Positions 1 through 64,000 of a stretch of 64,000 nucleotides of DNA are shown here, piece by piece (within the stretch, counting starts at the first letter, position 1; each line of letters opens with the position of its first letter). The DNA is taken from positions 62,001-126,000 of the forward strand of contig JBEWZL010000132.1 in assembly GCA_045837725.1 (NCBI GenBank), in the 5' to 3' direction. The position numbers and the translations under genes are program-made. Below the pieces are notes generated by a model. It saw only the letters and a list, made by a program, of their open reading frames with translations, ran no database searches and was not told where the DNA came from. The stretch comes from Vermamoeba vermiformis (Eukaryota).

Positions 1-1866
1 ACGTTCCCGAAACAATTTCTCTTCTCTTGCAAGCTGGTATCAAGTTTTGGGTCGTGGTAAGTTCAACAAAATATTCCCTTATTTGGCTATAGTTTTAATT
101 CGTGTACTTATGCAGACCGGAGATAAGAAAGAAACAGCTATTAATATCGCTGTATCGTGTCAACTTGTCACCGAGCAACATTTACTAAAAGTGATTGCGA
201 AGGATGAGAGTGAGATCGGCCAAGCTATTGACACTTTTGATCGTGAGCTTAGTGACCTTGTTATTCAATTACACGGCTCTGAGTGCCTCGAAGAAGATTC
301 AATCCACAAAAAAAATATTTGCAATCAAAAGAAGACCGTACATCTGGACAAAGAGATCCGTATTGGTGCAGTACTCGATGGGCATACGTTAAACTGGGCT
401 CTTAATCACGACTTCAATCACTTTATGAAGCTCATTACGCGGTGCGATTCTGTCATTATTTGTCGTGCGACTCCATTGCAAAAAGAACAAGTAAGATCCG
501 AACATTGCAATAATAATAACCTTTGATCTGTATTAATGATAATCTATTAGGTTGTTAAAGCTACTAAGAAATATTTGCCTCGAAGTCAAACTCTTGCTAT
601 TGGCGACGGAGGAAATGATGTCTCGATGTTGCGTGCGGCGGATGTGGGCATTGGTTTGCCGGGTGAAGAAGGTCGTCAAGCAGCAAGTACGTTATATATA
701 TATTCCTAAATTAATATATAATGGTTATTAATGGCTTTTCGCAAACAGTGGCTGCTGATTTCCAGATTGGTCAGTTCAATCGACTCGCGCGTCTGGTGCT
801 TGTTCGTGGACGATATTTCTATACTGGCATGGCATTTTTCTTGTTCTATTTCTTTTATAGAGTAAGTAGCCGGTACCTATAATACGACAATAACATATCA
901 TACTCATTGGCTATTAATAGAGTTTTGCTTTAATCGTGCCAAGACTGTGGGCCAACGGGTTTGCAGCCTTCTCGGGCATCAACTTTTACCAAGCTTTATT
1001 CGACGGAGGATTCAATTTGCGTAAGTTTGTAGTCTTTAATAGTATAAGACCGGCGAGCTAATACTCTTCTATTAGTTTTCGCGTCCATTCCTATTTTGGT
1101 AGTGACGGCAGGAGAGCGAGACATGGCACCCAAACTTTTGTTGCGATACCCTGAACTCTATAGAGATGTCGCTAATCATCGCTATTTCAATCGCAAGAAG
1201 TTCTCGTATTGGCTCTTACAAGGAATTTATCATGGAACTCTTGTTTGGGCCGTGCCCGTCTTGCTTTTCAGTTCTTCGTACCCGACCTCGCTTGGATCTG
1301 AAGGCGGCGAATGGGTCGTGTGTGCTGTTAGCATGTTCTATTTGGTAGTATTGGTTAACTTACAAGTCGCTCATAGAATATAGTAAGTTCTAACCTTTCC
1401 CTAAAACTCGATCGAGGATCCGAATCTAACTTTTCCTCGCAGTTATTGGACTACCGTGCATCATGCAGTTATCTGGGGCTCAATAGTCTTATGTTTAGCA
1501 TTGACTATCGTATACGCCATTCCATCTTTGAATTCCGAGTATTCTGGCGTAGCAGTCTATTTCCTATCAACTGCAGAATTCTGGCTGGGCCTCCTATTAA
1601 TTGTTGCCCTCGCATTTTTGCCGTCTCATACATTCTGGTACATTGCGCGCAATTACAATCCCTCGCCTATGGACATTGTTCAAGAGATCCAGTTACTCGA
1701 ACACCGTCAACATCACCATGAGCATAAACATCGTCATAGAAGCAATACACCGCCTGCAGTTGAGTTGAAAGCCAATGCGTATCACGTGGACGAAAACAAT
1801 CCGGATCCACCTCACACGCAACGGTCAGTGCACGCTGAAAACAATAGCAATAAAGAACAAAGTTAA
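1..1866 (+). CDS. P4-type ATPase (phospholipid flippase), 3' part, multi-exon
   Basis: Spliced exons give [29 protein letters not shown] and [26 protein letters not shown], followed by C-terminal TM helices; stop at 1866. Confidence 0.93.
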
Positions 1867-2012
1867 TTGTGTTGTATTCGAATAATTCCTAAGCTAACGG
1901 CCATTAGTAGTAGAAATAATGATCTTATGATAACAGATCTGCCATCAATGCACTCAAATTGAGTACAAGAGTAATTAGTTAATCGAATGCTATCAAAGTA
2001 TTTTGATTTCAT

Positions 2013-2540
2013 TTACAGTGCTTTTTTTTTATTTGTTCGGTTGAGGTGCTTTCTAATGAATTCTTCAATCTCGTTCTTTTCTTTTGGCAAATGCAGACCA
2101 ACTCTCCACGTAGATATTGCTTTGTCGAGCAAATCAACCAATTTCCTCTTTGTTCGACGCATTTCATCTGGTAAGAGTCTAATGTACTGTTGAAAAATTT
2201 GAGAACTTGCAAGAACGCAGATTTGCACTAATTTTTTTTTGATTTTAATTTCGGCCTTAAAATGAAGTAAAATTACCTCCATTGAAAGCCCTTTAATCAT
2301 TATAAATAGGGCGTTGAGGAAGATGGTTATACAGCGAATGTATGTTTCCGCTGTTTTCAGAACCTCCGCTGTTGCATCTTTTGGCACATTATTTCTGTAT
2401 TGAATTATCTCTTCTTTATTCTCAGCCAATTGTTTGTACTTTTCGTCAAGCTGTTTGCCGACCTTCTCAAGCTTGCTGATCTTCTCTTCGTCAAACTCGA
2501 AGGACGTTGCTAATTCTGCGGCTTCTTCTGTGTCGCTCAT
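2013..2540 (-). CDS. Small helical/coiled-coil hypothetical protein (MSDTEEAAELATSF...), probably one intron
   Basis: ATG at 2540, charged helical sequence, probable intron about 2275-2205. Confidence 0.55.
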   Translation of the reverse strand: MSDTEEAAELATSFEFDEEKISKLEKVGKQLDEKYKQLAENKEEIIQYRNNVPKDATAEVLKTAETYIRCITIFLNALFIMIKGLSMEVILLHFKAEIKIKKKLVQICVLASSQIFQQYIRLLPDEMRRTKRKLVDLLDKAISTWRVGLHLPKEKNEIEEFIRKHLNRTNKKKAL

Positions 2541-2631
2541 CTTGGACTTAACTAAAAGTTGATAATTTATTAGATAACTGACATAATAATTTGGCAGCAG
2601 ATCTGCAAATGAAATTGTTTCCGTTGGGACG

Positions 2632-3021
2632 ATGTCACGCAACTTGAACAACACAACTCCCACGGGCAAGAAGCCCAAGTTGGCTTGGGAGGTGGTCTGC
2701 GGGGCTGCAAAAGATGCCTTCGATAAGATGATGGGCGTTAGCACTGAGGGGCGCGAGCTCGTAGTGCGCACCCCTAAAAAATCGAAGATCGAGAAAGATG
2801 CGGTTATTGACGCTATTCTTTCTCTTGACGTGCCTGAGGATAATATTCTGATCGTTAACTTACCTTTTTTGTGCCTTCTCTTGTGTCGCAATATTGCTTC
2901 GAGAACGATTGGATCTGCCAGTTATAGATCCGCAACTAAATATTGCAACCTGGGTGTGGCTTGTCATATGATTATAATTAAAGTTCTACTACTAAGTTCA
3001 ATTTTTATTCTTGGGCACTGA
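2632..3021 (+). CDS. Possible small hypothetical protein
   Basis: ATG-initiated 129-aa ORF with protein-like N-terminal half; no recognisable family; overlaps the 3' end of the neighbouring gene. Confidence 0.3.
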   Translation: MSRNLNNTTPTGKKPKLAWEVVCGAAKDAFDKMMGVSTEGRELVVRTPKKSKIEKDAVIDAILSLDVPEDNILIVNLPFLCLLLCRNIASRTIGSASYRSATKYCNLGVACHMIIIKVLLLSSIFILGH

Positions 3022-4648
3022 AAAAAGATAGATCCGGGCTGCGGAGTCGAGCAGCAAAACAAATACTGTAACAGCTGTAAGTGCAACTTGTGGCTCAGGG
3101 GAGTGCGTAATTACAGGAATTAAAAATAAAATCGCGACAATAATCACTAGGGCTCTTGTAACGGCATTAAAGATCATGCGCTGATTCAACTAAAATCTAG
3201 ATTAATTTCATTATCAATAATAGTGTTGAAATTTAACTGTACCTTATTTATCGCTTGTATTCTCTTAATATCGACCGCTGCTTTCATTACTTCTGTTGAA
3301 CGTAATTGGATCACGATCCGTCGTGCTGTGACTACGTAGAAGACCAAGAAACCAATAGAAACGATTAAATATATAATAGGTAGTACTGCAGTAGAATTGA
3401 AGTCAGTTAGAAATGCCGTTAAGATGCTAATAATCAGATCCGCTGCGATGAGTAGAAGTGTAATGACGAAGAACGGGATCAGCAACTTTCTTAGAAAAGG
3501 ATTGATTTTGACCGTAGAGCCTAGCATTTCGTGCCTAATATTTGAGTTAAATCCTAGCTATGTAATAATTAGGAATTGAACACGTACCAATAAAAACTGA
3601 TCAAGACGAATGTAGCGACTCCATAAGGGATACTGACGGTGTCTATAAAGCTCCCTACAATATATCCGAATACAAAATAGCATGACAAAGGATCTACTGC
3701 TATATACAGTATTCTCCCTATTAATTTAACAAGAGTTAGATCTGGTTAGAAAGCGGAGGGAACGTACATAAGCTAGCGATTACTTCCAGAGCTAGACAAA
3801 CTTGTGGTACGTTGAATACGAAGCCTTGCACCTGAACAAACGCAACGAGCTTATAAAAGGCCCAACAAAAAAGTGCGAACGTGATCGCGGTGAGAAGGAT
3901 CCGAAAGACGACTAAAACAGCCACTGAATGGATTGCTGCCGTCCAAGGGTTGCCTATAAGTATATTAATACAATGGTATTCAAACTGGAGCTAAATTTAC
4001 CCTCTGAAGAAAGCGTGACTTGAACGGATTCACCCGCTAAAAGCACATCCAGCAATTTTGACGTAGCTTGCCCTGAAACTTCAGCTATGGGCACTTTTAC
4101 TTTAGTCATGTCTTCTCCATTATAGGTACAGAAGTATTGGCCAGGCACCGCTGAAATCAAGTTTTAGATCTATTAATAGCAAACAAAAATGGCGGGGTAT
4201 CTCCGCTATGACGAAGAATAGATACTTTTTGGAATATTTGAATAATATTATAAAATTAACGGCCTAACTAGCTAATTATTGGAGCTTACTTGCTTGTGTA
4301 GCGTAAACGATTCCGATTACTCCTCGCGATTGCAGTTCAAAGACTTTGGTATAAAACGATAATGCAGGTTGCTGTTCTAAATAGATTATGCTGTTATTCA
4401 AATCTGAATTTGAAGCGTGGATCAGCTGGCCCGAGAGCGAAGAAAATCTTGACTCGAAATCATCACCTTTATCAAAATTAGGTTAGTTATTATAATATTA
4501 GCATCGTAATAATACCTTTCTTGTAAAATTGGGCTGAATCGAAGACAGTTCCGTTCAAGGTTCCGGATGTGATTGTCAGGTTAGCCGATACCGTTTCTGA
4601 TGCTACCAAAACAAATAATAATCGCAGAAATAGCTTAAATGACTTCAT
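2998..4648 (-). CDS. Signal peptide + protease-associated (PA)-like domain + multi-pass (about 7 TM) membrane protein
   Basis: MKSFKLFLRLLFVLVAS leader; LQSRGVIGIV and KVPIAEVS..LLDVL PA-like motifs; several hydrophobic exons 3000-3950. Confidence 0.65.
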
Positions 4649-4790
4649 TCGTATAGATTATAATAATTAAAAATAACTTGGTTCGCGGTGCACGCTACTA
4701 ATTTATAGAAATTTCATAGCCCGTCATTCGTCAGAAATTAATTCTTTGGCGGGTATCAAAATGTGAATATTAAGTGCTCTTTATATGTGA

Positions 4791-7700
4791 TTACTTTGAT
4801 TTGTATCGGTGCATGAAAAAAGCAGCACCAAGTCCAACCAAAAGACCCAAACCTGCGCCGATCAGCAACTGATTCGTGAACGTGATCTGATCTGTCTTCT
4901 TTCTCTTCTTTTTCTTCTTCTTCTTCTCATTCTTAACATTATCTATAGTTTCTTCTATGCTACGTGTGACTAGTTCGAGTAGTTTAGCGTCGCCTACGTT
5001 CACATCCAATCCGAACAGCATGGCGATATCAACAACTCCGCTTGGTGCTGCTTGCAAACCAATCTTAAGCCTCTCGAGTCCTTCTATATATTTTTCTTTG
5101 TTCATCATGCGACGTATCTGTTTTTTCGCTTCTTTAACCAAAACTTCCTCAGATTCGAGATGAGCGTCGGACAAGCGGGCCATACACATGACTTCTAATA
5201 TCGTGCAGCTCTTAGATATGTCTGATAGTGTATTATAGTGCTCTAATCTGATTAAATTAGTCGCCTGCATGCCTTCTTGAATTGTCTCTCGGTTATTCTC
5301 CGTTACAGGTGTAGGGGTCGTCGGAACAACTGAATTGGCCATCATAGCCTCTAACAACTTTTCGGAAATGCGTTCTCGATAAAGTTCCTGTATTACAAGT
5401 AAAATGGAGTCAGTACGCAATTCTTAAAATTCTTCGAAAAATTAAATTAAATTCCGTACCTGCAGCCAGGCGTTACGTTTCTCAAATTCTTCTTTCTTCT
5501 GCTCATTTTTATCTAATATAATGAGTTTTATGGCGAAAAGGCGAAAGCTTAAATAGACAAAAGTCAGTACATCTTTTTATACCAAAAAAACGCTCGTAGC
5601 GATCAAGTAGTTGTTCTCTTATTAATCAATACTAACCTGATTATAAACTCTTGACAAAGCATCATTAAATCGGGTATCATTTCTTGTTTAATAGGCAAGC
5701 TGACGCCCAAATTGAAATAGAAGCCAACATAATAAAAAATCGCTTGTATAAGGTAGTGCTCGAGAGGGAGGTTGGTGGGAACTGTTAATACAATATTAAT
5801 ATTATCGTGATAAACTTTTGTTTTGTAACGGATGCGAGCTCAAGAGTGGATCGCAGGTTAATACCTAAAAACTTGAAGGCCTTGGCTATTTGTGTCCATC
5901 CAGGAGCAATCTCCAAATACTGCGTAATCAAAGAGGTCAGTATGTATCTCGTAATACATTTTGGGACGTACTACTCCAATATCGTTTCGGATCTGTTGAT
6001 CGAGCATATCGAGCATGCTATCAGTCATCATTGTAACTGCCCGTGACGCGTTGGTTTGTAGTTTTATTATAAGATCTTCAAAACTCTCCTTAGCTTCATT
6101 GAACGGCTAACAAAATAAAATGGAATTAATACCGGATCTAGCGATTTACGAAGAAAAATATTTACCATATTGGCGGCGTGTACAAACTGCTTCAAATTAG
6201 TTTGTAGGTCTTTGTCGTCTTTCCATCTATAATAATATCACTCGTTTAGTTCACTAGCACTCGGATCCTAAGGTCCACTTACTCCTTTAACAATTCCCAA
6301 CGCATCGCTAATGTCTCGAACATTCTCAAATGAACGAAATCTCCTTGTGGATAAGTCAATAGCGCCCATAACGAGGGAATATAAGTCTTTGGAGCTTCAT
6401 TTGGCTGGTTGCAATCGCACACGGACCACGGCGACATTACTCCTCGATCAATGGCATCAATAGTGTCTTCTTCGATGTACCTTAGCATAGTACGGAACAC
6501 TATCATGAAAACAGAAAGTTAGCGAAATTCCAAGCTCGGAGATTTATCGGAGATTTTCTTACTCGTAATGGAATACGTTTGTTTGGCGCTACTGGTAGAA
6601 CTTGCAAATGCAAACATAGGATCAAGTTTGTCCTTTTTAGCTTTCTCTTCACTCTCTTGTTGCAATTGATACTTCAGAATATCAAACATGAACGGAGAAG
6701 CGCCAAAGTTGACCGAGAACTCGTAGCCTTGGTGACAACTCACCACTGCATGAAGTGTTTCGAGATTGAGCAGTCGTTCTTGCCAGTAGTTGTGTGTCTT
6801 GGTGCACACGAGTTGACCGTTCAATGTCCAGAACACGGCTCTTTTCTTGAAGTCAATGCCAAAGCCGACTAGTAACAGGATCCGATTAATATGAGGGTTG
6901 ATATAACCCGAAATTCAATCCAACCCAACAAAACAGTTAGGTTGACCTGACCGAACTTTTCACCACATATTTATACTACGATATTAAATACTAAGATGTA
7001 TAAAGAGTGATTTTCTAAGCTTACCTGTATCGTTGGCATTGAAGACTGGATGATCTTTCGGCGCGATATCAAACTCCATTAGTATTTGTCCCTTATTGCA
7101 GTACGCAAAAGAATTTCGTCCCAAGCCAACGAAAGCCTGATATCCATCAAGTGCTGCACCAACACCGAATCGACTTAAATGACATCGTGATTAGTGATCC
7201 GTATTGTAAGTAGACGTAAAATTAAACTTACTATTCAACTTCCGGAGATCTCTTTGCTAGCAACGAAGTTTCGTAATAAGCTACGGTAAAATCCGCAATC
7301 GGATGTGGATAGAGCGGGATCTTGCTTTGAAAACCCTTTTGAAAAGATAGATTAGTAGCTACTACGATTTATTAATATATAGATAGACGCAAATTAATTA
7401 CGCAAGAGGTACTTACAAACATTTCCACGTTTGGGGCTTCACGAGCAGGAAATGCAATTGGCTGGATGTAGCGATAGTGATTTGGAGACATCTGCGCCAT
7501 TGATTTCCTTATTTTTGGATCTACGGCATCACTGAACTGCAGCTCATTGGTGAGAATCTTCGCATGGTGAATCGAAGAAATAATGAACTCCGCTTTCCAA
7601 TTTATTTTTTCCGATTCATCCTGCTCCGCAGCCTTGACATCTATAAAAAAATCTTGGTCAATACAAATGCGAATATATTGAATTACTTCAGAATTTTCTA

Positions 7701-7931
7701 ACGAACACAGAGCGAGTTTAAAATAGATCGATCTCGTTAACTCGATTTACCGTTTGGTCCCCAATGAAATAACTTGCACGACAGATTTTTATAAAGATCG
7801 CGTTCATTGAATTGGTGCAGTTGTGTTTTTGATGCAGTTTCAAAGTTGAGAACTGAACGAAATGGCACCAACGCCAAGATATCGATCACTATCTCTGATG
7901 GAATAGACCAAAATAATGATGTTGCTTCCAT
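4791..7931 (-). CDS. F-box + SPRY-like domain protein with C-terminal TM anchor (paralog A)
   Basis: SIPSEIVIDILALVP (F-box); VGFGIDF..RAVFWTLNG and VNFGASPFMFDI (SPRY); C-terminal LLIGAGLGLLVGLGAAFF. Confidence 0.75.
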
Positions 7932-8354
7932 AATTGAATAACTAGTATAATAAACCGTCGGTCTACTTACTGCCAATCAATGAACGCACACGTGATTTGT
8001 GATCTGGATACACAGATTGAGTTCACGTAAGTCCGTTGTCAGCGTCCATTAGCGCCAATAATCTAATCGGTATAACTTACACATTGTATATTAATTAGTG
8101 AATGCACTAGGCAACTCGTGTATAGCCAAGGTTACCATTTCCCTACCGGTTGTTTTCGAAGCCTTGATCCGGTAGCATTTACGAAGCTGGTCCCAATAGG
8201 TAATTAAATTGCCCTATTAATTTACTTGTACCGGTATTTTGACTAATTTAAGAAAGCATCCGTGGTTTCATTTCACTGAACGAAATCAAAATGGCGTTTT
8301 TAAGCTTCCGCACTTTTTTTCCCATTAATTTAATTGACCTAGTCACTGCACAAT

Positions 8355-9446
8355 ATGACAACTCACGACGATATGTTCTCATTTCAAGATCTTCATGCCG
8401 ACATAGTTGGATTCAATGTTGGAGGATTCGTTTTTCAAACAAAGAAAGCGACGTTGAGCAAGAAAGCTTTACATAATAAGCCTACATATTTCGAGCAAAT
8501 ATTAAAAGGCGAAATCAAGGCTGAAAAGGACAAAGACGGCAATTTTTTTATTGACAGGTAAATCATTTTAAATTTTTCCAACGGATTCGTTCTTCGGATA
8601 CTAATAAAAATCGTTACAGGGACGGAGATTGCATGAAAGTTATATTATCCTATTTAAGAAACGACGAGCTCGACATACCGCCCAACATCCGGCCCTACGA
8701 TCTTGAACGAGAAGCTCAGTTCTACAATATCGAACTTCCGAGAGCTGACGCGCGCAATAGACACCGCAGAAAGATAGAATTGCACAAAAACGGAATTTAC
8801 ACTTCAGATGTAACGTCCTATTACTTTAAAGTAAGCCAATCCGCTACGTTGATGTGGAAATAGCTCGGCAACCGACGGAATGATCTAACGCTACTTCATA
8901 TAGGTACTTAACTCGCACACAGTTGTACACGGCGTTGATTGGAAATATGGAAGCAATCACGCGAATCCAATCAATTACGAAATCAGAGGCAACGATTTGA
9001 TTTTCCCTCACAATCCTATGAACAATCGTCTTATCATCAATGACGGTAATAACCTCATCTCCTACACTGAAGACTGGGGAGTACTCTCGTTTATCGAATC
9101 CAAACCGATCGCAAAGGAAATCTCAACTAAGTTCCCATTCGGCATTAAAGAAAATGGCAAAAAGAAGCACCACCATCACGTGCGTATATATGGCACGCAT
9201 ATTGAAGTTACAGACCAAAGTGGGCACGTTGTAGCTCAAGCGGATGCCGAGCTGAATCCGCAAGACTTCTACGTCGCTCAACTCAAGTTTCATGGCAATG
9301 ATTATATCGTAGAACTCTACGATCATTTCGTGCAGATTATTAGCATTGCTAGAGACAAGACCAAGCGAGTTCCAGCCGCGAACATTTGGGGCTTCGTATC
9401 GAAAGAAAAGAAAGACAAGAACAACGAAGAGCAGTCAGAACTATAA
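8355..9446 (+). CDS. KCTD-type BTB/POZ (T1) domain protein
   Basis: FNVGGFVFQT..TL, FFIDR|DG..VILSYLR, EREAQFY; 3 exons. Confidence 0.85.
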
Positions 9447-9716
9447 GACCAGCGTCATTAAAACGCTCAATATTAATTATGTAAGTAAATTAATCGGTTA
9501 ATTCATCTCAAATTAATTTTGTACCGGATCCTTAATTAAGCTCGAACCGGAGATTAAACCGAAATCATCTTGACGTTATAAGACTTAGCAAGCCGATTCA
9601 TAGCTCGGAATTACATTCCAAACGGTAATTCCCTTATTAGGAAGGTAACGCGTGTTCGAGCCACGTTTTGCGTAATTACAGATCTGTTTATGCAATTTTA
9701 GTATTGAACACACTCC

Positions 9717-10813
9717 ATGTCTAAAGAGGACAGTATTTCGTCAACCACACAAACTAACGGGACTCGCGACGAAATTGTGAGCTTCAATGTTGGCGGATTT
9801 AGCTTCGAAACGAAAAAATCGACATTATGCAAAAAGCATAGTAATGGCAAGCCCAATTATTTCGAATTAATTTTAGAAGGCAAAGAGCATTGTGATAAAG
9901 ACCAAGACGGGTTTTACTTCATCGATAGGTCAGTATTTGTGCGAATAAATTTAAATATACAATTATGGAAAGGAAATTAATTCTAGCCGGATCACAATGG
10001 TTAACCATAATTGTAGGGACGGCGACTGCATGCGAGTATTACTAGGATATCTGCGAACAAACGAGATTCATATTCCGAAATTTTTGAGCCCATCTGTCGT
10101 CAAAAAAGAAGCGCGATTTTACAACATTGAAACCCCGAAGATAGAGACACCTAGAGACTCTCCGCGCAAGTCAGTATCAAAGACCACGAGACTGCGAAAA
10201 CATGGCATATACACCAGCGATATTACAAAGCTTTATCTAAAGGTACGAGGATCCGCGGTAAAGCCGTTACAAAAAATACTTAAAAATATTGCAGGTGCTT
10301 GGTTCAAGTTCGTTATTGCGCGGAGAAGATTATTTGGGTAAGCCAAGCTTAGCTAAAAAAATCTCCTACGAGATCCGCGGCGACCAACTGGTTCTACCTG
10401 ACTACCCGGATGCGACAAGATTTATTTTGAACGGGGGCGGTATGATTCTATCTTCTAGCGAAGACCCTCACGCTATTCCCACGATGTATTTTGCTCCCTC
10501 AGGCCAGATCCTCAAAAAAGAGATTGTGGCGAAATTTCCGTTTTCAGTGAAAGACCACAGCTCGAAGAAAGTCGGCGCAACGTTGAGCGTGTTGGGCCTT
10601 AATGTCAAAGTCGTTATGAACAGTAGCGATGGAGAGCTCGTAGTTAAATCTGTGGCGGAACAAGCTGAAGATGGAATTTTACAAGCAAATCTCACTTTGT
10701 ACAGCGCAAAATTTGTCGTTGATTTGTACGGCCATTTTGTACATGTAAGGAACCTCGCTAAAGAGACTGTACGACGAGTACCTCATGCTAACTTGCCCAA
10801 AGAAGACCGATGA
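9717..10813 (+). CDS. KCTD-type BTB/POZ domain protein (tandem paralog)
   Basis: FNVGGFSFET, YFIDR|DG..LLGYLR, KEARFY; same exon structure as 8355-9446. Confidence 0.85.
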
Positions 10814-11019
10814 AAGAAATCAAATAAAGTAAATATTACCTATTTAGTTGTAGGGCTTCATCGCTGTTATTATTATCTCCACAAAATCTCGTCCTAGATA
10901 TTAAAATCTATTACAAACTGTTTTTTAAGGGACCCACTGAGAAATTTCCGTGGGACTGCGTTAACTCACGCTCTCGAGACCGAATTTGGTTCATTACATG
11001 ATCATTGTATTATTTAATC

Positions 11020-14000
11020 ATGGAAGCAGTACCACACTCGTGTTGGTCTCTTCCAACAGAAGTATTGACCAATCTCTTGGCATTAGTACCGTATCGTTCT
11101 GTTATCAATTTTGAAGCCGCCAGTAAAGCACAGCAGCAACAATTTGAACAATATGAACTTTATAAACATCTTTCGTGCAGGTTATTTCATTGGGGATCGA
11201 ATGGTAAATAAGAGCAGCTTTACAGATCTGTTCGAGATCGTTTTATTTGCTCGTTAAACGCACCAAATAAATTTGCAATAATTTTAAAATTAGTAACAGT
11301 ATATTAACGTCTTTTGTTGAAGATGCCAAGCAAGTCGAACAAAGCACAACGGAGAAAATAAATTGGCGAGCTGAGTTCATTATTTCTTCGATCCACCATG
11401 ACACAATACTTAGCAATAGACTAGTGCATGATACAACCCATAATAAGGACGCAGCAAAATTGATGCCAGAAGTTGCGCCGAATCACTTCAACTTCGTTTC
11501 TAATAATGAAGAGGAGGAATTTCATGTAAGCAATTGATTGTGGTGTATCTGAATGATGTATATATTCTATTTATTTACTATTATTTTCAAAGATGTTGTT
11601 TCGTAGCGAAAAGCAACTTTACCCACATCCACTCGGTGATTTTACTGTGGCGTACTACGAAGTCAACTTGATATCACGCAAAGACAATGCTCAGTAAGTG
11701 CTCCATATATATTATATTATCGCACATTAATATCGATTCATATTGCGCGTTTAAGAGATTTTTGTTTCTGGATCGAACTTTGTGGTCCGCTTGCTTAATA
11801 CTAATGTCACTATCATAGGGCGCAATTTGCTGTTGGTGCTGCTCTTGACGGCTACATTGCGTTTGCAGGAGTGGGAAGAAATTCTTTCGCATACACTATT
11901 GACGGCCAAGTGCTACTTGAGCTTGACATCGCGCCTGCAGATCAGCCACCAATAAACGTTGGCGACACTAGTAAGTGTTAGATTCCTTAATATTGATAAG
12001 AAGCATATATAAGAGTACACTAATTTATCATATAACACTAGTCGGCTTTGGCATTGACTTCAAAACAAGAGCCGTGTTCTGGACATTGAACGGTCAACTC
12101 GTGTGCACCAAAACACACAACTACTGGCAGGAACGACTGCTCAATCTCGAAACACTTCACGTATCGGTCAGCTGCGGTCATGGCTTCGAGTTCTCAATCA
12201 ATTTTGGTGCATCTCCGTTCTTGTTCGACATCCGCAAGCATCAACAAAATTCGCAACGAGAGAGTGCAGATCGCTTGAATGACGATAATAGTGCTGATAA
12301 AAACGTATTAAGAGATACGTATTCGATGACAAGTAAGCATATCTAATCAACTATGAGTTCAATGAGTTCGAACTTACCGCAAGATCTAATTCTTATTTAT
12401 ATATTTAGTGCTGCATCATGTCCTTAAATATATCGAAGAAGATACGCTTACAGCCATCGCTGACAAAGACCTCAGATTCGTCTCCCTCTTTGATTTCAAT
12501 CCGCCGAGTGGGGTGTATCATGTAGACATTAATCCGCTTTGGATCTGCTTGCTCTTTCCGAACGATGGGGATAATGGACTTATGGACGTACCGCTTGAAT
12601 TTTTGGCAACAAATTTAGAGCTGTTTCTTGAGTACGTACTGTAACAGATCGAGATCAGACGATAAAAAAAATCTAATACTGATACTGCATTTTGTAGGTG
12701 GAAAGACGATAAAAAAATCCAAATGATGGTCAAAAAACTATTTGATGAGTTTCAGATGGTAAGTAACTTTAAACTACAAGATTCAGAAACCAGATCTGAT
12801 TCCGTTTTCAGCCGTATGAAACAACAGACACATACGAAGATCTCGTTAACCGACTGCATGATAACGCACATGTTTTTTGGTTTATGAGATTTTTCCAGAC
12901 GATCAAGCGATTTGAAGACGACATCCGTCAAGACTTTGTGCAGGTGTGTACTGACATACTACTGCATTACTATTAATTTAAAATATTAAACATACTGTTT
13001 GCAGGATGATATTGCAGCTGGATGGGCACTTGTGGTCACGGCATTCAACACCATCGGTAAGATCCCGTTACAATTTTTAATAATTTTGCTCCAAAAACTG
13101 TAGAATATATTCTATATATTAACATTACCTTCCCAGTTACTAATGAGCAGCTGCCAATCGATCACTATTTGGTTCAAGCCTCACTTTGCTACCTCGATAA
13201 TATTTGTAAAACGGGCTTTCCCAAGCCAATTACTCAAGAGAATGCAAGCACGTTGGTGTCCAAAGCTAGATATCGTATATTGAGGTACGCGCATATTGGT
13301 ATTATCTTAATATTCTTCCTTAAACTAAAAAGAAATGCAACTACAAATGTACTGACTTAAATTCTAGTCTGCGGCTAAAAACCTTGCAGCTGATCATATT
13401 GGATAAAAACAGTAACAAGAAAGAGGATTTTGAGAAGCGTAATGTTAAGATCCAGGTACGAAATAATTGAAAAAAAAATTCTAAGAATTTCTGAAAGTAA
13501 TTAATTTCCGCTACAAAAATAGGAGTTGTATCGCCATCGAGTCGCCAAGGATACGTTAGATTTAACGCTCCAATCAGCACCGATTCCCACGGTGCCACTG
13601 AGAATGAACAGAGAAGAGCAAAAGAAGGCTCGGATCGACCGCCTGCTCACTACTTTATCTTTAATTGAGCACTACGACGTGCAAGATGACTTTACAAAGA
13701 GTCGCGTCATATTAGATGCTATAGGCATGCTTCGTATTCCAGAAGAAAAGGTCACATCCGAATCTGAACTTTTAGCCGAAGCAAAACAACAGATCATTCG
13801 AGAAGTACCCGCAGAAAGACGAATAGAAAGGCTTGAAGATATAAGAAGCTCTGTCGTAAAAGAAGACTACGAGCCTGAGGTCGTCAAGAACTTGGCTCGT
13901 ACGTTTGGTTTGGATGTAGAAGCGGACATTGACCGACTCAGAGAGCAAATCAAAAACAAGCTCGACAAGGATATAAATCAGATTAAGAAGAAACCGAAGC

Positions 14001-14101
14001 AACAGATCTCCTTGAAGACTCAGTTACTGATCGGATCTGGTATCGGTCTTTTACTCGGACTTGGTGCCGCTTTCTTTGTGCATCGACGCAACGCCAAGTA
14101 A
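11020..14101 (+). CDS. F-box + SPRY-like domain protein with C-terminal TM anchor (paralog B)
   Basis: SLPTEVLTNLLALVP, VGFGIDFKTRAVFWTLNG, INFGASPFLFDI, LLIGSGIGLLLGLGAAFF; collinear with paralog A. Confidence 0.75.
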
Positions 14102-14218
14102 TCATCAATTATAGAACACTTAATATACACCTATTGGAACAATAATACTTGTGATAAAAAATTTTTATCATTAAATCATTTACTTTGGCTAATCCAAAAC
14201 TATTCCAAATAAGGAAAT

Positions 14219-17200
14219 CTATTTCTCGACGTACACAATGTCGGTAGCAGAGCGGCCAAAGATCTCAGGGCTGTACATTTCTTCAGCTTTAGCAGGTGGT
14301 ACGATGAACACACCTTCCGTAGTTGCGCGACAGAGGTACTTGTACTGATAGTGACCTTCCCATAATAACGATTGGAAGGCTTCAGCTCGTTCATCGCGCA
14401 AGTTTTGGTGTTCGTACCAGCGATGAGCGTGGTAGACACGTGTCGTGAACGGATTGTAGTTGTTTTGCGCGTTCAAATTGAGCACTGCACGCTGATCTTC
14501 ACCAGTCTCAACACCTAAAATAAGACGTTTTGTTAATACGTGATACTTTAGGATGAATTTGTTGCCTTTTATGGAAATTTCTGACTTACCTTTTAAGGCA
14601 GTGTTGATAATCTCGACACCAGCGGGTAATTTATCAACGAGAGCAATGTGATATCTGCGCGAGGTCGTGGTCATCATGACAGAAACACGCACCTTCTCGC
14701 CCAACTTGAAGTGCCAGTTGCCGTCCTTGTCTTGTGTCACGTGCTTCTTGTCGTCGACACCCTCGTAAGTACGTTCAATCTTGAAGCCGTAGCACGCTGC
14801 TTTCAACTTCAAATCGTCAGGGGCGTAGTTCATCGCGAGACGGTAGTACAATCTACCAGGGCCTTGTTTGGTCAAGATCAAATCAGTGTCGCCAGTCTCG
14901 AACAAGAACTGCATGGGCACGTTGATGATGTTCGTCTCAGTCGTGCGGCCCTTGAAGTTCTGTTCACCGGCAAATAGTTCGCCTAGCCAGACTTGTGCGG
15001 TGAAATTGGGCTCGTCTTTCTCGTAGACTGCAAAGTAGAGATCGAGTGCCACGAGAATCAAGCAGTTTTCTTGCGTGTTGTTCCATTTGCCGGCCTTGCG
15101 GTGGGCAAGCAGACCCTTGGCGAGCTTGGGAATGAGTCCGTTCTTTTGGTCCACGGTCAACAGCGCCTCGAGCAGGACACCATCGACTCTGCGGTCAGAG
15201 TGCAACATGACGTATTGGCCCTCTTGGTCTGAGTACTTGGTGATAAAGTTAGCAGTCTCAGCAGTCTCGTTGACTCTGTTCTGAATGAACTTGAGAATCG
15301 ATGCGATGGCGTCAGTAGTCTTCTTCGATTTGTCAGTGTGCATGGCAACCATCAACCAGCCCAACGAATCTAAGTTCACGCCTTCATTGCCTTGTTTTTC
15401 GTAGATCTTACGAGCTTCTTCAGCCACCTAAAGAACGAACAAATTGTGAGCTACGTTGTTTTTTAAAATAAATCAAACTTACGTTGTCACCGAGCTTTTG
15501 TCTGACGTAGAGGCAGTAAGCCAACAACGAGTACTTGGAGTGCTTGCTCATCCACCAGAAGTGCAAGTCCAAAAACATCTCGAGTGATTTCAAGAACTTG
15601 TGAGCACGCGAGAGAAGAGTCTTGTCGACAGTAACGCCTAATAAAATGCAATTAAGTAAAGATTTTTTCACGGAAAAATGACACGTGTCAACAAGTGTCA
15701 AATTAAACAACTTGAGCTACTTAAAGTACCTTTTTGTTGAGCCTTTGCCAAGCAGTGAGTGACGTGCACGGAAATAAAAGGATCAGGACAGCGCCAGTAA
15801 TCCGCAGTTTTCTTCCAGAAGTAAAATCCTCCCGTGAAGTGCGGCTTGAAGTCATGATCTTCTTGTCGCTTCAACAAGGTCTTGAGCTGCTCTTGGAGGG
15901 CCAACAAGATTGCCATGTTGGACGGCAAGTCTGGAACATTGAACGCTTGCAAGACGTCCTTCAACGAAACAATGCCGAGAATTCTCGAAGCCAGTTGTTC
16001 TGAGCAGTCAAACTCGTACTTCCACAAGTAGAGCACGGCGTCAGTGAGTGACTGCAACACGGTGGAACTCGTTTGCACTTCAAAGCCACCAAACTCTTTG
16101 TACACGTTCTTCGGGGTCTTGACGGGCTGGAAGACGACGGTCTTATCGCTAATGTCGCCGTAAGCTAAGTGATACAACGTTAGTAATGAAGTACAAATGA
16201 GGCTAAGTCACGTACTCGCAAAGGCCTCAGAAGTGGCAGGGGTCCAGACTGGCAATGAAATTTCAGCAGCGTCAGAGAAGTCCTCGCTAGACGCGACAAT
16301 TTGGAATCTAGCCGTGCCCGCGTACTTAGTCTCAACAGGCAAGAAGATAGCCACTCGCTTGGCAGCGCCAATCTTCATTCTGCGCAACACTCGTTAAGAC
16401 TTTTCCTGTAAAAGACGCTTAACTGCACGTACCTGTAACCACCGGTGAAGTTGCCTCTGAATCGTGCATTGGTGCAACGAGCGGCCACGCGCACAACGAG
16501 GTCTTGGTCAGTTTGATTTTGCAAGACCACGCTGCACTCGGCTTTGTCGCCCAAATTAAGGAATCGAGGGAACGATGGACGGACCATAAAAGGCAATTTA
16601 GCAACGACAGATGCATCGCCCAAGCCAAACTTGCGGTCAGTGACTGCCACAGCCCAGACACGGTACTTGGTCAATGAGTCCGGCAGTTTGAACTCGACGG
16701 AGACGTTGCCGTTCTTGTCGGTCACCACTGAAGGTGTGAAGTTTGCAATTGCAGTGAAATTGCTGCGCACTTCGATGGGCGTCGAGGCCTCTTCGACAGG
16801 TGCAGACAACGACCCGCTCAACATGTCCATTGAGGGAGCCATATCTTTTTTCCGTGCGTTAGCCATTGGAGCCATTGGAGGAGCTAAGCTCTGTTGCATC
16901 TGTGCCATCATTGGAGCAGGAGCAGCGGATTTAGCGGGCATTGCCGACGCCATTCGCATCATTGGACGTGGAGGAGCACCACCAGGGGCAGGGGGACCTC
17001 CTCCTCCCATTCCAGACGAAGAATCGCTAGCAACAGGCAATTCTGGCTCTGGAGGCTTTGGTGCGTTTTCTGCAAACTTTTGCAAGTCCTCAGAGCTACA
17101 ACCACCATGAATAATCAATGTATGAAAGAATTCTAATAGCTACGTACCTAATAAGCAAGACGGCGCTTCTCAAGTAAGAAAAGCCGGTGCCTGTTTGTCG

Positions 17201-20200
17201 GTGAGGATTGAACAAGGACAGAGGATTGCTCAACGAATAGCCAGTCAATGCCAAGACACTCTCGTCGACCACAATCACGCAAACTTCAGCGTTTTCCTGC
17301 GGCTCGTTCTTGGCATTAGCTACGTGCACGTTGACCACGGCTTGTGAGCCAGGCTTGTACGATGCTTGGCTGGTCGTAACATCGACCTTCAACTCGTCAG
17401 ACTTGTTGACAATGTTGATGTTGGCGAGGCCTTTAGCGAAGCAGGGGCGCGGAGGAGCGGTCAAATCTAGCACACCCGAGTTCAAGGCACGAGGCTTGCA
17501 ACCCATGAGATCGACTTGAATCTGCACGTTAGGCTGCCAGTCTTCTTTGATCGGGAACTTGACTGTCACAGAGTCCTCGACAAGTTTGAAGCGTTCAGTG
17601 TGCACGACACCTTCACACAACAGCGTTAACAAGCCTTCAGCGGGCTTGAACGGAGATTGAACGAGCAACTCTCCCGTAGTCTCTCCATCGAATGGCGAGT
17701 ATGTCTGTTTGTCGGGGATGATGATAGCCTCTTCTTGGGTCACTTTAGTGATCTTAGGCGTTGGCGTAGCCTTTGCACCAGACACGTTGAAGGTGACCTT
17801 GGTCTCATTGCGCAGCTCTATTGTTATGATTAGAATCAAGTCCGATAGTCACGTGCAGTGTCTCTTACTTCGACCGTCAGCTGTGATGAATTCAAAAGTA
17901 TACTGGCCTCCGTCTTTAGGGAAGTACTCGTAGACAAGTGGTTCGCTCTTCGAGACCAACTTGACGATCTTGCTGCTGCTCTTTTCAACTTCGCGAGTCA
18001 AACCTTGTTCGTCTGAAAACACTTGTTAATCACCATTTCTTGATAGTCCTTTGCACTTACCCTTCTCGTCTTGAACCCACTTGCGAGTCTGTTTGATCCA
18101 GAAAGGCACGCCTTCCTTAGCCTTGCCATCGATGTCGGTGACAATAACGTCCATAGGGAACAGATCGTGAGGCTTGCCGTAGGCTCGCTTGACATTGACA
18201 CCAAGGTAGTACTCCGAAGGGTGTAACAGGAAGCTGTGAGACCGTTAGAAAATTGAATTGCAGGTCAATGTCGTAATACCTTGTCGAAGTTTCACGGGTT
18301 TGGTAGTTAAGATCGGTGATGGCAGCAATAGCTTTCAGGGTCTTGGGTGCCTTCAAATTACCCGCGTAAACGATCTTCACTTCGTGTTCACCGTTCACAT
18401 CGGTCTTGCCATTCAATTCATTGCCTTCTTCGTCGGACTCTTCGTCGGATTCTTCGTGATCAAGGAGTGACGGGCGCAATAGAGGTCCACCTTTAATCAT
18501 CGGACGAGGAGGTGGAGGAAGTCCAAAGCTTGGTGTGACTGATCGAATACCAAATATTTGGCCACGAATGTCATCAAAAGTGAATGGTGTGAAGGTTGGA
18601 CGATCCATCCACCAGGGCTTGACGTCACCAAAAGAGAACTTGGACCAACCAGGCGGCGAGTAGAAAGCGTCGCTGTCTTGCAAAGTCCACTTGACCTTGG
18701 CGTCAGACAATCCTCCACCTGCAAAGTAGGTCGCCTTGGCCTTGGCAACAGCAAATCCTCCTTCCTTGCTTGCAATGTGATTGGAGATTGGAACGTAGCT
18801 CGAGCTCACTTCGTACTCGGGTCTGCGGAACTCTTCGACTTTGAACGTGTGGGTGTATGTAATAGAAGTGCCCACGGTAGTAAAAATCACTGACGCAGTG
18901 CCCAAGTTCATGTTGTCAGGCAAATTCAACTTGAGGTCAAAGGCACCAAACTTGTTGAATTCGAGATCTCCCTTGGAGATTTCCGCGCCACGTGGATCAC
19001 GGAAGACGTACGTCATCTTGCCGCTGCCATAGGTAGGCATGATTTTTCTTGTTTCGGATCGTTTCAAGTGTCGCAAGTAGCCCTTGATGTGAACCTCTTC
19101 TTTGGGTCTGTACAACTTTCTGTCATCAAACACGAACCAGTTGTTGCTCTCAAAGCCAGTCTTTGTGTAGTTAACGGGAGTAAATGCCACGTCATTGCCC
19201 TTCGAGCACATGACAATGCCCTTCGCTGCGCCATTGAACTTGGGGAACAAGATGATACCATCGTCATTTGTCTTGCCTGTAAACCGACGTTAAATCACGT
19301 GTCAAAAAAAGCCACTAGCTCGTACCTGAGCAATTGTTTGGAGCGCTAATTTGCACACCACTGGCAGGCTTGCCGTCTTCCAGCATCGAGGCCCACACGA
19401 GCAACTCTCCGCTGCCCTGTGAGAAGATAGTGTCCACGCACATGCGCGTAGATTGTATCCACGAGTACAACTTGGGGTGGTAGTCTTCGTACTTGTCATA
19501 GTAGCTGCTGTGGAAAACTCGCCAAGCGGCCTCAGTAGGCTCCACTCTGACAATCAACTGACCCAAGTTTTCATTAGGGAACTGCAAGTGAGGTCTCAAG
19601 TCAATCATCAATTGCTTGGGGACACCTGGTTCAACGTCTGTCTTGATAATGGTCTCGTGGACAACCTTTCCAAATTTGGAAACATGCGGACGGCGATTGT
19701 TGAACTCCGCAGTGGCAGAGAAGTACTCGGTGGGAGCGACTTGGTACACTTTGACGTGAAGCTCGTGATAGCCGACAACAATTGGGGTCAAAGTCGGGTG
19801 AGTCTTAGGATCAAGCACGACCAAGTTGGACGGGCCAGCTAATTACAAACCGTTAGACATTGCACGAAAATATAGGAGATTGATTTAGACTTACTAAGTG
19901 AGTCGTAACCGGGGCCAACCTTCACGTCGTACGTGTTAGCACCAGTCAGCTTTTGCTCGTAGACGTCGCACAAGGCACGATCAATGGTGACTGTGTACTT
20001 CTTGCTCGGGTCACTATCATTCTCGATAACGAGACACGATTGTTGTCTCATGAGGCCATAAGAACTGCCAAAGATCCCGACACTAGCAGTGTTAGCGGAG
20101 TTATTTTCAATTCTGAAAACAGCTTTCTTCAACGGAGGTGTGATCTTGACCATGCTCTCTTTGAAAGTGCCCATATCAATTGGATTCGTGAAGTAAATGT

Positions 20201-22467
20201 GCCAAGTAGCACGAGGATGGTAAGACGAAGGTCTGTAGGGCTGGTCAACACTAAACAATGCCATGGATTAGTAAGGCTGAAACAAAGTTGAATTATTAGT
20301 ACGTACCCGAACGGAGGATAAGTGGAGAATGAAGCACTTTGGACGGTGGTAGATTTCAACGGGCCTTCTAAGGACGGGACTGACGGACCAACATTGATGT
20401 TGTAAGTCGTGTTAGGCTTCAAATCTGTCTTGAATCTGAAGCCGAAGAACGTCGAGGCATTGATCTCGTTAGTGTCGTATCTGCGCGCAGCCAATGCGGC
20501 AAGTGTTTCTTCGGTGGAAAGCAATTGCAACTCCGGGGCGTTAGAAACCCTAGAGCTTGTTAGCGCGTTGAAATAAATCAAAATGAAAGACGTACTTGAC
20601 GACTTTGATAACCTCAGCCGGATTGATCCGTTGATCGAATCTCAAGACGATTGTCGGGCCCAAGCAATCGAGTCGCTGGCTGTAGCTGCTTGGAGAATGC
20701 GTCCACATGTTGTCAGAGAAGTTCGAGATGTAATGCACGTTCTTCAAAATCGGTGTGTTGGTGGAAAACTTCATGACAAAGTCTTTGGCCAGAACACCGT
20801 TCACCATCGACTTGGTGCCAGCAGGGATCTTAATGGAATAATCCGTGGAGAACGGGAATCGGCCCTCAGCCTCGAACTGCAATATAGTAGTGCCCTTCCA
20901 GACCCAACGACCGGCAATACCTTGAGGCTCCAATGTAGCAGGCACGGGGACTGAGGTAAGTTAGAACTAGATAGAATAGCTTATGCTGCACTTACTCTCT
21001 TTCAAGTCAGCGATGCTAGCAACAGGAACCATAGGCTGGTTGAATGTGATTGAAGCCACAGGCACGGGAACATTGAGAGATCCCTTCGGCGAGTGTCGTA
21101 AGATTTGAAGCTCGCCACCAGTCTCTTCTTTGTTGAGCTTCTTCGCCTCTTCCACGTCGATCACAACCTCGGGGCGAACTAGCACGTGTCAATATAATTC
21201 GTGAATAAGACTCTGTTGTCACGTACCTTCAGGTGGAGGAGGGAACGGTTGGTTGATTCGCTCGCCTGTCTTAGGAGCCTTCAACGAAGTTTCTATTGTC
21301 GGGTTAGTTTTCTAAAGTTCAGTCTTGTGGTAATGAAGACGCACCTCTCACAGCGAAGTTCTTCTCGTCACCCTCTGCGCTTTGAATAGGAGCAGCACGG
21401 TTCAATAACTTCTCCAAGGACTCTGCGTTAAGAGGTTCCATCGGCTCGACAGGTTGGTCAGTCTCGGGCTGCTCTTGTGCGTCTTGATCTTCCTCGGCAT
21501 CTGCCTCAATGTTCGCTGCCTCGACAGCGTCAATCTTTGTCAACTTGGTAGTGAAGGGCACGAGCTCAGTATCTAGCTTAAAAGTGAGTCCGAGTGGCGA
21601 ATGCATCACGTGAGTTGACGTTACCTGGCAAGTCATCAGGCTCTTCAGCACTAGAATCTTCGTCTTCCTCATCGATGCGAGGTGACTTAGCCTCGTCCTC
21701 GACAATGGCATAAGGAGACTTGGTGACATCTGCACAAAGTGTCAATCAATGTCACATCTGTCAGTTTACCTACCCTTGGTATTCCAGTTTGCCGATACTT
21801 TTAAGTTCTGCTTTTCTTGAATAGTATTATTTTTGTTTTCGTTCTCTTCCGTAGGCTTTATTTGACCTTCGCCGTACTGGATTTTGAGTTGGAGCGAACC
21901 TTGAACTGAATCTTTCTTGTTTGGGCGAGAAGATAACGGAAACCAGTCTTCAATTGGCGATTTGCTAAGCAAATCTTTGTTGATTTTAATTGTAACTTGA
22001 CCCTGGAAACGGTCAGATTCGAGAATCCGCAACGAGATCATAATATCTTACCAAAAACTTGTCAGCAAGCACTTTCTGCTTATGCCACAAGCTAATCTGG
22101 ACACCAGAAAAATCCGACGCATCACTAAAACGATTCAGTAAGCACCAAAAATTGAAATCGATTTTTCATGACGCTTACAAGCTTAGTTTTTCGTTCCAAC
22201 TCGGTGTTTGCGTCTTCTTAACAGGCTCTAAAAATTATACAATGGTTAATCAAAAAAATCTATTGCTGCTAAAGGAGTTTTACTTGTCGTGCTTGGCTTG
22301 CCGATCGCCTTGCCGCCAGCATCGAGCACTGCAACTACGACGTAGGCATCGTATTTGGACTTAAGATCCTTTCCAGCGACCGCTAAATTAAGAATGAGTC
22401 TCTTCTTCGGGATGTGGTAAATATCTTACGCACCTGTTACTTGGAGTTGCGTAGCTCCTTTCTCCAT
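14219..22467 (-). CDS. Bacterial-type alpha-2-macroglobulin with N-terminal C2 domain, multi-exon
   Basis: C2 motifs (PSWNE, ADKFLGQV, WFPL, GSLQLKIQY); Ig-like ITFNQPMV; MG2 FDDRKLYRPKEEVHIKGY; VEEFRRPEYEV; VVDESVLALTGY; VRSNF..LPDSLTKYRV; PRFLNLGD; thioester CSEQ (15995-16006); WNNTQEN; PPAKAEEMYSPEIFGRS. Confidence 0.9.
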
Positions 22468-22651
22468 TTGGTGCTGAGTATTAATTAAATAAAATAAATG
22501 CACGAAACAGCAACAATTGTTTTTGTAGGGTTTGGTTTGGGTTTCTAGAAAGCATTACATTTTTACCTACGAATTGCTTAATTTGGATGTGTAACAGAAT
22601 AAACAAAGAATGATTGGAACTGTGGGACTAACAGCTGCATTTACGCTAACT

Positions 22652-23964
22652 TTACAAGTTAGAGTAGTTGTTTTGACCAGGCAACCACTTGGCGCGGAAG
22701 TAGTACAGAGCGAATCCGACGAGTCCGACACCGGCGACCACAGCGACGATGATGCCAAAGATAGCACCACCCGAGAGAGGAGTGGAGGCGGGAACGAGAG
22801 AATCACCGCTAGGAGTAACTCTTCTGGCTGTGTGACGCGAAAATTAGAAACGTCATCGCGAACGTTCTGGAAGTAATTTAACGTACAGCGAACAGTAACA
22901 ACGTAGGACTCAGAGGCAGCGCGGTTGTCGTGCAACTTGTTAACAGGATTGATCATGATCCAAACAGTTTCAGCATGAGCCATCGCAGTGAACTCGAAGA
23001 AGAAGCCTGAAAGGGCGCAATATTTTAATCAAACGGAGCCGAATTTCTGATTACTGTAGCCATATACTTACTGTTAACCTTGGATAGATCAAAGCTATGG
23101 CGAGTCGGCGCAGAAAGGGAAGTAGGGCAGTCAGTACCGGATGTAACTGTAATGGAGGAAATAGTCTCATTGAGGTTAGTAAGAGGTGCCTCGATGATGA
23201 CGTCAAAATCTTCTGTTTGGTCAGGTTGGAATCCAGCAATGGTGAGCTTGATGAAACGAGCGCTGATCATTTCGCAAACCAGATCGGGAGTGTAGACTTT
23301 TCGGCAGACAGGAAAAGTCAGCATGCCAATGCCGAATGAAGGAAGTAAAAGAGAAGGAACGGTTTCTAATATTATTAGCAAATATATCAAAAATTTTCAG
23401 TAACCTACCAACACGCAGGTATTGACCCCATCTGCCATCATTACCATTCGTTTCAGCATGATAGTGCACGCGGAAGGTTTCGTCCTTGGCTAAAGTGAGC
23501 ATGCAGGGATCTGTAATATATTAGTAGAGTTTTTGAAACGCGAAGTTTTCGATCTTTCGTACCAGCTACTTCTAAGTGGAATCCGTTCAACACAGCTGGT
23601 TGACCACCAGGAGAACGGTACGTAAGGTCATGAGTCTATAATTTTATTAGAATTTTTGGCATAATTAGAAAATTAATACCTTATTGTAGTGCACATTTTT
23701 GGATGTGACTATATCCGCCTTTGAAACATTGATGTACGTTGCGCCGATAGAAGTTACGTTCCAGCCATAGATAGCAAGACCGGGGGGCGCGATTCCTTGC
23801 CATTGACTCTCAATAGTATTTTTGAACGGACGTACTGCTGAGAAGGTTTCAGTGTAGTAGGTCTCGCTGGCGTTGTCAATCTCATTGTAGTCTGTTCTCG
23901 CGTCGATGACGTAAGCGGAGGCTATTAAAGCCAAAAAAAGCGTGCACAACTTTTGAGGGTGCAT
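22652..23964 (-). CDS. Type I membrane glycoprotein with C-terminal YxxL sorting motif
   Basis: Signal peptide MHPQKLCTLFLALIASA; splicing intron 22885-22829 gives TM GAIFGIIVAVVAGVGLVGFALYYF and tail RAKWLPGQNNYSNL*. Confidence 0.7.
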
Positions 23965-24210
23965 ACTACGTGTTGTTCACTGGCGAAAGTACAAAAACAA
24001 AATTGATCCAAACCCGCCAACAAAATTTGTACCAAAGGGTACCCTGGCTTAAAATGACAATTAATACTATATACTTACGGGCAAGGAGATAATAGTGATC
24101 TTACCTTGTAACAATGAAAGTTCTTCGAAAATGTCCAAACAGATCCAAATCTAAAAAGTGGCAAAGACCACCCCCGCTAAGAGTTGGTTTATAATAAATA
24201 AATAAAAAAA

Positions 24211-26898
24211 TTAATTTACAGGCGCTATGCTGATAGCAAATGGGTATCCGGAATCCAAAGGCATTTCTCCAACGTACAGGTACCCACTTGACGACGTATT
24301 ATATTGGCGACCATGACGATCAGATATACTTCCTATTAAGAAGCTCAAGATTTTGCGTCCGTTATAGTCGGTCACGGTTAGAACATTGCCTCGATCTGCT
24401 ACCACAGCGTTAACTGGATCTGCCAAACGGATGTCTTTCAGGCGCTGATAAACAGTGCCTTGACTACCGCTCGTCATCACAGCGGCAACTTCACGGGAGC
24501 CTCGACAAACCACGTAGAAGTGGTTGTTCAGTGGATCTGAGAGTTCGCTTGAATTGCCACGTGTAGGTAACAGTTGCTGAGGAAGCTTTTGAGCAATTCG
24601 GGCAGGCACAATGGCAGTAGGGACCTCGCATACGTCAAATGAACCCATGATCGTAACCTCGTTGTTGGCATCATTAGCATTCCGTGACATGAGAGAGGAC
24701 GTGTCGATGATGACCACTTTGCCATTGTAAAGAGCAACGTGCGCTTTGAATCGATCGCTGGAAAAGCTGCTGATGGTATTTCCCGCAAAGACAGCTGTAG
24801 GAGCGTCGAGGTCAAATGTAGTCACAACGCGAGGTGGTGGAACTGCTCCAACGGCTCGCTTCTTCTTTTGACGGAGTACACTGTATTCGTCCTCTGCGTG
24901 CCTATCTTCTTTAGCAAATACGGACCACAGCGCTTTAACTGAGTCCAAGATGTCACTTAAGCCAAGTCTAGACGCATCTGAAGCCATTGAATCAGACGGA
25001 GTGTAGCCCGCGTTCGGATCGGGTGACGAGAAGTCAAACGACCCTGGCCAAGCACCGCTAGCACGTTCTTCAACCGTTGTATTGTAGTTTATCAGCCAAG
25101 CCTCACGGAATGATTGCAGTACCGGCGACAAATCAACGATGCAAGCTTTGTTCTCGAACTTGCTCGCTACAATTGCGTAGCCCTTGGTAGCGACAACTGC
25201 ACTCCAAGCTCCGTTGTATAAGCTTTGGCGAACGTTAATACTCGTAAAATCAAGTTGTCCGAGCGTAAGGTCGTTAGTGTCGCTTGGTCCAGACCACCTA
25301 AAAGAGGTTAGATCCGTGCGTGGCGCGTAACTGAAAACTCTTACCGATGATTGCTGGCTGCAGATACTGATGTTGGCGCTGCGATGGGCAGATCGACGTA
25401 TCCAAGTAAGACCAGATCAGAGAACGAGCCTTGATTAGGCATGCCCAAGTAAGGTGTAGTGTAAAGTGGCAGATACTTGGCTTCAATCGCGACAACGGCT
25501 AACTTGCCCGTCAATGTCTGCGTGTCCCAGAGCGTCACAAGGGCGAGCTCATTGCCACTAGTGACGGCAATATCTGTAGGAATAAGATAGGATGGGAATA
25601 CGACGCCTGGATATGGTCTGTCTCCGGTGCCACGCGAGCTCTGCAAACTGTTCACGCCTAACAGCCCCGTGCGATAGATCGTCAGTGCTTCGTTCTGTAC
25701 TTGCCCGTAGTTTCTAACTGAAGCTACAGGGAACTGTGCTTTGCCTTGATATTCAGATACTCGCACTGTTGGATCGGGATGTGGCGAACCGCTGGTTTGA
25801 TCCAGACGAGGTGACAGGGCAAAGACATTGGAGTAGTAAGCAAATGTTTGAATGCGATCGATTCCAGGATCTCCTGGCAGCGTAGGAATGTAGCCTACTT
25901 GTCCAACGGATGACCAAGAGTCGTCATCCAAACCACATCCCTGACGACCCAATTCGTAGGGACTGTACTTATTCTTGTATGAAGTGGGGCATGTAAATGT
26001 ACCAGGTTGGTCGTTGGTTGGACGATCTTCTTGGGCCATGGGGTGAAGCTCATCGAAACTTGGACCAAATCTCTTCGAGTGCGCACTTGGTGACCAAGCG
26101 GACCAATAGAGCTCGTAGGCAGTGCGATTTACTCTTCCATCCGGGTAAAGCACGGTATCAGGCACGTAATCTTGATTGAACACCTCAGGTGCACGAATAA
26201 TGACGCGGAGGATGTTGCTCGGATACTGCAGTGCATCCGCTGCGTGCGTGGCACGGGCTTTGAAGGTGTAGGCGCCTGTGCAACGTCAAAATCATCAGTA
26301 AAGCGGCGTAATTTAAGTTCACCATTGTGATTCTTGACAATTGCTTTGTAAAAAAGAATCTAAATTTGCAAAATAAGACAATGCTTCTAAATTAAATGAA
26401 ATAATTCACAAACTAGATTTTCCGTGATCCGCGAATCAAAATCTTTACTGAGTTACTGGGCAGTTATTAAATTGTTACGTAGCGTTGATTAATCATAAAT
26501 TATGCAAAAAATCAATTAATATTAACTCGCTTAGAGTATAGATCTGCAATGCCATCCTTACCTTCATCAACCACAGTTACTTTAGCCGTTTTACTAGACA
26601 TTGAGCTATTGTCGGGTTGATTTGAACTCCAATCGCCATCTGTTAGCCAACCATCATAGCTCATAGTGCCATTAGGATGCATAACCTCTATTGCGTGTGT
26701 AGTGAGATCTGCGCCAGCGTCTGTAACGATGGCGTGAAAAGTAATCTCCGTGCCTGCTTCTACAACTACATCGTAGTATTTTCCATTAACTGAGATGCTG
26801 TGGATAGGCTTGGTGTGCAGCATCTGGCTGGTGATCCCTGACACGAGGGCAAGATGAACCACGAGTACCAGCACGAATTGCTTAAATGCGACCACCAT
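24211..26898 (-). CDS. Secreted protein with probable beta-propeller, three exons
   Basis: Signal peptide MVVAFKQFVLVLVVHLALVSG; repeated PTxIAV/PTSV/PTAIV/PVNAV blade-like motifs; introns about 26561-26277 and 25343-25298. Confidence 0.7.
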
Positions 26899-27605
26899 GT
26901 TGCAAAATATTTACAGATCTGTGGTCTTGCTCACACAAGCAATTGATTGAATGGTTTTGATGCCTGTCAAGGGGATCTGAAATAATCTTGGTGACACTTG
27001 ACAAGCGGGCCCGTGCAACCATCAACCCTTCAGTTTATCGCTGCCACGCGCAAACGTGGGATACCACAGACGTTAATCTAAAATTGATTAGAACTTGCCT
27101 AAGGTTGCGTCAAGATGCCTGGCTCAACCATCTGCATCTGTAAGTAAAAGATTTTCTAAATTTTAAATTATACTACGGAAAATTGCAAATTAAAAGTAGA
27201 CTCCGATTTTTAAGAAGAAATTATGCTTAAAAAGCGCAGTGAGTTGAACGGGTTTCAGATGGCGGGATTATGGAGCGAGCAATTTTATACTTTTCTCAGT
27301 CTCTCTCTAACTAAAAGTAGTTCCAACTTACAAAGGCGCAATTTTTGGCATTAATTCATTGACTTCCAAGGTGAAGCAGTGCTTGATCTTGCGCTTGCGC
27401 TAAAACTCCGCCATTATGTACCTACTGCTGTAAGGGAGGAACGAGTAACAAATAAATGTTATGTCATTATGCGTCTTGCTGTTGTTCTTTGTTTAGAACT
27501 TAGGATAAAACAATCACTTTTTTGACCGTTACACGGATGTAAGGGGATACACAAGGCCAAGGGCCTTTGTTTTTAGTATTTACAAGGTAATGATTATGTA
27601 CATTG

Positions 27606-30600
27606 TTAGGAGATCATCAAGTTCCTCCGTTGTCCTCGGACTCTTCCGTAGATCTCGATGTCGCTCAAGCTGATCTCGTACTGCCCACTCGAATTAGGCT
27701 CCAATAATACGATTCTAAATCTATTATATAAAGCTCCTTCGCGAGGGATTTCAACGTCTTTTGTTTTCAGCGGAAAAACTGCTCTCGCAAACTTTGAATT
27801 CAACTGCGTGTTTTTGCGATGCTCGCTCAAAACTTGCCACGTGCTGTTGTTGCGAGAGCCCTAAAACAATCATACGCATTAGCAATGCGATCATAAGCAT
27901 CGTAAGAGAGTGGGTTTGAAGGCTTACTTGGAACGACCACGAAGTTAGGGCGTGTTGGTTGGCCTTGTCTCCATGCGTCAAGCTGTAATGTGTGGGCCAG
28001 ATCTCGAAGCCATTGAGCGCGATAACGATTGCTACTCCACTGCCTGAATTAGTGTAGAAGCATTGTTTGGTCTTTGAAACCAGTGCTGCGCCGTTTGAGC
28101 TGTCAAAAAATCCCATGTTGCAGCTGATCTCGACGAGACCCGAACTCACGGGATTACGATAGATTCTATGTAATATGAGTTATAATAACATATTTAAGAT
28201 GTTGTCTCGCAGCTAGACATACCTAGAGTTAGCACCAGATCCGAGCCACCAAAAAACACCGTGACTGGGAATGTCAATCTTTGAACCTTCCAAGTGAGGC
28301 GAAGGTATTGGTGAGTTATTCGAGCCATTACTATTGCGTTCATCTGCACTGCTGCCCGAGTCACTGTCGTATTCTATGCGGGGGGTCTCAGCCACTTTTA
28401 TCGCTTGTCGCGCACTTGATTCTACCTGCTCGTCATATGTGCATCGACCAATCAGCATTGAGCCTCGTACACGATGACTAGGACACGTTAGCATGATGAT
28501 ATAATAGGGAGTATAGTATTATGCTAACTTACTTGCGAGTTTTTGAAACAAAGTTGATGCCGCCCAACAATCTTTCCGAGTAGATCTTGCCCTTTGTAAC
28601 GAGGTCTTCGGGGGCAATATTCATCGCTACCTGTAGTGTCTCTGGCAAACAGAAGGCCCACCTTACAGTCTCCCATAGTTCTCTGTGCTGCTTCTTGTTC
28701 CATTTGGTAAAGTTACTGCGGATCATGTCGCTCACTACAGACTCCTCGTTATCCTTGTGGTGGTTCTTGTGCTCATTAGCGAACGCATCTCCTAGTGTCT
28801 TAGCGATGGATGGTCCTTCATCAGCTCCATTTGTTCCAAAGAAACTTTCTCGATCCAATTTTTCTTTTGAATTGCTGTTTTTACGCGGCTTTGATGAAGC
28901 TGAAGCCTCGTTAAATTCAATTAAGAACTGTAGTAAATATCAAACTTAGTATCGGTTTCGTATTGGTAAGTAAATTCGACTTACTTTAACGAAGTTATAG
29001 AGTTCATCTTCGTGCTCGATCTGCAGCTTGTCGTTTTTGAGCACCTTGACCAGCATATCGAAGGGTAGTTGCGATATGAGATTGACGTCTTGCTTGAATA
29101 GCGCAAACTCTTCTATAATCACATTTAGCGCCTGGTAAAATAAGCAAATGTTAGCGAATCCATGGTCCTCCAAATTCAGAATAGGAAACGATTTCTCTGG
29201 TGATTATGCATAGACAAACTTAATATTACCTTTGTTTTGACGGTCTTACTGTCGAAGTACAAGGCCAAGTCTACAAAGAGAGGCGCGTTGACCAAGGAAA
29301 TTCTTTCGAGATGTGACGCTATGATCTCAAAATCTTCTTTCGTGAGTATTGACTTAGAGTTTGCAAGGTATTCGCACAAACAACTTTCTATAACTGGTTG
29401 AGATTGCTCTCTGATGACCAAGCTGAATCTGGATTGAACGAGTCAGTTGATTGCACGCACAATAGATTCGTAAGAACGGAAGACCAGTAAATCAATCTTA
29501 TAATTTATCAGATATAAATAGGCGGCTGAATTTACTTAATTTGACGTTTCGATAAACTTTCCATAAAAAGTTTTTGAGCTCGAAACTGCTTTTAATTACG
29601 AAAAAACGCATAATGTCGTCTTATACTATGTAGTCGATTACTTACAAGCTAGGGGGCAATAAACCGATATCTCCGCGGAATTTTTCTAGGTGCAGCTGCA
29701 GGATCCGAACAAGCAGTCCAACAGCTCGTTGTAGCAGCTCATCTCCTTCATCGAACCGATAATCCACTGCTTCGCGAATAATTTTCGACACGAGCTCTTG
29801 CAGCGGTGTTTCCCAAATAAAGGGAGGCTATTCACAAAAGTGGTTAGTAATCTGCCGCGGAGATTATTGTAGCGTGTACAAGTGATGCACTTTGTGTTAA
29901 TGGAGGACCATGTGGAGTAATCTCGTGCATTAAGATAGCCGCATCGGAGCAGTTTTTGAGTAATTTAATAAATTTAAATTTTTATGTTTAAAAATTGATC
30001 CAAATTTGGAAGCAGTTTAATTAAATCGTTAAGTATACTGTATTGTGAAGGTAACACTTATGATGCTATTGTGCTAGTTGACTTACCTCGTGCGAGATAC
30101 AAGGCTTTAGCATTCGTTCCAAAAACTTGACAGCTTTCTTCTTTAAAGCAGCCATTAGGAGCCGATCAGCGATAATAATGATATGCACAACGTTTGCTAG
30201 TGTAATGGTAATATCGCCTAAGTAAGTTAATACCAGTTAGAAGGTTTCAATTTGTGTGCTGTCCCGCTCCGAGTCTCCGTTACCGAGATCGAACCTTTGA
30301 GACGTGAAAACTCGTACTTACCTGTATACATATATTGTAGTATAGCCGGGAATATTTCTTCATCGCCTTTTGAATTTAATTCAAGCTCTACAAAGTTTTT
30401 CTGTGATTCCTACGGGCCGAAGATGTCAGATGTACCCTCAGACATTAATTAGTGGAGACTTTGATACTTACATTGAATGATCCGCTTAATAGGCTCTGAA
30501 AATACTCGCTGAGGTGAGAAATGAACACCTTATGAACGCGGAACTCTTGTCCGGAGAATTTCAACTTAATTGTAAAATCACTGTATTGTCCAGTCTTCAA

Positions 30601-30865
30601 ATATTTAGCAAAGTTTTGAACGAATAATACGCCTAATAATTTCAAATTAATATTAATTAATTTATTGGCAAGAGAATAAATTTTGTTTCCGTTTCAATAT
30701 TGACTTACTTGGTAAATCACCGTTTGAAGCTTGCCTAGTTAATAGTCTACTACTAGAATCTCCAGGGACGCCGGTGGGACTCTTTTTTCGCTCGGATCTT
30801 TCTCCGTTGATCGCGGCCGGATTCAGCTGGCGTTCAACAGAAGCAAGGCTCAAGTTTGTGATCAT
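27606..30865 (-). CDS. BTB/POZ-BACK protein with C-terminal F5/8 type C (galactose-binding-like) domain
   Basis: YSDFTIK..EFRVHKVFISHLSEYFQSLL (BTB); LPFDMLVKVLKNDKLQIEHEDELY (BACK); HGVFWWLG, PTHYSL, RFRIVLLEPN..LSDIEIYG. Confidence 0.82.
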
Positions 30866-31222
30866 TGCCCGTTGACTATGATGCCTTCATTTAAAATATG
30901 GTTCCTCTTGTTGAGTTCCTTCTGTCACGAACAAAAATAATAATAAATTAGTAAACAACGCTTATTTTAGATCGCACCAGGAGATTCACCCACTAAATTA
31001 CGTCTATTTATGGAGCACGCTAAGTGGCGCACCTGTGAAGAGAGTAAACTTCGTAAGAGTACTTCAAAGCGTCATCAATCGTTCGTTGGGTTTGCCTTAA
31101 AAGGAAAGTAGCTTGATTGGCGTTCTGATCTGCTTCTGACCACGTGCTTGTCGGGTATAAAAGATTTTCATTCAGTGTTGATAACTAAAAGATTAATAAC
31201 AATAACAACTACACAAACCATA

Positions 31223-34031
31223 ATGTGTCTCGGAGGTCGGATTAGAGGCAGATGTTGTGAAGGCAACGCAAAAGGCACGAGTGTCATCGTACCTTTAATC
31301 GGTGCCTCTTCAAGCGTCAAAATTTTGGATTTTACAGCTCAAGTTGAATTAAAACAACGCTATGAAAATCAGGTAAGTCTTGAATTCCGATCTGAACGTT
31401 GATAAAATTCAATTAATTAATTATAATTCAGAACGATTTTCCTCTTGAGGCAGTTTACGAGTTTCCATTGCCCGAGTCAGCAGCTGTAACCTCGTTCATT
31501 ATTGAAATTGATGGCAAAACGATCCACAGCAAGATCTTAGAGAAAGAAACTGCTAGAGAAAAGTACGACGATGCTATTGCTAGTGGCCATGGTAAGCATA
31601 CTTAGATCTTTATAAAAAAATACTGACTTTGGCTAGGCGCTTATTTAATGGAAGAAAACAGATCTGGAGCCTTCACCACATCGATTGGCAATCTTCCTCC
31701 AGGAAAAGAAGTATTAATTACTATTGTTTACGTTCAAGAGCTCGAATTTAAAGATGGTCAATTGCAATTCACCATGCCGACCACCGAATTTGCGCCTAAC
31801 GGGCAAGGAGAGACCGCACAATTTACGCGGTCTAAGTCCAATGAATACGAGAAGGTAGTGCCATATGGAGTTAGGGTAAGTCTTATTGATTTTCATGCAC
31901 GTCATGTTGCGGATCAGATCCGTCTTTTGACCCCTTTAACACGATCAACTAACATGATTTTTCAGATTAATGCTGAAGTACTAGCCTCTTCGCGCTTAGT
32001 ATCGGTTATATCACCCAGTCATAATACAACTACAGTACAGTCGGGCTATCAAGGGCATTACAAGGCCTTGGCCAGCATCGCTCAAACTGACGGATCCCCT
32101 CTGACCGAAGATTGGGTGCTGCAAGTTGGATTGGCCCAACGTCACGCTCCTGTTGCTAAAGTGCAAAAATACAACGATTCTTATGTGACCATGGTAGCTT
32201 TGCACCCTGAAATGGACGAAGAACAAGTTAACTCCGAAATCATTTTCGTTGTTGACAGATCTGGCTCGATGGCTGGCAGCAAAATGAATTCAGGTACGAA
32301 TATTACGATATATATTCATATTTTACTGATATTATTAATATCAGTACGCCAAACTTTGGAATTCTTTTTAAGATCCTTGCCCGAAGGAACCATGTTCAAC
32401 ATTGTTAGTAAGTAGTGCAAAGAATGACCGAAAGACATTTTATTAATTTTATTATGCTCGTAGGCTTCGGTGATAAGTATACCAAGCTGTTCCCTAAATC
32501 AGTCGAGTACAACAAGAACAATTTTGACAAGGCATTGACACTCGTTCGTGGCATGAACGCGGACATGGGCGGCACTGAAATTGACAAGCCAATGCTCGCT
32601 ATATTCAACGAATCTGCAATTGAAGGCGTGCCCCGTCAAGTGTTCTTATTGACGGACGGAGAAGTCTCCAACAGGGCCAAGTGCATTGAGATCTGCAAAC
32701 AACACGCCAAGAAGACACGTGTTTTTACATTTGGCATCGGAAGTGGCGCCGACAAGGCCCTGGTGAAGGGCATGGCTGAAGCAGCGAATGGCAACTTTGA
32801 GTTCATTAAGGACAACGAGAATATGGACGAGAAAGTGCTGCGTCAGCTCGGACGTGCGTTGAAGCCTGCCTTTGTGGACTTGTCGCTCGATTGGGGCAAG
32901 GACTTGACACCTGTCATTACACAGACACCTCACCACTGTCCTCCTCTCTTCAGTGGCGGTACTATTGTCTTCTACGGATTCGCTCCGAAAGGCATTAGTG
33001 GCACGCACAACGTCACTTTGCATGCCAAGACATCAACGGGCCCTTTCTCAACCACAGTCGCTGTGAACTTTGATCAAGCAATTGAGGGCGATGCCATCGT
33101 CAAACTTGCTGCTCGATCGTTGATTCGTGACTTGCAAGACAGCCGCAGTTACATGCACAACGACCAGTGTCAACTGTTGCCCAAGTACACCGCTCAAAAT
33201 GTCACGGACACTATCATCAAGACCTCGCTCGAACACCAAGGTACGTAACATTACTAGCCTTTAAATTATAGTATTCTAATACTGTTTTTGTTAGTGATGT
33301 CGAAACACACGTCATTTTTGGCCGTTGAAAAGCGAAAAGAGGCCACGCAAGGCACCATGAAGACGTACGACTCTCAGCGCAGAGGATCACTCGTCAACAG
33401 TCAGAGCTACAGCGATAGTGACAACGATGACCTCTTCGACGACGATGAAGATGCGTCGTCTGGATCTCAAAGTGAAGATGAAATGGACTTTGAAGAAGAA
33501 GAGGCAGAAGGTGCCATGGATATTGACATTTTGATGGATTTTGATGAAAGAGAAGTCGTCAATTCATCAGCCAGCTTCTCGTCTGGAATTAAACGGAAGA
33601 GAAACGCACCTATAATGATGATAGAAGAAGAAATGGACAATAAGAAAAATTCACTTTCGATGGCACGTGATACAAGCAGCGGTTCAGTGAACAGCAATAA
33701 TAACAACAGCAACGATACCAATACTGTCCGTAATGTGATGAAACAACAAGATTTCAGCGGATCATTTTCACTGAACGCGTTGCAAATGGTCGTGCCGTCG
33801 GTCAAGTCGGATCTGATCGCCAAATTCGTCAAAGATCATTCACTGAAAAACGAAGCAGCGGTCATCACGCTATTCGTTGCCGTTGTTTTCGAGTTAAAAT
33901 TCGCAGCTCAAAAGAGCGTTTGGGACTTGGTCATGAAGAAGGCTAAGCAATGGGCCAAGAAACAACTTGGTGTAGCGGATCTGACCGGCATTGAGACTGA
34001 AGCCAAGAACGTGTTGCAGCCTTTATTGTAA
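31223..34031 (+). CDS. VIT + von Willebrand factor A domain protein (VWA5A-like)
   Basis: LEAVYEFPLP, FTTSIGNLPPG, FVVDRSGSM (MIDAS), ADMGGTEI, VFLLTDGEV, RVFTFGIG, SKHTSFLAVE. Confidence 0.9.
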
Positions 34032-34216
34032 ATACAAATAATAAACTATAGTGTTTTAAATAATGAGGCTCTAATTAGTTCGATTGTACCGATGCATCAT
34101 GGTTTACTAACAATTTGAGAATCTCGATGCGCTGAACATTACAGAAAGTACTATAGTATCCTTTAGACGTCGTTTTACTTTATATAAATACGTTCTAAAT
34201 AACCAATAAGTCTTGT

Positions 34217-34639
34217 TTAATTCATAATGAAATTGTAAAACTCTCTGCTGGGTTTGACGTTGTGAACTTGGATGTAGTGTTCGTATCCTTCAGGCCAGTG
34301 AATGACATCGCCATTTGCTGCGACCATTTTATATTCAGAAGCACCGTTGTTTTTTACAACGAAATTATAACCCGGCTCCGGTGCGCATCCGTTCTTTCCA
34401 ACTAATCTGCAGTGGGAGTAACCTCTGTATGAAATCACTTCAGCCTTTTCTTGTTTAGCTCTTAATTTTGTCAAGAATTCTTCCTTTCCAGGCCAAGGAG
34501 TGTCACTTCCAACTGGAAAAGGGAACGGAGAAGCCTTGTCTTCTTCGGATGAGCCTGACCAATAACCTTCGTACTTCTTACCTCCGTCAATGCTGATATT
34601 TTCGCGATCAAAAGTAAGTGATGATTGAAATACACCCAT
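34217..34639 (-). CDS. Small intronless conserved hypothetical protein
   Basis: EGYW, YRGYSHCR, NGASEY and WPEGYEHYIQVHNVKPS motifs; ATG at 34639. Confidence 0.7.
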   Translation of the reverse strand: MGVFQSSLTFDRENISIDGGKKYEGYWSGSSEEDKASPFPFPVGSDTPWPGKEEFLTKLRAKQEKAEVISYRGYSHCRLVGKNGCAPEPGYNFVVKNNGASEYKMVAANGDVIHWPEGYEHYIQVHNVKPSREFYNFIMN

Positions 34640-35132
34640 CGTTTGTTGTTGTTCTTTGCTCTGTGATTTGAAAATGATTCGAAAAATTGATTGGATTCGC
34701 TTAAATAGTTGGCAACTGGACCACCAGTCACATGCCTGGTCACTTCCTATAAACATCTATTTCAATTAATACCATTCTCACGGTTGCACATTTACCTACA
34801 ATTCAAACAAATTAAATATAATGCCCGACAACAACGGGGTAGTTTCCACCAGCGGCTTTTTTTCGGACAAGTTGAACGAGGCCAACACCACCAATGCTAC
34901 GGCCCACGCACCGGTTATCAAGAATGATTGCCATACGTACCTGAAGTATCTCTAGTATGCATTTTCGTTGCAAAGTAGAAGCGTTCGTTGGTCAACATCT
35001 GCTTCGACAACCAAATTCTAATTTTCATTAACTAGTCATTTATCCACGGAATTCGTACCAGTAAAAATTATTATGTGTTAAATTTAATATTATTATACGA
35101 ATAAGTATGACTGTTTATTTGCAGCAAAGACT

Positions 35133-36593
35133 TTAAAATTTGTAAACATTCACTGAATACAATCGAGTCATGCGCTGCTTCAACGACTCTGCATCAAACT
35201 CTAGTTTAGGCAACGGGCCACTGAGAGAGAGCGTGCGCAATGAGGTCAAAAGTGTCAAAGTGACACCTGTCAAAGTGTCACTTGGCCAGGAGAGGTGCAG
35301 ACACCCTAAATTAGTCAAACTGGTCAGCCGAAGAATTGTACTGTCTGTCACATTGATGCAACTGCTGAGGCCGATCTCTTTGAGTGCTGTCATATGTGAA
35401 ATTTCTTCCAAGAATTTTTCACTGAATAGCCAACGACAATTCAACTTTGTCCAAGGCAAGTGTCTAATGCTAATACTTTCATCAAAGGATAAATAATTAT
35501 AACTCAATTCTTCGAGTACTGTCAACTTTTCAACGTGTAAAATGTTTTTGGGCTGATCTGGGACTCTAATTTTCAAACTTCGTAGATTGGGTAAGCTAGT
35601 AATGCTTGCAAATAGGTCTTCATGACCCTCAAACATTTGTAATCGTGTCAATGCTGTGAATTCTCGGAGAATTTCATAGCTGTTCGGAGTTATACGATCT
35701 AGTTCGAGTACTTGCAGACTACTGCTTAATTGGGTAATGTTATTCAAGTCATGACGGCCTATCACATCCAATGCGGTAAATTTCTTCGAATTTATCAAAT
35801 TTAAAGCTTCATGCCATTGATCGTCATTGTTTTGTTGAGAAAATCTAAAATATTCCAGATTTGTCAGTGCCGTCAAAAACTGCAGAGCAGCAGGGCCGTC
35901 AATACAACCCTTGATTTGCATACTTAATATTCTTAATTTTGTTAATGTCGCTAATGACTGGCTATCGACCGTTGAGCATTCCAAAAACAAGTTTGTTAAG
36001 TTTTTAAATGCCGAGCTATCAATGTCATCTTTCCAAAGCAAATTTAAAGACTCTAAATTAGGCAAGTGAGGGAGTGGTCCGTTAAAGTTGAAGTTGCCCA
36101 AATCTAACTTTTTTAGGTTTGTAAATCTGGTAAAGTAACTTGGATCCAAGGTAGAATTTGGAGTATATAATGACAAATACGTGGTATTAGGAAAGTGGTG
36201 CATAAGTTCGTCAGGTACGTCCACAATCTCTTTCAAATTCGTCAAATTTGTCAACGGATGCAGCTGCTCGATTGGTAGTGGTTTGCGCTTGATTGACAAC
36301 GGCGGCTGAAGGCCATTTAATTTTGTTAATTGAGTCAATTGTCCTAATTCTTCGTGGATTTTTGTCGTTATAGTGAACATTGGGTAAATAAACTCGAGCC
36401 CGATCGGAAACGAATATTTTTTGAGTCTTTTGAGGAGCAGATCCAGCTGTTGATCGGTCGTATAATAGACTGCAAAGTCATCGTATTGTATTATATTGAA
36501 CCATCGCGAGTTTGCAAGCCTCATCCTGCGACGTGAACTGACATCCAGATACGAGCCGATTATAGGCAATAATTCAGACGGTAGAGAGTCCAT
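35133..36593 (-). CDS. F-box + leucine-rich repeat protein (intronless)
   Basis: MDSLPSELLPIIGSYL F-box; many LTxLxxLxL repeats. Confidence 0.88.
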   Translation of the reverse strand: MDSLPSELLPIIGSYLDVSSRRRMRLANSRWFNIIQYDDFAVYYTTDQQLDLLLKRLKKYSFPIGLEFIYPMFTITTKIHEELGQLTQLTKLNGLQPPLSIKRKPLPIEQLHPLTNLTNLKEIVDVPDELMHHFPNTTYLSLYTPNSTLDPSYFTRFTNLKKLDLGNFNFNGPLPHLPNLESLNLLWKDDIDSSAFKNLTNLFLECSTVDSQSLATLTKLRILSMQIKGCIDGPAALQFLTALTNLEYFRFSQQNNDDQWHEALNLINSKKFTALDVIGRHDLNNITQLSSSLQVLELDRITPNSYEILREFTALTRLQMFEGHEDLFASITSLPNLRSLKIRVPDQPKNILHVEKLTVLEELSYNYLSFDESISIRHLPWTKLNCRWLFSEKFLEEISHMTALKEIGLSSCINVTDSTILRLTSLTNLGCLHLSWPSDTLTGVTLTLLTSLRTLSLSGPLPKLEFDAESLKQRMTRLYSVNVYKF

Positions 36594-37270
36594 TAGAATC
36601 TATTAAAATACAAATTAATTTAAGAAATACCTAATTAATTATTATAATTAACTGTTGGTCAGTAATTATTCATAAATAATAGTATTATGCTGCAGATATT
36701 TTTGTTTTGAATCGAATCTTAATGGGCAAATTCGTTCTGGATTCGTGTAATTAATGCCGCAGTATTATTTATCAACTATATTAGGTGTTAATTACCTCTA
36801 TGTGTTTCAGGTCCGGTGATGTTCACTGGTTGGGACATCAAATAAAAACAAACCTCAGTGTATCCCGCTGTATTGATCCCAGCACCAACAACGGCCCAAA
36901 TATATATAAAAATAAACAATAAGAAGGGAATCCAAATGCTATAACACTAAGGAAGCATGTAGATGCAGCCACGCAAACAAGTACGGAAAGAGAGGGCGCT
37001 GGATAATTAATGGTCAGCTAATGTATAGAAATATAAATTGTAACAACGCGGAGGCTGCAGTACTCACGGTAAGCGTTTTTAAATGGTAGCATGTAATTTG
37101 TTTTTCGGATGTCGGTACAATGTAGCGCAAAATTTCATTTAAATTTAAAATAATATAGTACAAGTACAAGTATCAATAACGGCAAAATTAGAATCTAACA
37201 GACAAAGCGGATCGACCAAAAAATTGGCTGTTGCATCTTTTTCTTCGTTACGTGCTCTTAAATATGAAGC

Positions 37271-38301
37271 TTATTGTTGAATCATATCCTTATTAGGTTC
37301 AGATCCTTTAGGTAGATATCTTCGGCGAGCGTTAATGAACCTAATTAAAAATTAACTTGTCAGATTTGTCGCCGTGAAACCGAAACGTCGAAATTTAAGC
37401 TTATCGAAACGATTTCGAAATATGATTAAGATACGGTGACGTACCAATTATTAATTTGCTTAAGATTCATGCCAGTCTTCTCCATCATATCGACTTTTTC
37501 TTGTTCGGTTGGATACGGATGGTGCGAGTGCTCTTTAATCCCTAATGAGCACGTCAAAGCATTAGCAATGCATTATAGTACATATATTATACATACATCG
37601 CTTTAATAGGCCTGTTGACTGCGAAGGAAGTCTTCGGCCGGATCTTTGTCGCCGATTGCGCGGAGAAGTGCTCGGTGAATCCGTCCAATCGTCACTCGGA
37701 TCGAGCGAAGGACTAGGAAAGTCATTTTTAGGTGAGTCTAGTGAGTCAGAAAGCTTTGATTCATTCATTCCTAAAAGTGTCTGAGTAAATCCGGTTATGA
37801 ACTTGTGCAGCTCCTCTTGTTCGCGGATACCCGCAGCAACAACGTCTTGAAAACTATTCATAAATTCTTGTCTAGAGGTAATACAGCGGTAAGTATAATT
37901 GTTTCCGATAATTAAATAATTATTATTTCGAATTACGATAAAATATTTTCTGCTTACAATTCTGGTTCGTTAGCAACGCTTTGAATCATTTGATTTAAAT
38001 GCAATGTATTTCCGTGGTGCGTAGGACCTTGAAAATGATGAATAGGGTCCAGGCTGTAGCATTCTGCTCTCAATACTAAATCCAATAATTGCCCCAACTG
38101 CATCTCGACGTTCGAAACATTAAGCGTATTATGTTGTTGATGATGGTTGTTATTTTCAACGGGTTCAGAAGGGTAATGGTGCGTTGCTGGGGCTGTATTT
38201 GACGGCGCTGGATGCGCGCTCCATATAAATTGAGCCGAGTCGTTGATTACGTCTTGTAATGACGGTGGTGGCATGCCATTGAAGGGCAACATATGCGACA
38301 T
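37271..38301 (-). CDS. TALE-class homeobox transcription factor
   Basis: Spliced RRLPSQSTGLLKR|WIKEHSHHPYPTEQEK..TGMNLKQINN|WFINARRR; PYP three-amino-acid loop extension. Confidence 0.92.
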
Positions 38302-39047
38302 AGTGCGAGTAATATAATGGCACTAGTTGTGGATGTAATTGACGTGCTAAAAGCGAAAAAAGGTCGTGTAAGACTCACCTGTCAAAAGTTTGACGTTTGA
38401 TGACACGAGAACGAATGAGATTTTTGTTCGGGGCACTTGTAATAATCAAATTATAATGCACATATATCGAGTATAATATTGTTTGTGCTATTGTAGTGTC
38501 GGAAAGTCATAATTAATGGATAATCTTGCGGATGGTGATCCACGCAAATCTGCTGCTTTTGGTGGATATAATTATGATTAATTATCTCATACTATTATAC
38601 GACAATAAATGAAAATATTGATGACAAACTACGTGTCGAACTTTCGTTACAAGGTCGATCTACTCTTGGTCTAACACTAAACGAAGTAGAACGAGGAAAA
38701 GATGACGAGTTGTAAGTTATATAGAGGACTATAATTATAGGCGCAATGAGTTGAGGTCTTTGCCTGCTGGTTGCAAGAATTTTATTTAACTCGATCATAA
38801 CTGTCCTCGACCATATTTTAATTGATTAGCAGCAATGGATTATTCCCTGCAAGCAATAAAATAACGTAGAATTCGATGGAAGAAAGAAATTCTATTGGCT
38901 GGAAAGTAGATTTGTGGAGGCGAATTGGAGTGGAACAATAGTTTCATGAAATTTTGGGTGCAGTAAAAAGGAATTAATACTCCCGTTGCGGTTGTATTCT
39001 TTTTTGCTTGCAATAGAACAACACAACGCATCCACTAAATTCGGATA

Positions 39048-39859
39048 ATGGCCTCAAAAATTACGGCGGTACTCCTTCTTTGTTGCTTCTTTATTGCATG
39101 TAAGTAATCCACGTAATATTATTTTTTAGGAAATTAATTGATTTGTTTCGAATTACAGCCAGATCTCAAACGTGCCAGTCGGATACCTTTATAGTGTCCA
39201 ATGGCCAAGTCGATTACCTCAAAATAGATAAAACTGGTGTCTATGGATGCAGTGACATGCGAAACCTTTGCAGTCAAAAAGCTACAGTCGATCTGACCCT
39301 CAGTGCGGATGGAACGCTGGCTACATCCACAGGCGGCAGCTCAGTGCAACTACCGGACAACTCTGCCACTAACGAGCTACAAGAACTTTCCTTATCTGGC
39401 AATCAACTATCGATTAGCGGAAAGAATACAGTTGCTTTGCCAATGCTCTCGGATTGGATCACGGTTTATCCAACCAAAGTGGATTCGACAACCGCACCAA
39501 CCCAAAAGCAGTTTACTTTTCTAGCGCAAGGTCTCAAGAGCGGCACTGCACTATCATTTGACTTAACTACCGCCAGCGTCGTCATCAACAAAAGTGGAAC
39601 GTATCTGGCCACTTTGACCGTTACGCACTGGTCAGATCCGAACGCCATGATAGTCCAAAGCGCGTTGAAGAAGCAAGACAACAGCTACGTGGTCGTTGTT
39701 ACTTCCTCGCAGACTACAGGCTTGCAAGTGTCCAGTACGCAGATCGTGCATCTGAATGCAGGCGACACTTTGCGATGGTTCATTTCTGGTGGTAATGTCG
39801 CAGTTGGCGATGCATCTAATGCTTCAGGAATTAATATTTTGTTATTGCGCGAGGACTAA
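39048..39859 (+). CDS. Secreted protein with C-terminal C1q/TNF-like jelly-roll domain
   Basis: Signal peptide MASKITAVLLLCCFFIA; INKSGTYLATLTV and IVHLNAGDTL motifs. Confidence 0.65.
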
Positions 39860-39982
39860 GCGACGAAATAAAATTGATAGAAACTTTACATCATCGGTTT
39901 CGCTGCTTTTTTCAACGCACGCACAGCTGTATATACTGTAAATAGCTGTATATATATAATCATATGCATTGATAATATCACA

Positions 39983-42856
39983 ATGGCGACTGGTGCAAGC
40001 TCACTCGAGAAAAGTTGCGTGGATTTGCGTGCTTGGAGACAGTATCTTCAGAACGAGCTAATTAGTTTGTTAGACAAAGTAAATATTTTCATTAATATTT
40101 TTCCTAATAGATTTTAATAATTATATGACTATTTAAGCTGCCGGGCAGAAAATGTTTGATCTTGGACGAAAAAATCGTTGGATTATTGTCTTTAGTCGTT
40201 CCAATTAGTGTCCTTCGGGTATGTTAATATAGTTCATTATTAATAATTATTAAAAATAAAATCAACGATAAACTTGCGGTCTGAAACTAGATCCAATAAA
40301 ACGAAAATCGGGATCAGCTTAGGTTAGGTTTACTAATAATATTCTCTCAGCAATATGGCGTTGAAGCTATCCACAAATTCAGTTCAGAACCGAGTCAAGT
40401 GGATCCAGGCCTCAATATTGTATTTATTTTGCGGCCTAGCATCGAATACATGAACTTGCTCGTGCAACAAATGAAACTTGATTTGCAGCAGAAAATTCAA
40501 GGTAATTATAGGAATTATTATCATTATAATGTATATTTGCTTTAACGGCAGTTGCGCATTAGTTTCTCAAATTAATTTTGGTACGCGATCCAACTTTCAT
40601 CTCTCCCCTTATTTAAATAGACTGTATGTATATGCACTAATTTAATATAATATATGTAGATCGCGCGTTTAGTGTGCTATTCGTACCGCGCAGATCCGTG
40701 TTGAGCGAGGGAGTCCTAGAAGACGCGGGAGTGTGGGGCAGTATCCTTTGATATTCAAGACTATAGTGCTCTTAATACGATAATATATATGCTTCTTAAT
40801 ATAGCAATACAGACGTAGATATTATGGACTTTAATATGGGCTTGGTTCCGATCGATTCAGATCTGCTCTCATTCGAAATGCAAAACTTCGTCAGAGATTG
40901 TTATTTGGTGCGTATTAATACTATATTATAGTACTTTGGATCACATATTAATAGTGTACTATTATAGGAGAAGGATTATTCACCGTTATACGAAGTCGCT
41001 AATAATTTGTTCACGTGGCAAAAGAAATACGGTCCGTTCACTGAAATCAAAGGCAAAGGGGACGCTGCAAAGGTAAATTTAAGATCGATATAATATAGTC
41101 ATACCACTGTATCAGTGTAGTCATTAAGTGTTAACTAAGCTTGTGGATCCGACGTTATCATTGCACTAATGCAAAATTTTCCTTTTTAGGAATTGATCAA
41201 CATGCTTCAAGCACAACACACTCAACATGCTGCGGAATATCCACGCGAGACACAAGTGAGCAAGTTGTTAGTGATTGATAGAAGCGTGGACTGGGTCACA
41301 CCAATGCTGTTTCCACTCACTTACGAATCTCTTATCGATGAGGTCTTCGGCATCAAAGGAGGTACGCATCATATATATCAATGCTATAGTATTCAATATA
41401 CTCTACGATGAATTAATGCGGATCTAGATCTGATATTTTTAATTAGGCTTTGTGGATCTCGATTCGAGTTTAGTGCCTTCAAAAGACAAGCCTACGGACA
41501 ATAATAATAACGCTGAGCAACAGCAACAACAGACTGAGAAAAAAATGATAAAAAAGCCGTTGAATTCCGACGATGTGTTGTACCAGCAGATCAGACACCG
41601 ACATATTAAAGCTGCGGGGCCTTATTTGCACGAGCAGGCTAAGAATTTTGCGCAATTAAAGGTATGCTAGTTAAGCTAAGTCTATATAAGCTCACTATAC
41701 TAATGTATCTTAGACGGTAAATGCTGGCAGCTCGATCGCAGAACTGAAACAAATGACCGAGCAATTGCGAGTATTAGAGCCGCAACGACTATCACTATCA
41801 TTACGTATCCTTAATATAACGACTGAATCTATTAGATTTTTATTCCTTTTTAGTATCAGCGAATCCTTAACTAAAGTTTATTTAGATTCAAATATTGCCG
41901 CGCAGCTGATCAAGGTCGTTAGCAGCGATGATTTCCATCGTATAATAGAATTCCAACAAAGTAAGATCCATCAAATACGTTCAAATAACAAATTTTGGGT
42001 GGATCTAATTGACAATTAAAATTTAGATTCTTACGTTGGAGTTAATACGAATCAAGATGTAGCATACTTGGAAGAGTGTATATATAAGAAAGAACCGATT
42101 TCGAAGGTCTTAAGGCTGTTTATCGTTGTTCATTTGACCGTGGGACTCAATCCAAAACAATACGAGTTTATCAAAAATGAAATCTATCAGGTAAGATACG
42201 GAAATTAAGCTGTCCGAGCGATATACTAACGATATATAGACCTATGGATACCATCACCTATTGACTTTCATGAATTTTGAGCAAGTTGGATTGTTGCGCA
42301 GTGCGGAATCCAAATCCAGCTTTAATTGGCTGGCGAAGAAATGGAGGCTAATGGTCGAAGACGTGGATGAAGTCAATCCCAATGATAGTTCCTTCGCCTT
42401 TTCTGGGTAATTAATCCAAACGATTTGTTTAGGGATGCGATCGACTCACCTTTATAAACTTTTAGACAGGCGTCGATAAGCATGCGGTTGATAGAACAGG
42501 AAATTAAGAGTCTTAACGATCCTAGTAAAGAATCTGGATGGTCAGCAGCCAAGTTCCAAGAGATAATCGCTAAATTGCCTGGAGCCACATCCAGCTTTGT
42601 GCCCAGTTTAGGTAATTTAGTGATAAACAGCTTGGCCTCCGAGATTTATTATTAAAATGCTCCACGGATAGGCCCGATCGCTACGTCGCAAGCACCTACA
42701 AAGATAATGGTGCTATTTTTGGGCGGATGCACCCAGGTAGAAATTGCAATGTTGCGCTACTTGGGCTCGGTGTATAAGGTCCAGTTCGTGATCCTTACTA
42801 CGCGCCTTATCAACGGCAATACATTGCTTCAAGAGCTCATCGAAACCTTCCACTAA
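39983..42856 (+). CDS. VPS33: Vps33 (Sec1/Munc18 family), multi-exon
   Basis: PGRKCLILDEK, VPIDSDLLSFEM, IKGKGDAAK, IDRSVDWVTPMLFPLTYESLIDEVFGI, LNSDDVLYQQIR, LFLGGCTQVEIAMLR, LTTRLING. Confidence 0.9.
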
Positions 42857-43337
42857 CAACGCGGCTACAACGAAAACTTGACCGATCAGATCAAACCGGA
42901 GGAAAGGTACTCTTGCGCCTTCCTCATCTTGTACTGCAACTACGGATTGTATATGGGTGCGTTAACGTGCGACTATTGTGCTTTGATACTTAGTTTAGCA
43001 GTGAATTCAACATAAACCGATCAACCCGAGGAAATCTCGAACGACGTGCAATTTGCGCAATAAATATCTTTCCATCAATAGGTTTGGCGTTGTATAGTGA
43101 TTGAGGCGTACAAAAGCTTAGATTTACTGAATAGAGTTCACACAATAAATTTTAATTGCGCTGCTTGATTCACGAAATGTTTTCTCGTAATGTACTGAAG
43201 ATTTTATTCAGTAAGGGTAATATTACAACAAAGTACACTATCTACATGCTTATCTACACGAGGTAAAGTTTTTAAAAGGCTTGGAAAGAGTTTGACCGGG
43301 AGGTGACGTAGCTCGATGCGTTAGATGAGTCAGCGGG

Positions 43338-43769
43338 CTAGTAATCCTCGTCAGCAGTGTGAATGGGAGTTTGGCGGAGGAATCTCTGTATAAAATATAA
43401 TTAGAAATTGCAATCGATGCATTAAACAATGGAAAACTTTACCTCTTCGTATTTACGAATCTCCTGCTCTTCGTCGTCTTGGTCGAGGAGGTAGTCGTCT
43501 TCGTCTTTAGGAGTGCCCCAGTTAAACTTGCCATGACCGCCTATTCATAGTAAAGAAAATATCAGAGAAGCTATTTTCGGAAATTGATCGAACGAAGAGT
43601 TTGAACTACTATCAGCATTCTTTGATATTCTGATAGGAAAACTGGCGTTCACACTGTACATACCTTTCTTAGGCGAGAAGGATTGCTTCAAAGTCATGCC
43701 GTTCGCGGGATGCCTTTCTTGACGGGCAAAAGGATCTTTCTTGTGGCTGATCTTGATGGGAGAAGACAT
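43338..43769 (-). CDS. Small STF2/Tma10/HABP4-like protein, 3 exons
   Basis: Spliced product contains SPKK|GGHGKFNWGTPKDE followed by an acidic tail. Confidence 0.6.
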
Positions 43770-43950
43770 TGGTTGGGTAGGAAAAGGTACGGAGGTGTGG
43801 AGGGTATTTACAGAGGCTAGGGGAATTAAAGTTTATGTGTTATGTGTTATGTGAGGTTTTTTCGGCCGAGAAAATTTCGGCCAGGGCGGGGCCCATCGCC
43901 CTGATTGGCGAGTTCAGCTAAGCTGGGGTCCCGTCCTGATTATGTAGTAT

Positions 43951-46900
43951 TTATTTATATCTTGTTTTAGCCAATATTTCTCGGTCTATCGTTTTCTTCA
44001 GCTCGTCGAAGAAAGTCTTGCATCTGTATCTGTAGATTTTGCGGAAGAATTTTATCTGGGTATGTATTAGTTTAGTACTTAGTTCTATTAAATTTTCTTC
44101 ATCTTCTATAAATTGTTTGAGGTAATTATACGTGTATTTTGGAAGGAAACCGGAAACTCCGGCAATATTATTTATTTCTTCTTTTTCAAATTCTGCCGCG
44201 TCTCTAAAGTTTCTATTCTTTATTCTATACCATCTGCATGGGTCTCCTGGGGGTATTTTATATTTTTCGAGGATGCCGTCTATTTCGTGGTCGAGCTTTC
44301 TTCTAATTGGTTCGTACTCTCTGCACGCTGCGATTATATGTTTGGTATCTTCTGGTTTTTTGCAATGTACGCATTGGTTATTCGTGTATATTGTTTTGAG
44401 TCGGAGATTCTCTCGGTCTGTCCCTTCTTTCCTGATCTTGCGCATCATCTCTACCTTGCCGTTCAGTTGTTTATTCCTTAGTTTGAAAATGAAGTTTACA
44501 TCGTTGTTGGTAAAGTCCTTGTTATGCAGGTAGCTGGTTTTATGCGCTGCTGCTCGGAGTTTTCTGACGTCTTTAAGTTTAACAGTCTCGTGGTGTCTTC
44601 GTTGTTCTTCTAGTTTGATTAGGTTGCTTAGTTTATCCGTTTGTATTGTGTCATCAATTGTAAATATGTATTTTCTGGCGAGTCTTGGCACTACACCAAT
44701 TCTCATTAATTTGAGGCTTTGTTTGGCTAGTTGATCTGCCGCTTCGTTGCCTACGATTATTCTCGAGTAGTTGTCTCCGTATTTATCTTGTAGGGTCTTG
44801 AGTTTTTCTTTGAGTTCTTTTAGCTTTTTGGGGTCTTTTTGTAGTTTATTCATTTTATCGCCGATATGGCTAGGTACGTGTTCGTAGCTTACTCTAATTT
44901 TCTTTTCCGCGATCGTTGCCTTTATCCTGTTGATTACAGCTTCGTATTTTGGTGGTGGTCTTTTCTTTTTATTCGTTAGTACGTGTATCGCGCTCGTGCA
45001 ATCTGTAAAGATTCTGAGGTCTTGGCGTTGATGTGTGTTGATAGCATATTCTATAGCTTCTAGTTCCGACTCGAACGAGTCTTGTATATCGTTGGTTCTG
45101 CGGGCTGTGTTGAGTTTTGAGTTGCGCGTAAAGAAAACACCGAATCCCGCTTTATTTTGTTCTTTGTCCCATGAGCCATCTGTCCATACCCACGTCTCTC
45201 CATCAATCGTTATAAGGTCTTCTTCAGTGGTTTCGGCGTTTATTCTGGTTCTGCTGCGCTCCTCGGCTAGTTCTTTGTCAATGATTTCGTTCTTGATTTG
45301 GCCGTTATCTGTGATTATTCTCCTGACTGCTAGGTATTCTTTATTCGTTAATGGGCTACTGCTGGTTAGGTTTAGATGGAAGCGCGATTTAATTAGTTTG
45401 GTTTGAGTGGAAATATCTCTGGTGTATTTGATATTCATGTTTCGTAGTTTATCTCGCAGCGGTAACGAGTTAATACTTTGTAATAAGGGGCTGCCGTTTT
45501 CATTGATAGTGATTCCGACCTTAAATCGGTGGCAGCATTTAATTGCATTTATTATAATGTTGTCGTTGGGGTTAATGTTTTGTATTTTGGTTTTCGGTGA
45601 CTCTAGTTTATTGATGTTATCGATATCAACTGCCTTCATTCTGTATTCCAGGATGTCGGATAATATATCATTTCTGTTGAGACCTCTTTCGAATATGAAG
45701 TCTGCGAATGTTCTGTAGTTGAGGTCTTCTACGTTGGGGACGTTCAATCCACCTTCGTCTCTACTTATTGAGAATTGTGCATTGTTGAGGTTTTGTCGTA
45801 TCGGAATCGACCTCTTGAGGCACGTGAATATGCTATCTGATATTTTGTTGAGCGTTTTAGTTGGAAATATTATGTTATGAAATGGGTATTGTATTATTGG
45901 CAGTATTACTCGTGTTATCAGTTCGGCTTTGCAGTTCACCGATAGGTTTTTTGTTCGAATTATGGCTAGTTTATTTAAGAATTTCTTTTGGAAGTGCTCA
46001 AAGGTTTGCGTTAGGTCACCTTCGATATTCATAGGTATGCCGAGGTATTTGTAGTTCTCGTTCGCTTTCAGTGTTTTGATGTTTTTATTGTAGAATTTAA
46101 TCTCTTTTCCTGTCGTTTCATTCGCTGTGAAGGCTGACTTATCGTGGTTAACGAGTATGTTGTAGTACGTCGAGAATTTTTCCAGATCCGCACTCATTTC
46201 TGTTAGCTCTTTGAATGATTGTGCAATTAGTGCAATGTCGTCGGCGTATGCGAGGGTGGGTATTCGTATTGGTTTTTCAACATTGAGTACGTATCCGTCG
46301 TACTTGTTTTCGATATGTTTTAGAATTGGATTAATAAATATTATGAATAGTAGTGGTGAGAGTCCGTCTCCTTGTTTTACTCCTTTTTTGATATCGATCG
46401 GTGCAGACAGCTCTCCGTTTACAATTACCGCTGCGGTATTATCAGTGTACATGTTAATTATTAATTCGATAAAGTTATGGTCCACTTTATAGTATTCCAT
46501 AACCTGTTTAAGTCCCCAATGTTCTACGCTGTCGTAGGCTTTACTAAAATCGATATATTCTAGGTGTAGCTTTTTGGTTGTTTTATTGTCTTCGATGATA
46601 TTTTGTAGTATTGAAATTTGTCTTGCCGTGCTCATATTGCTTCGAAACCCTGCTTGGAATTGCGAAAGTAATTTATTTGTTTCGAAGTACTCTTCGAGGC
46701 GGTCTTTTATAATACTGCTGAAGATTTTATATTCTACCTGGAGTAGGCTAATCGGTCTGTAGTTGCCCGGGTCTCCTTGGTCGCCTCCTTTGTGGATTAA
46801 TGAGATCAGCGATTCTTTCCATTTGGTTGGGATCTGTTTTTGTATTAATATAGCGTTGAATATCTTTTTGTACTCTTTCAGTACGTCTTTTGAGCAGTGT

Positions 46901-48041
46901 TTAAGTATGTCGATCGGTATTTTATCGCTACCTGGTGTTTTATGGTTTGCCATTTTAGCGATTGTCTCTCGAATTTCTCGCAGTGATATCTTACGCATTA
47001 GGTCAAGGTTATATTCGATGTGAATGTCTTTTTCGAGCCATACAGGAGTATCGGTTCTTGGGGGGGTAGACGACGTGAGTGTTGCTTCCCAAAATGAGCG
47101 CACTTGGTTGCGGATGCCTTCTTTGTCTGTTATTGTTACGTTGTTTTGTTTGATGAATGGGATTGTCTTGTTGCTTGTTAGAGTTTCGAAGATTAGTCCG
47201 ATATATGTTTTGAAATTTGTGTCTCGTAGGCTAAGTCGTCGTTCAACTCTTGAATTGATATCATTTGTTTTCATTTGTTTTATCCTCTTATTATATTTTT
47301 TAACCTCTTCGCGTTTTCTTTCTTTGATTTCCTCTGCAGACGCATTCGTGTTGATGTTGCATTTCCCGAGTATCTTTTTTAGTTTCTTTTCTCTCGATGG
47401 CGATGCTAGCATATATATTTTGTGTTTAAGTCGGAGAGCTTTCAGTATTTGATGTATATTTCGTTTGATGTTGTTTAGTTCTGCATCTTGTTTGTACGGT
47501 TCTCGTTTGTTGTTAGATTTGAACTTTTGGAATATTAATTCGTGCCATTCGTTAAGTTTTTCGTTTATTCTGGACATTGGTTCGGTGCCTGTCAAGTGGA
47601 ATCCGCTGCTTTCGTAGAGGGTTTGTAGCTTATTTGGCGTTGATTTTTTATCAAGGTTGTGGGTATCGATTTTTTCTCTCAGTTCTTGGCTTGTCGCGCT
47701 ATCTTTGACTGTTGTAAAGCTGTATTCGAGTATGATTGCGCGGTGATCGGAATGTATTCTGTCTTGTTTCCATATATCGCAGTTGATAATACGTCCTTTT
47801 TTGTTGGTAATGAAATAGTCTATCCTGGATCGTGTTCGATAGATCTCTGGTGACGTTTCGTCTTTGTTTTCTCTTTCGAACGTGAATCCTTTCCGTAATG
47901 GGTAACAATATCGGAAGCAATCGGCGAGAGCGCGTATATCAAAGTTGTTCGTTACCGTTTCGCAGTGGTTTGCATGTTTAGAGGTTTTATTGAATTTCGG
48001 ATCTGATTTTTTAAGGCGGATATTTAGGTCGCCTCCTATTA
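43951..48041 (-). CDS. Retrotransposon polyprotein, 3' part: C-half of APE endonuclease, RT, RNase H, CCHC
   Basis: GGDLN, SRIDY, SDH; KTPGSD, YRPISLL, DFSKAYDSV, GVKQGDGLSP, YADD (46237-46248), YKYLG; TDGS/ELEA/FTDC/HVPSH/GNEAADQLAK; CVHC..H..C; frame open from 48041 to stop. Confidence 0.95.
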
Positions 48042-48117
48042 GGGACGAACTTTTAATGGTTTGAAAAATATCCCATGTTCAAGATGTAAGGTGTACACCT
48101 TACACTACCAAAATAAA
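48042..48117 (+). repeat. Left TIR of MULE-like element
   Basis: GGGACGAACTTTTAATGGTTTGAAAAATATCCC...TGTAAGGTGTACACCTTACAC matches the reverse complement of 54440-54517. Confidence 0.88.
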
Positions 48118-48124
48118 GTATCAT

Positions 48125-50783
48125 TTATTTCAATTGATTTTTTTGATTTCGCTTTGCCACTTGATATACAATCTTTTTCACATATCCCTTGGTATATTTT
48201 TCATCAAAAATGTAATGTTGCAACCAGTACAACAATCCTTGGGATATTCCTTGTCTTTCCTCAGACAGTTTCTTTAAGCCTTCAATACACAGCAGCACAT
48301 CTTCTTCTTTCACCTTTGGGTAGTTTGCCTTGCGGGAGGTAAAATGGGAAAGCTTTAAGTCTTGGAATGTCTTAAATGTTAGCAACTGGGCAAGAGATGT
48401 TCTGGAGTTTAACTGAAAGGGGGTGGTCAATTTCAGGGACAGAAGCAGTTGAAGTTTCAGGTGAGAGTGCTGTTCTGCTTGATTACGCATTTCATTGCTA
48501 TTCAATGGAATTAGAATTGTAACAATGTGATTGGTAGGTACCTGTAGTTATAAAGGAATTGCAAATGGGTTACAACAGCAACCAGAAGTTCAAAAGAGCA
48601 AGAACCACTGTAAAAGGGAGATGATTTCTTCAAGTATTTGTGCCAGTTTTCATTAACTGAAGTGCCCTTTGAATATTCTTTCAATGAAGCTGAATTGAGT
48701 ACAGCATCAAGGTAGCCCGCAGTAGGGTTTAAAAAGTTATTCACTGCCCCAAGTACTTTGGAGGTAATTATTGAAGGATAATTAGCAGCTGTTATAGTGT
48801 CTGAACCACTATTGCAATGTTAGTGTATAGTGTACACCTTACATATTTGACTAACCTTAAAGTGGCTGCTAGATTCTCAATAAATAATTGCATCTGTTCA
48901 TCTCTATCTTGGTGAGCTTTACTGTATTTCTCAAGCCAGACATTCAGCATAGTAGATAACTTTGCACTGTTTGGGTCAGCTGAATTACAGAGCTGTGCGA
49001 AAATGCCACTGAGTTCTTGCTTTGCTGAATAATAGTCTGTACATATTAGATAACATAGTAAGAATTGTATAAGCATACCAGGATGATTGTGTGCCATTAC
49101 GGAGTCAATTCGATGTATTACATGCCAAATATCTTGACAGGTCTTTGGCATAGTTTTGGCAGAGAAAGAGTTTAACCAAGCTGCTTTAACAAAGTTTTGA
49201 TCTGTTGATATCAAAATTTAGGTAAAGTATTAATTTATGAAATGTTCATACCTTTTCTGCTGTCATCAGTAAACACATGTGTGGTTGTGGGTTTGCTGTG
49301 GAGACTCCAAATATCATCAAACTCGTCTTCCATATATTTGCGCTCATCTGATGGAACTAATTTGCACACAAGCACTTGTCCTCTTTCATTGAGAATCGAA
49401 AGCAAAGAAGCCTTAATCTGTATCTGGAGTATAGGTTACACCATACACCGCGGAATTTCTTTAATGAACCTACTCTTTTTTTGTTCATTGTATCCATTGC
49501 TGAGAGAGCTGATGCAATCTTGTATGTATGATCAACTCGGAGCACTGTACCACTCTTTGCAATGATTTCATTATTGTAGTGATTGAAAAACTCTTTTTGC
49601 TTGCTGTACTTGAAAAGGTACAGAGCCTCCAGCATTTGACTATTGATAATGTACTTCTGTTCCAAAGCATCGACAATCACATCCACATCAGTTTCAGCAA
49701 AGACCTGTGTCAGAAACCCCTGCAATTCATTTAAATATTATTAGTGTATAGTGTACACCCTACGCTACATCTCGTTCTGGTACTGTTTCTTACCATTCGT
49801 ATCTTGTGAGACAGGTTTGATATCCAAGTGCCTACAATAGTCTTTGCCAATGCAGAGAAGTTAAAGGAGTGGGATGGAATTGTCATAAAGATATAATCCA
49901 GAAATTTGGTAGTAACAATTGTTCTTTCAAAAGACACCACTTGCGGAGTAATGCTATAGTCTTTGAGATCTGACTGAAGTAAAGAAAATATAATGTAGCT
50001 GTGTGTGCTGCATTGATACTTTTGGAAAGCCAATATAAAAGGACTTTCAGTATCAAAGCACCTTTCTCTGGTATCTTTTCCATAAAGCACAATATGACAT
50101 ACGTCTTTACCCTGAATAAAGTTAGAATTGAAAGTAATATGTTTCATTAGTACCTTATGGGATGGGCATTTGGTAGGCAAGTAGGTCAGCATATTGACTG
50201 GTTGATTTGCCCTCCACAGTTTCAGGTGCTCAACAGGCAAAACCGACTCCACCGTTGCTGCAAAGTGCGAAGAAGATGTAGCATAATGTTTTTCAGGGTA
50301 TTCGGCACTGTTGTGGATAGAGAGCTCTGCCAATTGTGAAACAACGTCTTCGGTGTAAGGAGTACCCTCTACATCATCGGCCGATTCTACATTTTTCTTA
50401 ATTTTTGGGGCTTTTAACTGTTTCTTGACTGGACTAATGACAATGTTGTGTGTTTTAAGCTTCTTCTTTTGTGCTCGCTCTGCTAAGAATGTTTGGTCCT
50501 GCTGCAGAGTTCTGCGTTGTGGCAGTGGATTCACATCTGAGTAAATTGTAAAACCATAATATTATTAGCAAAACAAATACATACCTTGTAAATGCATTTT
50601 AGTGGCTTGATGCTGCAGCAATTCTTTTTTGGAATTTTTTTGGATGTTGCAGATGCATCCTGTTCGGTAATTCCAAAGTCGGCAAACATAGGTTTTCCGA
50701 TGGTTGCCAGATTTACCAAGCACAATATATTGGTAGCTGGTGTACCCCGGTTCCTTGTTTTGTTCGACAATAAGTTGTTCCAT
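48125..50783 (-). CDS. MULE-like DDE transposase, multi-exon, N-terminal zinc-finger-like segment
   Basis: LRVDHTYKIA (D1), VFTDD (D2), QDIWHVIHRI (DxxH), GTSVNENWH (E); the exon joins I checked are in frame via GT-AG introns. Confidence 0.8.
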
Positions 50784-50814
50784 CTGATTTTATCGTTTTT
50801 ACACGAGCACAACA

Positions 50815-53800
50815 ATGCAAACGCGACTGCGTGCAAGAGCAACAAACCAAAACAAAAACAATAACAATAATTCCCTTTCCAAAAAAAGGGCACGAGACGA
50901 GAGTGAGATTGAGCAGATCGAGATCGCTAGCGAACAAGCCACTAGCAACAAACGGCAGAAAACAACAAAATCAAGTAAGTAATAATTTTGGTTGTAATTT
51001 TTTAATGCGGGTTTAAATAACGGTTTATTTTTTTGATTTTTCTCCCGCGCAAATTAATTTCTTTTTGTTGATTAAAAAACGGTCTGATCCAGAACACAGC
51101 AAGCACAGCAAACAGTGCTTCCCAAGTGGCTGAACGCGCTCCCCAAAACCCCGATATTGCAGGCGAACCCGGTAAGTGTAAATCTGATCACGTTAATTTT
51201 TAATACCCGAATCTAGGCAACACAGCTAACTCAACGCGCACCAACACTACAAATAGGGGTGCACAAGAACGCGAACGCGTTCCCCACGACCGCGATACTG
51301 CTGGCGAACCCGGTAAGTGTAAATCTGATCAGATTGAATTTTTTCTAACCGAATCTGGTCAACACAGCTAACTCAACGCGCAGTGACACTACGAATAGTG
51401 TTACACAACACCGCGAACGCGTTCCTGAAGACAGTGCTGGTGCAGGCGAACCCGGTAAGAGTAAATCTGATCAACTTAATTTTTATTGACTGAATCTGGT
51501 CAATACAGCTAACTTAACGCACAGCAACACTACAAATAGTGCTGCACAAGACCGCGAACACGTTCTGGAAGACCGCGATAGTGCTGGCGAACCCGGTAAG
51601 TGTAAATCTGATCGGATTGAATTTTTTCTAAGCGAATCTGGTCAACACAGCTTACTTAACGCGCACCAACAGTACAAATAGGGGTGCACAAGAACGCGAA
51701 CGCGTTCCCCACGACCGCGATACTGCTGGCGAACCCGGTAAGTGTAAATCTGATCAGATTGAGTTTTTCCTGACCTGAATCCAGCAACCACCACTGGTGT
51801 AAACACTGCTGCTGCTGGTATTATCGCCGCCAGCGAGTATACGCATGGGAGCAATGCTAGCCAGTGCATAAATCAGCCAGGTAAGACGTTTTTTTACTGT
51901 TTAAAAGTTCGTAGCTGATGTCACTAACCGATCGCGAATCCAGTTTCGACCGAACCAATGCCCACAAATGGTAGCAGTAGTCTATCAGATACTAATACGC
52001 GTGCTCCCGACAATTGCTATGGTGGTAGCGAAGCAGGTAAGTGTAAATCTGATCAACCTAATTTTTAATTAACCGAATCTGGTCAACACAGCTAACTCTA
52101 CGCCCAGTAACAGTACGAACACTGTTGTACAACAACGCGAACGCATTCCCGAAGACCGTGATAGTGCTGGCAAAGCAGGTAAGTCTAAATCTGATCAGCT
52201 TAATTTTTTGTAACCTGAATCTAGGCAACACTACCAATTCAATGTCCTCAAACATTGCGAATAGTGTTGCACAAGGCCGCGAACGCATTGCTGAAGACCG
52301 CGACATTGCTGGCAAAGCAGGTAAGTGCAAATCAGATCAGCTTAATTTTTTCTAACCTGAATCTAGGCAACACTGCCAACCCAATGCCCCCAAACACTAC
52401 GAATAGTGTTGTGCAAGACCGCGAACGCGTTCCTGAAGACCGCGATGGTGCTGGCACACCAGGTAAGCCAAAAGTTACTTGTAAAATACTTTGATCTAAC
52501 GTCAAATCCAGGCACAGCTGACACCAGTGCTTCCCAAGTGCACGAACTCATCCCCAATGCCCGCAATAATGATGCTATTGACAATGAACAAGCTCGTGAC
52601 ATTAGACAGCCCACTAGTAAGCCCAATGAGCAAGGTAAGTTGAACTGCCGATCTATGGACAACTTTTGAAATGTATCATTGACAATTATACGATTACAGT
52701 TAATACCGCGGCAGTACAGAACAACACCAACGAGCACACAGATCGTCAACAGGGGGTAGCAATAGCAGGTAAGTTTTTGTGTAAGGTGTACACTGTACAC
52801 CAATGCTGATTGGCTTGCAGGGGCAGCACCGGACTCTCTTGCTGCAAACTACAGTGACAGACCACGTAGAAACCGAACACTTAGACGTGGTGTGTGAAGG
52901 CAAAAACGTTGTATTACAGGATACTAATTCTTTTTCCCTGTTACATAGCTGTAGACACTGCTAGTGACGAGTCCTCAGAATCCAGCTCTAACAGCAATGT
53001 ACAGCAGGTAATTGAAGTTGGCGAAGATAATGAACAAGGGGACTTGCTAAAAGGTAATTCGTATCGGTAACCGGTGTACTCCTTACACCCTTTTATTTAG
53101 TTGTTGGGCAAACAAAAGAAAGCAGCGCAGATCAGTATGCTGCTGTTGATAATATTGTTGCTGTAAACAAAAACGATATTGTGGCAGTGTTGGGAGAAGA
53201 CAACGAAATTTGGTTTGCGAAAGTTGTCAAAGCCCCAAGAGCCAAGAACAACTTGGCAAAACTTACTGTTTCTTGGTATCAGTGTGAAGCACGGACGAGT
53301 TCGAACGCACTGTTAATCTCTCCAGAACAAAACCAGTCCAGCATAGAATTGGGGGCTATTTTGGATAAAGTTGCTTTCACAAAAATGCCTGGCAAGCAAC
53401 TTTGCATTGACAATTCAGAGTATCAGCGTGTTCAAGTTATTGGTACGTAATCAATTCCCTTCTAGCACTTGACCAATTACTGACCTTAATCTCAATACAG
53501 CAACAAAAATTACTGAGCAGCCAGACTCATCTGCAAAAACAAAACAAAGCCCGAAAAAGACTTCGAAAAAGAACAAGAACAAGGCAAAAAAGAAGAAGAG
53601 CAAAAAGAAAAACGCAAAAACATCCGCTGCATCGTAAGTGTACAGTGTACCCTTTACACCAATGTGTAACTTACTTTACACAGAGCTGCAATTGTTGAAG
53701 AAGATAGTGAGCCTGGCGCCAACATGCAAAACAACGCCAATGTTTCTAAAGTGCCACAAACTGCAGATGTTGATATGGGTGAGGTTGGTCCTGATGATGC

Positions 53801-54412
53801 TTCTGTTTCTTTTAGTTCTGCTGAGGAGGATGCCAAACACCAGTTTATGCACGAAACTGACGTTACTGTGGCATCGATTTATGATGTTAATGCTGATTCT
53901 TGTAAGTTTCTCTTCATATTTTTATGGATCTAATCTTTTTTTTGTTGTAGGGGATGTTAAGCTCGCCAAGTTTTCAAAATGGCTTTTGCAATATGGTATA
54001 TTCAACAAAGATTATATGGACAATGGCAAAACGTCTGGTGGCTCAACAGCACTGCACTTATATTTTTTTTACCGTATGTACAGTGTACACCGCACACAAC
54101 TGTCACTCACTACTTTTAGTGTTATCTGCCTTCAGGGACCACGTACTTCCCACTCCTGCTGAAAAGCGTGCTACTTTGCTTTCTGCAGGTATTACAGAAG
54201 ACAATCATAAGCACTACACTCTACTGTGCCACGACATGACACTTGAAGGAAATCCTCTGGTGCACCGCCCCACTGCCTTTACAAAGAAGACTATTACTTC
54301 TGTTCATCGCTGGTTAGTGCAGTACTCATTGATCAGAATTTCTCATGAGCCTGGTGCCAAAAGAAATAGGGTGTTTGTATGTATACCACCTTTGCGTCCG
54401 ATTTGGCAATAA
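50815..54412 (+). CDS. Transposon accessory protein: NLS, tandem 32-aa repeats, BAH-like domain, Lys-rich tract, C-terminal globular domain
   Basis: MQTRLRAR..KKRARD..KRQK first exon; NDIVAVLGEDNEIWFAKVVK..LTVSWY; KKNKNKAKKKKSKKK; final exon ends CIPPLRPIWQ* just before the TIR. Confidence 0.7.
51093..52510 (+). repeat. Tandem array of about 10 x 142-bp exon+intron units
   Basis: GTAAG(TGTAAATCTGATC)-type donors at 51172, 51313, 51455, 51596, 51738, 51881, 52037, 52179, 52321 and 52463. Confidence 0.9.
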
Positions 54413-54439
54413 AACCTGTTTTACGTTTATTTGGTGCAA

Positions 54440-54515
54440 ATTTTTTATTGTTGGTGTCAGGTGTACACTGTACACCACGAAAACGGGATATTTCTCAAAT
54501 CGTTAAAAGTTCCCC
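54440..54515 (-). repeat. Right TIR of MULE-like element
   Basis: Reverse complement reads GGGGAACTTTTAACGATTTGAGAAATATCCC...TGTACAGTGTACACCTGACACC. Confidence 0.88.
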
Positions 54516-57500
54516 CCTCCTATTATTATATGAGAGTTTGTATTTCTGTCGATAATTTTATCGATCTTTTTAAGAAAGCGTTCGTAGAATGCTTTCTTTT
54601 CGGTTTTATTTGACGTTGCCGGACCGTAAACATTTACTATTGCAAGCGTCTCTTTATTTACTTCAATGATCAAGATTATGAAACGCTTGTATTTATCTTT
54701 GATGATCTCTTTAATAAATGGTTTCCATTTTACATTGAAAGCAATTGCGATCCCGTGTTTACCATTTTTTGGCGGGTTGATCCAGTTGATGCGGTCTTCT
54801 TTCTCGGTTTCGTTTATGGTAGTATCATTCATAATCTTTTTTATTAGTTTTTCTTTTCTCTCTTGGACGATGTCTTTCGTAGTGCGATTGTTCCACTCAA
54901 TTGCAACTTCATTGTGTATTTGTTTTCTACACAGGTAGTCTTCGGCAGTAATTTTCGTTTCTTGAATGAGATAAAAATCAATTTCATTGTTCCTTATAGC
55001 TTCGACGATATCTTGTAGTTTGTCTTCGGCACCTCCGTTGATATTTTTCGAAATTAGTCTAATATTATGTTTATGATCTTCAGGGAAATACCACGCATCT
55101 TCTTTTTCGTCCTTATCATCGTAGTCATGCGGTAGCAGTTCAATTTCGCTGTCATTTTCCGGATGTGACCATTGGATCTGAAACTTAAACGGGCTTTTTT
55201 CTTCCATAATTCTGCCTTCGTAGTATTGATCACTGAATTTTATTTTCACTTGTTTACCAAGCCATGTTTTTGTGTCGGGATTGGGATAGGATATTTGCGG
55301 ATCGCCTCCGATTAAGCCAATCTCGGCTTTTAAACAGACTTGGTTGTTAGTGATATCTATGGTGCTATTCATATTAGTTATCATCTTACCATCTTTGAAT
55401 AATTTAATGCATTCCGGTGGTAAGTTAATTCTTTTTGAGCATTCATTACAGATCTCCTGTATCGCGATCTTTGTGTAATGCGTTTTAATATTAATCTCCT
55501 CGTTGTCAAGTGCTACTTTAATATTATTTCCAATTTTTTCGCTACTTTGTTTAGGGTTCTCGGCGCGTTGGGGCTTTGTCTGCTGGTTTCGAGATGGATC
55601 TTTAAGTTTTGGTCGTAATTTTGGTTTTATTTGTGAGTGGTATATTGTCGGTATTATAATAGTGTTTTTCGATAGTGTTATAAGTATATATAATACCTTT
55701 AGACTCAGTCGTCTATAATTTTTTTTGGATCGTGGTTTAACAATTGTGATAATTAATATGCAATTTATTTCGTTTATAAATGTTATTATTAAAGTGATAC
55801 ATGCGGTGAATAAGATTATAATTATTAATATTTTAAGTGTCGAGGTGTGTTCGTTTTCATTTTCTCTTCTCGGCGATCTTTCGTGCAATCTAAATAGTTC
55901 TATAATTAGCGTACACACTATTACTATTTGGTATGTCTTATTTACCGATTCAGCGTATTCTCTTGGTGTGAAAATATCGAAAATGTGGCCACGGGTGAAT
56001 CCGATCTTTCTGTGGAAACGTTTGATTGTCGCGACGTCCATCTCACTGTCACAGTGTACTTGTACGTACTCTCCTTTGCGTAGGCCGTCCGATTTTGGTA
56101 TATATACTCGTACTACTTGCGTTTTTGTCTTCGAGATTTGGCCTTCTAAGAATATTTTCAATTTGCTTGCTTTGATGTTGTATGCTAATTTTGGTGGAAT
56201 TGGGCCCATCCATAACGTTAGATTTTTGGGATGACTGATCTCGAGTGAGTATTTTGTGCCGTTGATGATGATCGATGTACCGTTGGTTGGTATTATCTTA
56301 TCAAGTTGTTGTTCGTCTGCATCGAACACAATTAAGCACTTCTCTCTTGTAGCGTTGAAATCGTCGAGAAACCATTTGAAATACGGTTTGGTGGGGAGCT
56401 TAGTTTGAACTTGTTGCTGTACTTCGTTTCTATGTCCTAATGGTACTGATATAATAATCGCTGCTCGATCAAGGACTATCGCTTCTCCTCTTGGTGGTTC
56501 TGTGATAATTGTATGTCCAATCGGGATAAGAGATCTGATCTCAGTTCTCGCTTGTTCGGAGAAGGCACACCAGTAGGTAGTTTTGATATTGTTCATAAGG
56601 ACTGTGACGCTGCGACTTATGTCGATTTTGTTTTCGATGTTGCGGATTCTTGAGTTGATCGTGGTTAGTTGGGACTGTGAGATTTGTTGAGCTCCGATCC
56701 AGAAATCATTGTCATCATCTCCGATTGAGAGGAAGTCAAGTAATGTTTGTTCTTCCATGTCGATGTCGTTATCGTTCGTTGTTTTTTCGGTTATTCCATT
56801 CGTGTTGTTTTCTAGTTGGGATCCGTTGTTGGGCAGATGCGTAGTTAAAGGAGGCTTAGTAGTGTTATTGTTGTTGTTGATAACTTCTTGGTTGGTTTGT
56901 TCAGTATATTGTGCGTTGTGTTCTTTTGGTTCGTTGCTTGTTACTTCGATCTCTTGATCGGGTGCATCGAGTGTCTGGATGACGTTGTTGTTGTTGTTTG
57001 GAGCTCCTATGTTGTTTTCATGGTCATTATAGAAGTTCATTATTTCTGAAACGATATTGGTTGTCTCTTCGACTGATGCGTCTTCGATCTCATCGTGGAT
57101 GTTTCCTCCTTCCGTTGATGGTGTTGTGAATTGGTTTACGTTGAGCGCTGCTTTAAACCGTTTATTGGGAGATGAGCAATTTGAGCTCGGGTTGCTTCTT
57201 TTGCTCATTAGTACAGTTTGAGAATAAATTAGATTTAAGATCAGCTTACTATTTATATTTTTTTGTTCACCTCTCTTGTGATTAGTTATATCGCCTATGA
57301 GCTTTATTTCTGTGTTTCTTTCTTTTTGTGATGTTGTGTTGGTGTAAGTTTCGATCGATGTTTCAGGATGTGTTCGTGTTCGGGCCGTTTGTGCTTCTAG
57401 AAGGTTTTCCGTTTGTGTTAAGCTGATACGATGGCTTAGTAGTGATCCATTTATTATCGTAGGGGTGATTATAAGACATATTTTGGGTGTAATTTTGGGA

Positions 57501-57820
57501 TCGGGTTCAGATGAGATTGGTTCAGGAAATTTTTGTTTATTTATGTTTAGAGTAATATACATTAGCAGAATAATTAAGAGTGTTTTTAAATTGTATATCG
57601 TGTTTTTCCAGTTCTTTAGGCAGTTTGAAACTGCGGGGCCAATGTTTTTTAGAGTGCTTTGGCGTGCACGGTTATGTTTATATTTGAGTCTTACTTGTAA
57701 TAGTTTTTTGCGTGGAATTTGTGTTTTCGGAATGTTATTTTTTTGGATTTGTTTCGGATTTTGTGGGCTAGTATCATGTGTGGATAATAGGTCTATTAAC
57801 AATATAAATATAGCAAGCAT
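54516..57820 (-). CDS. Retrotransposon polyprotein, 5' part: hydrophobic leader, RRM-like, TM segments, ubiquitin-like, Tudor-like, N-half of APE
   Basis: First in-frame ATG at 57820, 52 nt from the element 5' end; stop-free to IIIGG; SKNING, LIQETK, GIAI and IVNVYGP APE motifs. Confidence 0.85.
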
Positions 57821-58027
57821 TTTTGTTTGTCGTATATTCTCTCCTCTCGTCTCTCTCCTATGCCGGTCATCCGGGGAATTAAAGTTTACTGGGCAGCGCA
57901 GCTTTTGTGTTTGATTCTCCGAAGGATTTTCTCGGAGAAAAAAAGAAATCTCCCGTGGAGGATCTCGCTCGAAAACTATCACTACAAATTTTGATTTACA
58001 CAAATAGAGCATCTGTGTATATCAAGA

Positions 58028-58978
58028 TGAGTAACGGCACGGAAGTAAAGCAATTGCAAGAGCAGATCGCACTTTCAAAACAAGAGAACAAACAGTTACG
58101 AGATACGCTCGAGCAACTCGCGGTAATAATTAAAATGTCTATTATACAATTTTTTAACATATTTTTGCAGGCAAGGAAACTATTGGCAGATTATTCTTTA
58201 GGTATAAACTCAATTCAATGATTTTAATTGAATTATTTTTAAACGTGAATTAATTTGTACCGCCTTACAGTTACAGATAAACGCGCCATTCCTTGCGGAT
58301 TATCAGCTGTACATATTGTAATTCGAAATGGCAAGCAATGTAATTTAGCAACAAAATGTATCGTTCAAGACGATCCAGTGCACGAAGATCTCGTCAAAGT
58401 TGAAGGCCAAAGTAAGAAATTTTATTAATTTAATGCAACAATACTAATTTAAAATATTAGTGTTTCGAGTATGGAGTCCATTTCGCAGCAAATTAGCTGC
58501 AGCCATAATCACCGCTAAAATGAGCAAGTTACCGTTGCATGCGGGCAACAAAATTATGATGATTGGTGGATTGCAAGACACCGCGCATTTGTCAGATATT
58601 GTACAAAAACACGGATTTGTATATTGCGTCAAAAGTGGACTGCCGTTATCAATGCACAAAAATTTATCAAAGAGATCCAACGTAGCGCTAATAGACGAAG
58701 ACAGCCGATATCCAGAACGATATAAAAGTGAAGTGAAGCATCAAATAGACACTATTATAGCCGATATTGGTGATGCGAACGGAATCGATAGTTTTGGCGC
58801 GAATATAAGACAATTTTTGAAAGCCAGTACGAGGTTTTTTGTCGTGATCAGATCGAGCGAAGAACAAAAAATGAAAGAAGAGTTAACGAAGCGACATTAT
58901 TGTAATATAGAAGACGTACTATCATTAACTCCTTTCGATGAGGATTACAAGCTATTTATGGGCACTATTACGAAATAA
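58028..58978 (+). CDS. Divergent fibrillarin-like protein with N-terminal coiled coil and no GAR domain
   Basis: RVWSPFRSKLAAAI, HLSDIV..GFVYCV, EDSRYPERY, IDTIIADI, FLK and LSLTPFD align by eye with the fibrillarin MTase core. Confidence 0.8.
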
Positions 58979-59047
58979 AATTGATAAAAATTCATCTCCA
59001 GTACGCGATCACTCATTTGAACTTCAGAACCAAGACTGAACACCACA

Positions 59048-61524
59048 ATGAGCTTATCTGCGAAGGAGGCATTCGAAATACTTCAGAACAAGCTTGGGAC
59101 TACTCAAGGTAAGCCATGAAAGATAAACTAAGCCCGATCTAACTTATACGCAGACTTTATCGCCGCTGCAGAGACTATTCTTAGGCTAATCGAAGTGGCG
59201 CTGAATAAGAACGACAAGTTAGAAGGAGAATATTTGAAGAAGTTGCTTTATGGCTTCAGTCTCATCGCCGAAACAATTCCTGAAGGAATCCGCAACGACG
59301 GCTATCAGATCCATTTCATGTGGCGCGAACAGTTGATGAAGCTATCGAATACACCTCAAATAGTTAAAAGGTAATATTCCAAATAATTTCTTACTCATTC
59401 TAAATGAAATTTTCAGTCTCGAAGTCGGATCGTTCAGCTCTTTACTTCGTCTCGTTATCTTTCATTGTAGTGTGGACTATAGCGAGGCTAAGACAATATT
59501 TTCTCTTCTATTCAAGATCTGCTCGCTCGATAACAAACAAAAAGTCGTCAAGTCCCTTCTTGCGATGAGTTTTCGCGCCGCTAGTTCGGATCCAAAACAG
59601 TTCAGCAGAATACTTCACATTCTTATTAACGAGTGCGGCGAGTCTCAAGTACGACACGGCATCATAGTTAGAGCAGTACTAGGCACGTTCTAATAGCTCA
59701 TAAACTGTTACTCATGTTACGCACTAGATCTGCTCACGATTGAAGTGCTTCTCTCGCCCGACAAGAAAAGACAACTAGTGGTCATATTTGATCAACTGAA
59801 GTTCGCTGCTCCGTGCGCCAAGTAAGTACTAAGCTGGCGTAACTATTAAACCTAACGTACTTTTACAGTGCCAATGACGTGAGCAAGAGACTGGCCATCA
59901 AACAATTTGAACTTGACGTGTTGGCTTTATTGCTTCAAAAGCTCGAAGAATTCACGGCACAAGAGAACATCAGCCTCGTCAATCAATCGACTGAATTCAT
60001 CGCTGCGGATCTCTTGCACAACGTCTTGTCCAAAGAATCCATGGTCACGTTCTGCGACAAGAGTAAGTGTTGGTAATATCAGAATCGATTGGTCTAAAGA
60101 CCATTTAGTCGTTGAAGAGTTGTGTTCTTCGCCCAACTTGACGGGAGCTCAAATGGATCTGCGAGTCAATTTCATTCGTCGCATGCGCGAGCCCTGTTTA
60201 AGACTTTATTACGAACAGGCGCTTCGAAAGCTGTACGACTTGGTTGTTTAACCAGCTTTATTGCTAGCTGTACAAACGGCATAAACTCACGAGGAGTTGG
60301 GATGCAATTCCGTTCACAATAGCTCTAGTGATATGTTAGCCCGTAGTGCCTTCTGACTTCAAGCCGCCACTGTCATTGCTGCATTAGAGATGTTGGTCCA
60401 TAGAAGAACGACATAACTTGATAAGCGCCAGGGGACCAGAGCATACTCGTACAACCAATCGCCTTGTGCGGCCGCACGACCGCTGGGCACACCTACTGAT
60501 TTTGCGAGTTTCGTGCCTCCTGTACGCAGCGAACCAATTGAAATGGTAGCAGGATTGAAAGAGACCGAAGCTTGGGCACTAGTTCTTCAGGAGTCGCGCG
60601 ATGTTGCTGAATGGTTTTTGCTTCGTTTGCACACCTACGTTTTGTTTTCATTTTTTTTCTGGCATTTTATCTCACGCTCAGAACGCACCACCACAAATGG
60701 AGAATTACGTAGAAGTATCCGTTATTAACTCATCTGCAGCACCACGAATAGGACAAATAATTGAAGAACACAAAGCATCGAAAGCGAAGCAACCACAAGA
60801 TAGTCAGACCACTTCAGTTTATCGCGTGCATTTTCCAGCCACAAAACCACTTTTTGACCTGCTGCAAAGCTTAAATTATCCGTACGAGAAGAATGCTTAC
60901 CGCGACATGTATTTAGATACTCGTCATTACGAGCTTGCACAACAAGGCCTCTGGTATAGAAAAAGATACAATTTCAATTACGAGAATGAGTTGTTTGAAG
61001 TTCTGGAAACATCGCTAAAACAAGGTCACTGCGAATCTGAAGACTTTTTGCCGATCTTGATCTCCTGCACCAAGCTACCAAAAGAAGATGTAAATCAGGA
61101 TAAGTTGTTACCACTTGCAGCATATACGTTTATGCGACACAGCTTTAAAACTGAATTTGGCTATTTGAGGATCGAAGAAGTATCGTTCAACCCAGATGTG
61201 GCTTACTTGCTTGCTACTGCAATAGTCGTAGACAAAGCAGAATTTGACACGTTTTATAAGCAACATAATTTAGTCGACGTTATGGCATTGGGTCCTGTAG
61301 CAACCAAAATTGTCGAGTGCATCCGGATTGTAAATACTACAAGACCAAAACAAGTTGAACCACTATGGAATGCCTTGCTGAAAAGTCGTGCCGTCCCTTC
61401 ACAGGATTGGTCCTCCGATATTTGCAGGTTCAACCCGCTTATCTTGGGATTTCCGATCTTGGACAATCATGCTTTTTGGAAACGAAAAGGAGATCTGATT
61501 CTTTCTCCTGAAGAAATTGATTAA
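59048..61524 (+). CDS. Helical-repeat N-terminus + CYTH/triphosphate tunnel-like domain protein
   Basis: Leu-rich helical exons 59048-60600; YRDMYLDTRHYELAQQGLWYRKR CYTH-like motif; gene boundaries uncertain. Confidence 0.5.
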
Positions 61525-61637
61525 CCGAATAAAGACAACTGACCAACTTATAGGATAGATGCGCTTGGTGCGAGGGTCTATACTAAAAGACGAATAAACG
61601 ATCCATTTGTTGGAAGTAAATTTTACTTATTTACACT

Positions 61638-62669
61638 TTAATAATTATTATAGTTATAATAAGAGCGGCGCTTCATTCGTTGTTCAGCTTGCTTGACGTG
61701 TTCGCGCGCAAAGTCGATCATGTGCTCGTTGTACTGTGCTCGCTTGCCCTGTGATGCGTTAGTTATTTATTGTTATAATTACGATATATAGTAATTATCA
61801 CGTACTTCGAATGTGCACCCAAACACTGAGAACGGACACGTCATTTCGATTATTTGACATTCCTTGTCACGGTGATGATCTTCGCTTGATCGTGTAATTG
61901 ACTGTTTGCAATGGACACACTTCATTGGTAGTAGCGGACAAGTATAATCGAGATGTTCCTAATGAATATATTTTTTAAATTGCTTGTGGAATTGACAACT
62001 TACGTAATAGTCACTCAAAGCTACAGTCAATTTGCAGTACTGACATGCAATTGGTCTTCTTTTGCACAGAGTCGTTTGATGCTCTGCCAGACTCACTCGC
62101 GTTACTTGATAGCCGCAATCCAAGCTACAATCGGAGCAATTACTAAATATGGCAATATCCGAAAAAAAACTTACGAGCAATCAACATAAGCATATGGACA
62201 AGACCTATCTAAATGATCATTTATCGTTCCTCTGGTTAGTGCAACGTTACATCCGTATTTTAAGTTTGGACACTTTGCGGGAAGTTCATCCACCATTCTG
62301 GTTTGGATTTGCGTTAATTATAAAATAATAGTTTAATATTAAACTAACGCCATTTAATACCTTTGAATTGGAATATTTTTTGACAAATCTTGGGAATATA
62401 ATCGTTGACGACAAGAGGGACAAGTTCCTTTGTTGTTAATCCACTTCAATACACATTCTTGTTCGAAGTTAAGTAATTAGTAACAAAGATAAATTAATAA
62501 ATCAATAAAATTCTACGGGAAAACAGTGTGTCCGTTAGATTATTTATTTAATTTTTATTTTTTTCTCAGATGACAGCTTACCCTTGCAGTAGACCTGATG
62601 ACAACAAAATGTTTCATGAGCATTATTAAAATGATCTTGGCAAATGCCGCAATCTAAATTAGCAGACAT
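61638..62669 (-). CDS. RING + TRAF-type zinc finger protein
   Basis: CGICQD..CCHQVYCK|ECVLKW..CPSCR; CPNLKYGC; repeated CxxC..H..C fingers; CPFSVFGC. Confidence 0.85.
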
Positions 62670-63366
62670 CGTTGTTATTCAGCACGTGCTAATTACAAAA
62701 AAGAGCGCGTCATTTTCTGACATGCGATCTAAAAAAATTGAAGACAAGTATTTTGGTTCTCCAGAATTTATTACACGAAATAACTCATCTAACAATCGCA
62801 TCTCATTTGTAGTAAGATGATCGCGTTGTGAGCTGTGCTGTGATTGGTCCAATGAACTTGGTACGGTAGATTCGACTCAACTTGTCATTGGCATGGCCTA
62901 TAGTGTTCGTAGTTACTATTGTTCCAATGCTTCTCCATGGCCATTGTATGATCCGTTCCGACTGTAGCACTGTCAATCCATTCGGTGCTGTCGAAAGGCA
63001 GATCTGGTGCATCCAAAAAAAATTGTTTAAAAACTAACTGTGACTATTGATCCATAACGCAAAAGATGAGATAAAAGAGCTTTGACGCTCTGAGCAAATG
63101 TAAACTGCTGCCATTCATCGACTCGTTCAGCGTGATTTAACTCATATCCAATACATTTTTGTTGTGGTACTTGTCAGCGCTGAATTCGCGTGGAAATTTG
63201 CTCGTTGTGGATGATTTGTGACACAATTAATGGACCAATCACATTAATTAAGGTTGGCACGGGACAATGTGCCACATCCATCGTTCCGATCCGAAGTTCC
63301 AATAAGTATTAACCATAAGGTTATCACCCTATCATCTTCTAATATCATCTTTTGGCCCTTCACTTT

Positions 63367-64000
63367 CTATTGTTTCTCAGCTTCAGATCCGTCCATTTGC
63401 GCGATGACTTCAGTGACGACGTAATTGTGCGGATCCATCTGCATGTGCTCGTGCTGGCCTAGCACTCCCGTCACGTGATCGGCACCAGTCACGTGATGAT
63501 GTCCCACAACACCTCCCTGCATCATTCCATTCAAATTTTCATTCGTCAAGCCGTGCGGATGTGTCGTTGGATCAGACAGGTCATTGAAGGTACACTTGAT
63601 GAATACGTAGCCAGCGCACGAGTCCAAGTTCAGTATCCCCGAGTGCGCGGGAATAATGTTCTTGTCGAGCGTGAGTGTTTTCGTGAACGGCCGATTGTTC
63701 ATGAACAAGTTCTCGTGAGGCCATTGAAAGGCAATCTCTTGCGGCAAAGCGCAAGTGCCTTCGATGATCACTTGCCGCGTGCCTTCAATGAACTTGACAT
63801 TCAGTGTCTCGCGCACGAGGCCCGGTACTTGCGCGATAATTAGGAACGAGTCACTGTCTTCGCGGATCTCCGTTGGCGGGAAACTGTAATCGGCCGAAAA
63901 CTAATCAAGAACTAATTAGATAACCATTACAAATATGAACATATTAATATTGATGATATTGTACCTTTTTTTGTCGTTTTGGAGGAGGTCCAGCAGCGCT
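63367..64000 (-). CDS. 3' part of a gene with an HSP20/alpha-crystallin-like domain
   Basis: PTEIREDSDSFLIIAQVPGLVRETLNVKF..VIIEG..FTKTLTL; runs off the window. Confidence 0.55.

Follow-up and report, generated by a model that had tools for sequence, protein, structure and literature searches.

Known thioester proteins and related fusions

Thioester proteins are known as defence molecules that work outside the cell in animals and in the periplasm in bacteria. Complement C3 and insect TEP1, for example, attach themselves through the thioester to a target surface after activation. In E. coli, the gene for the bacterial alpha-2-macroglobulin (A2M) YfhM, also called ECAM, adjoins pbpC (PBP1c). 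As described in PMC5764988, cutting of the bait in a Type I A2M exposes the thioester, the protease is captured covalently, and the macroglobulin closes. A fusion involving such a body comes from Dictyostelium, where CPRas2 has a GTPase inserted in its COG2373 region and a scaffold role was left open (PMC2430557); it was the only such fusion noted in the literature searched.

The gene described here lies in a 64,000-nucleotide stretch of Vermamoeba vermiformis DNA (the window; contig JBEWZL010000132.1), and all coordinates below are window positions. Like CPRas2 (PMC2430557), the encoded protein would be intracellular and joins a bacterial COG2373/A2M-like body to a eukaryotic signalling domain. 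The likeness is one of description, and CPRas2 differs in carrying a circularly permuted Ras GTPase inside the body rather than a C2 domain at the N-terminus.

An intron-rich eukaryotic gene

The minus strand from 22467 to 14219 holds a single gene of 23 exons, separated by 22 introns that are all GT..AG and 40-92 nt long, encoding a protein of about 2357 residues. Its start (ATG, 22467-22465) and stop (TAG, 14221-14219) codons are identical to the limits first proposed. The model was assembled from RNA joints and reading-frame continuity, and its residues 244-2356 are covered by one blastp alignment to the bacterial protein P0004.

The prediction of an intron-rich gene was borne out by RNA contigs from runs X3 and X5, which represent a close relative 95-99% alike to the window. 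These support 17 of the 22 introns: 15 are seen spliced in the contigs, and for two more a loose contig end matches. In minus-strand order they are introns 1-8 (22433-22383, 22283-22228, 22178-22125, 22051-22003, 21773-21730, 21624-21573, 21344-21293 and 21226-21179), introns 12-16 (19894-19839, 19325-19277, 18279-18234, 18060-18013 and 17868-17818) and introns 19-22 (16215-16165, 15729-15638, 15482-15428 and 14589-14515). The loose ends are one in X5 at 21625, which matches the first 11 bases of exon 7, and one at the intron 5' of exon 14 (intron 13); the intron 3' of that exon (intron 14) is an RNA joint. Intron 22, which is in frame, free of stops and inside the bMG10 domain, is present in RNA contigs of both runs. 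The other five introns (9-11: 20995-20951, 20595-20556 and 20306-20251; 17 and 18: 17147-17096 and 16432-16380) come from the model, and for 20595-20556 an alternative end at 20550 would shift the protein by two codons.

RNA cover is absent at 20267-20920 and 16670-16996, so no single RNA record runs from the C2 domain to the thioester. Two raw-read RNA runs labelled with the window's species contributed just 8 and 21 reads. Apart from trace depth in one bin (18632-18958) of run X19, these all fall at the 3' end, so either the gene is weakly expressed in that material or a relative is the source of the reads. Taken together, the gene is genuine, eukaryotic and expressed. Its neighbours are also eukaryotic (fibrillarin, an F-box/LRR gene and a reverse-transcriptase element). 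None of the window's 20 long ORFs scanned matched a PBP or transglycosylase family that would mark a pbpC neighbour, a scan that genes of short exons could escape.

The A2M body

Residues 244-2357 make up an entire A2M of bacterial type: Big_5/MG domains, a bait-region domain, a bait, a CSEQ thioester motif and bMG10. Eight of 15 exon ORFs have Pfam matches at E<=0.01, four of them above the curated cut-off: bMG10 (14264..14788, minus, split by intron 22; 110.5 bits, E 8.6e-32), the A2M family domain PF00207 (16483..16740, minus; 65.8 bits, E 3.2e-18), A2M_BRD in exon 17 (17148..17817, minus; 60.2 bits, E 3.6e-16) and MG2 in exon 14 (18280..19276, minus; 48.5 bits, E 1.2e-12), an exon that also carries an acidic proline-rich insert. 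A weak bMG3 and three weak Big_5 matches fill out the bacterial domain order in an N-terminal Ig-like/MG region (residues 244-846; 19326..21432, minus), which was delimited by Pfam together with collinear bacterial homologs and P0288, an ortholog from another species.

The thioester motif and bait-like region named in the original prediction are both there. CSEQ (15995..16006, minus), in the thioester domain, occupies residues 1837-1840, with the cysteine at 1837, and aligns with the CxEQ kept in 71 of 81 aligned rows; nine rows lack the cysteine and one more is a fragment with a gap at that place. Composition and position mark a low-complexity stretch between the BRD and A2M domains as bait-like (residues 1508-1611; 16786..17095, minus): its 104 residues are rich in Ala (18%), Pro (18%), Ser (12%) and Met (12%). 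Thirteen homologs were examined for the spacing between two conserved anchors flanking the bait, and both anchors were located in seven but not in the other six. The spacing is 150 residues in the window's protein, 102-118 in six homologs and 156 in P0225.

That the protein is of bacterial type rather than an animal thioester protein (TEP) was confirmed with a family profile made from close homologs, excluding the window's own protein. It scored YfhM at 1.4e-67 and Salmonella A2M at 8.9e-61, against 4.4e-15 for CD109, the strongest animal chain, 1.8e-11 for human A2M and about 1e-4 for C3, a margin of more than 50 orders of magnitude over the animal TEPs. A phmmer search with the A2M-domain exon gave E 0.003-0.006 for YfhM and Salmonella A2M and no animal chain at E<=1. 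The best 120 relatives listed, 47-51% identical to the last exon, comprise A2Ms from bacterial metagenome-assembled genomes together with copies from bdelloid rotifers, and include no animal TEP. Grouping with the animal TEPs was discarded, given the profile scores and the bMG10 C-terminus. Animal TEPs (A2M, CD109, C3, insect TEPs) do share the MG fold, the thioester and the logic of a bait or activation site, but the similarity is much weaker and confined to the MG2 region; the window's protein has CSEQ where they have a GCGEQ context, bMG10 where they have a receptor-binding domain, and no signal peptide.

Among characterized proteins, YfhM and Salmonella enterica A2M have the same MG order, bait-region domain, CxEQ thioester and C-terminal bMG10. 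Both are membrane-tethered traps of the monomer type, as the window's protein may also be. YfhM itself is distant (single-exon phmmer E merely 0.003): the window's protein is some 700 residues longer, has additional N-terminal Ig-like (Big_5) domains, and lacks the lipoprotein signal, the pbpC neighbour and the periplasm, with C2 at the place of the lipid anchor. The closest bacterial relatives are instead Big_5-bearing A2Ms of about 2000 residues from Acidobacteriota, Armatimonadota, Myxococcota, Chloroflexota and others, mostly metagenome-assembled, which have an equal domain set and are 35-37% identical over some 2100 aligned residues (47-56% in the last exon). In these bacterial proteins the N-terminus is a signal or lipoprotein sequence (P0123, P0163, P0149, P0127), and their genes have no introns. 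By its sequence, then, the window's protein is an alpha-2-macroglobulin of bacterial type, complete and thioester-bearing (Type I), for which thioester chemistry is predicted.

The C2 domain and the fusion point

The C2 domain (residues 1-131; 21865..22467, minus), defined by RNA joints and by likeness to the C2 of P0288, is spread over exons 1-5 (22467-22434, 22382-22284, 22227-22179, 22124-22052 and 22002-21774, minus). All four introns that split it are spliced joints in RNA contigs. It is followed by an acidic, fast-evolving linker without a Pfam family match (residues 132-243; 21433..21864, minus), which takes up the end of exon 5, exon 6 and the start of exon 7. The linker ends, and A2M homology begins (residue 244, nt 21432), inside exon 7 (21345..21572, minus), so the switch in homology falls within a single exon. 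Indeed, blastp alignments to four full-length homologs begin at residues 244-252.

On their own the window's C2 exon pieces are too short for Pfam (no match at E<=1 for any of three). P0288 supplies the identification: its C2 scores 63.6 bits (E 2.2e-17; cut-off 22), and that of P0289 scores 23.4 bits. P0288 is collinear with residues 1-469 of the model (261 of 480 identical, 54%) and carries the C2 and the Big_5/A2M start within one uninterrupted protein. Identity between the two is 63% in C2 (85 of 135 columns), 60% in the A2M start and 34% in the linker, and C2 is thus conserved like the A2M core and far above the linker. A metagenome locus, L001, preserves the identical exon set in order, bringing to at least two the further divergent relatives that keep the fusion.

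Could the exons for C2 be part of a gene next door, or could bacterial contamination or a misassembly account for the locus? Nothing was found in favour of such an artefact beyond the want of one RNA record covering the whole gene. A 606-nt RNA contig links exons 1 to 6, RNA confirms the spliceosomal introns, the fusion point sits inside one exon, P0288 and L001 have the same fusion, and the neighbouring genes are eukaryotic; we regard an artefact as extremely improbable. C2 and A2M lie on one transcript, as had been proposed, and that the gene and its fusion are real is close to certain.

The best solved structural matches to the P0288 C2 are of the NEDD4 family (NEDD4L 8.5e-07, NEDD4 1.4e-06), with the C2 domains of PKC-alpha, synaptotagmin and RIM ranking after them. 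Relative to NEDD4L, loop 1 is four residues shorter in P0288 and the window, and the loop-3 Asp and Asn are replaced in both by His and Gln (motif WHKQK). A full acidic loop set is needed only by C2 domains that depend on calcium. At the loop positions that we take to be calcium ligands, the aligned C2 lacks most of the acidic residues of that class. Since few of the usual ligand positions are kept, the idea that calcium triggers recruitment to damaged phagosomes lacks support.

The missing export signal

The absence of a signal peptide was correctly anticipated: by hydrophobicity scan there is no N-terminal hydrophobic run and no transmembrane-like 19-residue stretch anywhere in the model (maximum 1.55), and C2 begins at about residue 6. 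Peak hydrophobicity over the first 60 residues is 0.13-1.07 in ten other proteins of the eukaryotic clade described below and 1.83-2.76 in four bacterial ones; YfhM and P0123 have N-termini of lipoprotein type. C2 domains were detected in none of five bacterial homologs and none of the ten other clade members scanned, whose N-termini are short acidic extensions. The proposal that C2 had taken the place of the lipoprotein signal therefore needs restating: the signal is gone and C2 is where it would be, but signal loss is clade-wide and C2 alone is specific to the window's lineage.

C2 domains can bind from outside, as in perforin-like proteins, where they sit on the outer leaflet or a target cell. 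The protein might likewise be extracellular or lumenal, through unconventional export or an undetected upstream signal exon, given that signal absence was judged on hydrophobicity alone and that the bacterial and animal relatives all work outside the cytoplasm (PMC5764988). The 5' end makes this improbable. RNA depth ends within 22229-22555 and is zero past 22556, the first in-frame stop (22557-22555) is 30 codons ahead of the ATG in an interval that contains no other ATG, P0288 begins with the same Met-Glu-Lys, and a hydrophobic N-terminus is absent from all ten other clade proteins scanned. Acidic Ser/Asp/Glu-rich segments such as this linker and insert would also be typical of an intracellular protein.

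A possible trap inside the cell

A C2 domain in place of an export signal suggests a protease trap acting inside, not outside, the cell. The protein would remain in the cytosol, where C2 would tether it to a membrane from the cytosolic side, probably by basic residues that bind acidic lipids rather than by calcium, with the acidic, disordered linker between C2 and the A2M body. A protease cutting the long exposed bait would free the buried Cys-Gln thioester, which would bond covalently to it while the macroglobulin closed round, as in bacterial Type I A2Ms. C2 would then stand in for the lipoprotein anchor of bacteria, and the trap would be tethered to a membrane as it is there, but in another compartment. 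An expressed C2-linker-A2M gene acting as a cytosolic, membrane-held protease trap is our best explanation, and as a whole we hold the chances for and against it to be even. The trap mechanism considered by itself reaches that level at most and may fall a little short of it; counting against it, the thioester would have to withstand millimolar thiols in the cytosol. Protease trapping, cytosolic location and any role at damaged phagosomes are things that we only infer.

The same parts, namely the conserved CxEQ, a bait-like activation site and a membrane-binding domain, would be needed by a covalent tagging factor that is no inhibitor at all. Here proteolysis would activate the thioester for attachment to a target surface, for example that of a parasite vacuole, a damaged organelle or a bacterium invading the cell, with C2 guiding the protein to membranes. 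This has its chemistry in common with the protease trap, yet seems unlikely: similarity to C3 is marginal (~1e-4), the Pfam scan of exon ORFs found no anaphylatoxin, C345C or receptor-binding domain, and the nearest characterized relatives, YfhM and Salmonella A2M, are protease traps (PMC5764988).

A eukaryotic clade of signal-less A2Ms

The window's protein falls in a eukaryote-only clade of 13 rows, with support of 100 in both a FastTree phylogeny (79 rows) and a quick IQ-TREE phylogeny (50 rows). Members include Naegleria lovaniensis, Willaertia magna, Percolomonas cosmopolitus, Cavostelium apophysatum, bdelloid rotifers (Rotaria, Adineta), and P0129, P0133, P0170 and P0225. They share with the window's protein a lack of N-terminal hydrophobic signal and a retained CxEQ, and as a eukaryote-only, signal-less A2M clade they are new here.

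The original prediction of an old horizontal acquisition holds in part. Long residence in eukaryotes is supported by the 22 introns and by exon boundaries common to the gene and a relative whose exons are merely 42-85% identical. The direction of transfer is not established, since the tree does not put the clade inside bacteria: with all sampled bacteria as one clade it beats the free tree, which nests the eukaryotes, by 88 lnL (p-AU 0.94).

CxEQ is present in all 14 eukaryote-clade rows though nine of the 81 aligned rows lack the cysteine, which argues for selection on the thioester. This, along with a bait stretch that is kept and even lengthened, makes it quite unlikely that the A2M body is merely a scaffold or regulator, a big binding platform for endogenous partners without trapping activity. 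In that reading's favour, no eukaryotic member has an assigned function, and Dictyostelium CPRas2 already reuses a bacterial-type body with signalling domains (PMC2430557).

The gene and its signal-less clade suggest instead a covalent trap used inside the protist cytoplasm. If so, thioester-based immunity would take in unicellular eukaryotes and a compartment new to it, and a dedicated membrane-targeting domain would functionally replace the bacterial lipid anchor. The locus would also be a clear example of domain substitution after a gene has moved between domains of life, and could serve as a natural template for a protease sensor or trap that acts covalently in the cytosol. More doubtfully, several groups of unicellular eukaryotes and bdelloid rotifers may have a cytosolic thioester defence, an intracellular counterpart of complement and A2M. 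A calcium-independent C2 would, in the window's lineage, pre-position it at membranes for covalent capture of proteases entering from intracellular bacteria, viruses, or ruptured lysosomes or phagosomes.

The other members of the clade are currently annotated simply as hypothetical or A2M-domain proteins.

Gene structure and transcript support

The macroglobulin gene occupies the minus strand from 22467 to 14219 and was modeled under RNA guidance as 23 exons separated by 22 canonical introns of 40-92 nt, encoding a protein of 2357 aa. Gene models built by greedy and dynamic-programming procedures were wrong at several junctions and were rejected in its favor. Four RNA datasets were mapped onto 13400-23200: two contig sets made from one sample of a close relative, X3 and X5, which resemble the window at 95-99%, and two runs of raw reads that carry the window's species label, X17 and X19. 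Among the splice joints listed for the X3 and X5 contigs, at least 15 read CT..AC on the plus strand, which is GT..AG on the minus strand, and two loose contig ends match exactly the first bases of the following exon. All told, 17 of the 22 introns are supported by RNA and the other five by frame continuity alone. The intron at 14589-14515 is both stop-free and in frame, so that the last "exon" had resembled an ORF of 402 aa and homolog alignments there fell into two stretches. The joint at 15635/15728, seemingly non-canonical, is accounted for by a canonical intron (15729-15638) and one base difference in the relative. At the 5' side, the start ATG lies at 22467, an in-frame stop is found 30 codons upstream with no ATG in between, and RNA depth stops within 22229-22555.

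Neither the X3/X5 contigs nor the raw-read runs cover 20267-20920 or 16670-16996. The raw-read runs contributed only 8 (X17) and 21 (X19) reads, at 95-99% identity, all placed near the 3' end with the sole exception of trace depth in one X19 bin (18632-18958), and they are thus uninformative about the C2 domain and the 5' part of the gene. Six X19 reads fit 14381-14495 (95-99%), after which come 14 letters found neither in the adjoining window sequence nor in the next exon; these reads may derive from a paralog, a different allele or an alternative splice form.

Fusion of C2 and macroglobulin regions

The C2 domain belongs to the same protein as the macroglobulin, as originally predicted, a conclusion that draws on contig joins, the position of the fusion point, and the structure of related genes in two other species. 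A single 606-nt RNA contig connects exons 1 through 6; another extends from exon 5 across exon 6 and takes in the opening 11 bases of exon 7. The competing reading, in which the C2 exons form a separate transcript, was checked against these contigs, and they join exons 1-6 and 5-7. Moreover, in alignments to four full-length homologs the first aligned model residue lies between 244 and 252, which is within exon 7 (aa 197-272), so the change from sequence peculiar to the lineage to sequence of bacterial homology does not coincide with a splice site.

Further evidence came from a search with exon 5, which recovered P0288, a 473-aa ortholog from a public metagenome project. This protein shares its first three residues with the model and is collinear with model residues 1-469 (261/480 identical, E 4e-138). 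It carries a Pfam C2 domain at residues 6-110 (E 2.2e-17, 63.6 bits against a cut-off of 22) as well as Big_5 (E 1.3e-05), and its best match among solved structures is the C2 domain of NEDD4L (8.5e-07), with NEDD4 and then Slp4, PKC, PLC-zeta, RIM and synaptotagmin behind it, 22 chains in all at E<=0.01. At the level of sequence, these Pfam and PDB matches settle the C2 identity of P0288. Taken singly, the C2 exons of the window are too short to be scored: Pfam matched none of the three pieces at E<=1, and a phmmer search of PDB with exon 5 yielded nothing beyond a weak similarity to the end of the RasGAP C2 (E 0.43). The C2 call for the window therefore rests on the ortholog. Identity between the two proteins is 63% over C2 and 60% over the start of the macroglobulin, compared with 34% over the linker, so C2 is under constraint.

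The same arrangement is present in the genomic DNA of a third species, metagenome locus L001, which carries the same ten exons with the order and boundaries of the window gene; exon by exon, its identity is 58-86% with P0288 and 42-85% with the window. Of 80 loci returned for P0288, L001 is the only one to cover C2; the match of L002 begins at residue 296, and the other 78 are bacterial macroglobulin genes matching from residue 160 or later. P0289, a 201-aa fragment from the assembly of a public run, includes the final strands of a comparable C2 (Pfam C2 7e-05; identity with the window 53% over 58 residues) and, after them, an acidic stretch. Its record holds no macroglobulin part, and it may represent a further lineage with the fusion.

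A bacterial type of macroglobulin

The exon ORFs on the minus strand between 22467 and 14219 carry the Pfam macroglobulin families in bacterial order: three weak Big_5 matches, a weak bMG3, MG2 (E 1.2e-12), A2M_BRD (E 3.6e-16), A2M (E 3.2e-18) and bMG10 (E 8.6e-32). Eight of 15 exon ORFs have a Pfam family at E<=0.01, four of them above Pfam's cut-off. A profile of 13 full-length homologs matched E. coli YfhM with an E-value of 1.4e-67 and Salmonella A2M with 8.9e-61, as against 4.4e-15 for CD109, 1.8e-11 for human A2M and about 1e-4 for C3, and the matches to these animal chains were restricted to the MG2 region. A grouping with the animal thioester proteins, which would have spoken against the proposed bacterial type, was thus not found, and the original prediction was right about the kind of protein; the features it had described in the sequence were confirmed throughout.

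The relation to YfhM itself is distant. The A2M exon alone matched YfhM in PDB at E 0.003, the best of the single exons searched; the last exon and the thioester exon found no match in PDB, and exon 14 gave an insignificant match to cobra venom factor (E 0.25). Judged from sequence, the true family of the protein is the longer, Big_5-bearing type of bacterial macroglobulin. A search with the last exon found 1880 proteins (705-2010 aa) at E<=0.001, the best 120 of which are 47-51% identical. Named sources among those 120 are either bdelloid rotifers or bacterial metagenome-assembled genomes, including Pyrinomonadaceae, Blastocatellia, Armatimonadetes, Anaerolineae, Myxococcota and others. An exhaustive search of representatives with the same exon gave 6014 matches, headed by two short metagenome fragments (96% and 65%) and then proteins of about 2000 aa at 45-56%.

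A eukaryotic clade without signal sequences

The window protein falls within a clade of 13 rows, with support of 100, both in a FastTree built from 79 C-terminal regions and in an IQ-TREE quick tree built from 50. Cluster look-up identified members from Willaertia magna, Naegleria lovaniensis, Percolomonas cosmopolitus, Cavostelium apophysatum and bdelloid rotifers; further rows are P0129, P0133, P0170 and P0225, whose ORFs of some 2000-2350 aa lie on contigs about as long as an mRNA, and the 301-aa fragment P0122. The absence of a signal peptide, noted at the outset for the window protein, was borne out by a hydrophobicity scan, with C2 beginning at residue 6. The N-terminal hydrophobicity maximum ranges from 0.13 to 1.07 in the clade members scanned, compared with 1.83-2.76 in four bacterial relatives. 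One bacterial entry, P0004, also has no N-terminal hydrophobic stretch, and its N-terminus may be a truncated call. All of the 14 clade rows have CxEQ, as do 71 of the 81 rows in total, so that loss of the signal with retention of the thioester is a property of the whole clade. C2 was absent from all ten clade members scanned, and the domain is an addition in the window's lineage. The rotifer copies (P0003, P0018, P0041 and P0045) group with the 2345-aa P0225 inside the protist clade (support 99), which suggests that the source of the rotifer gene may have been a protist and not a bacterium.

The main interest of the find is that it points to a signal-less, thioester-keeping clade of macroglobulins across several eukaryotic groups. 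No description of this clade or of a C2-macroglobulin fusion was found in the 8.1 million open papers and 0.36 million preprints searched, nor was a paper found in the open literature on transfer of bacterial alpha-2-macroglobulin to eukaryotes or on transfer of the bdelloid protein. The nearest precedent is Dictyostelium CPRas2, reported to have a Ras-like GTPase set within a COG2373/A2M-like body (PMC2430557).

In the free IQ-TREE quick tree, rooted with E. coli YfhM on a very long branch, the eukaryotes were nested within bacteria. With the 36 bacterial rows constrained to one clade, the search reached a tree that surpassed the free one by 88.3 lnL units (p-AU 0.942), and the nesting was therefore withdrawn as evidence. 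We infer a bacterial origin as the more economical reading, since the superfamily is broadly bacterial and its eukaryotic distribution patchy. In the bacterial clusters nearest to the clade, the members that carry a name are metagenome-assembled genomes of Myxococcales and Anaerolineae/Gloeobacterales and an unclassified "bacterium", and no donor can be named from them. Of the old horizontal acquisition first proposed, then, the age in this lineage stands, as shown by the gene's 22 introns and by the exon boundaries it has in common with L001, but the direction of transfer does not gain support from the nesting.

Possible mode of action

Bacterial Type I macroglobulins are described as periplasmic, membrane-anchored monomers in which cleavage of an exposed bait leads a buried CxEQ thioester to bind the protease covalently (PMC5764988). 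The window gene has both of the elements first noticed in it, a CSEQ thioester motif at 16006-15995 and, at the expected position, a 104-aa bait-like stretch with a high content of Ala, Pro, Ser and Met. This stretch is some 35-45 aa longer than in six homologs (anchor spacing 150 versus 102-118); P0225, with 156, comes close to the window protein, and in 6 of the 13 homologs the two anchors were not both found. A protease-trap function is plausible for the protein. Given the lack of a signal peptide and a C2 domain at residue 6, the simplest reading would be a cytosolic trap held on a membrane through C2, which would substitute for the bacterial lipoprotein anchor.

In alignment with the NEDD4L C2, loop 1 is four residues shorter, and two loop-3 positions occupied by Asp and Asn in NEDD4L instead have His and Gln (WHKQK, identical in the window and P0288). 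Given the usual positions of C2 calcium sites, these changes predict membrane binding that is calcium-independent, perhaps through basic residues of the domain. Such a C2 lends no support to calcium-triggered recruitment to damaged phagosomes, a site originally suggested as an example for the trap.

Surrounding sequence

The window is eukaryotic and also includes a fibrillarin exon; no tRNAs or Rfam families were found in it. Searched with that exon, 374 candidate proteins gave no match at E<=0.001, and the Atlas clusters recovered were generic fibrillarins. G + C content is 46-51% over the macroglobulin gene versus about 38-43% in most of the remaining window. Three consecutive long ORFs on the plus strand (31627-34031), 9 kb from the macroglobulin gene, encode the end of a VIT domain and a VWA domain (VWA_3, 6e-14), a pairing found in inter-alpha-trypsin-inhibitor heavy chains and the vault protein PARP4. 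The minus strand also has a DUF7919 match (34217-34756, Pfam 9.9e-08) and a 488-aa ORF with Pfam F-box-like and leucine-rich-repeat matches (35133-36599). A retroelement (43951-48078, minus strand) lies in a strongly AT-skewed stretch and looks intact in its frame of 1375 aa, with reverse transcriptase (1.2e-37) and RNase H (2e-12). Another strongly skewed stretch holds a stop-free minus-strand frame of 1172 aa (54503-58021), rich in Ile, Asn and Lys and matching no Pfam family, which may represent either another mobile element or sequence of low complexity.

Just upstream of the macroglobulin gene are two long minus-strand ORFs (401 and 314 aa, 24211-26285) with overlapping ends and no Pfam family. 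On its other side, a plus-strand ORF of 192 aa (13523-14101) is convergent with the macroglobulin gene and ends 118 bases from its stop codon; coiled-coil-like with a C-terminal hydrophobic tail, its product resembles a tail-anchored protein.

Follow-up and report, generated by a model that had tools for sequence, protein, structure and literature searches.

Among described systems, the closest to the retrotransposon studied here are, we assume, the APE-type LINEs that carry an RNase H (the I, Tad1, LOA, R1 and Ingi group). Like them, the element encodes APE, RT and RNase H in this order with a Cys-His motif behind them, and it has the variable-length target site duplication (TSD), the simple-repeat tail and the structured 3′ UTR. 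It differs from them in that it has one ORF instead of two, in that RRM-like, candidate ubiquitin-like and Tudor-like modules are added upstream of APE, and in that its best database relative is only 33–34% identical. A standing question about LINEs is how one LINE RNA can yield abundant RNA-binding chaperones but only few enzyme molecules. Known solutions are to encode two cistrons and re-initiate translation inefficiently, or to lose ORF1 and use a 2A skip, and the single-ORF LINEs of the latter kind are described as devoid of ORF1 functions and as carrying 2A near the N-terminus (PMC3894237). A single long ORF is common to these 2A elements (Ingi/L1Tc and others) and to the LINE analyzed here, so that in both cases several products have to be derived from one frame, but the LINE described here retains a putative RRM-type ORF1 equivalent and does not contain the NPGP motif.

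The DNA element that interrupts this LINE can be compared with two known systems. As in Mutator-like elements, its TSD is within the 8–10 bp range and its long terminal inverted repeats (TIRs) start with G, and the order of its motifs (D-x-T-Y-K, T-D-D, C-x2-H, N-E-N-like), read by eye, is one that we take to be MULE-like; in contrast to these elements, no MULE or Transposase_mut Pfam match was obtained with its ORFs and exon pieces. The Zisupton and Dileera (KDZ) transposons have 8-bp TSDs and TIRs (PMC12730594). The insert likewise has an 8-bp TSD and TIRs, and its exon 2 gave an Atlas lead to CxC4/CxC5 and DUF6729, but it differs from these transposons in having no KDZ or other transposase Pfam match and no sequence homologue.

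A LINE reading frame interrupted by a TIR element

The two parts of the LINE frame are found in the window, which is the whole 64-kb stretch of DNA that was analyzed, as two minus-strand ORFs (Table 1). The ORF at 54503..58021 encodes 1172 aa with the C-terminus ...NSHIIIGGGNF*, while the ORF at 43951..48078 encodes 1375 aa and contains ...SSLIGGDLNIR.... When positions 48042–54525 were removed in silico, these ORFs fused into one ORF of 2461 aa, which starts with the ATG at 57820, ends with the stop at 43951–43953, and reads ...NSHIIIGGDLNIRLKK... over the join. The nested insertion, the uninterrupted frame from 57820 to 43951 and the two perfect TSD pairs, which had been proposed in an initial annotation of this DNA, were reproduced, while the left LINE end, previously placed at 43820, was one base off, as the TSD copy starts at 43819.

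Table 1. Positions of the LINE, of the element inserted into it, and of their predicted parts in the window
Feature	Position	Strand	Basis or remark
LINE TSD, 3′ copy	43819..43834	-	identical to 5′ copy
LINE 3′ UTR, stable stem-loops and (CACATAA)n tail	43835..43950	-	MFE -36.8 kcal/mol, z -3.9
C-terminal Cys-His (CxxC...H...C) motif	44320..44526	-	Pfam zf-RVT E 0.0014, 19.7 bits, below 27.5 cut-off; readable by eye
RNase H domain	44845..45195	-	Pfam RNase_H 2e-12
Reverse transcriptase, YADD box	46033..46797	-	Pfam RVT_1 1.2e-37
APE endonuclease, C-terminal part (DLN ... SRIDYF ... SDH)	47716..48041	-	aligned relatives
Transposon TSD, left copy (TCCTATTA)	48034..48041	.	
Inserted TIR element, 6476 bp	48042..54517	.	
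Left TIR, with 22-nt palindrome copy at 48084-48105	48042..48118	+	
Candidate transposase gene, 7 exons, ~790 aa	48125..50783	-	ORF-maximising model, junctions hand-curated
Two arrays of 142-bp tandem units, mid-element	51132..52467	+	
Second candidate multi-exon gene, diverging from the first; uncertain model	52600..54412	+	no Pfam match
Right TIR, with 22-nt palindrome copy at 54454-54475	54441..54517	-	
Transposon TSD, right copy (TCCTATTA)	54518..54525	.	
LINE 5′ part: 52-nt leader, ATG 57820, N-terminal ORF half to ...NSHIIIGG	54526..57872	-	
APE endonuclease, N-terminal part up to insertion site	54526..55066	-	Pfam Exo_endo_phos E 0.062 on half domain
Tudor-like beta-barrel directly upstream of APE	55085..55267	-	AF2, Foldseek, sub-cut-off Pfam
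Candidate ubiquitin-like segment, 78 aa, ends ...GLIGG	55304..55537	-	weak PDB phmmer, Atlas, AF2 leads
Strongly hydrophobic 40-aa stretch between RRM-like region and ubiquitin-like segment	55733..55852	-	Kyte-Doolittle maximum 3.14
ORF1-like region: two beta-alpha-beta-beta-alpha-beta (RRM-like) units preceded by a short helix	55922..56707	-	AF2 + Foldseek
Low-complexity N/T/K-rich N-terminus, no recognised domain	56708..57820	-	open frame
LINE TSD, 5′ copy (TAAACTTTAATTCCCC)	57873..57888	-	identical to 43819-43834

The ends of the LINE have the features expected of its class, as it is flanked by the 16-nt TSD, identical at 16 of 16 positions, and carries the 3′ simple-repeat tail, while no terminal repeats pairing the LINE ends were present among the top 25 of 62 inverted pairs and the top 20 of 42 direct-repeat families. 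The first three bases of this TSD (TAA) are explained equally well as the last bases of the (CACATAA)n tail. Together with the non-LTR RT and the APE endonuclease, which is split by the insert, these features define a full-length APE-type non-LTR retrotransposon of about 7.55 kb. Searches of the window for Rfam families and for tRNAs gave 0 matches each, and hence there is no sign of a small-RNA gene as the target.

The insert is bounded by a perfect 8-nt TSD, and the identity of the flanks stretches to 10 nt (cctcctatta, 48032–41 and 54516–25) because the element ends in a C run. The alignment of its TIRs begins at base 1 of both ends and is gap-free (GGGACGAACTTTTAA... versus GGGGGGAACTTTTAA...), covering ~77 nt with 78% complementarity, so that both the TIRs and the fixed-length TSD of class II TIR elements are present. 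The insert sits at the APE G-D-x-N motif, between zero and three codons ahead of the catalytic Asp, and this motif aligns with TGDLN in the related protein P0035 and with TGDFN in P0037, in agreement with the earlier placement of the insertion at the catalytic motif. That the junctions reflect an assembly chimera instead of a biological insertion is extremely improbable: no positive point for it was found, an exact 8-bp duplication flanks the matching TIRs, and the excision restores the 2461-aa frame to the base, which a mis-join would not produce. We consider it highly probable (about 85%) that a single-ORF LINE arrived by target-primed reverse transcription and was later split by a cut-and-paste TIR element. 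The first event would have generated the 16-nt TSD and the (CACATAA)n tail, while the later integration of the 6.5-kb element, with its ~77-nt TIRs and 8-bp TSD, at the APE motif would have split the LINE ORF and killed this LINE copy.

Domains of the LINE frame and its relatives

The restored frame is predicted to start with a low-complexity part, after which come two RRM-like units (equivalent to ORF1p), a hydrophobic stretch and the candidate ubiquitin-like segment; the Tudor-like domain then leads into APE, RT, RNase H and, last, the Cys-His motif. In the enzymatic part, the RT, the RNase H and the Cys-His motif are found with Pfam, and the catalytic motifs can be read in the protein sequence, which bears out the previous description of the LINE as otherwise intact. 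The best PDB matches of the RT were R2 (1e-32) and human L1 ORF2p (1e-23). Both halves of APE align to relatives in which Pfam Exo_endo_phos exceeds the cut-off, and 12 of the 13 protein-library matches align at its N-terminal half. These matches came from a full phmmer search of 1.84 billion representatives with the N-terminal half of the LINE, in which 12 corresponded to the APE/Tudor part and one (P0042) to the ORF1-like part.

The ORF1-like region of this copy, which is 26% identical to P0042, has no Pfam match, and its profile gave 0 sequence matches in PDB at E <= 10. Its AF2 model has a mean pLDDT of 46, and the best PDB matches of this model in Foldseek were tandem RRMs, with E values from 4.6e-3 to 8e-2 and none <=1e-3. 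Hence, the RRM identity in this copy is suggested by a low-confidence fold with tandem RRMs as its best matches. In the related protein P0005 (2291 aa; 34% identity, covering 47% of the query), one ORF encodes RRM_1 (21.1 bits, cut-off 20.7) together with APE, RVT_1 and RNase_H, which supports the RRM fusion as a family trait. Therefore, the earlier statement that an ORF1-like RRM is fused with APE-RT-RNase H is supported for the family by P0005, while the copy itself adds a low-confidence fold. The relatives sit on contigs of 7.2–7.5 kb, which is the LINE size. In the closest relative the region is divided between two predicted proteins, P0042 and P0035.

The reading frame was further compared with the two other frames of the same strand. 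When the LINE was divided into thirteen bins of 600 nt, the ORF frame showed 0 stops before the real stop, versus 6–25 per bin in the two alternative frames; in the first bin of the ORF the numbers were 0 versus 12–19. Base composition alone is thus an insufficient explanation of the open frame. The frame is also open for 149 nt past the LINE 5′ end, which indicates that openness by itself is no proof of coding. The two-ORF (L1-like) organization is absent both here, where 2461 codons run without a stop, and in P0005, and the ORF contains no NPG, PGP or NPGP/2A motif anywhere, and thus no D-x-E-x-NPGP near the N-terminus of the kind seen in 2A-bearing single-ORF LINEs.

It could be argued that the frame is open by chance in this copy or as a result of its A-rich composition, and that the family truly has separate ORF1 and ORF2, with a linker that does not belong to a translated polyprotein. 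The linker (residues ~700–830 of P0001) does appear non-globular and hydrophobic, and both the additional 149 nt of open frame and the two predicted proteins of the nearest relative would fit this explanation. It is, however, very unlikely given the lack of stops in 2461 codons compared to 6–25 per 600 nt in the other frames, the extension of P0005 from RRM to RNase H in one ORF, and the continuity of P0042 (548 aa), which runs from its RRM-like region through its own linker without a stop. The preferred reading is that all proteins of this LINE come from one giant frame, which is an unusual layout, and the LINE is a variant of a known LINE type.

The modules between the RRM-like region and APE are weaker leads. 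A 'redesigned ubiquitin' was matched by the ubiquitin-like segment in PDB phmmer at E 0.037, with no natural ubiquitin at E <= 10, and the only named families in Atlas were ubiquitin/Rad60-SLD (scores 0.87–0.90, with just 119–132 shared features). The segment has no Pfam ubiquitin (PF00240) match, and its best BLASTP match to P0042 (E 0.54) was not significant. In the AF2 model the helix and strands partly fit, while the N-terminal strands were not confidently modeled, and ubiquitin is absent from the Foldseek matches of the model covering the ubiquitin-like and Tudor-like segments. The L-x-G-G sequence, which is the C-terminal motif of ubiquitin-like domains, is present as GLIGG at 55304–55318, and P0035 has KLRGGG at the corresponding place. 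The Tudor-like segment forms four strands in the AF2 model (mean pLDDT 47), and its top Foldseek list is mostly Agenet/Tudor at E values of 0.08–0.5, which are not significant. The Pfam match to PTM_DIR17_Tudor (E 0.17) reached 12.2 bits versus the cut-off of 27.2, and the segment is conserved in P0035 (BLASTP 1e-10). Because both AF2 models have mean pLDDT values of 46–47, the fold searches count as leads only. The segment ending in LIGG and the Tudor-like domain before APE are treated as candidate modules.

Predicted genes and identity of the inserted element

The exon models of the insert were ORF-maximising and partly hand-curated, and were built from the genomic sequence alone. The candidate transposase gene has six GT..AG introns of 41–50 nt, with the frame open across seven exons, and it contains the DDE-like motifs VDHTYK, FTDD, CQDIWH and SVNENWH, recognized by eye. 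Each 142-bp unit of the arrays contains GGTAAGT, a CTAAC-like box and AG. An oddity of the insert is the placement of a repeat motif in introns: the 22-nt palindrome occurs in the TIRs and in the short introns, and 23 of its 24 matches are inside the insert, while the lone match outside has two mismatches. An introner-type origin of the palindrome-bearing introns was set aside because of this confinement.

The searches of the insert proteins against Pfam (10 raw ORFs and 7 exon pieces) gave 0 credible families, with the best E value of 0.014. In homologue searches, which used single exons as queries, a word-index search against longer proteins gave 779 candidates for exon 2, none at E <= 0.01, and a second word-index search gave 76 candidates for exon 3, none at E <= 0.1. 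In Atlas, exon 2 was matched to DUF6729 and to CxC4/CxC5 clusters 'associated with KDZ transposases', with 171–187 shared features and low recognition (1512). No KDZ, CxC or DUF6729 Pfam match at E <= 10 was obtained with any ORF or exon of the insert, a test weakened by the single-exon queries, and no mention of DUF6729 was found in the limited literature collection that was searched. The hAT identity, which the 8-bp TSD would fit, was set aside because the hAT Pfam domain is absent from the ORFs and exon pieces.

Since neither a Pfam match nor a homologue was found, the term 'transposase' rests on the motifs read by eye and the low-recognition embedding lead, and these motifs together with the TIRs and the TSD suggest that the insert is a DNA transposon. 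It is rather unlikely that this mobile TIR element encodes a ~790-aa protein other than a DDE transposase, or that it is a non-autonomous copy moved in trans. The missing Pfam family and homologue, the low Atlas recognition and the predicted status of the gene models speak for these alternatives. On the other hand, the D, D, CxxH and E-like motifs, as read by eye, are ordered and spaced in a way that suits an RNase-H-fold transposase, and the intact frame over seven exons and the features shared with the DUF6729 and KDZ-linked CxC clusters also count against these alternatives. Hence, the insert is probably an autonomous DDE transposon, with Zisupton-like and Mutator-like as candidate superfamilies. 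The insert is of lesser weight than the LINE; it is a well-bounded and apparently intact element of a putative transposase lineage unseen by current profile libraries.

Possible processing of the LINE polyprotein and age of the nesting

The apparent retention of RRM and its fusion to APE-RT-RNase H, with no 2A, imply that the product either acts as a giant fusion protein or would be processed in some other way. In one speculative and improbable combination, host deubiquitinases would cut the LINE polyprotein at L-x-G-G, the Tudor-like domain would steer integration, and the insert would represent an undescribed superfamily-level lineage with a transposase-binding palindrome in its own introns. 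The cut after the ubiquitin-like domain would separate the enzyme half from the RNA-binding, RRM-type half that is equivalent to ORF1p, and the Tudor-like domain, as the new N-terminus of APE-RT-RNase H, would read methylated histone tails. If true, such a host-cleaved joint would be a third solution beside the two-cistron and 2A ones, and a chromatin-reader domain on a LINE endonuclease would be comparable to the way in which chromodomains target LTR elements. No report of a LINE-encoded ubiquitin-like or Tudor domain was found in the limited literature collection that was searched.

The age of the nesting was estimated from the open frame. As 4.8% of random substitutions in the LINE ORF would create a stop, the open 7.4-kb frame limits the neutral divergence accumulated after the disruption to below about 0.85%, which is a 95% bound with indels ignored. 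This estimate backs the 'recent' nested insertion of the initial annotation. Both the LINE and the transposon insertions are probably young. The nesting is real, apparently recent and ordinary; such nesting is routine, and it is mainly of use for dating and for clean reconstruction of the empty site. A second copy of the LINE or of the insert was not found in the 64-kb window, and a contig scan of genome data gave 16 pattern matches with one confirmed locus, which is a 462-nt fragment.

Junctions and reading frame of the nested insertion

The LINE, an APE-type retrotransposon on the minus strand, is divided between two ORFs, P0001 with its N-terminal half and P0002 with its C-terminal half, which lie on the two sides of an inserted DNA element (see the table of features). 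The plus strand reads ...cgcctcctat/ta/gggacgaac... at the left junction of the insert and ...gttcccccc/tcctatta/ttat... at the right one. The insert was delimited to 48042-54517 because its ends align as gapless inverted repeats from the first base (77 nt, 78%), and it is flanked by the 8-bp target-site duplication (TSD) TCCTATTA at 48034-41 and 54518-25. When 48042-54525 was excised in silico, an open frame of 2461 codons resulted, which starts with the ATG at 57820, ends with the stop at 43951-43953 and is restored as NSHIIIGGDLNIRLKK across the join. The stops were also counted in 13 bins of 600 nt; the ORF frame had 0 per bin and the other two same-strand frames had 6-25 each, which shows that the open frame is not due to the A-rich strand. 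The LINE is itself flanked by TAAACTTTAATTCCCC at 57888-57873 and 43834-43819, a perfect 16-nt TSD, the first TAA of which overlaps the (CACATAA)n tail. The initial annotation had claimed that a DNA transposon was inserted in the APE motif of an otherwise intact LINE, and the restored frame together with the two perfect TSDs bears this out; the finding is real and its interpretation stands, while nesting as such is ordinary. No second copy of the LINE or of the insert was found within the 64-kb window.

Of all substitutions that could occur in the LINE ORF, 4.8% would introduce a stop, and 7383 nt would stay open with a 5% chance at 0.85% divergence, indels ignored. The open LINE ORF, the perfect TSDs and the open seven-exon gene of the insert make both insertions look recent, as judged from this one copy, and the insert is the sole cause of the death of this LINE copy. 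The LINE frame is also open for 149 nt past the TSD-defined 5′ end (57873-58021, minus strand), where a rough estimate based on how often stops occur in the other frames predicts about 4; the openness could be fortuitous, or the flank could hold a remnant of something related.

Features of the LINE and of the insert
Feature	Position	Strand	Description
P0001 ORF	54503..58021	-	1172 aa; ends ...NSHIIIGGGNF and a stop
P0002 ORF	43951..48078	-	1375 aa; contains ...SSLIGGDLNIR...
ORF1-like region	55922-56707	-	AF2 (predicted structure), pLDDT 46: helix, then two beta-alpha-beta-beta-alpha-beta units (low confidence)
Hydrophobic stretch	55733-55852	-	40 aa, very hydrophobic, transmembrane-like; between the RRM-like and ubiquitin-like parts
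Candidate ubiquitin-like segment	55304-55537	-	78 aa, ends GLIGG; weak tool evidence
Tudor-like domain	about 55085-55267	-	AF2: four strands
Candidate transposase gene	50783 to 48125	-	ORF chain with six GT..AG introns of 41-50 nt; ~790 aa, no internal stop
142-bp tandem arrays	51132-51781 and 52031-52467		mid-insert; unit with GGTAAGT, a CTAAC-like box and AG
Second candidate insert gene	52600-54412	+	transcribed away from the first; model unreliable
Palindrome sites	48084-48105, 48823-48844, 49434-49455, 49744-49765, 50353-50374, 52779-52800, 53074-53095, 53638-53659, 54076-54097, 54454-54475		22 nt each

Domains of the single LINE ORF

The Pfam matches of P0002 were RVT_1 (1.2e-37), RNase_H (2e-12) and, below threshold, a zf-RVT match covering a CxxC...H...C motif, while P0001 ends in half an Exo_endo_phos domain. 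The reverse transcriptase (RT) region matched the solved structures of R2 proteins (1e-32) and human L1 ORF2p (1e-23) about equally, and the APE motifs on both sides of the break align with database relatives, as TGDLN in P0035 and TGDFN in P0037. By its sequence, the LINE is a genuine non-LTR retrotransposon. A word-index search returned 32 relative proteins at E <= 1e-3, the best being 33% identical, and a full scan of P0001 residues 430-1172 against 1.84 billion representatives gave 13 matches only. Several relatives are located on contigs of 7.2-7.5 kb, a size that agrees with the ~7.55 kb of the LINE without the insert. An RT fragment 42% identical to the LINE RT was observed at L001:172-405, in a 462-nt contig titled Marinifilum breve scaffold_184 from a bacterial assembly; it is probably eukaryotic DNA that ended up in the bacterial assembly.

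The relative P0005 (2291 aa) contains in one ORF an RRM_1 match at 360-421 (21.1 bits versus the Pfam cut-off of 20.7), APE at 710-962, RVT_1 at 1327-1582 and RNase_H at 1767-1928. In the relative P0042 (548 aa), which aligns with the ORF1-like region of the LINE (E 3.6e-5, 26% identity), the frame continues through its own linker with no stop. Hence, P0005 and P0042, as two independent relatives, argue that the single-ORF layout is real. The ORF1-like region had no sequence-level match in Pfam or the PDB. The comparison of its predicted model with PDB folds gave nothing at E <= 1e-3, and the top matches were tandem RRM proteins (Prp24, raver1, HuR, CPEB4, PUF60) at E 4.6e-3 and weaker. Single-ORF APE LINEs without ORF1 and with 2A are known (PMC3894237). 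The NPGP motif is absent throughout the LINE ORF, so the LINE does not belong to this known 2A-bearing type; in contrast to those elements, it is 2A-less and probably RRM-bearing, with ubiquitin-like and Tudor-like modules as possible additions.

Weaker hydrophobic segments ahead of APE were present at the same relative position as the hydrophobic stretch of the LINE in P0005 and P0037, and absent from P0042. The 78-aa segment that follows this stretch in the LINE has a length and hydrophobic spacing which we take to resemble those of ubiquitin, and its L-x-G-G end is the cleavage motif of ubiquitin-type fusions; P0035 starts at the matching position with ...FKLRGGG. In a PDB sequence search a 'redesigned ubiquitin' was second-best (E 0.037), natural ubiquitin gave no match at E <= 10, and there was no Pfam ubiquitin match. 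In Atlas, a protein-embedding neighbour resource, ubiquitin/Rad60-SLD/TUG (0.87-0.90) were the only named families among the neighbours listed, and the 119-132 features shared with ubiquitin-family clusters are under the level typical of true members. In the predicted structure, one helix and three short strands lie at the positions of those in ubiquitin, while the first hairpin is not modelled. The odds that the segment is a ubiquitin-like domain are about even. The domain directly ahead of APE is kept in P0035 (BLASTP 1e-10, 34% identity), and Foldseek matches were led by Agenet and Tudor folds (ADCP1, 53BP1, PHF1/PHF19, Spindlin1, SETDB1) at E of only 0.08-0.5, while the Pfam Tudor model scored under the cut-off; the chances that it is Tudor-like are somewhat better than even.

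The LINE encodes all enzymatic domains for target-primed reverse transcription. Its RNA would be translated into a single polyprotein, of which the RRM-type half could coat the LINE RNA, while the APE-RT-RNase H half would nick the target and then begin to copy the RNA at the heptamer-repeat tail. That tail and TSD share three bases fits microhomology priming. The 115-nt 3′ UTR has a predicted fold of -36.8 kcal/mol (z -3.9), with a hairpin directly ahead of the heptamer-repeat tail, which suggests that the RT may recognize the 3′ end of its own element. More speculatively, deubiquitinases of the host might cleave the candidate ubiquitin-like joint, and the enzyme might be held on chromatin through its Tudor-like domain.

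Genes, superfamily and palindromes of the insert

The insert is a 6476-bp element with ~77-nt terminal inverted repeats (TIRs) beginning with GGG and an 8-bp TSD. In its candidate transposase, the exon junctions of which were checked by eye, VDHTYK is followed ~70 residues on by FTDD and then by CQDIWH and SVNENWH (also by eye), an order that we take to be usual for DDE transposases with an RNase-H fold, of the Mutator/hAT/KDZ type. No credible Pfam match was obtained for the insert proteins, as raw ORFs or exon pieces, and word-index searches with exons 2 and 3 found no homologue. For exon 2, which Atlas placed with low recognition (1512), the nearest clusters were those of DUF6729, at 0.93-0.94 and with 171-187 features in common; clusters of CxC4/CxC5, described as 'associated with KDZ transposases', scored 0.90-0.92. 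The insert shares the 8-bp TSD with Zisupton and Dileera, while Kyakuja has a 7-bp TSD (PMC12730594). The insert may thus be Zisupton-like or Mutator-like, hAT being less likely; it is a well-bounded member of a putative transposase lineage not recognized by libraries. The 142-bp units, if spliced, would give in-frame units of 93-102 nt encoding a ~31-aa repeat (...RERVPEDRD.AGEPGK), and no ATG occurs on their strand between 51005 and 51845; the arrays could represent either tandem exon-intron units or a plain repeat. The second candidate gene had no Pfam match, and its exon at about 53103-53430 resembles, by eye, a reader-type domain that is small and beta-rich.

Matches to a 22-nt palindrome with the pattern GTGTAAGGTGTACACCTTACAC numbered 24 in the window versus 0.67 expected, and 23 of them lie within the insert, at about ten sites. 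Each TIR contains one copy, 43 nt from the insert end. Seven of the eight internal sites are in candidate 44-52-nt introns of the two insert genes, and the remaining one is degenerate and in-frame in exon 2. Because the palindrome contains stop codons, these intron calls are partly circular; support independent of the motif comes from GTAAGT/GTTAGT/GTATGT donors, CTAAC-like boxes, YAG acceptors and frame restoration. No host gene of the window contains the palindrome, which is therefore neither a feature of introns in general nor an introner spread across the genome. Most simply, it may be read as a putative transposase-binding site, whose internal copies would be tolerated only where splicing removes them.

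Genomic surroundings

The window is eukaryotic. The tRNA and Rfam scans of the window returned 0 families, and hence nothing points to a small-RNA gene as target. A VIT-VWA gene and an F-box/LRR gene were also observed, and the ORF-maximizing model of the former needs introns of 41-109 nt, so that short introns fit the host. A large alpha-2-macroglobulin-like gene with long exons (14219-20641, minus strand) contains MG2, A2M bait region, A2M and bacterial-type MG10 domains. A divergent fibrillarin-fold ORF (58448-58978, plus strand; Pfam Fibrillarin 7e-29) starts ~560 bp past the 5′ end of the LINE, which places the LINE in the upstream region of this ORF.

Follow-up and report, generated by a model that had tools for sequence, protein, structure and literature searches.

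Transposons carry repeated binding sites near their ends, and one plant family, VANDAL, carries anti-silencing sites in introns. En/Spm (TnpA 12-mers), Ac (hexamers), Hermes and phage Mu (an internal enhancer) possess multiple protein-binding sites that are separate from the site of cleavage and help to build the transposition complex or to regulate it. To our knowledge, those of En/Spm, Ac and Hermes are found at most a few hundred bp from an end and those of Mu in a dedicated non-coding control region, and none is scattered through the introns of its element. Introners, by definition intron-generating mini-transposons, are a case of transposon-derived sequence inside short introns. In the Mutator superfamily, the DDE transposase has a (C/D)xxH motif that follows the second D by 15-45 aa. 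In the parts of the published accounts drawn on here, the superfamily shows target site duplications (TSDs) of 8-10 bp, and a typical Mutator-like terminal inverted repeat (TIR) exceeds 100 bp (PMC5499845). For Muta1 of Aedes aegypti, transposase binding and excision both rose with the number of subterminal repeats (Liu and Wessler 2017, PMC5499845). The Arabidopsis protein VANC21 binds YAGTATTAY and through this short motif localises to non-coding parts of its own Mutator-superfamily element, namely introns, intergenic regions and terminal regions; the motifs are many, run in one orientation at high density and were formed by tandem repeats, and VANC genes have a tandem-repeat exon/intron organisation with tandem peptide motifs (Hosaka et al. 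2017, PMC5735166). A first-pass annotation of the locus described here had stated the motif binding and the intronic and other non-coding location correctly.

We analyzed a 64-kb window, the whole stretch of Vermamoeba vermiformis DNA under study, in which a DNA transposon of 6,474 bp (48042-54515) interrupts the ORF of a LINE whose nearest Atlas clusters are animal. Its parts are as follows.

48032-48041: left TSD CCTCCTATTA, read in the sequence, identical to 54516-54525
48042-48118, plus strand: left TIR, about 77 nt, from inverted-repeat search and alignment
48125-50783, minus strand: gene 1, putative transposase; 9 exons, 8 introns, 753 aa; intact (spliced model, open frame)
50815-54412, plus strand: gene 2, accessory protein without known family; 20 exons, 19 introns, 840 aa; intact (spliced model, open frame)
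51132-52467, plus strand: 142-bp tandem array in gene 2, the unit being one exon plus one phase-1 intron (repeat search and gene model)
54439-54515, minus strand: right TIR, from inverted-repeat search and alignment
54516-54525: right TSD CCTCCTATTA, read in the sequence, completing a perfect 10-bp TSD

The two-gene TIR transposon that had been proposed is thus borne out by 77-nt TIRs, a 10-bp TSD and two intact gene models. The TSD length fits the Mutator superfamily, and long TIRs, a Mutator feature, are present, their arms being 78% complementary and, at 77 nt, shorter than typical. Flanks 48031 and 54516 are joined in one run-X4 contig, in which 10 letters fit both sides (the sole such contig; its shorter side is 30). 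The layout is compact: the two start codons are divergent and 31 bp apart, each stop codon is about 30 bp or less from a TIR and is overlapped by AATAAA (read in the sequence), and the 27 introns of the two gene models make up 1,472 of the 6,257 internal nt (23.5%). The element looks competent, judging from both intact ORFs, the perfect TSD and paralogues that differ from it mostly by synonymous changes (10 of 11). In two RNA runs, with 8 and 9 reads placed, none reached 99% identity to this copy, which may be absent from the RNA strain.

In the spliced gene 1 protein a D..D..DxxH pattern can be read by eye, with RVDHTYK, VFTDD about 73 aa on and DIWH 27 aa further; the same by-eye reading placed the candidate E in SVNENWHKYLK and found no conserved W a short distance before it. 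The catalytic region is distributed across five short exons, and six exon-level pieces of gene 1 gave no Pfam match at E up to 1, including to the MULE, Transposase_mut and zinc-finger profiles. A Pfam search of eight relatives at E up to 0.1 was also without a match, so that Pfam gave no DNA-binding domain on exon pieces or on the eight relatives.

Just inside both ends, and again in introns of both genes, lies a 22-bp near-palindrome with the consensus GTGTAnnGTGTACACnnTACAC. Three GTGTACA-like heptamers can be read in the unit and jointly form the near-palindrome. When the window was searched for GTGTANNGTGTACACNNTACAC at up to three mismatches, nine matches were obtained, all between 48084 and 54475, against an expectation of 0; none of 100 dinucleotide shuffles gave a match. 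The core GTGTACAC occurs six times in the window, each time within the element. We also trained a position weight matrix (PWM) on the seven strong sites, keeping 50353, 49427 and 53067 out of the training. The ten best sites of the window (18-35 bits) all fall in the element: two in the TIRs, seven in introns and one, degenerate, in an exon. The remaining 57,526 bp outside the element score 8.9 bits at most. The claim that host introns contain no copy stands for the 64-kb window only, in the sense that nothing outside the element there reaches 10 bits. The parallel claim for exons does not stand, since the exonic copy, at 23.4 bits, scores above two degenerate intron copies that the first-pass annotation had counted (19.3 and 18.0 bits). 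The individual copies are listed below.

48084-48105: left TIR (ATGTAAGGTGTACACCTTACAC); 33.0 bits; 48085-48104 is a perfect 20-bp palindrome
48823-48844: gene 1 intron 7 (47 nt); 30.9 bits
49427-49448: gene 1 intron 4 (50 nt); degenerate, 3 mismatches, 19.3 bits
49744-49765: gene 1 intron 3 (74 nt); 29.0 bits
50353-50374: gene 1 exon 2, encoding EGTPYT; degenerate, 3 mismatches, 23.4 bits
52779-52800: gene 2 intron 13 (52 nt); exact consensus, 34.8 bits
53067-53088: gene 2 intron 15 (47 nt); degenerate, 4 mismatches, 18.0 bits
53638-53659: gene 2 intron 17 (50 nt); overlaps the 5' splice site region, 31.7 bits
54076-54097: gene 2 intron 19 (46 nt); from intron base 3, 30.7 bits
54454-54475: right TIR; 32.3 bits

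The earlier reading of both TIR copies, including the palindrome, was reproduced, and the gene models place all seven of the annotated intron copies in introns. Three of the ten copies are degenerate, one of them exonic; the GTPYT peptide encoded by the exonic copy is also found in the relative P0002. The TIR copies sit 43-64 bp inside each end. Among genome contigs the exact motif gave four single matches, in prokaryote MAGs and genomes, which is about the chance level. Matches to the motif pattern in viral contigs came from two phage-like loci, one of which (L002) has TGTACAC heptamer repeats and is unrelated.

Seven of the eight internal sites are intronic, as compared with the 23.5% of internal sequence that is intron (binomial P = 2.5e-4). 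Presence in introns is all-or-none: of the 27 introns, seven reach 18 bits or more and the other 20 score -3.5 bits or less, with those of the gene 2 tandem array at -5 to -17 bits. Introns with the motif are of ordinary length (median 50 nt, versus 52 nt for those without), indicating that the site takes the place of spacer sequence and does not lengthen the intron. In introns of 46-52 nt the motif fills the gap that separates the 5' splice site from the branch region, and in gene 1 introns 3 and 7 it adjoins a CTAAY branch-like string. There is one copy per intron, in either orientation, at an offset that varies from intron base 3 to base 29. Neighbouring copies are 288-739 bp apart, with 2,426 bp across the centre; copies lying over 2 kb inward exceed the reach known for subterminal transposase sites, a point against reading them as such.

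Across the ten aligned sites there are 33 mismatches, unevenly spread, and eight columns are invariant, namely G8, G10-T11-A12, C15 and T18-A19-C20. A permutation test on the mismatch columns gave P = 0.00025 (variance) and P = 0.006 (invariant columns), a significance that the sub-variants shared between neighbouring copies inflate. Such uneven conservation is the pattern that would be expected of a contact site. The sub-variant GTGTATAGTGTACACC is common to the copies at 48823 and 49744, and GGTGTACACTGTACACCA to the copy at 52779 and the right TIR copy; neighbouring copies are also alike in 2-4 nt of flank. This sharing is compatible with copying as well as with selection.

We favor, with about an even chance of being right, a model in which these copies form a dispersed array of putative binding sites for a protein encoded by the element, lodged in introns as almost its sole other non-coding DNA. 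The compact layout leaves introns as almost the only protein-neutral place for extra sites, which would account for where the motif is found. The 22-bp unit would be recognized by a DNA-binding protein of the element; the transposase, as a dimer or a multimer, is the likeliest candidate. One candidate site per end plus eight across both arms would hold more protein on the element. The array might then act as the Muta1 repeats do, through stronger transposase binding and more excision; alternatively or in addition, it could open chromatin or provide feedback on the element's own transcription. That a protein binds here, which protein it is and what binding does are what we infer from the sites, their restriction to the element, their placement and their uneven conservation.

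The shared sub-variants and flanks also fit passive copying, in which gene conversion, or template switching in break repair, would have put the subterminal palindrome into introns, where functionless copies are tolerated. Under this account the decay of three of the ten copies would be expected, exons would purge such insertions and so produce the intron bias by themselves, and the transcriptional silence of this copy in the two RNA runs would be unsurprising. Several features of the motif are nevertheless harder to reconcile with it. With motif introns no longer than others, each copy would need a matching deletion; the eight core columns are free of mismatches; and from a 77-nt TIR the 22-bp piece alone recurs. 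Indeed, TIR 10-mers other than those of the motif piece recur internally no more than by chance. Gene 2 intron 7 also contains, at 51901, a 12-nt stretch of the outermost TIR sequence, which was rejected as chance level, TIR 10-mers hitting sequence outside the element 23 times, including a 13-mer.

Relatives of the element bear on the same question. Their ORF fragments, 32-74% identical, keep the intron positions, and they end at the borders of gene 1 exons 2, 3 and 6. Gene 1 intron 3 has the same position in all five relatives with sequence covering the exon 3 end, and a paralogue RNA joint begins at the exon 5/intron 5 border. We scored the fragments for peptides able to encode the motif, the family signal being read from such peptides and not from the relatives' DNA. 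Three windows at 22 bits or more were present among the ORF fragments of 15 relatives (5,979 positions) versus 0.12 expected; in the null, 3 of 154,746 positions reach 22 bits, and none of 200 residue shuffles gave three or more windows. One of the three is a read-through of intron 3 (P0004), one is exonic and one is in P0009, where its placement is ambiguous. By contrast, motif-free intron 6 has nothing beyond its first residue in common with a 74% identical relative. Both observations run counter to passive copying, which we regard as unlikely, if a serious alternative, and leave the dispersed array as our preferred reading. No further relatives came from searches of metagenome contigs with P0003 and an alignment of relatives, of viral contigs with two protein queries, or of genome contigs with gene 1 exon 4. 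A protein search with the exon 2-3 ORF found no longer relatives, and one with the exon 6-7 ORF found itself and P0017 only.

Transposon-derived sequence inside introns also raises an introner-like origin, namely that the motif introns were made by insertion of a tiny TIR-derived element with its own splice signals. In two introns part of the 5' splice site comes from the motif, which in gene 1 introns 3 and 7 abuts the branch-like string, as such an origin would predict. However, the motif introns resemble one another over just about 22-27 bp, at variable offsets, with no flanking duplication found, and they have ordinary lengths. Moreover, an intron 3 position occupied in five of five covering relatives makes that intron older than this element. 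Introners are recognized by near-full-length intron similarity, an insertion signature and absence from relatives; unlike them, the introns here are of ordinary length, at least one stands where distant relatives also have an intron, and similarity is confined to the motif. We therefore consider this origin highly improbable.

The palindromes could instead act in RNA, as pre-mRNA hairpins that control splicing or feed a small-RNA pathway. The motif contains strings that resemble a 5' splice site (GTAAGG) and overlaps the real one in gene 2 introns 17 and 19, and gene 2 intron 13 folds at -17.6 kcal/mol (z = -2.25). Furthermore, AATAAA at both stop codons suggests that the TIR copies probably lie past the mRNA 3' ends, and the intron copies would be spliced out. 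Against such a role, with z below -2 as the cutoff, six of the seven motif introns fold no better than shuffles (the seven z = +1.10, -0.77, -0.13, -2.25, -0.67, -1.23 and +0.56), a result that favours action as DNA, the motif stands at varying distances from the splice sites, and Rfam gave no match at the gathering level, with a sub-threshold snoRNA match only. We reject an RNA-level role as the main explanation and give it very little probability.

In the remaining alternative, the one put forward by the first-pass annotation, the array would be VANC-like: the gene 2 protein would bind the intron and TIR copies and remove or block silent chromatin on its own family. The element does have a second, non-transposase gene, whose 142-bp exon-plus-intron tandem array encodes 29-aa repeats, much as the VANC genes are built, and the concentration of the motif in the element's non-coding DNA agrees with the known targets of VANC21. 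This part of the proposal holds up. The dense, same-orientation tandem 9-mers of VANC targets, as the cited account gives them, have no counterpart here, where the 22-bp copies are single in each intron, mixed in orientation and hundreds of bp apart. A motif common to introns and TIRs also points first to the transposase and not to the gene 2 protein. Moreover, gene 2 could be linked to no family through Pfam, the Atlas, PDB sequences or the search for relatives. Specifically, the gene 2 pieces (ten element pieces were searched in all) gave no Pfam match at E up to 1, and a protein search with the last exon found no relatives besides itself. PDB matches were at chance level only, the best for exon 16 being an SH3 domain (E 0.31), and the nearest Atlas clusters of exon 16 are animal and without names; the "BAH-like" label once attached to this protein is accordingly left without support. 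Taken together, we judge anti-silencing by the gene 2 protein improbable.

A wider form of this idea, to which we likewise assign a low probability, would make the element a Mutator-like transposon outside plants with self-recognition analogous to VANDAL/VANC. A TIR-derived 22-bp site would have been seeded in introns and bound by the gene 2 product (repeat-rich, possibly an SH3-like barrel) or by the transposase, keeping chromatin open or marking "self", and the set of sites would turn over between introns in related lineages. If it were true, VANC-like self-recognition may occur outside plants. If the dispersed array is real, a compact transposon would be using its own introns as a scaffold for TIR-motif copies, selection could act at the DNA level on the intron sequence of selfish elements, and binding-site arrays could reach kilobases inward from element ends. 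The motif also gives this uncharacterised transposase family, whose relatives to date are all unnamed metagenomic fragments, a simple 22-bp candidate site that can be tested.

In the literature on intronic transposase sites, Mutator-like BAH and transposon anti-silencing, the supplementary motif maps of the VANC paper aside, we found no description of this arrangement, and VANDAL/VANC was the sole case of intron-located sites found there. The locus resembles VANDAL21/VANC21 of Arabidopsis (PMC5735166; Sasaki et al. 2023, PMC10398659), as described in the parts of those reports drawn on here, in having an extra gene, a motif in its own introns and terminal non-coding DNA, and a tandem-repeat accessory gene. 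It differs in that its motif is a 22-bp near-palindrome present once per intron, rather than a dense run of same-orientation 9-mers, and doubles as a subterminal TIR element. Furthermore, no sequence similarity ties gene 2 to VANC in the searches made here. Plant MULEs with multiple long TIRs, as reported in part of PMC3310237, likewise have extra internal TIR copies, but these are whole long TIRs, whereas here the 22-bp piece alone is repeated. The resemblance to Muta1, an animal Mutator-like element with a terminal motif and 12-bp subterminal repeats, lies in an end that begins GGG and in a repeated site inside the TIR. In the available account of Muta1, nine tandem copies all lie inside a 145-bp TIR; in the V. 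vermiformis element there is one copy per TIR, and eight more extend up to 2.3 kb inward, in introns and one exon.

A 22-bp near-palindromic motif, consensus GTGTANNGTGTACACNNTACAC, is confined within the window to a DNA transposon of 6,474 bp at positions 48042-54515. Allowing up to 3 mismatches, the consensus gave 9 matches, all within the element, and none in 100 shuffles; GTGTACAC likewise occurs six times in the window, each time in the element. A position weight matrix (PWM) trained on seven strong sites identified ten sites at 18-35 bits, whereas the remaining 57.5 kb of the window peaks at 8.9 bits. The pattern is real, element-specific and far beyond chance. Two genes were modelled within the element by chaining open frames via GT-AG introns of 42-125 nt.

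Genes and motif sites of the element
50783-48125, minus strand: gene 1, putative transposase gene; 9 exons, 8 introns, 753 aa, frame intact
50815-54412, plus strand: gene 2, accessory-protein gene; 20 exons, 19 introns, 840 aa, frame intact
48084 and 54454: motif sites in the terminal inverted repeats (TIRs), 43-64 bp from the element ends
Gene 1 introns 3, 4 and 7, and gene 2 introns 13, 15, 17 and 19: seven intron motif sites
50353-50374: exon motif site, in gene 1 exon 2, encoding EGTPYT; 23.4 bits

The PWM scan and the gene models bear out the first-pass annotation in placing the motif in both TIRs and in seven introns of the element's genes. The annotation saw no copy in exons and so missed the one at 50353, which outscores both intron copies that it had called degenerate (19.3 and 18.0 bits). 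Over 14 nt, the right half of this exon copy agrees with the intron 15 copy of gene 2 (GTACTCCTTACACC). Introns make up 1,472 of the 6,257 internal exon-plus-intron bases and hold seven of the eight internal sites (binomial P = 2.5e-4). Their scores are bimodal, with 7 of 27 introns at 18 bits or above and 20 of 27 at -3.5 or below. Successive sites are 739, 604, 317, 609, 2,426, 288, 571, 438 and 378 bp apart, the 2,426-bp gap spanning the central promoter region and a tandem array in gene 2. Read in a common orientation, the sites have the form GTGTAAG-GTGTACA-CTGTACA-C, three heptamers that together make up a near-palindrome. The same heptamer array was seen in an unrelated setting, a phage-like IMG/VR contig (L002) from the motif-pattern search, in which two CTGTACAGTGTACACTGTACAC copies (1995-2025 and 2480-2510) lie 484 bp apart on either side of an AT-rich non-coding stretch.

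The element ends in 77-nt inverted repeats that are 78% complementary, as determined by inverted-repeat search and alignment, and is flanked on either side by the 10-bp direct repeat CCTCCTATTA. It splits a long minus-strand open reading frame (ORF), 54503-58021, that resumes at 43951-48078 and that the Atlas groups with LINE proteins of the reverse transcriptase / RNase H / endonuclease kind; the LINE frame is open on either side of the insertion (43951-48041 and 54516-58021, minus strand). One contig from sequencing run X4 links 48031 straight to 54516, with 10 letters compatible with both sides, and is the uninterrupted LINE; this empty-site evidence comes from one contig, whose shorter side has 30 letters and which was placed at a likeness threshold of 90. 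Runs X3 and X4, from the same study, contain pieces nearly identical to the element (at least 99% alike in 23 of 24 and 17 of 22 pieces). Elsewhere in the window, a bacterial-type alpha-2-macroglobulin gene lies at about 14219-20960 on the minus strand (Pfam bMG10 8.6e-32, MG2 1.2e-12), spread across many frames in an intron-like splitting, with a GC content of 0.46-0.51, compared with 0.37-0.42 in the surrounding sequence; the gene is a candidate for horizontal acquisition.

Independent support for the models comes from gene 1 only. HMMER, run with the exon 2-3 ORF against 1.84 billion representative sequences (E up to 0.001), returned 15 proteins, the query ORF and 14 relatives at 32-62% identity, all short ORF fragments. 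Their alignments end 1-6 residues from the modelled end of exon 2, and stop within 1-2 residues of the end of exon 3 in all five fragments that cover it. In P0017, a 74% identical relative, the read-through of intron 6 is 14 residues long and has only the first (G) in common with the element. RNA run X16 contains a few reads from a paralogue 90-95% identical to the element, in which one joint begins exactly at the modelled exon 5 / intron 5 border. The element copy itself had no reads at 99% identity or above among the 8 and 9 reads placed in two RNA runs, from a strain that may not carry it. Ten of 11 differences between this copy and the paralogous reads and contigs are synonymous third-position changes, which indicates that the family is under purifying selection. 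In gene 2, a 142-bp tandem array (51132-52467) has units of an exon of about 87 nt plus a phase-1 intron of about 46-55 nt; its exons encode about nine 29-aa repeats, and its introns have GTAAGTGTAAATCTGATCA in common and are without the 22-bp motif. In the one unit tested, 51313-51367, the 5′ part pairs with the 3′ part (z = -2.9).

The two genes diverge from the centre with start codons only 31 bp apart (50784-50814), so that each promoter must overlap the opposite gene. Their stop codons (48125-48131 and 54408-54413), each overlapped by AATAAA, are separated from the inner TIR edges by about 8 and 27 bp; the TIR palindromes are about 20 and 40 nt 3′ of these signals, so the mature mRNAs probably do not include them.

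Motif introns are 46-74 nt long (median 50; other introns, median 52), and the motif fills the spacer from the 5′ splice site to the branch region without lengthening the intron. A 5′ splice site leading directly into the GTGTA half-site, GTAAGTGTA, occurs six times in the window, always within the element's introns. Motif introns resemble one another over only about 22-27 bp, at positions that vary from base 3 to base 29 of the intron, and the position of intron 3 is common to distant relatives; the motif therefore did not create these introns, and an introner origin is unlikely. A role at the RNA level is similarly unlikely, since the seven motif introns have no consistent hairpin (folding z-scores +1.10, -0.77, -0.13, -2.25, -0.67, -1.23 and +0.56), a sign that the motif acts at the DNA level.

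The main rival is passive copying tolerated within introns, which we consider a lesser but appreciable possibility. Neighbouring sites have sub-variants and a few flanking bases in common, so the copies spread at least partly by copying. The palindrome is the sole part of the TIR that recurs internally, other TIR 10-mers being no commoner there than outside the element. A 12-nt stretch at 51901-51912, in gene 2 intron 7, repeats the outermost part of the TIR in inverted form (ACGAACTTTTAA) and was discarded as chance-level in AT-rich sequence. When the ten sites are aligned, their 33 mismatches are absent from 8 columns and concentrated in 6 (permutation P = 0.00025 for variance and 0.006 for invariant columns, a test whose strength shared ancestry of sub-variants can inflate). 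The best-supported reading, at about an even chance, is that the copies are a dispersed array of candidate binding sites for an element-encoded protein. Introns would house the array since they are nearly all the non-coding DNA that the element offers, and the array might act as a transposition enhancer, in chromatin opening or in feedback.

Searches of metagenomes, genomes and viral contigs found no DNA of the relatives, the motif hits being unrelated or due to chance. As a substitute, the relatives' ORF fragments, which often read into introns, were scanned for peptides able to encode the motif, each window being scored by its best possible back-translation. Three windows reached 22 bits, against 0.12 expected (15 relatives, 5,979 positions) from six-frame ORFs outside the element (3 at 22 bits in 154,746 positions); none of 200 residue shuffles gave three or more.

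Peptide windows in the relatives
SVNYTLYI: P0004 (exon 3 62% identical), in the intron 3 read-through
KCKVYSIQ: P0009, 24.4 bits against a null maximum of 22.8, upstream of the exon 2-like part
EAQGTPYT: P0002, at the same position as the element's exon copy

This evidence is indirect: it shows that these places are able to encode the motif, rather than that they do. The GTPYT of the exon copy recurs at the same place in P0002 (54% identical); other relatives have ADPF.

The 10-bp target site duplication (TSD) and long TIRs are consistent with the Mutator superfamily as described in PMC5499845. By eye, the spliced gene 1 protein has RVDHTYK, VFTDD about 73 aa on and DIWH 27 aa further, a candidate D..D..(C/D)xxH pattern. 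No exon piece, nor any of 8 relatives, matched a Pfam profile, the exons being searched singly and the catalytic region being spread over short exons; membership of the superfamily is therefore probable.

We found no literature description of a TIR motif scattered in a transposon's own introns, the VANDAL case excepted. There, according to PMC5735166 and PMC10398659, VANC21 binds YAGTATTAY and is located on VANDAL21, in its introns and in its intergenic and terminal non-coding regions, and VANC genes have an exon/intron organisation in tandem repeats; what the first-pass annotation said of VANC is correct. Gene 2, with its array of exon-plus-intron units, resembles VANC genes in this respect. 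However, the element lacks the dense, same-orientation 9-mer tandem arrays that define the VANC system. The BAH-like label given to gene 2 exon 16 found no support (no Pfam hit; best PDB sequence match an SH3 domain, E 0.31; Atlas neighbours unnamed). VANC-like anti-silencing is a doubtful alternative. For Muta1, more subterminal repeats are reported to lead to more transposase binding and excision (PMC5499845). The element's motif doubles as a subterminal TIR element, like the Muta1 repeats, and the transposase is therefore the first candidate to bind it.

Follow-up and report, generated by a model that had tools for sequence, protein, structure and literature searches.

The window, a 64-kb stretch of contig JBEWZL010000132.1 from Vermamoeba vermiformis, contains a compact, cut-and-paste type element that is delimited by terminal inverted repeats (TIRs), flanked by a target-site duplication of 8-10 bp and inserted within a LINE (Table 1). 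The element carries two divergent genes, coding for a putative transposase and an accessory protein, respectively, the ATGs of which lie 31 bp apart, and coding sequence accounts for 75% of its length. The left and right TIRs have 5 mismatches over their 33 positions, and the boundary of the duplication is ambiguous, within the 8-10 bp given, because its right copy overlaps the last two bases of the TIR. When positions 48042-54525, that is, the element together with one copy of the duplication, are deleted, the flanks join as ...NSHIIIGGDLNIRLKK... in a single open LINE frame of 2528 codons. The sole insertion observed is one within another repeat; the 64-kb window yielded neither a further copy of the accessory gene nor any Rfam family or tRNA.

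Table 1. Features of the element and its insertion site (positions refer to the window; the strand is given as a dot for features with no orientation)
Feature	Position	Strand	Details
Interrupted LINE	43951-58021	-	RVT_1 and RNase_H domains; insertion target, outside the element
Left target-site duplication copy, CCTCCTATTA	48032-48041	.	Identical 10-mer at 54516-54525
Whole TIR element, 6476 bp (~6.5 kb)	48042-54517	.	4878 bp coding, 1379 bp intron, 219 bp other
Left TIR, 33 bp	48042-48074	+	28/33 identical to the reverse complement of 54485-54517
Left subterminal palindrome	48083-48106	.	3' untranslated end of the transposase gene
Putative transposase gene	48125-50783	-	Predicted model; 7 exons, 6 introns of 44-74 nt, 781 aa
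Palindrome copy	48822-48838	.	Transposase intron 48809-48855
Palindrome copy	49743-49759	.	Transposase intron 49720-49793
Accessory gene	50815-54412	+	Predicted splice model; 20 exons, 19 introns, 843 aa
Exon 1, basic N terminus	50815-50974	+	KKR...KRQK, bipartite-NLS-like, pI 10.6
Ten phase-1 exons of the repeat region	51100-52462	+	Eight are copies of a 142-bp exon-plus-intron unit
Perfect palindrome, GGTGTACACTGTACACC	52785-52801	.	Accessory intron 52769-52820
Degenerate palindrome copy	53073-53089	.	Intron 53054-53100, directly upstream of the BAH-like exon
Exon of the conserved beta domain, predicted BAH-like	53101-53442	+	Ordered part ~aa 500-589 of the protein
Lys-rich exon	53501-53633	+	17 K/R in 44 aa, pI 10.7
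Palindrome copy	53637-53660	.	Accessory intron 53634-53683
Acidic linker exon	53684-53901	+	pI 4.1
Last two exons, basic C-terminal module	53951-54073 + 54120-54412	+	137 aa, pI 9.7
Palindrome copy	54075-54091	.	Accessory intron 54074-54119
Perfect palindrome, right subterminal	54460-54476	.	Downstream of the accessory stop
Right TIR, 33 bp	54485-54517	-	Pairs with 48042-48074
Right target-site duplication copy	54516-54525	.	Shares the final 2 bases of the right TIR

The transposase model has a Cys/His-rich N terminus and, as seen by eye, the DDE-like motifs VDHTYK, FTDD, C-x4-WH and NENWH.YLKK, a series that fits the pattern of MULE transposases. Profile queries consisted of unspliced ORF pieces, with the core divided over small exons, and no match was obtained for six such pieces in Pfam at E≤1, where the MULE/MuDR DDE transposase is represented by PF10551 and related profiles, or for four pieces in NCBIfam. 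The PDB matches of two pieces, to stretches of a caspase and a pyruvate formate-lyase, were dismissed as chance, and comparison of the exon-5 ORF with longer proteins yielded 86 candidates, 0 of which were scored. The 33-bp TIRs and the 8-10-bp duplication fall within the ranges given for MULEs in the consulted portions of the literature (14-500 bp and 8-11 bp, respectively; PMC6446971). The assignment to MULEs made in the earlier note fits the lengths of the TIRs and of the duplication, and no transposase piece had a counterpart in Pfam, NCBIfam, PDB or among longer proteins; the designation of the element as Mutator-like, a putative one, rests on these repeat lengths and on the motifs seen by eye.

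A modular accessory product

The exon model of the accessory gene was obtained by a memoised search of splice combinations in the genomic letters and runs from an ATG at 50815 to a stop at 54410-54412, with introns of 45-125 nt that are bounded by GT-AG in 19 of 19 cases; an earlier model, which left two strong-donor introns unspliced, was dropped. Together with the TIRs and the restored LINE frame, these features support an intact second gene of the TIR element rather than a stray ORF. Codon usage in the non-repeat part of the gene correlates at 0.76 with that of the transposase, compared with 0.60 for pooled host ORFs. The 843-aa product is modular, with two compact segments, the beta domain and the basic 137-aa C-terminal module, in each of which hydrophobic residues exceed one third, whereas the rest is of low complexity and comprises the basic N terminus, with KKR at residue 23 and KRQK at residue 46, the 24-32-aa tandem repeats, the Lys-rich tract and the acidic linker. 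The architecture that the earlier note had sketched could be placed in full on this model: the apparently intact spliced gene lies between the TIRs with all 20 exons open, the basic NLS-like motifs map to exon 1 and to the Lys-rich exon, which also matches the reported poly-Lys tract, the repeat linker corresponds to two arrays of the 142-bp unit modelled as exons, the beta domain at about 53165-53440 falls inside a single exon, and the C-terminal segment WLVQYSLIRISH..RVFV is located in the last exon.

The two arrays span positions 51132-51781 and 52031-52467, each 142-bp unit representing, in the model, one exon of 87-96 nt and one intron of 45-55 nt. The repeats encoded by these exons (...NTTNSV.Q.RERVPEDRD.AGEP) are poor in hydrophobic residues. 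Pooled pN/pS for the repeat exons amounts to 0.77 when these are read in the frame of the model, the two remaining frames giving 0.99 and 1.18, and identity among the units is 77% in the exon parts versus 63% in the intron parts; judged from the sequence, there is slight support for the repeat exons being coding. An improbable alternative is that the gene model is partly wrong and that the arrays (51100-52462) constitute a non-coding regulatory or binding-site array, the real protein being shorter or having another start. The weakness of the coding signal would fit such an array, as would the presence of several open frames on both strands across the region, of two further palindromes per unit (GAACGCGTTC and AATCTGATCAGATT) and of exons that are all in phase 1-1, so that any of them could be skipped without a frameshift, and VANDAL target motifs likewise occur in tandem repeats, according to passages of PMC5735166. 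Speaking against a non-coding array are the splice sites of the region, with 10 of 10 donors reading GTAAG and acceptors reading YAG, the higher conservation of the exon parts, the stops in frame +1 and the model itself, in which the stretch from the repeats to the BAH-like exon contains no in-frame Met usable as a start.

Conserved beta domain and C-terminal module

A homolog search and structure prediction, both proposed in the earlier note, were run for the beta domain. Among 1.84 billion representative proteins, its exon has few relatives, with nine matches at E≤1e-3, one being the ORF of the window itself and one a 5242-aa protein without an aligned stretch; the true matches are ORF pieces of 87-203 aa. 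The exon is certainly coding, being matched by seven independent relatives with identities of 34-49% and E values from 2e-22 to 6.6e-08. A second search produced seven matches among 4579 candidates, including two additional relatives. Pairwise identity within the family is 35-82%, so that several lineages are represented, and the alignment contains 16 invariant columns; in six of eight aligned relatives, the similarity stops at the same I-G position, at which the gene in the window has its splice donor. Two relatives are multicopy, with identical copies on 6 contigs (P0005) and 7 contigs (P0010). When P0005 was run against bacterial and archaeal genomes, a single match of 27 residues appeared, on a Xanthobacter contig (L001), and was taken as chance.

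Structure prediction with 10 sequences gave a pLDDT of 84.6 and a pTM of 0.73 for the domain, compared with a pLDDT of 37 from the single sequence. The top Foldseek matches of this model in PDB were BAH domains, namely those of DNMT1 (BAH1), EBS, SHL, ZMET2, BAHCC1, AIPP3, polybromo and ORC1, with probabilities of 0.98-1.00, query-normalised TM scores of 0.42-0.53 and rmsd values of 3.4-7.8 Å over 78-111 aligned columns; the E values were 0.033-0.16, none reaching 1e-3, and ribosomal beta-barrel proteins fall within the same range. The search of viral structures in BFVD returned nothing specific, unrelated phage proteins scoring equally well (best E 4.6e-3). At the sequence level, the Pfam BAH profile (PF01426) matched 0 of 10 family members at E≤10, the exon of the window alone had no match in Pfam, where nine other ORF pieces were equally without result, or in NCBIfam, a PDB profile search with the domain retrieved nothing relevant, and ESM-Atlas placed the exon with 'hypothetical protein' clusters only, at a recognition score of 2050, under the tool guide of 2300. 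The strand pattern G-x5-W-[FY]-A-x-V ... V-x-W ... A-[LI]-[LIV]-L ... I-x-L-G-x-[VI]-L-D-x-V resembles, by eye, the core of BAH readers, whereas the ordered part here measures ~90 aa and the matched chains 146-204 aa. The alignment has two invariant tryptophans, W38 and W59, and either F or Y at position 39; in a register set by eye against the cage motif, the two tryptophans presumably occupy two of the three positions of the BAH aromatic cage, the third being column 61, which is Q, A, E, S, K or T and never aromatic. Overall, the beta domain is weakly predicted to adopt a BAH-like fold, and the description of this region as BAH/Tudor-like fits the predicted fold, for which BAH domains are the best-scoring PDB matches, and not the BAH sequence profile.

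For the C-terminal exon, the ESM-Atlas recognition score was 2815 and the nearest cluster was annotated as 'putative DNA-binding protein' (0.91), with RepL/MarR, WHD_HrcA and TrmB clusters at 0.89 in a range of nearest scores of 0.89-0.91; the winged-helix clusters share 134-148 of 256 features, under the tool guide of 170. Pfam gave no match for four exons including this one, and the search for homologs among proteins of near length recovered a single candidate, the ORF of the window itself. The best PDB match, to a stretch of picornavirus VP3 (E 0.27), was considered to be due to chance. A winged-helix-like C-terminal module, as suggested previously, is accordingly a weak lead that comes from ESM-Atlas and meets no counterpart in Pfam, in PDB or among homologs.

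The palindrome and the proposed function

The 17-bp palindrome produced 15 matches over both strands, corresponding to eight sites (0.10 expected), all of which lie inside the element (48083-54476). Two sites are subterminal, 8 bp inside each TIR, and six are intronic, four introns of the accessory gene carrying one, with introns making up 22% of the exon plus intron sequence in the element. As a single-stranded DNA hairpin, the palindrome is marginally better than shuffles (z -1.2 to -2.7). In P0002, a relative with 46% identity across the ordered part of the beta domain, translation through the intron that precedes the domain exon includes GTLYT, the translation of a variant of the palindrome motif, for which shuffling yields 0.0115 such hits per set. 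This diverged relative, which apparently retains the motif in the corresponding intron, is one of two whose ORF enters the upstream intron, and the only one of the two with the motif peptide.

Mutator-type elements often capture host sequence, as portions of PMC6446971 describe, and the gene could, by analogy with Pack-MULEs, be a passenger, that is, a captured host gene or fragment with no role for the element. Such an origin is highly improbable: the gene is complete, with a start, a stop and 19 intact introns, its codon usage follows the transposase more than host ORFs, the palindrome of the element resides in four of its introns and apparently in the matching intron of one diverged relative, identical relatives occur on 6-7 contigs, and there are 0 full-length host-type relatives among the 1.84 billion representatives, in which the true matches are short ORF pieces.

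The reading that we favor, with a probability of about 0.45, is that the accessory protein is a chromatin-tethered, non-catalytic factor that recognizes its own element, analogous to VANC and TnpA. The transposon would make this protein for its own use. The basic tracts would direct the protein into the nucleus and to DNA or nucleosomes, its BAH-like barrel would dock on a nucleosome or a histone tail, and its basic, possibly winged-helix C-terminal module would recognize the 17-bp palindrome. Copies of the element would in this way be marked in chromatin by the protein that they encode, which might act against silencing as VANC does, with the copies being held open and expressed, or, in the manner of TnpA or MURB, help to bring the ends together and to choose targets. 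The nuclear chromatin-reader role given in the earlier note is a candidate one, for which the basic motifs would account for nuclear location and the weakly predicted BAH-like fold for chromatin reading.

In many cut-and-paste elements, subterminal sites are bound by the transposase, and the Cys/His-rich N terminus of the transposase, rather than the accessory protein, could bind the palindrome here. The earlier note regarded the accessory protein as the best candidate binder of the palindrome; the sequence features do not set it above this region of the transposase. The accessory protein would then be a chromatin-targeting or integration cofactor only, its BAH-like domain and Lys-rich tract tethering the complex to a chromatin state and biasing insertion. 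This possibility, which we regard as rather unlikely, draws on the BAH-like fold being the best-supported feature, on the composition of the transposase N terminus and on the location of the one observed insertion in a LINE, and DNA binding by the C-terminal module is no stronger than a language-model lead. One insertion is, however, uninformative on target preference, the C-terminal module is basic (pI 9.7) with DNA binders as its nearest feature clusters, and the six intronic palindromes lie far from the ends and are unneeded for end recognition by the transposase.

A bolder form of self-recognition by the accessory protein, the favored reading, remains doubtful when taken as a whole. It would be a VANC-like system built independently in a non-plant transposon, in which one protein combines a BAH-like barrel docking on histones or nucleosomes with a dimeric winged-helix module that reads the 17-bp palindrome beside both ends and in introns of both genes. 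The element might in this manner control its own chromatin state or the pairing of its ends, and the tandem duplications of exon plus intron might offer a route for the co-evolution of protein and DNA array.

Comparison with known accessory proteins

Similar to VANC21 and VANC6, the anti-silencing factors of Arabidopsis VANDAL/Hiun elements, the accessory gene is a second, non-transposase gene in an apparently Mutator-type element. VANC21 binds short motifs that are concentrated in the non-coding sequence of the element encoding it, among others in the introns of VANC21 and VANB21, and VANC proteins combine conserved domains with variable regions of tandem peptide repeats (both from sections of PMC5735166); likewise, the eight palindrome sites here are confined to the element, and the product contains 24-32-aa repeats. 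In contrast, VANC motifs are 8-9-mers, dense and in one orientation, whereas the sites here are a 17-bp palindrome at eight dispersed positions, and VANC has been reported as a structural homolog of MAIN (in part of PMC13547354), whereas the conserved domain here is predicted to be BAH-like. With the BAH-like exon as the query, no VANC or MURB relative was found, no aligned relative among the 1.84 billion proteins being longer than 203 aa. The view of the gene as a counterpart of mudrB/VANC-type factors can hence be retained as a functional analogy at most and not as one of fold, VANC being reportedly MAIN-like.

MuDR genes run inward from the TIRs, and MURB and mutB resemble the accessory gene as extra ORFs of Mutator-superfamily elements. 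The portions of PMC6446971 consulted describe mudrB of maize MuDR as being of unknown function and apparently required for integration, and mutB of Yarrowia Mutyl as having a DNA-binding role and the same orientation as its transposase. Unlike mutB, the present gene diverges from the transposase gene.

The CACTA element En/Spm encodes a protein without catalytic activity, TnpA, which binds to subterminal motif repeats and influences the epigenetic state of the element. CACTA elements, which belong to another superfamily, have target-site duplications of 2-3 bp, as opposed to 8-10 bp in the present element. The beta-barrel domain of TnpA from ATENSPM3 has been likened, in part of PMC13547354, to NDX, not to BAH. 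The likeness to the accessory protein is one of proposed function only, as a non-catalytic protein encoded by the element.

The place and time of DNA transposon movement, as well as the escape from silencing, are governed by accessory genes, of which to our knowledge very few have been characterized, among them MURB, VANB/VANC, TnpA and the Harbinger Myb-like protein. In the sections consulted of a survey of transposon-captured chromatin domains, these are mostly Chromo and PHD, with BAH only in host proteins (10.1101/2021.11.30.470311). A full-text literature search, the scope of which excluded Supplementary Table 6 of that survey, where BAH-transposon fusions might be listed, found no paper on DNA transposons that describes an accessory gene of BAH type. 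Even if the accessory gene were only a passenger, the beta domain would represent a very rare conserved family with a confident model. The parts in question, a 17-bp site, a ~90-aa domain and a 137-aa module, are small and well defined and would lend themselves to testing. If the protein indeed reads both chromatin and its own palindrome, the element would provide a second, independently evolved case of a transposon acting on copies of itself through a sequence-specific system.

Gene content and insertion site of the element

The accessory gene is an intact second gene of a TIR transposon, and its product combines a conserved barrel of predicted BAH-like fold with a basic C-terminal module. 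The window consists of eukaryotic DNA with short GT-AG introns, and a memoised splice search from the ATG at 50815, in which every strong GTAAG-type donor was obligatory, yielded a single open frame of 20 exons and 19 introns (45-125 nt, GT-AG in 19/19) with a stop codon at 54410-54412 and a product of 843 aa, exactly reproducing the boundaries of the intact spliced gene proposed in the earlier note. Compact composition (more than one-third hydrophobic) is confined to the beta-domain exon and the C-terminal module, the rest of the protein being 2-25% hydrophobic. The gene is divergently oriented to that of the putative transposase, with the two ATGs separated by only 31 bp (50784-50814), so that the promoters and 5' untranslated regions must overlap the partner's first exon. 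An AATAAA hexamer is found at or directly past the stop codon of both genes, near the TIRs. The 6476-bp element is extremely compact, comprising 4878 bp of coding sequence, 1379 bp of introns and 219 bp of other sequence.

The element is located within the minus-strand ORF of a LINE, at an ...IIGGD... motif in its N-terminal part. In silico removal of 48042-54525 joins ...NSHIIIGG to DLNIRLKK... in one 2528-codon open frame, and the target was therefore probably a young, intact copy. On this reconstruction, the insertion is clean, with the LINE intact at that time, and probably recent. Because the bases at the right TIR edge are ambiguous, the length of the target-site duplication lies between 8 and 10 bp, depending on the reading. 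Both this length and that of the TIRs fit the Mutator superfamily, in which, according to passages of PMC6446971, duplications measure 8-11 bp and TIRs 14-500 bp. The putative transposase does not add to the earlier assignment to Mutator-like elements (MULEs): its ORF pieces had no match in Pfam at E<=1, in NCBIfam or among PDB sequences, and none of 86 candidates for longer relatives of an ORF piece scored, a weak negative because the catalytic core is distributed over small exons and the searches used unspliced pieces. Visual inspection of the model reveals VDHTYK, FTDD, C-x4-WH and NENWH.YLKK, in which we see, as a lead only, a resemblance to the D, D, C..H and E motifs that characterise MULE transposases.

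Elsewhere in the window, products of the host ORFs include a bacterial-type alpha-2-macroglobulin, a VWA protein and a fibrillarin-like protein. The long alpha-2-macroglobulin ORFs (bMG10, E 8.6e-32; MG2) lie in eukaryotic, intron-bearing surroundings, with a GC content of 0.46-0.51 compared to about 0.40 elsewhere in the window. An inverted segmental duplication is also present, the inner ORF pair of which had no Pfam match.

Coordinates and properties of the element, its genes and palindromes, and other features of the window
Feature	Position	Strand	Properties
Target LINE	43951-48041 and 54526-58021	-	RVT_1 and RNase_H domains
Target-site duplication	48032-48041 and 54516-54525		CCTCCTATTA, 10-mer, identical copies
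TIRs	48042-48074 and 54485-54517		33 bp, inverted, 28/33 positions identical
Putative transposase gene	50783 to 48125	-	7 exons, 781 aa
Accessory gene	50815-54412	+	
Exon 1		+	basic, pI 10.6; KKR at aa 23, KRQK at aa 46
Tandem-repeat region	51100-52462	+	10 phase-1 exons, 8 of them copies of the 142-bp exon-plus-intron unit
Short linker exons		+	a few
Beta-domain exon	53101-53442	+	342 nt; holds the beta domain of the earlier note
Lys-rich exon		+	17 K/R in 44 aa
Acidic exon		+	pI 4.1
C-terminal module	53951-54073 and 54120-54412	+	last two exons, basic, 137 aa, pI 9.7
Subterminal palindromes			one at either end, 8 bp internal to the TIR and within the 3' untranslated end of one gene each
Introns with a palindrome site, transposase gene	48809-48855, 49720-49793		
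Introns with a palindrome site, accessory gene	52769-52820, 53054-53100, 53634-53683, 54074-54119		
Alpha-2-macroglobulin ORFs	14219-20641	-	
Inverted duplication	4791-14101		
Its arms	6666-6873/12037-12244		208 nt, 87%
	7745-7911/11043-11209		
	7546-7613/11350-11417		
Its paralogous ORF pairs	8904-9446 with 10262-10813		inner pair
	4791-5423 with 13523-14101	- and +	

The beta domain and the C-terminal module

An exhaustive HMMER search with the 114-aa beta-domain exon against 1.84 billion representative proteins recovered nine matches at E<=1e-3, including the window's own ORF; seven of these are ORF-sized pieces (89-203 aa, 34-49% identity, E 2e-22 to 6.6e-08), and a 5242-aa protein lacking an aligned stretch was discounted. 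When the 90%-clustered collection was searched with a profile, 7 proteins were retained from 4579 candidates, two of them further relatives. No relative is named more specifically than 'hypothetical protein'. The same sequence recurs on several contigs (six for the relative P0005 and seven for P0010), as expected if the element is repeated. In a scan of bacterial and archaeal genomes with P0005, the only match, 27 residues with 52% identity in a Xanthobacter sp. contig (2831-2911), was taken as chance. The ten aligned sequences share 35-82% pairwise identity and 16 invariant columns, and in six of the eight relatives aligned the similarity ends at the same I-G, which corresponds to the window's splice donor, so that the exon boundary appears to be conserved. 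The beta domain belongs to a genuine domain family that is both constrained and very rare. In P0010 and the near-identical P0014, the ORF continues past the end of the domain exon into a Lys-rich stretch (...KVKQTIEKAKRVQKRK), and one or more of the diverged relatives may thus have kept the basic tract that follows the domain.

The exon was predicted with a pLDDT of 37 from the single sequence; with the ten-sequence alignment, the prediction reached a pLDDT of 84.6 and a pTM of 0.73, with seven strands followed by a C-terminal helix. In a Foldseek search of the PDB, BAH domains came out at the top (probability 0.98-1.00, 78-111 aligned columns), led by BAH1 of DNMT1 (7lmm_B; E 0.033, TM 0.51) and including EBS, SHL, ZMET2, BAHCC1, AIPP3 (TM 0.53), polybromo and ORC1. 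No match in this search reached E 1e-3, ribosomal beta-barrel proteins with an rmsd of ~15 A were interleaved with the BAH domains, and unrelated phage proteins from a viral structure library matched the model at similar E-values. None of the ten family members matched Pfam BAH, and a PDB profile search with the family gave nothing relevant. Given the top rank of BAH domains but weak E-values and no profile match, the domain is best described as BAH-like in its predicted fold, rather than as a proven BAH family member. In the ten-sequence alignment, the tryptophans W38 and W59 are present throughout, position 39 is F or Y, and position 61, the by-eye place of a third putative cage residue, is aromatic in no sequence.

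For the C-terminal module, described earlier as winged-helix-like by eye, the 96-aa last exon found only its own sequence in a homologue search at near lengths and nothing in Pfam or the PDB, but it was classed as protein-like (score 2815) in an ESM-Atlas feature search, with the nearest clusters being a 'putative DNA-binding protein' (0.91) and RepL/MarR, WHD_HrcA and TrmB (0.89). The shared features (134-148 of 256) are below the guide value of 170. Together with the pI of the module, these clusters provide a modest, independent lead toward a winged-helix-like domain.

Repeat units and palindromes

The 142-bp tandem unit corresponds to a complete exon with its own intron, all copies being in phase 1-1, which suggests that the accessory gene is enlarged by exon-plus-intron duplication. 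Identity among the copies is 77% in the exon parts versus 63% in the intron parts. A possible alternative is that the units form a DNA array and are not exons: the coding signal is weak (pN/pS 0.77 in the model frame versus 0.99 and 1.18 in the other frames), skipping of the phase 1-1 exons would leave the frame intact, and each unit contains two further palindromes, of which GAACGCGTTC lies within the exon part and AATCTGATCAGATT where the intron begins.

The 17-bp palindrome of the element, GGTGTACACTGTACACC, has 15 both-strand matches with <=3 mismatches in the 64-kb window versus 0.10 expected, a count reached in 0/100 shuffles. All matches fall within 48083-54476, in eight sites, and a degenerate seventh intronic copy is visible in the transposase intron 49424-49473. 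Introns constitute 22% of the exon-plus-intron sequence, and the placement of 6/6 internal palindromes in introns has a probability of ~1e-4 by position alone; coding constraint is a trivial part of this bias. In several introns, only a few bases separate the start of the palindrome from the 5' splice site. A donor-like GTAAG is included in the extended motif, GTAAGGTGTACAC. In the relative P0002 (46% identical to the window's domain over the ordered part), the ORF extends through the intron that immediately precedes the domain exon, and this stretch contains GTLYT, the translation of a palindrome variant that occurs in the window; shuffled sets of 16 sequences yield 0.0115 such matches each, and GTLYT is absent from the other upstream read-through relative (P0010 and P0014). 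This single, post hoc observation hints that the accessory gene and the palindrome travel together.

Possible role of the accessory protein

The basic tracts could provide nuclear import and unspecific affinity for DNA or nucleosomes, the BAH-like barrel could dock on chromatin, and the C-terminal module could bind the element's own palindrome. Such a combination of docking and palindrome binding would direct the protein to copies of its own element, where it might counter silencing or help to pair the ends and choose targets. Possibly, however, the palindromes are served by the Cys/His-rich N-terminus of the transposase, the accessory protein being only a chromatin tether. The gene might also be a passenger, but its codon usage outside the repeats is closer to that of the transposase (r 0.76) than to pooled host ORFs (r 0.60), a mild argument against recent capture from the host.

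The closest precedent for an accessory gene acting on its own element is VANC21 of VANDAL21, which, according to sections of PMC5735166, binds a short motif concentrated in the non-coding parts of its own element and present also in introns of VANC21 and VANB21; tandem peptide repeats are described there for VANC proteins. The likeness is architectural only, since VANC is reported, in part of PMC13547354, as a structural homologue of MAIN. Additional ORFs of Mutator-type elements are already known (mudrB, mutB, vanB and vanC, as listed in a passage of PMC6446971). In a broad survey (10.1101/2021.11.30.470311), most of the chromatin domains that transposons have captured are Chromo and PHD, and BAH is named, in the relevant stretches of its text, only in host ASH1L proteins. 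Full-text literature searches turned up no description of a DNA transposon with a BAH-type accessory gene. Binding of both the palindrome and chromatin, if true, would raise the moderate interest of the accessory gene.

Follow-up and report, generated by a model that had tools for sequence, protein, structure and literature searches.

The RNA of a LINE encodes ORF1 as well as ORF2, and the ORF2 protein must be produced from it in a correct, low amount. How this is achieved has long been asked, with reinitiation, overlap and 2A skipping as known answers. The question is raised again by a LINE from Vermamoeba vermiformis in which a predicted ubiquitin-like (Ubl) domain ending in Gly-Gly and a Tudor-like segment lie directly ahead of the APE-type endonuclease. 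Might a host protease cut after this Gly-Gly to release the enzymatic part of the element, with the Tudor-like segment reading chromatin marks, as a preliminary description of this DNA proposed?

A LINE split by a DNA transposon

The element occupies 43835..57872 on the minus strand of the window (the whole 64-kb stretch of DNA analysed here), where it is present once, and measures ~7.6 kb when an inserted DNA transposon is subtracted. An exact 15-bp target-site duplication flanks it, at 43820-43834 and 57873-57887 (two exact matches, whereas none is expected from 100 shuffles), and its 3′ end, with the sequence read at both ends, bears a short ACATAAC-type repeat tail. The duplication, the tail and the presence of APE and RT in one ORF identify an APE-type non-LTR retrotransposon. 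Indeed, the original LINE assignment is borne out by the duplication and by matches to RVT_1 and RNase_H, and the placement of APE, RT and RNase H downstream of the Ubl-Tudor segment agrees with the Pfam matches.

The peptide strings on which the first description was based are encoded on the minus strand, in an ORF at 54503-58012 (1169 aa, P0001); on the plus strand, stops are numerous throughout 55085-55528. The stop of this ORF at 54503 is due to the insertion of a DNA transposon foreign to the LINE (48042..54517, 6476 bp), and does not mark the end of the element. Specifically, the transposon has imperfect inverted repeats at its termini (arms 48041-48117 and 54442-54518, 77 nt, 78% complementary) and is flanked by an 8-bp duplication, TAATAGGA, at 48034-48041 and 54518-54525. 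It splits the endonuclease, and the LINE frame runs on unbroken across it. A ciliate code was rejected as the cause of the stop, since table 6 adds only ~60 codons and the transposon explains the stop. The window copy is broken by this insertion, a point that speaks against the cleavage model considered below, and a copy lacking the transposon exists, as revealed by a loose end at 54516 in X1.

The N-terminal half of the endonuclease lies at 54518..55063 (minus strand), where the endonuclease-like string IRLISKNING begins at residue 984 (55063). Exo_endo_phos matches residues 990-1129 in Pfam (E 0.062), and the start of the APE is aligned by tblastn with the APE starts of the related loci L001 (7e-11), L004 and L002. 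The remaining LINE ORF (43951..48041, minus strand) carries the C-terminal half of the APE, followed by the reverse transcriptase (46033-46797; RVT_1, 1.2e-37), RNase H (44845-45195; RNase_H, 2e-12) and a Cys/His zinc-binding tail (about 44320-44526; zf-RVT, 0.0014, below its cut-off), all on the same strand. Only four differences are listed in 2916 nt between the window and the X1 copies, which suggests that the family is young rather than decayed.

A predicted ubiquitin-like domain ending in Gly-Gly

The Ubl domain corresponds to residues 829-903 of P0001 (55304..55528, minus strand). It starts with NNIKVALDNEE at residue 829 (55528) and ends in LIGG, whose Gly-Gly forms residues 902-903 (55309-55304), exactly where it had been placed before, at 55304-55309, on the minus strand. 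The frame is open across the domain, with no stops in 75 codons versus 7 and 13 in the other frames (P of zero stops 0.002 by shuffling). Similarly, the 80 codons of the following linker and Tudor-like segment contain no stops versus 2 and 11 in the other frames (P 0.004 by shuffling). The open frame over both parts is more than chance.

A single-sequence AlphaFold2 model of the domain has strands at residues 4-8, 11-15 and 20-22, a helix at 23-34, and further strands at 41-45, 56-58 and 63-70, which is the order of secondary-structure elements in the ubiquitin fold. The beta-grasp order beta-beta-alpha-beta-beta-(3-10)-beta is predicted within ~75 residues, in a model with middling scores (block-mean pLDDT 64-79 over residues 11-70). 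Models here come from single sequences and have mean pLDDT values of 52.6 for the Ubl and 61.6 for the barrel described below. For neither domain do the fold scores reach the marks of the tools, there being no Foldseek E of 0.001 or lower and all Z values being below 8.

The ubiquitin-like character first proposed from length and pattern is thus recovered by AlphaFold as a beta-grasp, and ubiquitin and Ubl entries dominate the structure matches. In the VIA-wide all-against-all comparison, 32 of the 50 matches listed are titled ubiquitin, ubiquitin-like modifier or UBL (Z 5.1-6.8 over 58-75 residues). The processed modifiers among the matches listed are FAT10 (Z 6.8), Fubi (5.9), ISG15 (5.4) and SUMO (5.2-5.5), and integral UBLs score equally high, namely the parkin Ubl (6.3, model range 2..75 aligned with chain 1..76), the Rad23 UBL (6.0), UBL4A (5.9) and the NP95/UHRF1 UBL (5.2), where VIA rows within 1 Z count as ties. 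Ubiquitin rows in Foldseek have TMt values of 0.5-0.66 and rmsd values of 2.2-3.4 over 55-77 columns.

At the sequence level the domain is far removed from ubiquitin. Its helix and a '...PPE.IKL...GK' stretch, the hallmark ubiquitin motif, are aligned by phmmer with a redesigned ubiquitin (E 0.041), which is the best match among PDB sequences (E 0.041-0.12). The ubiquitin Pfam family is unmatched even at E <= 10, and no other Pfam family scores above its cut-off. Identity to ubiquitin entries in the Foldseek rows is ~9-27%, and the domain does not represent a recent capture of host ubiquitin of the kind seen in pestiviruses. Matches to anaphylatoxin (PF01821, E 0.099; C5a chains, E 0.028) and to deiodinase were also set aside, because they involve short Cys-containing stretches and conflict with the fold models. 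On the strength of the modelled fold and its structural neighbours, we regard the Ubl fold as very probably real.

The Gly-Gly falls at model residues 74-75, four residues past the last strand (63-70), as expected for the tail of a processed modifier. There is no listed difference at 55304-55309 in the X1 copy, which is uninformative on conservation given that this copy is ~99.9% identical overall. A Pro-rich linker of 13 residues with low pLDDT follows (55265..55303, minus strand), starting with Asp-Pro-Gln.

A probable Tudor-like barrel ahead of the endonuclease

Beyond this linker, residues ~917-963 (55124..55264, minus strand) are predicted to form a Tudor-like, SH3-type beta-barrel of four strands with a short helical turn. 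W917 lies at 55264 and the FQIQW string ends at 55169. An acidic linker with pLDDT <50 (55064..55123, minus strand) joins the barrel to the endonuclease. Single-sequence AlphaFold2 modelling yields block-mean pLDDT values of 67-79 over residues 11-60 and again four strands.

Tudor entries make up 29 of the 42 Foldseek matches listed, every one of the matches having an E of at least 0.76. Spindlin1 is the best structure match to the barrel (Z 4.5-4.9, rmsd 1.6-2.1 over 44-50 residues), and SETDB1, PHF1, PHF19 and the RDM15 Tudor are also among the matches listed; KOW, PWWP and SH3 barrels lie within 1 Z of the Tudor scores. No Tudor-type Pfam profile matches the barrel above its cut-off: PF21743 (PTM_DIR17_Tudor) reaches 12.1 bits (E 0.17) versus a cut-off of 27.2, over profile positions 1-19 of 48 only. 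Tudor clusters for the barrel at 0.81-0.86, and one unnamed cluster in the ESM Atlas for the whole 155-residue module at 0.88, are leads only. A Phe, a Tyr-Tyr and a Trp fall on strands 1-3, presumably at the cage-residue sites of 53BP1 and PHF1.

As to the Tudor-like domain that the preliminary description saw after the Ubl, a four-stranded barrel is predicted whose closest structures are Tudor and royal-family domains, with all matches below significance. We consider such a barrel probable from these models. That it would read a chromatin mark is a more doubtful proposition.

Introns and a stop-free spacer upstream of the module

The ORF1-like coding exon (55946..57194, minus strand) has an Asn-rich, low-complexity N-terminus and then a folded-looking C-terminal part, which by eye only may be RRM-like; no Pfam family matches the ORF1-like and spacer region at 55529-56701. 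The 422 codons of 55946-57211, which include the last 17 nt of intron B, contain no stops.

There are three spliceosomal introns inside this LINE, all on the minus strand, and they are real: their ends are GT..AG, their branch sites read CTAAY, and their joints are seen in contigs of three runs. Intron A (57423..57694, 272 nt; GTAAGA...TACTAAG...CAG), which lies toward the 5′ side of the element, is joined in one X8 contig, and intron B (57195..57249, 55 nt; GTAAGC...TACTAAT...AAG) in one contig each of X8 and X9. Intron C (55890..55945, 56 nt; GTAAAT...GCTAAT...TTTAG) lies between the ORF1-like part and the spacer and Ubl. Its joint, 55889>55946 with CT..AC on the plus strand, occurs in one X1 contig (depth 659) and one X8 contig, and the intron is absent from both contigs that cross its site (X1 record 4 and X8 record 8).

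Intron C contains no in-frame stop, and its excision shifts the downstream frame, such that ORF1 ends 10 codons on at a TGA (55859-55857) within the spacer. The claim that this is a single-ORF element thus holds for the genomic or unspliced form, whereas the spliced form puts the ORF1-like part and Ubl-Tudor-APE in different frames. The polyprotein is thus one of two expression forms, and may be the minor one. Because intron C is removed in both crossing contigs and the ORF1 stop follows soon after, an ORF1-Ubl fusion may be rare.

Between intron C and the Ubl lies an AT-rich spacer of 120 codons (55529..55889, minus strand) that encodes a very hydrophobic stretch followed by a basic run rich in Pro, Lys and Gln; mean hydropathy reaches 2.75 in one window of the spacer. 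Here the Ubl frame lacks an ATG and is free of stops, whereas the other two frames contain 14 and 7, and not one of 500 shuffles is stop-free. When intron C is included, 139 codons contain no stops versus 20 and 9 in the other frames; shuffles of this longer segment average 10.3 stops, with 0 of 5000 stop-free. No Met occurs between residues 658 and 877, and Met877 itself lies inside the Ubl.

If ORF2 translation were to start at Met877 or later, the full Ubl would never be made, and the product would be a Tudor-APE protein with a short leader. Such a start would suit the spliced RNA, which has no upstream ATG in the ORF2 frame and is the form found in both contigs crossing intron C. It would leave unexplained why the frame is open over 48 Ubl codons and 139 more upstream, and why a well-predicted fold has its strands 1-3 and its helix encoded ahead of Met877. 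Furthermore, mammalian LINE ORF2s are translated without an AUG of their own. We consider a start at Met877 or beyond very unlikely.

Two other starting points were tried and rejected. A +1 frameshift in the spliced form is not compelling, since the stop-free run of the ORF2 frame ahead of the junction is 56 codons long (P ~0.05, estimated from stop densities), and an ATG overlapping the spliced ORF1 stop opens the third frame, which runs for 11 codons. The RNA-like contigs of X8 and X9 cover 55803-57839 only, with further pieces in the flank beyond 58048 and none over the Ubl or APE. Similarly, raw RNA reads of X20, a run with the same species label of which ~46% was read, have a depth of 0 over 54908-55415, and no RNA data set is listed as containing the stretch.

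A module confined to one lineage of elements

Searches for the Ubl-Tudor module yielded no homologues at E <= 0.001 among 1.84 billion representative proteins. Word-indexed searches with residues 800-1169 gave no homologue among 1284 'longer' and 3337 'near' candidates, a metagenome scan found module patterns in 459 stretches of which none was confirmed, and the best tblastn match of the module to 80 related loci has an E of 2.6.

The nearest relatives (loci L001, L002 and L004; proteins P0003 and P0004) have the APE-RT-RNase H-Cys/His tail arrangement and are 25-29% identical to P0002 (E 5e-84 and 8e-81; L001, 3e-105). In L001, as in the LINE described here, one open frame runs through an ORF1-like part, a hydrophobic spacer and an APE. 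In contrast, the upstream DNA read for L001 and L002 encodes no Ubl and no Tudor-like segment before the APE. L004, corresponding to P0003, has only ~190 nt of open frame ahead of the APE, too short to judge the module, and the sequences of P0003 and P0004 begin at the endonuclease. No LINE-encoded ubiquitin-like or Tudor domain was found in the open-access papers and preprints searched. Thus, the Ubl-Tudor-APE combination was not found among related elements or in the literature searched, and its identity as a lineage-specific accessory module of this LINE is well supported.

The module could also be a fragment of a host gene that was captured recently or is decaying, acquired for example by template switching and having no role, in a family that is a dead end. 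This would fit its absence from the two nearest relatives with readable upstream DNA (L001 and L002), the single copy in the window, split by a transposon, the scarcity of RNA reads that touch the element, and the loss of intron C from the main X1 copy, which leaves ORF1 and ORF2 out of frame. A decaying or passive segment should hardly retain two domains for which single-sequence models still predict a fold, nor a module that, with its preceding 139 codons, is stop-free versus ~21 stops expected. Moreover, near-identity to the X1 copy marks a young family, and the 1.84 billion representatives include no host-type donor protein. We judge capture or decay to be distinctly improbable.

Possible release of the enzymes at Gly-Gly

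Two aspects of the architecture are well supported. The module order runs from a diverged Ubl with Gly-Gly through the Pro-rich linker, the barrel and the acidic linker to APE, RT, RNase H and the zinc-binding tail, and this downstream part is in frame with the ORF1-like protein only via the retained intron C and the stop-free spacer. A release device would be needed because this region lacks an internal Met, its spacer is hydrophobic and stop-free, a 2A motif is absent (0 NPGP and 0 NPG in P0001 and P0002), and no protease domain is found by Pfam in either ORF half.

We propose that ribosomes would reach the enzymatic part through the retained intron C and the spacer or, alternatively, from an unconventional start or a frameshift upstream of the Ubl, and that the product would carry a useless, hydrophobic N-terminal extension. 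The Ubl would then play the part that ubiquitin has in natural ubiquitin-fusion genes, such that a host deubiquitinase or Ubl-specific protease would cut after the Gly-Gly to give ORF1-spacer-Ubl, its Gly-Gly now exposed, and a Tudor-APE-RT-RNase H protein starting at Asp904. Splicing of intron C would yield an ORF1-only mRNA instead, and splicing and cleavage together would fix how much ORF1 is made relative to ORF2, a task performed by frameshifting in the case of Gag and Gag-Pol. By binding a methylated histone or another chromatin protein, the barrel would most likely serve as a tether for the endonuclease and bias target choice.

The best mechanism that we can offer for the module is that a host protease cuts after the Gly-Gly, and we hold it tentatively, as something still short of probable. 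The complete scheme, in which an intron-retaining polyprotein is cut at the Ubl by the host to release a Tudor-tethered enzyme while the spliced RNA makes ORF1 alone, would be a form of control undescribed for LINEs and is unlikely to hold in all its parts. Ubiquitin-Pro fusions are poorly cleaved, and the residue after the Gly-Gly here is Asp, not Pro. Many ubiquitin-specific deubiquitinases read the two Arg residues of the LRLRGG tail, which the Ubl tail lacks, so a dedicated protease would be needed. By the Arg/N-degron rule, an N-terminal Asp would make the released protein short-lived.

The same two domains might never be separated from each other. They could form a permanent UBL-Tudor docking module at the N-terminus of ORF2 that would bind both a methyl mark and a partner from the host (the proteasome, a segregase, an E2 or a chromatin factor), with the Gly-Gly being a leftover. 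Integral UBLs score like processed modifiers (those of parkin, Rad23, UBL4A and NP95/UHRF1), the Ubl sequence is far from that of ubiquitin, no host protease can be named, and a UBL followed by a Tudor is the order in UHRF1. Permanent docking is harder to reconcile with a Gly-Gly placed precisely where the fold ends, next to a flexible linker, given that integral UBLs usually have no terminal Gly-Gly. It would also leave the hydrophobic spacer peptide, whose translation is implied by the open frame, without a means of removal, and no sequence similarity to UHRF1-like proteins was found among the 1.84 billion representatives. We view docking as possible but uncertain, and as nearly as likely as cleavage.

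A docking role would have parallels in UHRF1, in which a UBL is followed by a tandem Tudor, and in the UBLs of Rad23 and parkin. Both UHRF1 and the LINE protein place a ubiquitin-like domain before a Tudor-type barrel, and the NP95 UBL is among the structure matches noted above. To our knowledge, the UHRF1 UBL is not a processing site. The LINE differs in that it has a single barrel, whereas abstracts on UHRF1 name a tandem Tudor domain. It also has no PHD, SRA or RING, and no sequence similarity to UHRF1 was detected.

Comparison with known systems

Cleavage after Gly-Gly would have precedents. In ubiquitin-fusion genes and in the polyproteins of cytopathogenic pestiviruses, host deubiquitinases cut after the Gly-Gly of ubiquitin. 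The LINE resembles these systems in having a Gly-Gly-ending unit directly before the protein to be released, with no need for an element-encoded protease. In those systems the unit is ubiquitin or nearly so and the carrier is an RNA virus or a ribosomal-protein gene, whereas here the Ubl is diverged, the carrier is a LINE and the cleavage is only proposed.

Some single-ORF LINEs of the APE type carry 2A ribosome-skipping peptides near the N-terminus, and 2A is discussed as one solution to the production of ORF2 (PMC3708506, PMC3894237). As in those elements, a device positioned before APE-RT would separate the N-terminal part without an element-encoded protease. In contrast, the D(V/I)ExNPGP motif is absent here, and the proposed event is proteolysis at a folded 75-residue domain rather than a skip at an 18-30-residue peptide.

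The barrel brings to mind a different class of elements. Chromodomains on the integrases of chromoviruses (Ty3/gypsy) direct targeting. Both arrangements fuse a small barrel of royal-family type, presumed to be a chromatin reader, to an integration enzyme. Chromodomains are listed among the accessory domains carried by LTR elements (PMC6338049). The chromovirus chromodomain sits at the C-terminus of the integrase of an LTR element, whereas here the Tudor-like barrel (Z <= 4.9) is N-terminal to the APE of a non-LTR element.

Introns also occur in other retrotransposons, as in spliced L1 copies (SpIREs) and in the intron of the LTR element Ogre. These systems and the present LINE share spliceosomal introns within a retroelement, genomic copies that lack an intron, and splicing that alters how ORFs are joined. 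Unlike in SpIREs or Ogre, it is retention rather than splicing that joins ORF1 to ORF2 here, and the retained intron and spacer are stop-free.

Implications

If the module is inert, the locus still documents spliceosomal introns in a LINE along with a genomic copy that is missing one of them. If the proposed mechanism is true, the question of how LINEs produce ORF2 would have one more answer, namely a host-cleaved Ubl junction linked to intron retention. The pestiviruses would also be joined by a second natural example of a selfish element that uses the ubiquitin-processing machinery as its protease. Finally, a Tudor-type reader on an APE endonuclease would, if true, be a non-LTR counterpart of the chromovirus chromodomains, and would provide a handle on target choice.

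Architecture of the interrupted LINE

The amino acid strings quoted in the preliminary description are all present in a 1169-aa minus-strand ORF (P0001, 54503-58012); plus-strand translation of 55085-55528 is interrupted by stops. In the coordinates of this protein, the ubiquitin-like segment (Ubl) occupies residues 829-903 (55528-55304, minus strand) and closes with Gly-Gly at residues 902-903 (55309-55304), the Tudor-like stretch begins at W917 (55264), and the endonuclease (APE) begins at residue 984 (55063), which is the order in which these parts had been placed.

The sole reason that P0001 stops at 54503 is the insertion of a DNA transposon. Inverted arms of 77 nt (48041-48117 and 54442-54518, 78% complementary), together with the sequence at both ends, delimit the insert as 48042-54517, and an 8-bp duplication, TAATAGGA, lies on both sides of it. 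Because the same two codons of this duplication are in frame on either side, the LINE frame runs on into a 1375-aa ORF (P0002, 43951-48078) that carries RVT_1 (1.2e-37), RNase_H (2e-12) and a zinc-binding tail matching zf-RVT at 0.0014, under its cut-off. The empty transposon site is spanned by one contig (loose end at 54516) from the public sequencing run X1, confirming uninterrupted LINE copies. The whole LINE extends over 43835-57872, as bounded by a 15-bp duplication whose exact copies lie at 43820-43834 and 57873-57887 (two matches, none expected). The ATG at 58012 is in flanking DNA, and the first in-frame ATG of the element is residue 65 (57820).

The 6.5-kb transposon, inside the LINE endonuclease, has imperfect terminal inverted repeats of about 60-77 nt and appears hAT-like by its 8-bp target duplication alone. 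No transposase domain was found in ORF 49734-50561, the one transposon ORF tested. The insert also contains 142/283-bp tandem repeats (about 51100-52500), and a 27-nt motif with the palindrome GTGTACAC at its core occurs in it eight times. Elsewhere in the window, host genes lie in pieces with short gaps between at 14219-19289 (minus), 31627-33248 (plus) and 35133-36599 (minus); their domains are those of alpha-2-macroglobulin (MG2, A2M_BRD, A2M, bacterial-type MG10), a VIT-VWA protein and an F-box/LRR protein. These genes, taken with the 55-56-nt introns of the LINE, indicate a microbial eukaryote.

A predicted ubiquitin fold

No Pfam family profile matches the Ubl significantly. Among PDB sequences, a redesigned ubiquitin gives a faint match (E 0.12 and 0.041) that spans the helix and, behind it, the '...PPE.IKL...GK' stretch, the hallmark motif of ubiquitin. 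The single-sequence AlphaFold2 model (block-mean pLDDT 64-79 over residues 11-70) has strands at 4-8, 11-15 and 20-22, a helix at 23-34, and strands at 41-45, 56-58 and 63-70, the order and spacing of ubiquitin itself. Gly-Gly (model residues 74-75) closes a four-residue tail past the last strand.

At E <= 0.001 this model has no Foldseek match, and the rows listed are mostly ubiquitin, its variants and SUMO (TMt 0.5-0.66, rmsd 2.2-3.4 over 55-77 columns). A Foldseek-independent search against 48,161 chains returned 56 chains at Z >= 5; among the 50 listed rows, 32 have titles that mention ubiquitin, a ubiquitin-like modifier or a UBL domain. Among the matches listed are FAT10 (6.8), parkin Ubl (6.3), Rad23 (6.0), Fubi (5.9), Hub1 (5.8), ISG15 (5.4) and NP95 (5.2), all below the Z of 8 under which, the tool warns, a match can mean a common arrangement. 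We give weight to this search because its list is consistent and covers the full domain, with 58-75 residues aligned in each ubiquitin/UBL row (model range about 2-75). On the strength of the model and these searches, the ubiquitin fold claimed for this ~75-aa segment is very probably real.

A probable Tudor-like barrel

The second domain, modelled alone (window 55049-55303), has block-mean pLDDT 67-79 over residues 11-60, with predicted strands at 18-23, 26-37, 40-45 and 51-55 and a short turn. Tudor entries fill 29 of the 42 Foldseek rows listed (53BP1, Polycomblike, PHF1/19/20, TDRD3, MTF2), every E being at least 0.76. The VIA second look matched Spindlin1 repeat 3 (Z 4.5-4.9, rmsd 1.6-2.1 over 44-50 residues), then the SETDB1, PHF1, PHF19 and RDM15 Tudors and Spt5 KOW5; the VIA wide search gave the same Tudor/KOW mix and no Z >= 5. 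Pfam adds a partial and faint PTM_DIR17_Tudor match (E 0.17), and a language-model atlas gives, in the main, Tudor-type clusters (0.81-0.86, leads only). Because these four weak lines agree, we consider a Tudor-like SH3-type barrel the probable fold. What stands of the proposed Tudor-like domain is this predicted barrel, with Tudor entries foremost in the fold matches; the likeness is one of fold, and Tudor family membership is no more than a possibility.

A lineage-specific module

Representative-protein, word-indexed and metagenome searches detected no homologue of the Ubl-Tudor module. The RT half has 353 matches at E <= 1e-5 among 8000 candidates scored, and its nearest proteins, P0003 (5e-84) and P0004 (8e-81), both begin at the endonuclease. 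From metagenomes, 133 related stretches were confirmed and 80 loci kept, against which the best E of the module is 2.6. The closest locus (L001, 3e-105) holds an open frame of 992 codons (L001:45-3020) in which the ORF1-like part is followed by a long, AT-rich, hydrophobic spacer and the APE start, without Ubl or Tudor. Both elements thus share the one-frame arrangement, with the module as a lineage-specific addition, and an open spacer may be typical of this LINE group.

Intron-dependent reading frames

Alignment of public runs to 54400-58200 revealed three introns with GT..AG ends on the minus strand: A (57423-57694, 272 nt; joint in X8), B (57195-57249, 55 nt; X8 and X9) and C (55890-55945, 56 nt; X1 and X8). 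Each has a GTAAG/GTAAA donor and, close to the acceptor, a CTAAY branch site. Joint removal of A and B (327 nt) keeps the frame. With the first ATG of the element (residue 65) as start, reading of spliced RNA would meet a stop in exon 2, leaving a short upstream ORF.

Intron C lies between the ORF1-like part and the Ubl, and its splicing separates their frames because 56 is not divisible by 3. After its removal, ORF1 gains 10 codons and ends at TGA 55859-55857. This frame shift, and the lack of any Met in the Ubl frame between residues 658 and 877, mean that the single ORF described earlier holds for intron C-retaining RNA and fails for C-spliced RNA. Translation might begin at Met877, the whole Ubl then never being made, but we regard this as very improbable. 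The frame through intron C and the spacer (55529-55889) is kept open: its 139 codons contain no stops, versus 20 and 9 in the other frames, and shuffled versions average 10.3 stops, with 0 of 5000 stop-free. Translated, the spacer gives a segment of high hydrophobicity (mean 2.75 in a 19-residue window) and then a basic run.

Run X1 (marked 'DNA?', longest contig 41 kb) has one contig over the aligned region, without intron C and with A and B; over 2916 nt, 4 differences from the window are listed for it. From a depth dip (659 to 483, as a 34-of-127-position gap would give) we infer that the 56 nt of intron C lie outside every X1 contig. A genomic copy derived from C-spliced RNA therefore probably exists. 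At the LINE 5' junction (57814-57967), a junction contig (depth 348) occurs beside one diverging before 57902 (depth 154), so the insertion may be polymorphic or heterozygous in the X1 sample. In the flank (57938-58200), X8 and X9 share a 48-nt plus-strand GT..AG joint (58121>58170), and X20 RNA reads map there with numerous mismatches; a neighbouring gene, or a paralogue of it, is therefore expressed in this flank.

Proposed release of the enzymatic protein

The enzymatic protein would be reached by translation through retained intron C and the spacer, or from an unconventional start upstream, and would then bear a useless hydrophobic leader. The end of the Ubl, where Gly-Gly precedes Asp and a flexible linker, is the proposed site for a host Ubl protease, whose cut would leave a Tudor-APE-RT-RNase H protein with a defined N-terminus, in amounts set by splicing versus retention of intron C. 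As alternative release devices, neither a 2A motif nor a protease domain (Pfam) was found in P0001 and P0002. Cleavage after Gly-Gly, by a host DUB/ULP as first suggested, is our best reading, though a tentative one.

Several observations count against cleavage. The Ubl tail is without the Arg residues of the LRLRGG tail of ubiquitin, and the Ubl shares no more than about 9-27% identity with ubiquitin entries (Foldseek rows). Ubl and barrel might instead form a permanent docking module, as in UHRF1, a reading that we consider nearly as likely as cleavage. Also against cleavage, both contigs crossing intron C are spliced, and no RNA was seen over the module: X8 and X9 (marked 'RNA?') cover only 55803-57839 within the element, with Ubl and APE outside, and X20 RNA raw reads have zero depth over 54908-55415 (about 46% of the run read). 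The module could also be a captured piece with no function, in a LINE family that is dying out, an improbable reading in our judgement. Finally, under the Arg/N-degron rule, the N-terminal Asp left by cleavage would be destabilising.

Ubiquitin-fusion processing operates in host fusion genes and pestivirus insertions, and is functionally one of the two closest parallels to the proposed cleavage. The other is the 2A peptides of single-ORF LINEs (PMC3708506, PMC3894237). The barrel parallels the chromodomains of chromoviruses (PMC6338049). In the open-access papers and preprints searched, no ubiquitin-like or Tudor domain encoded by a LINE is described. The structural observation is firm enough to build on. 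The proposed mechanism has its appeal, but it is drawn from a single low-copy family. In this element an ordinary LINE backbone is combined with an accessory module not described before and with reading frames that depend, unusually, on an intron.
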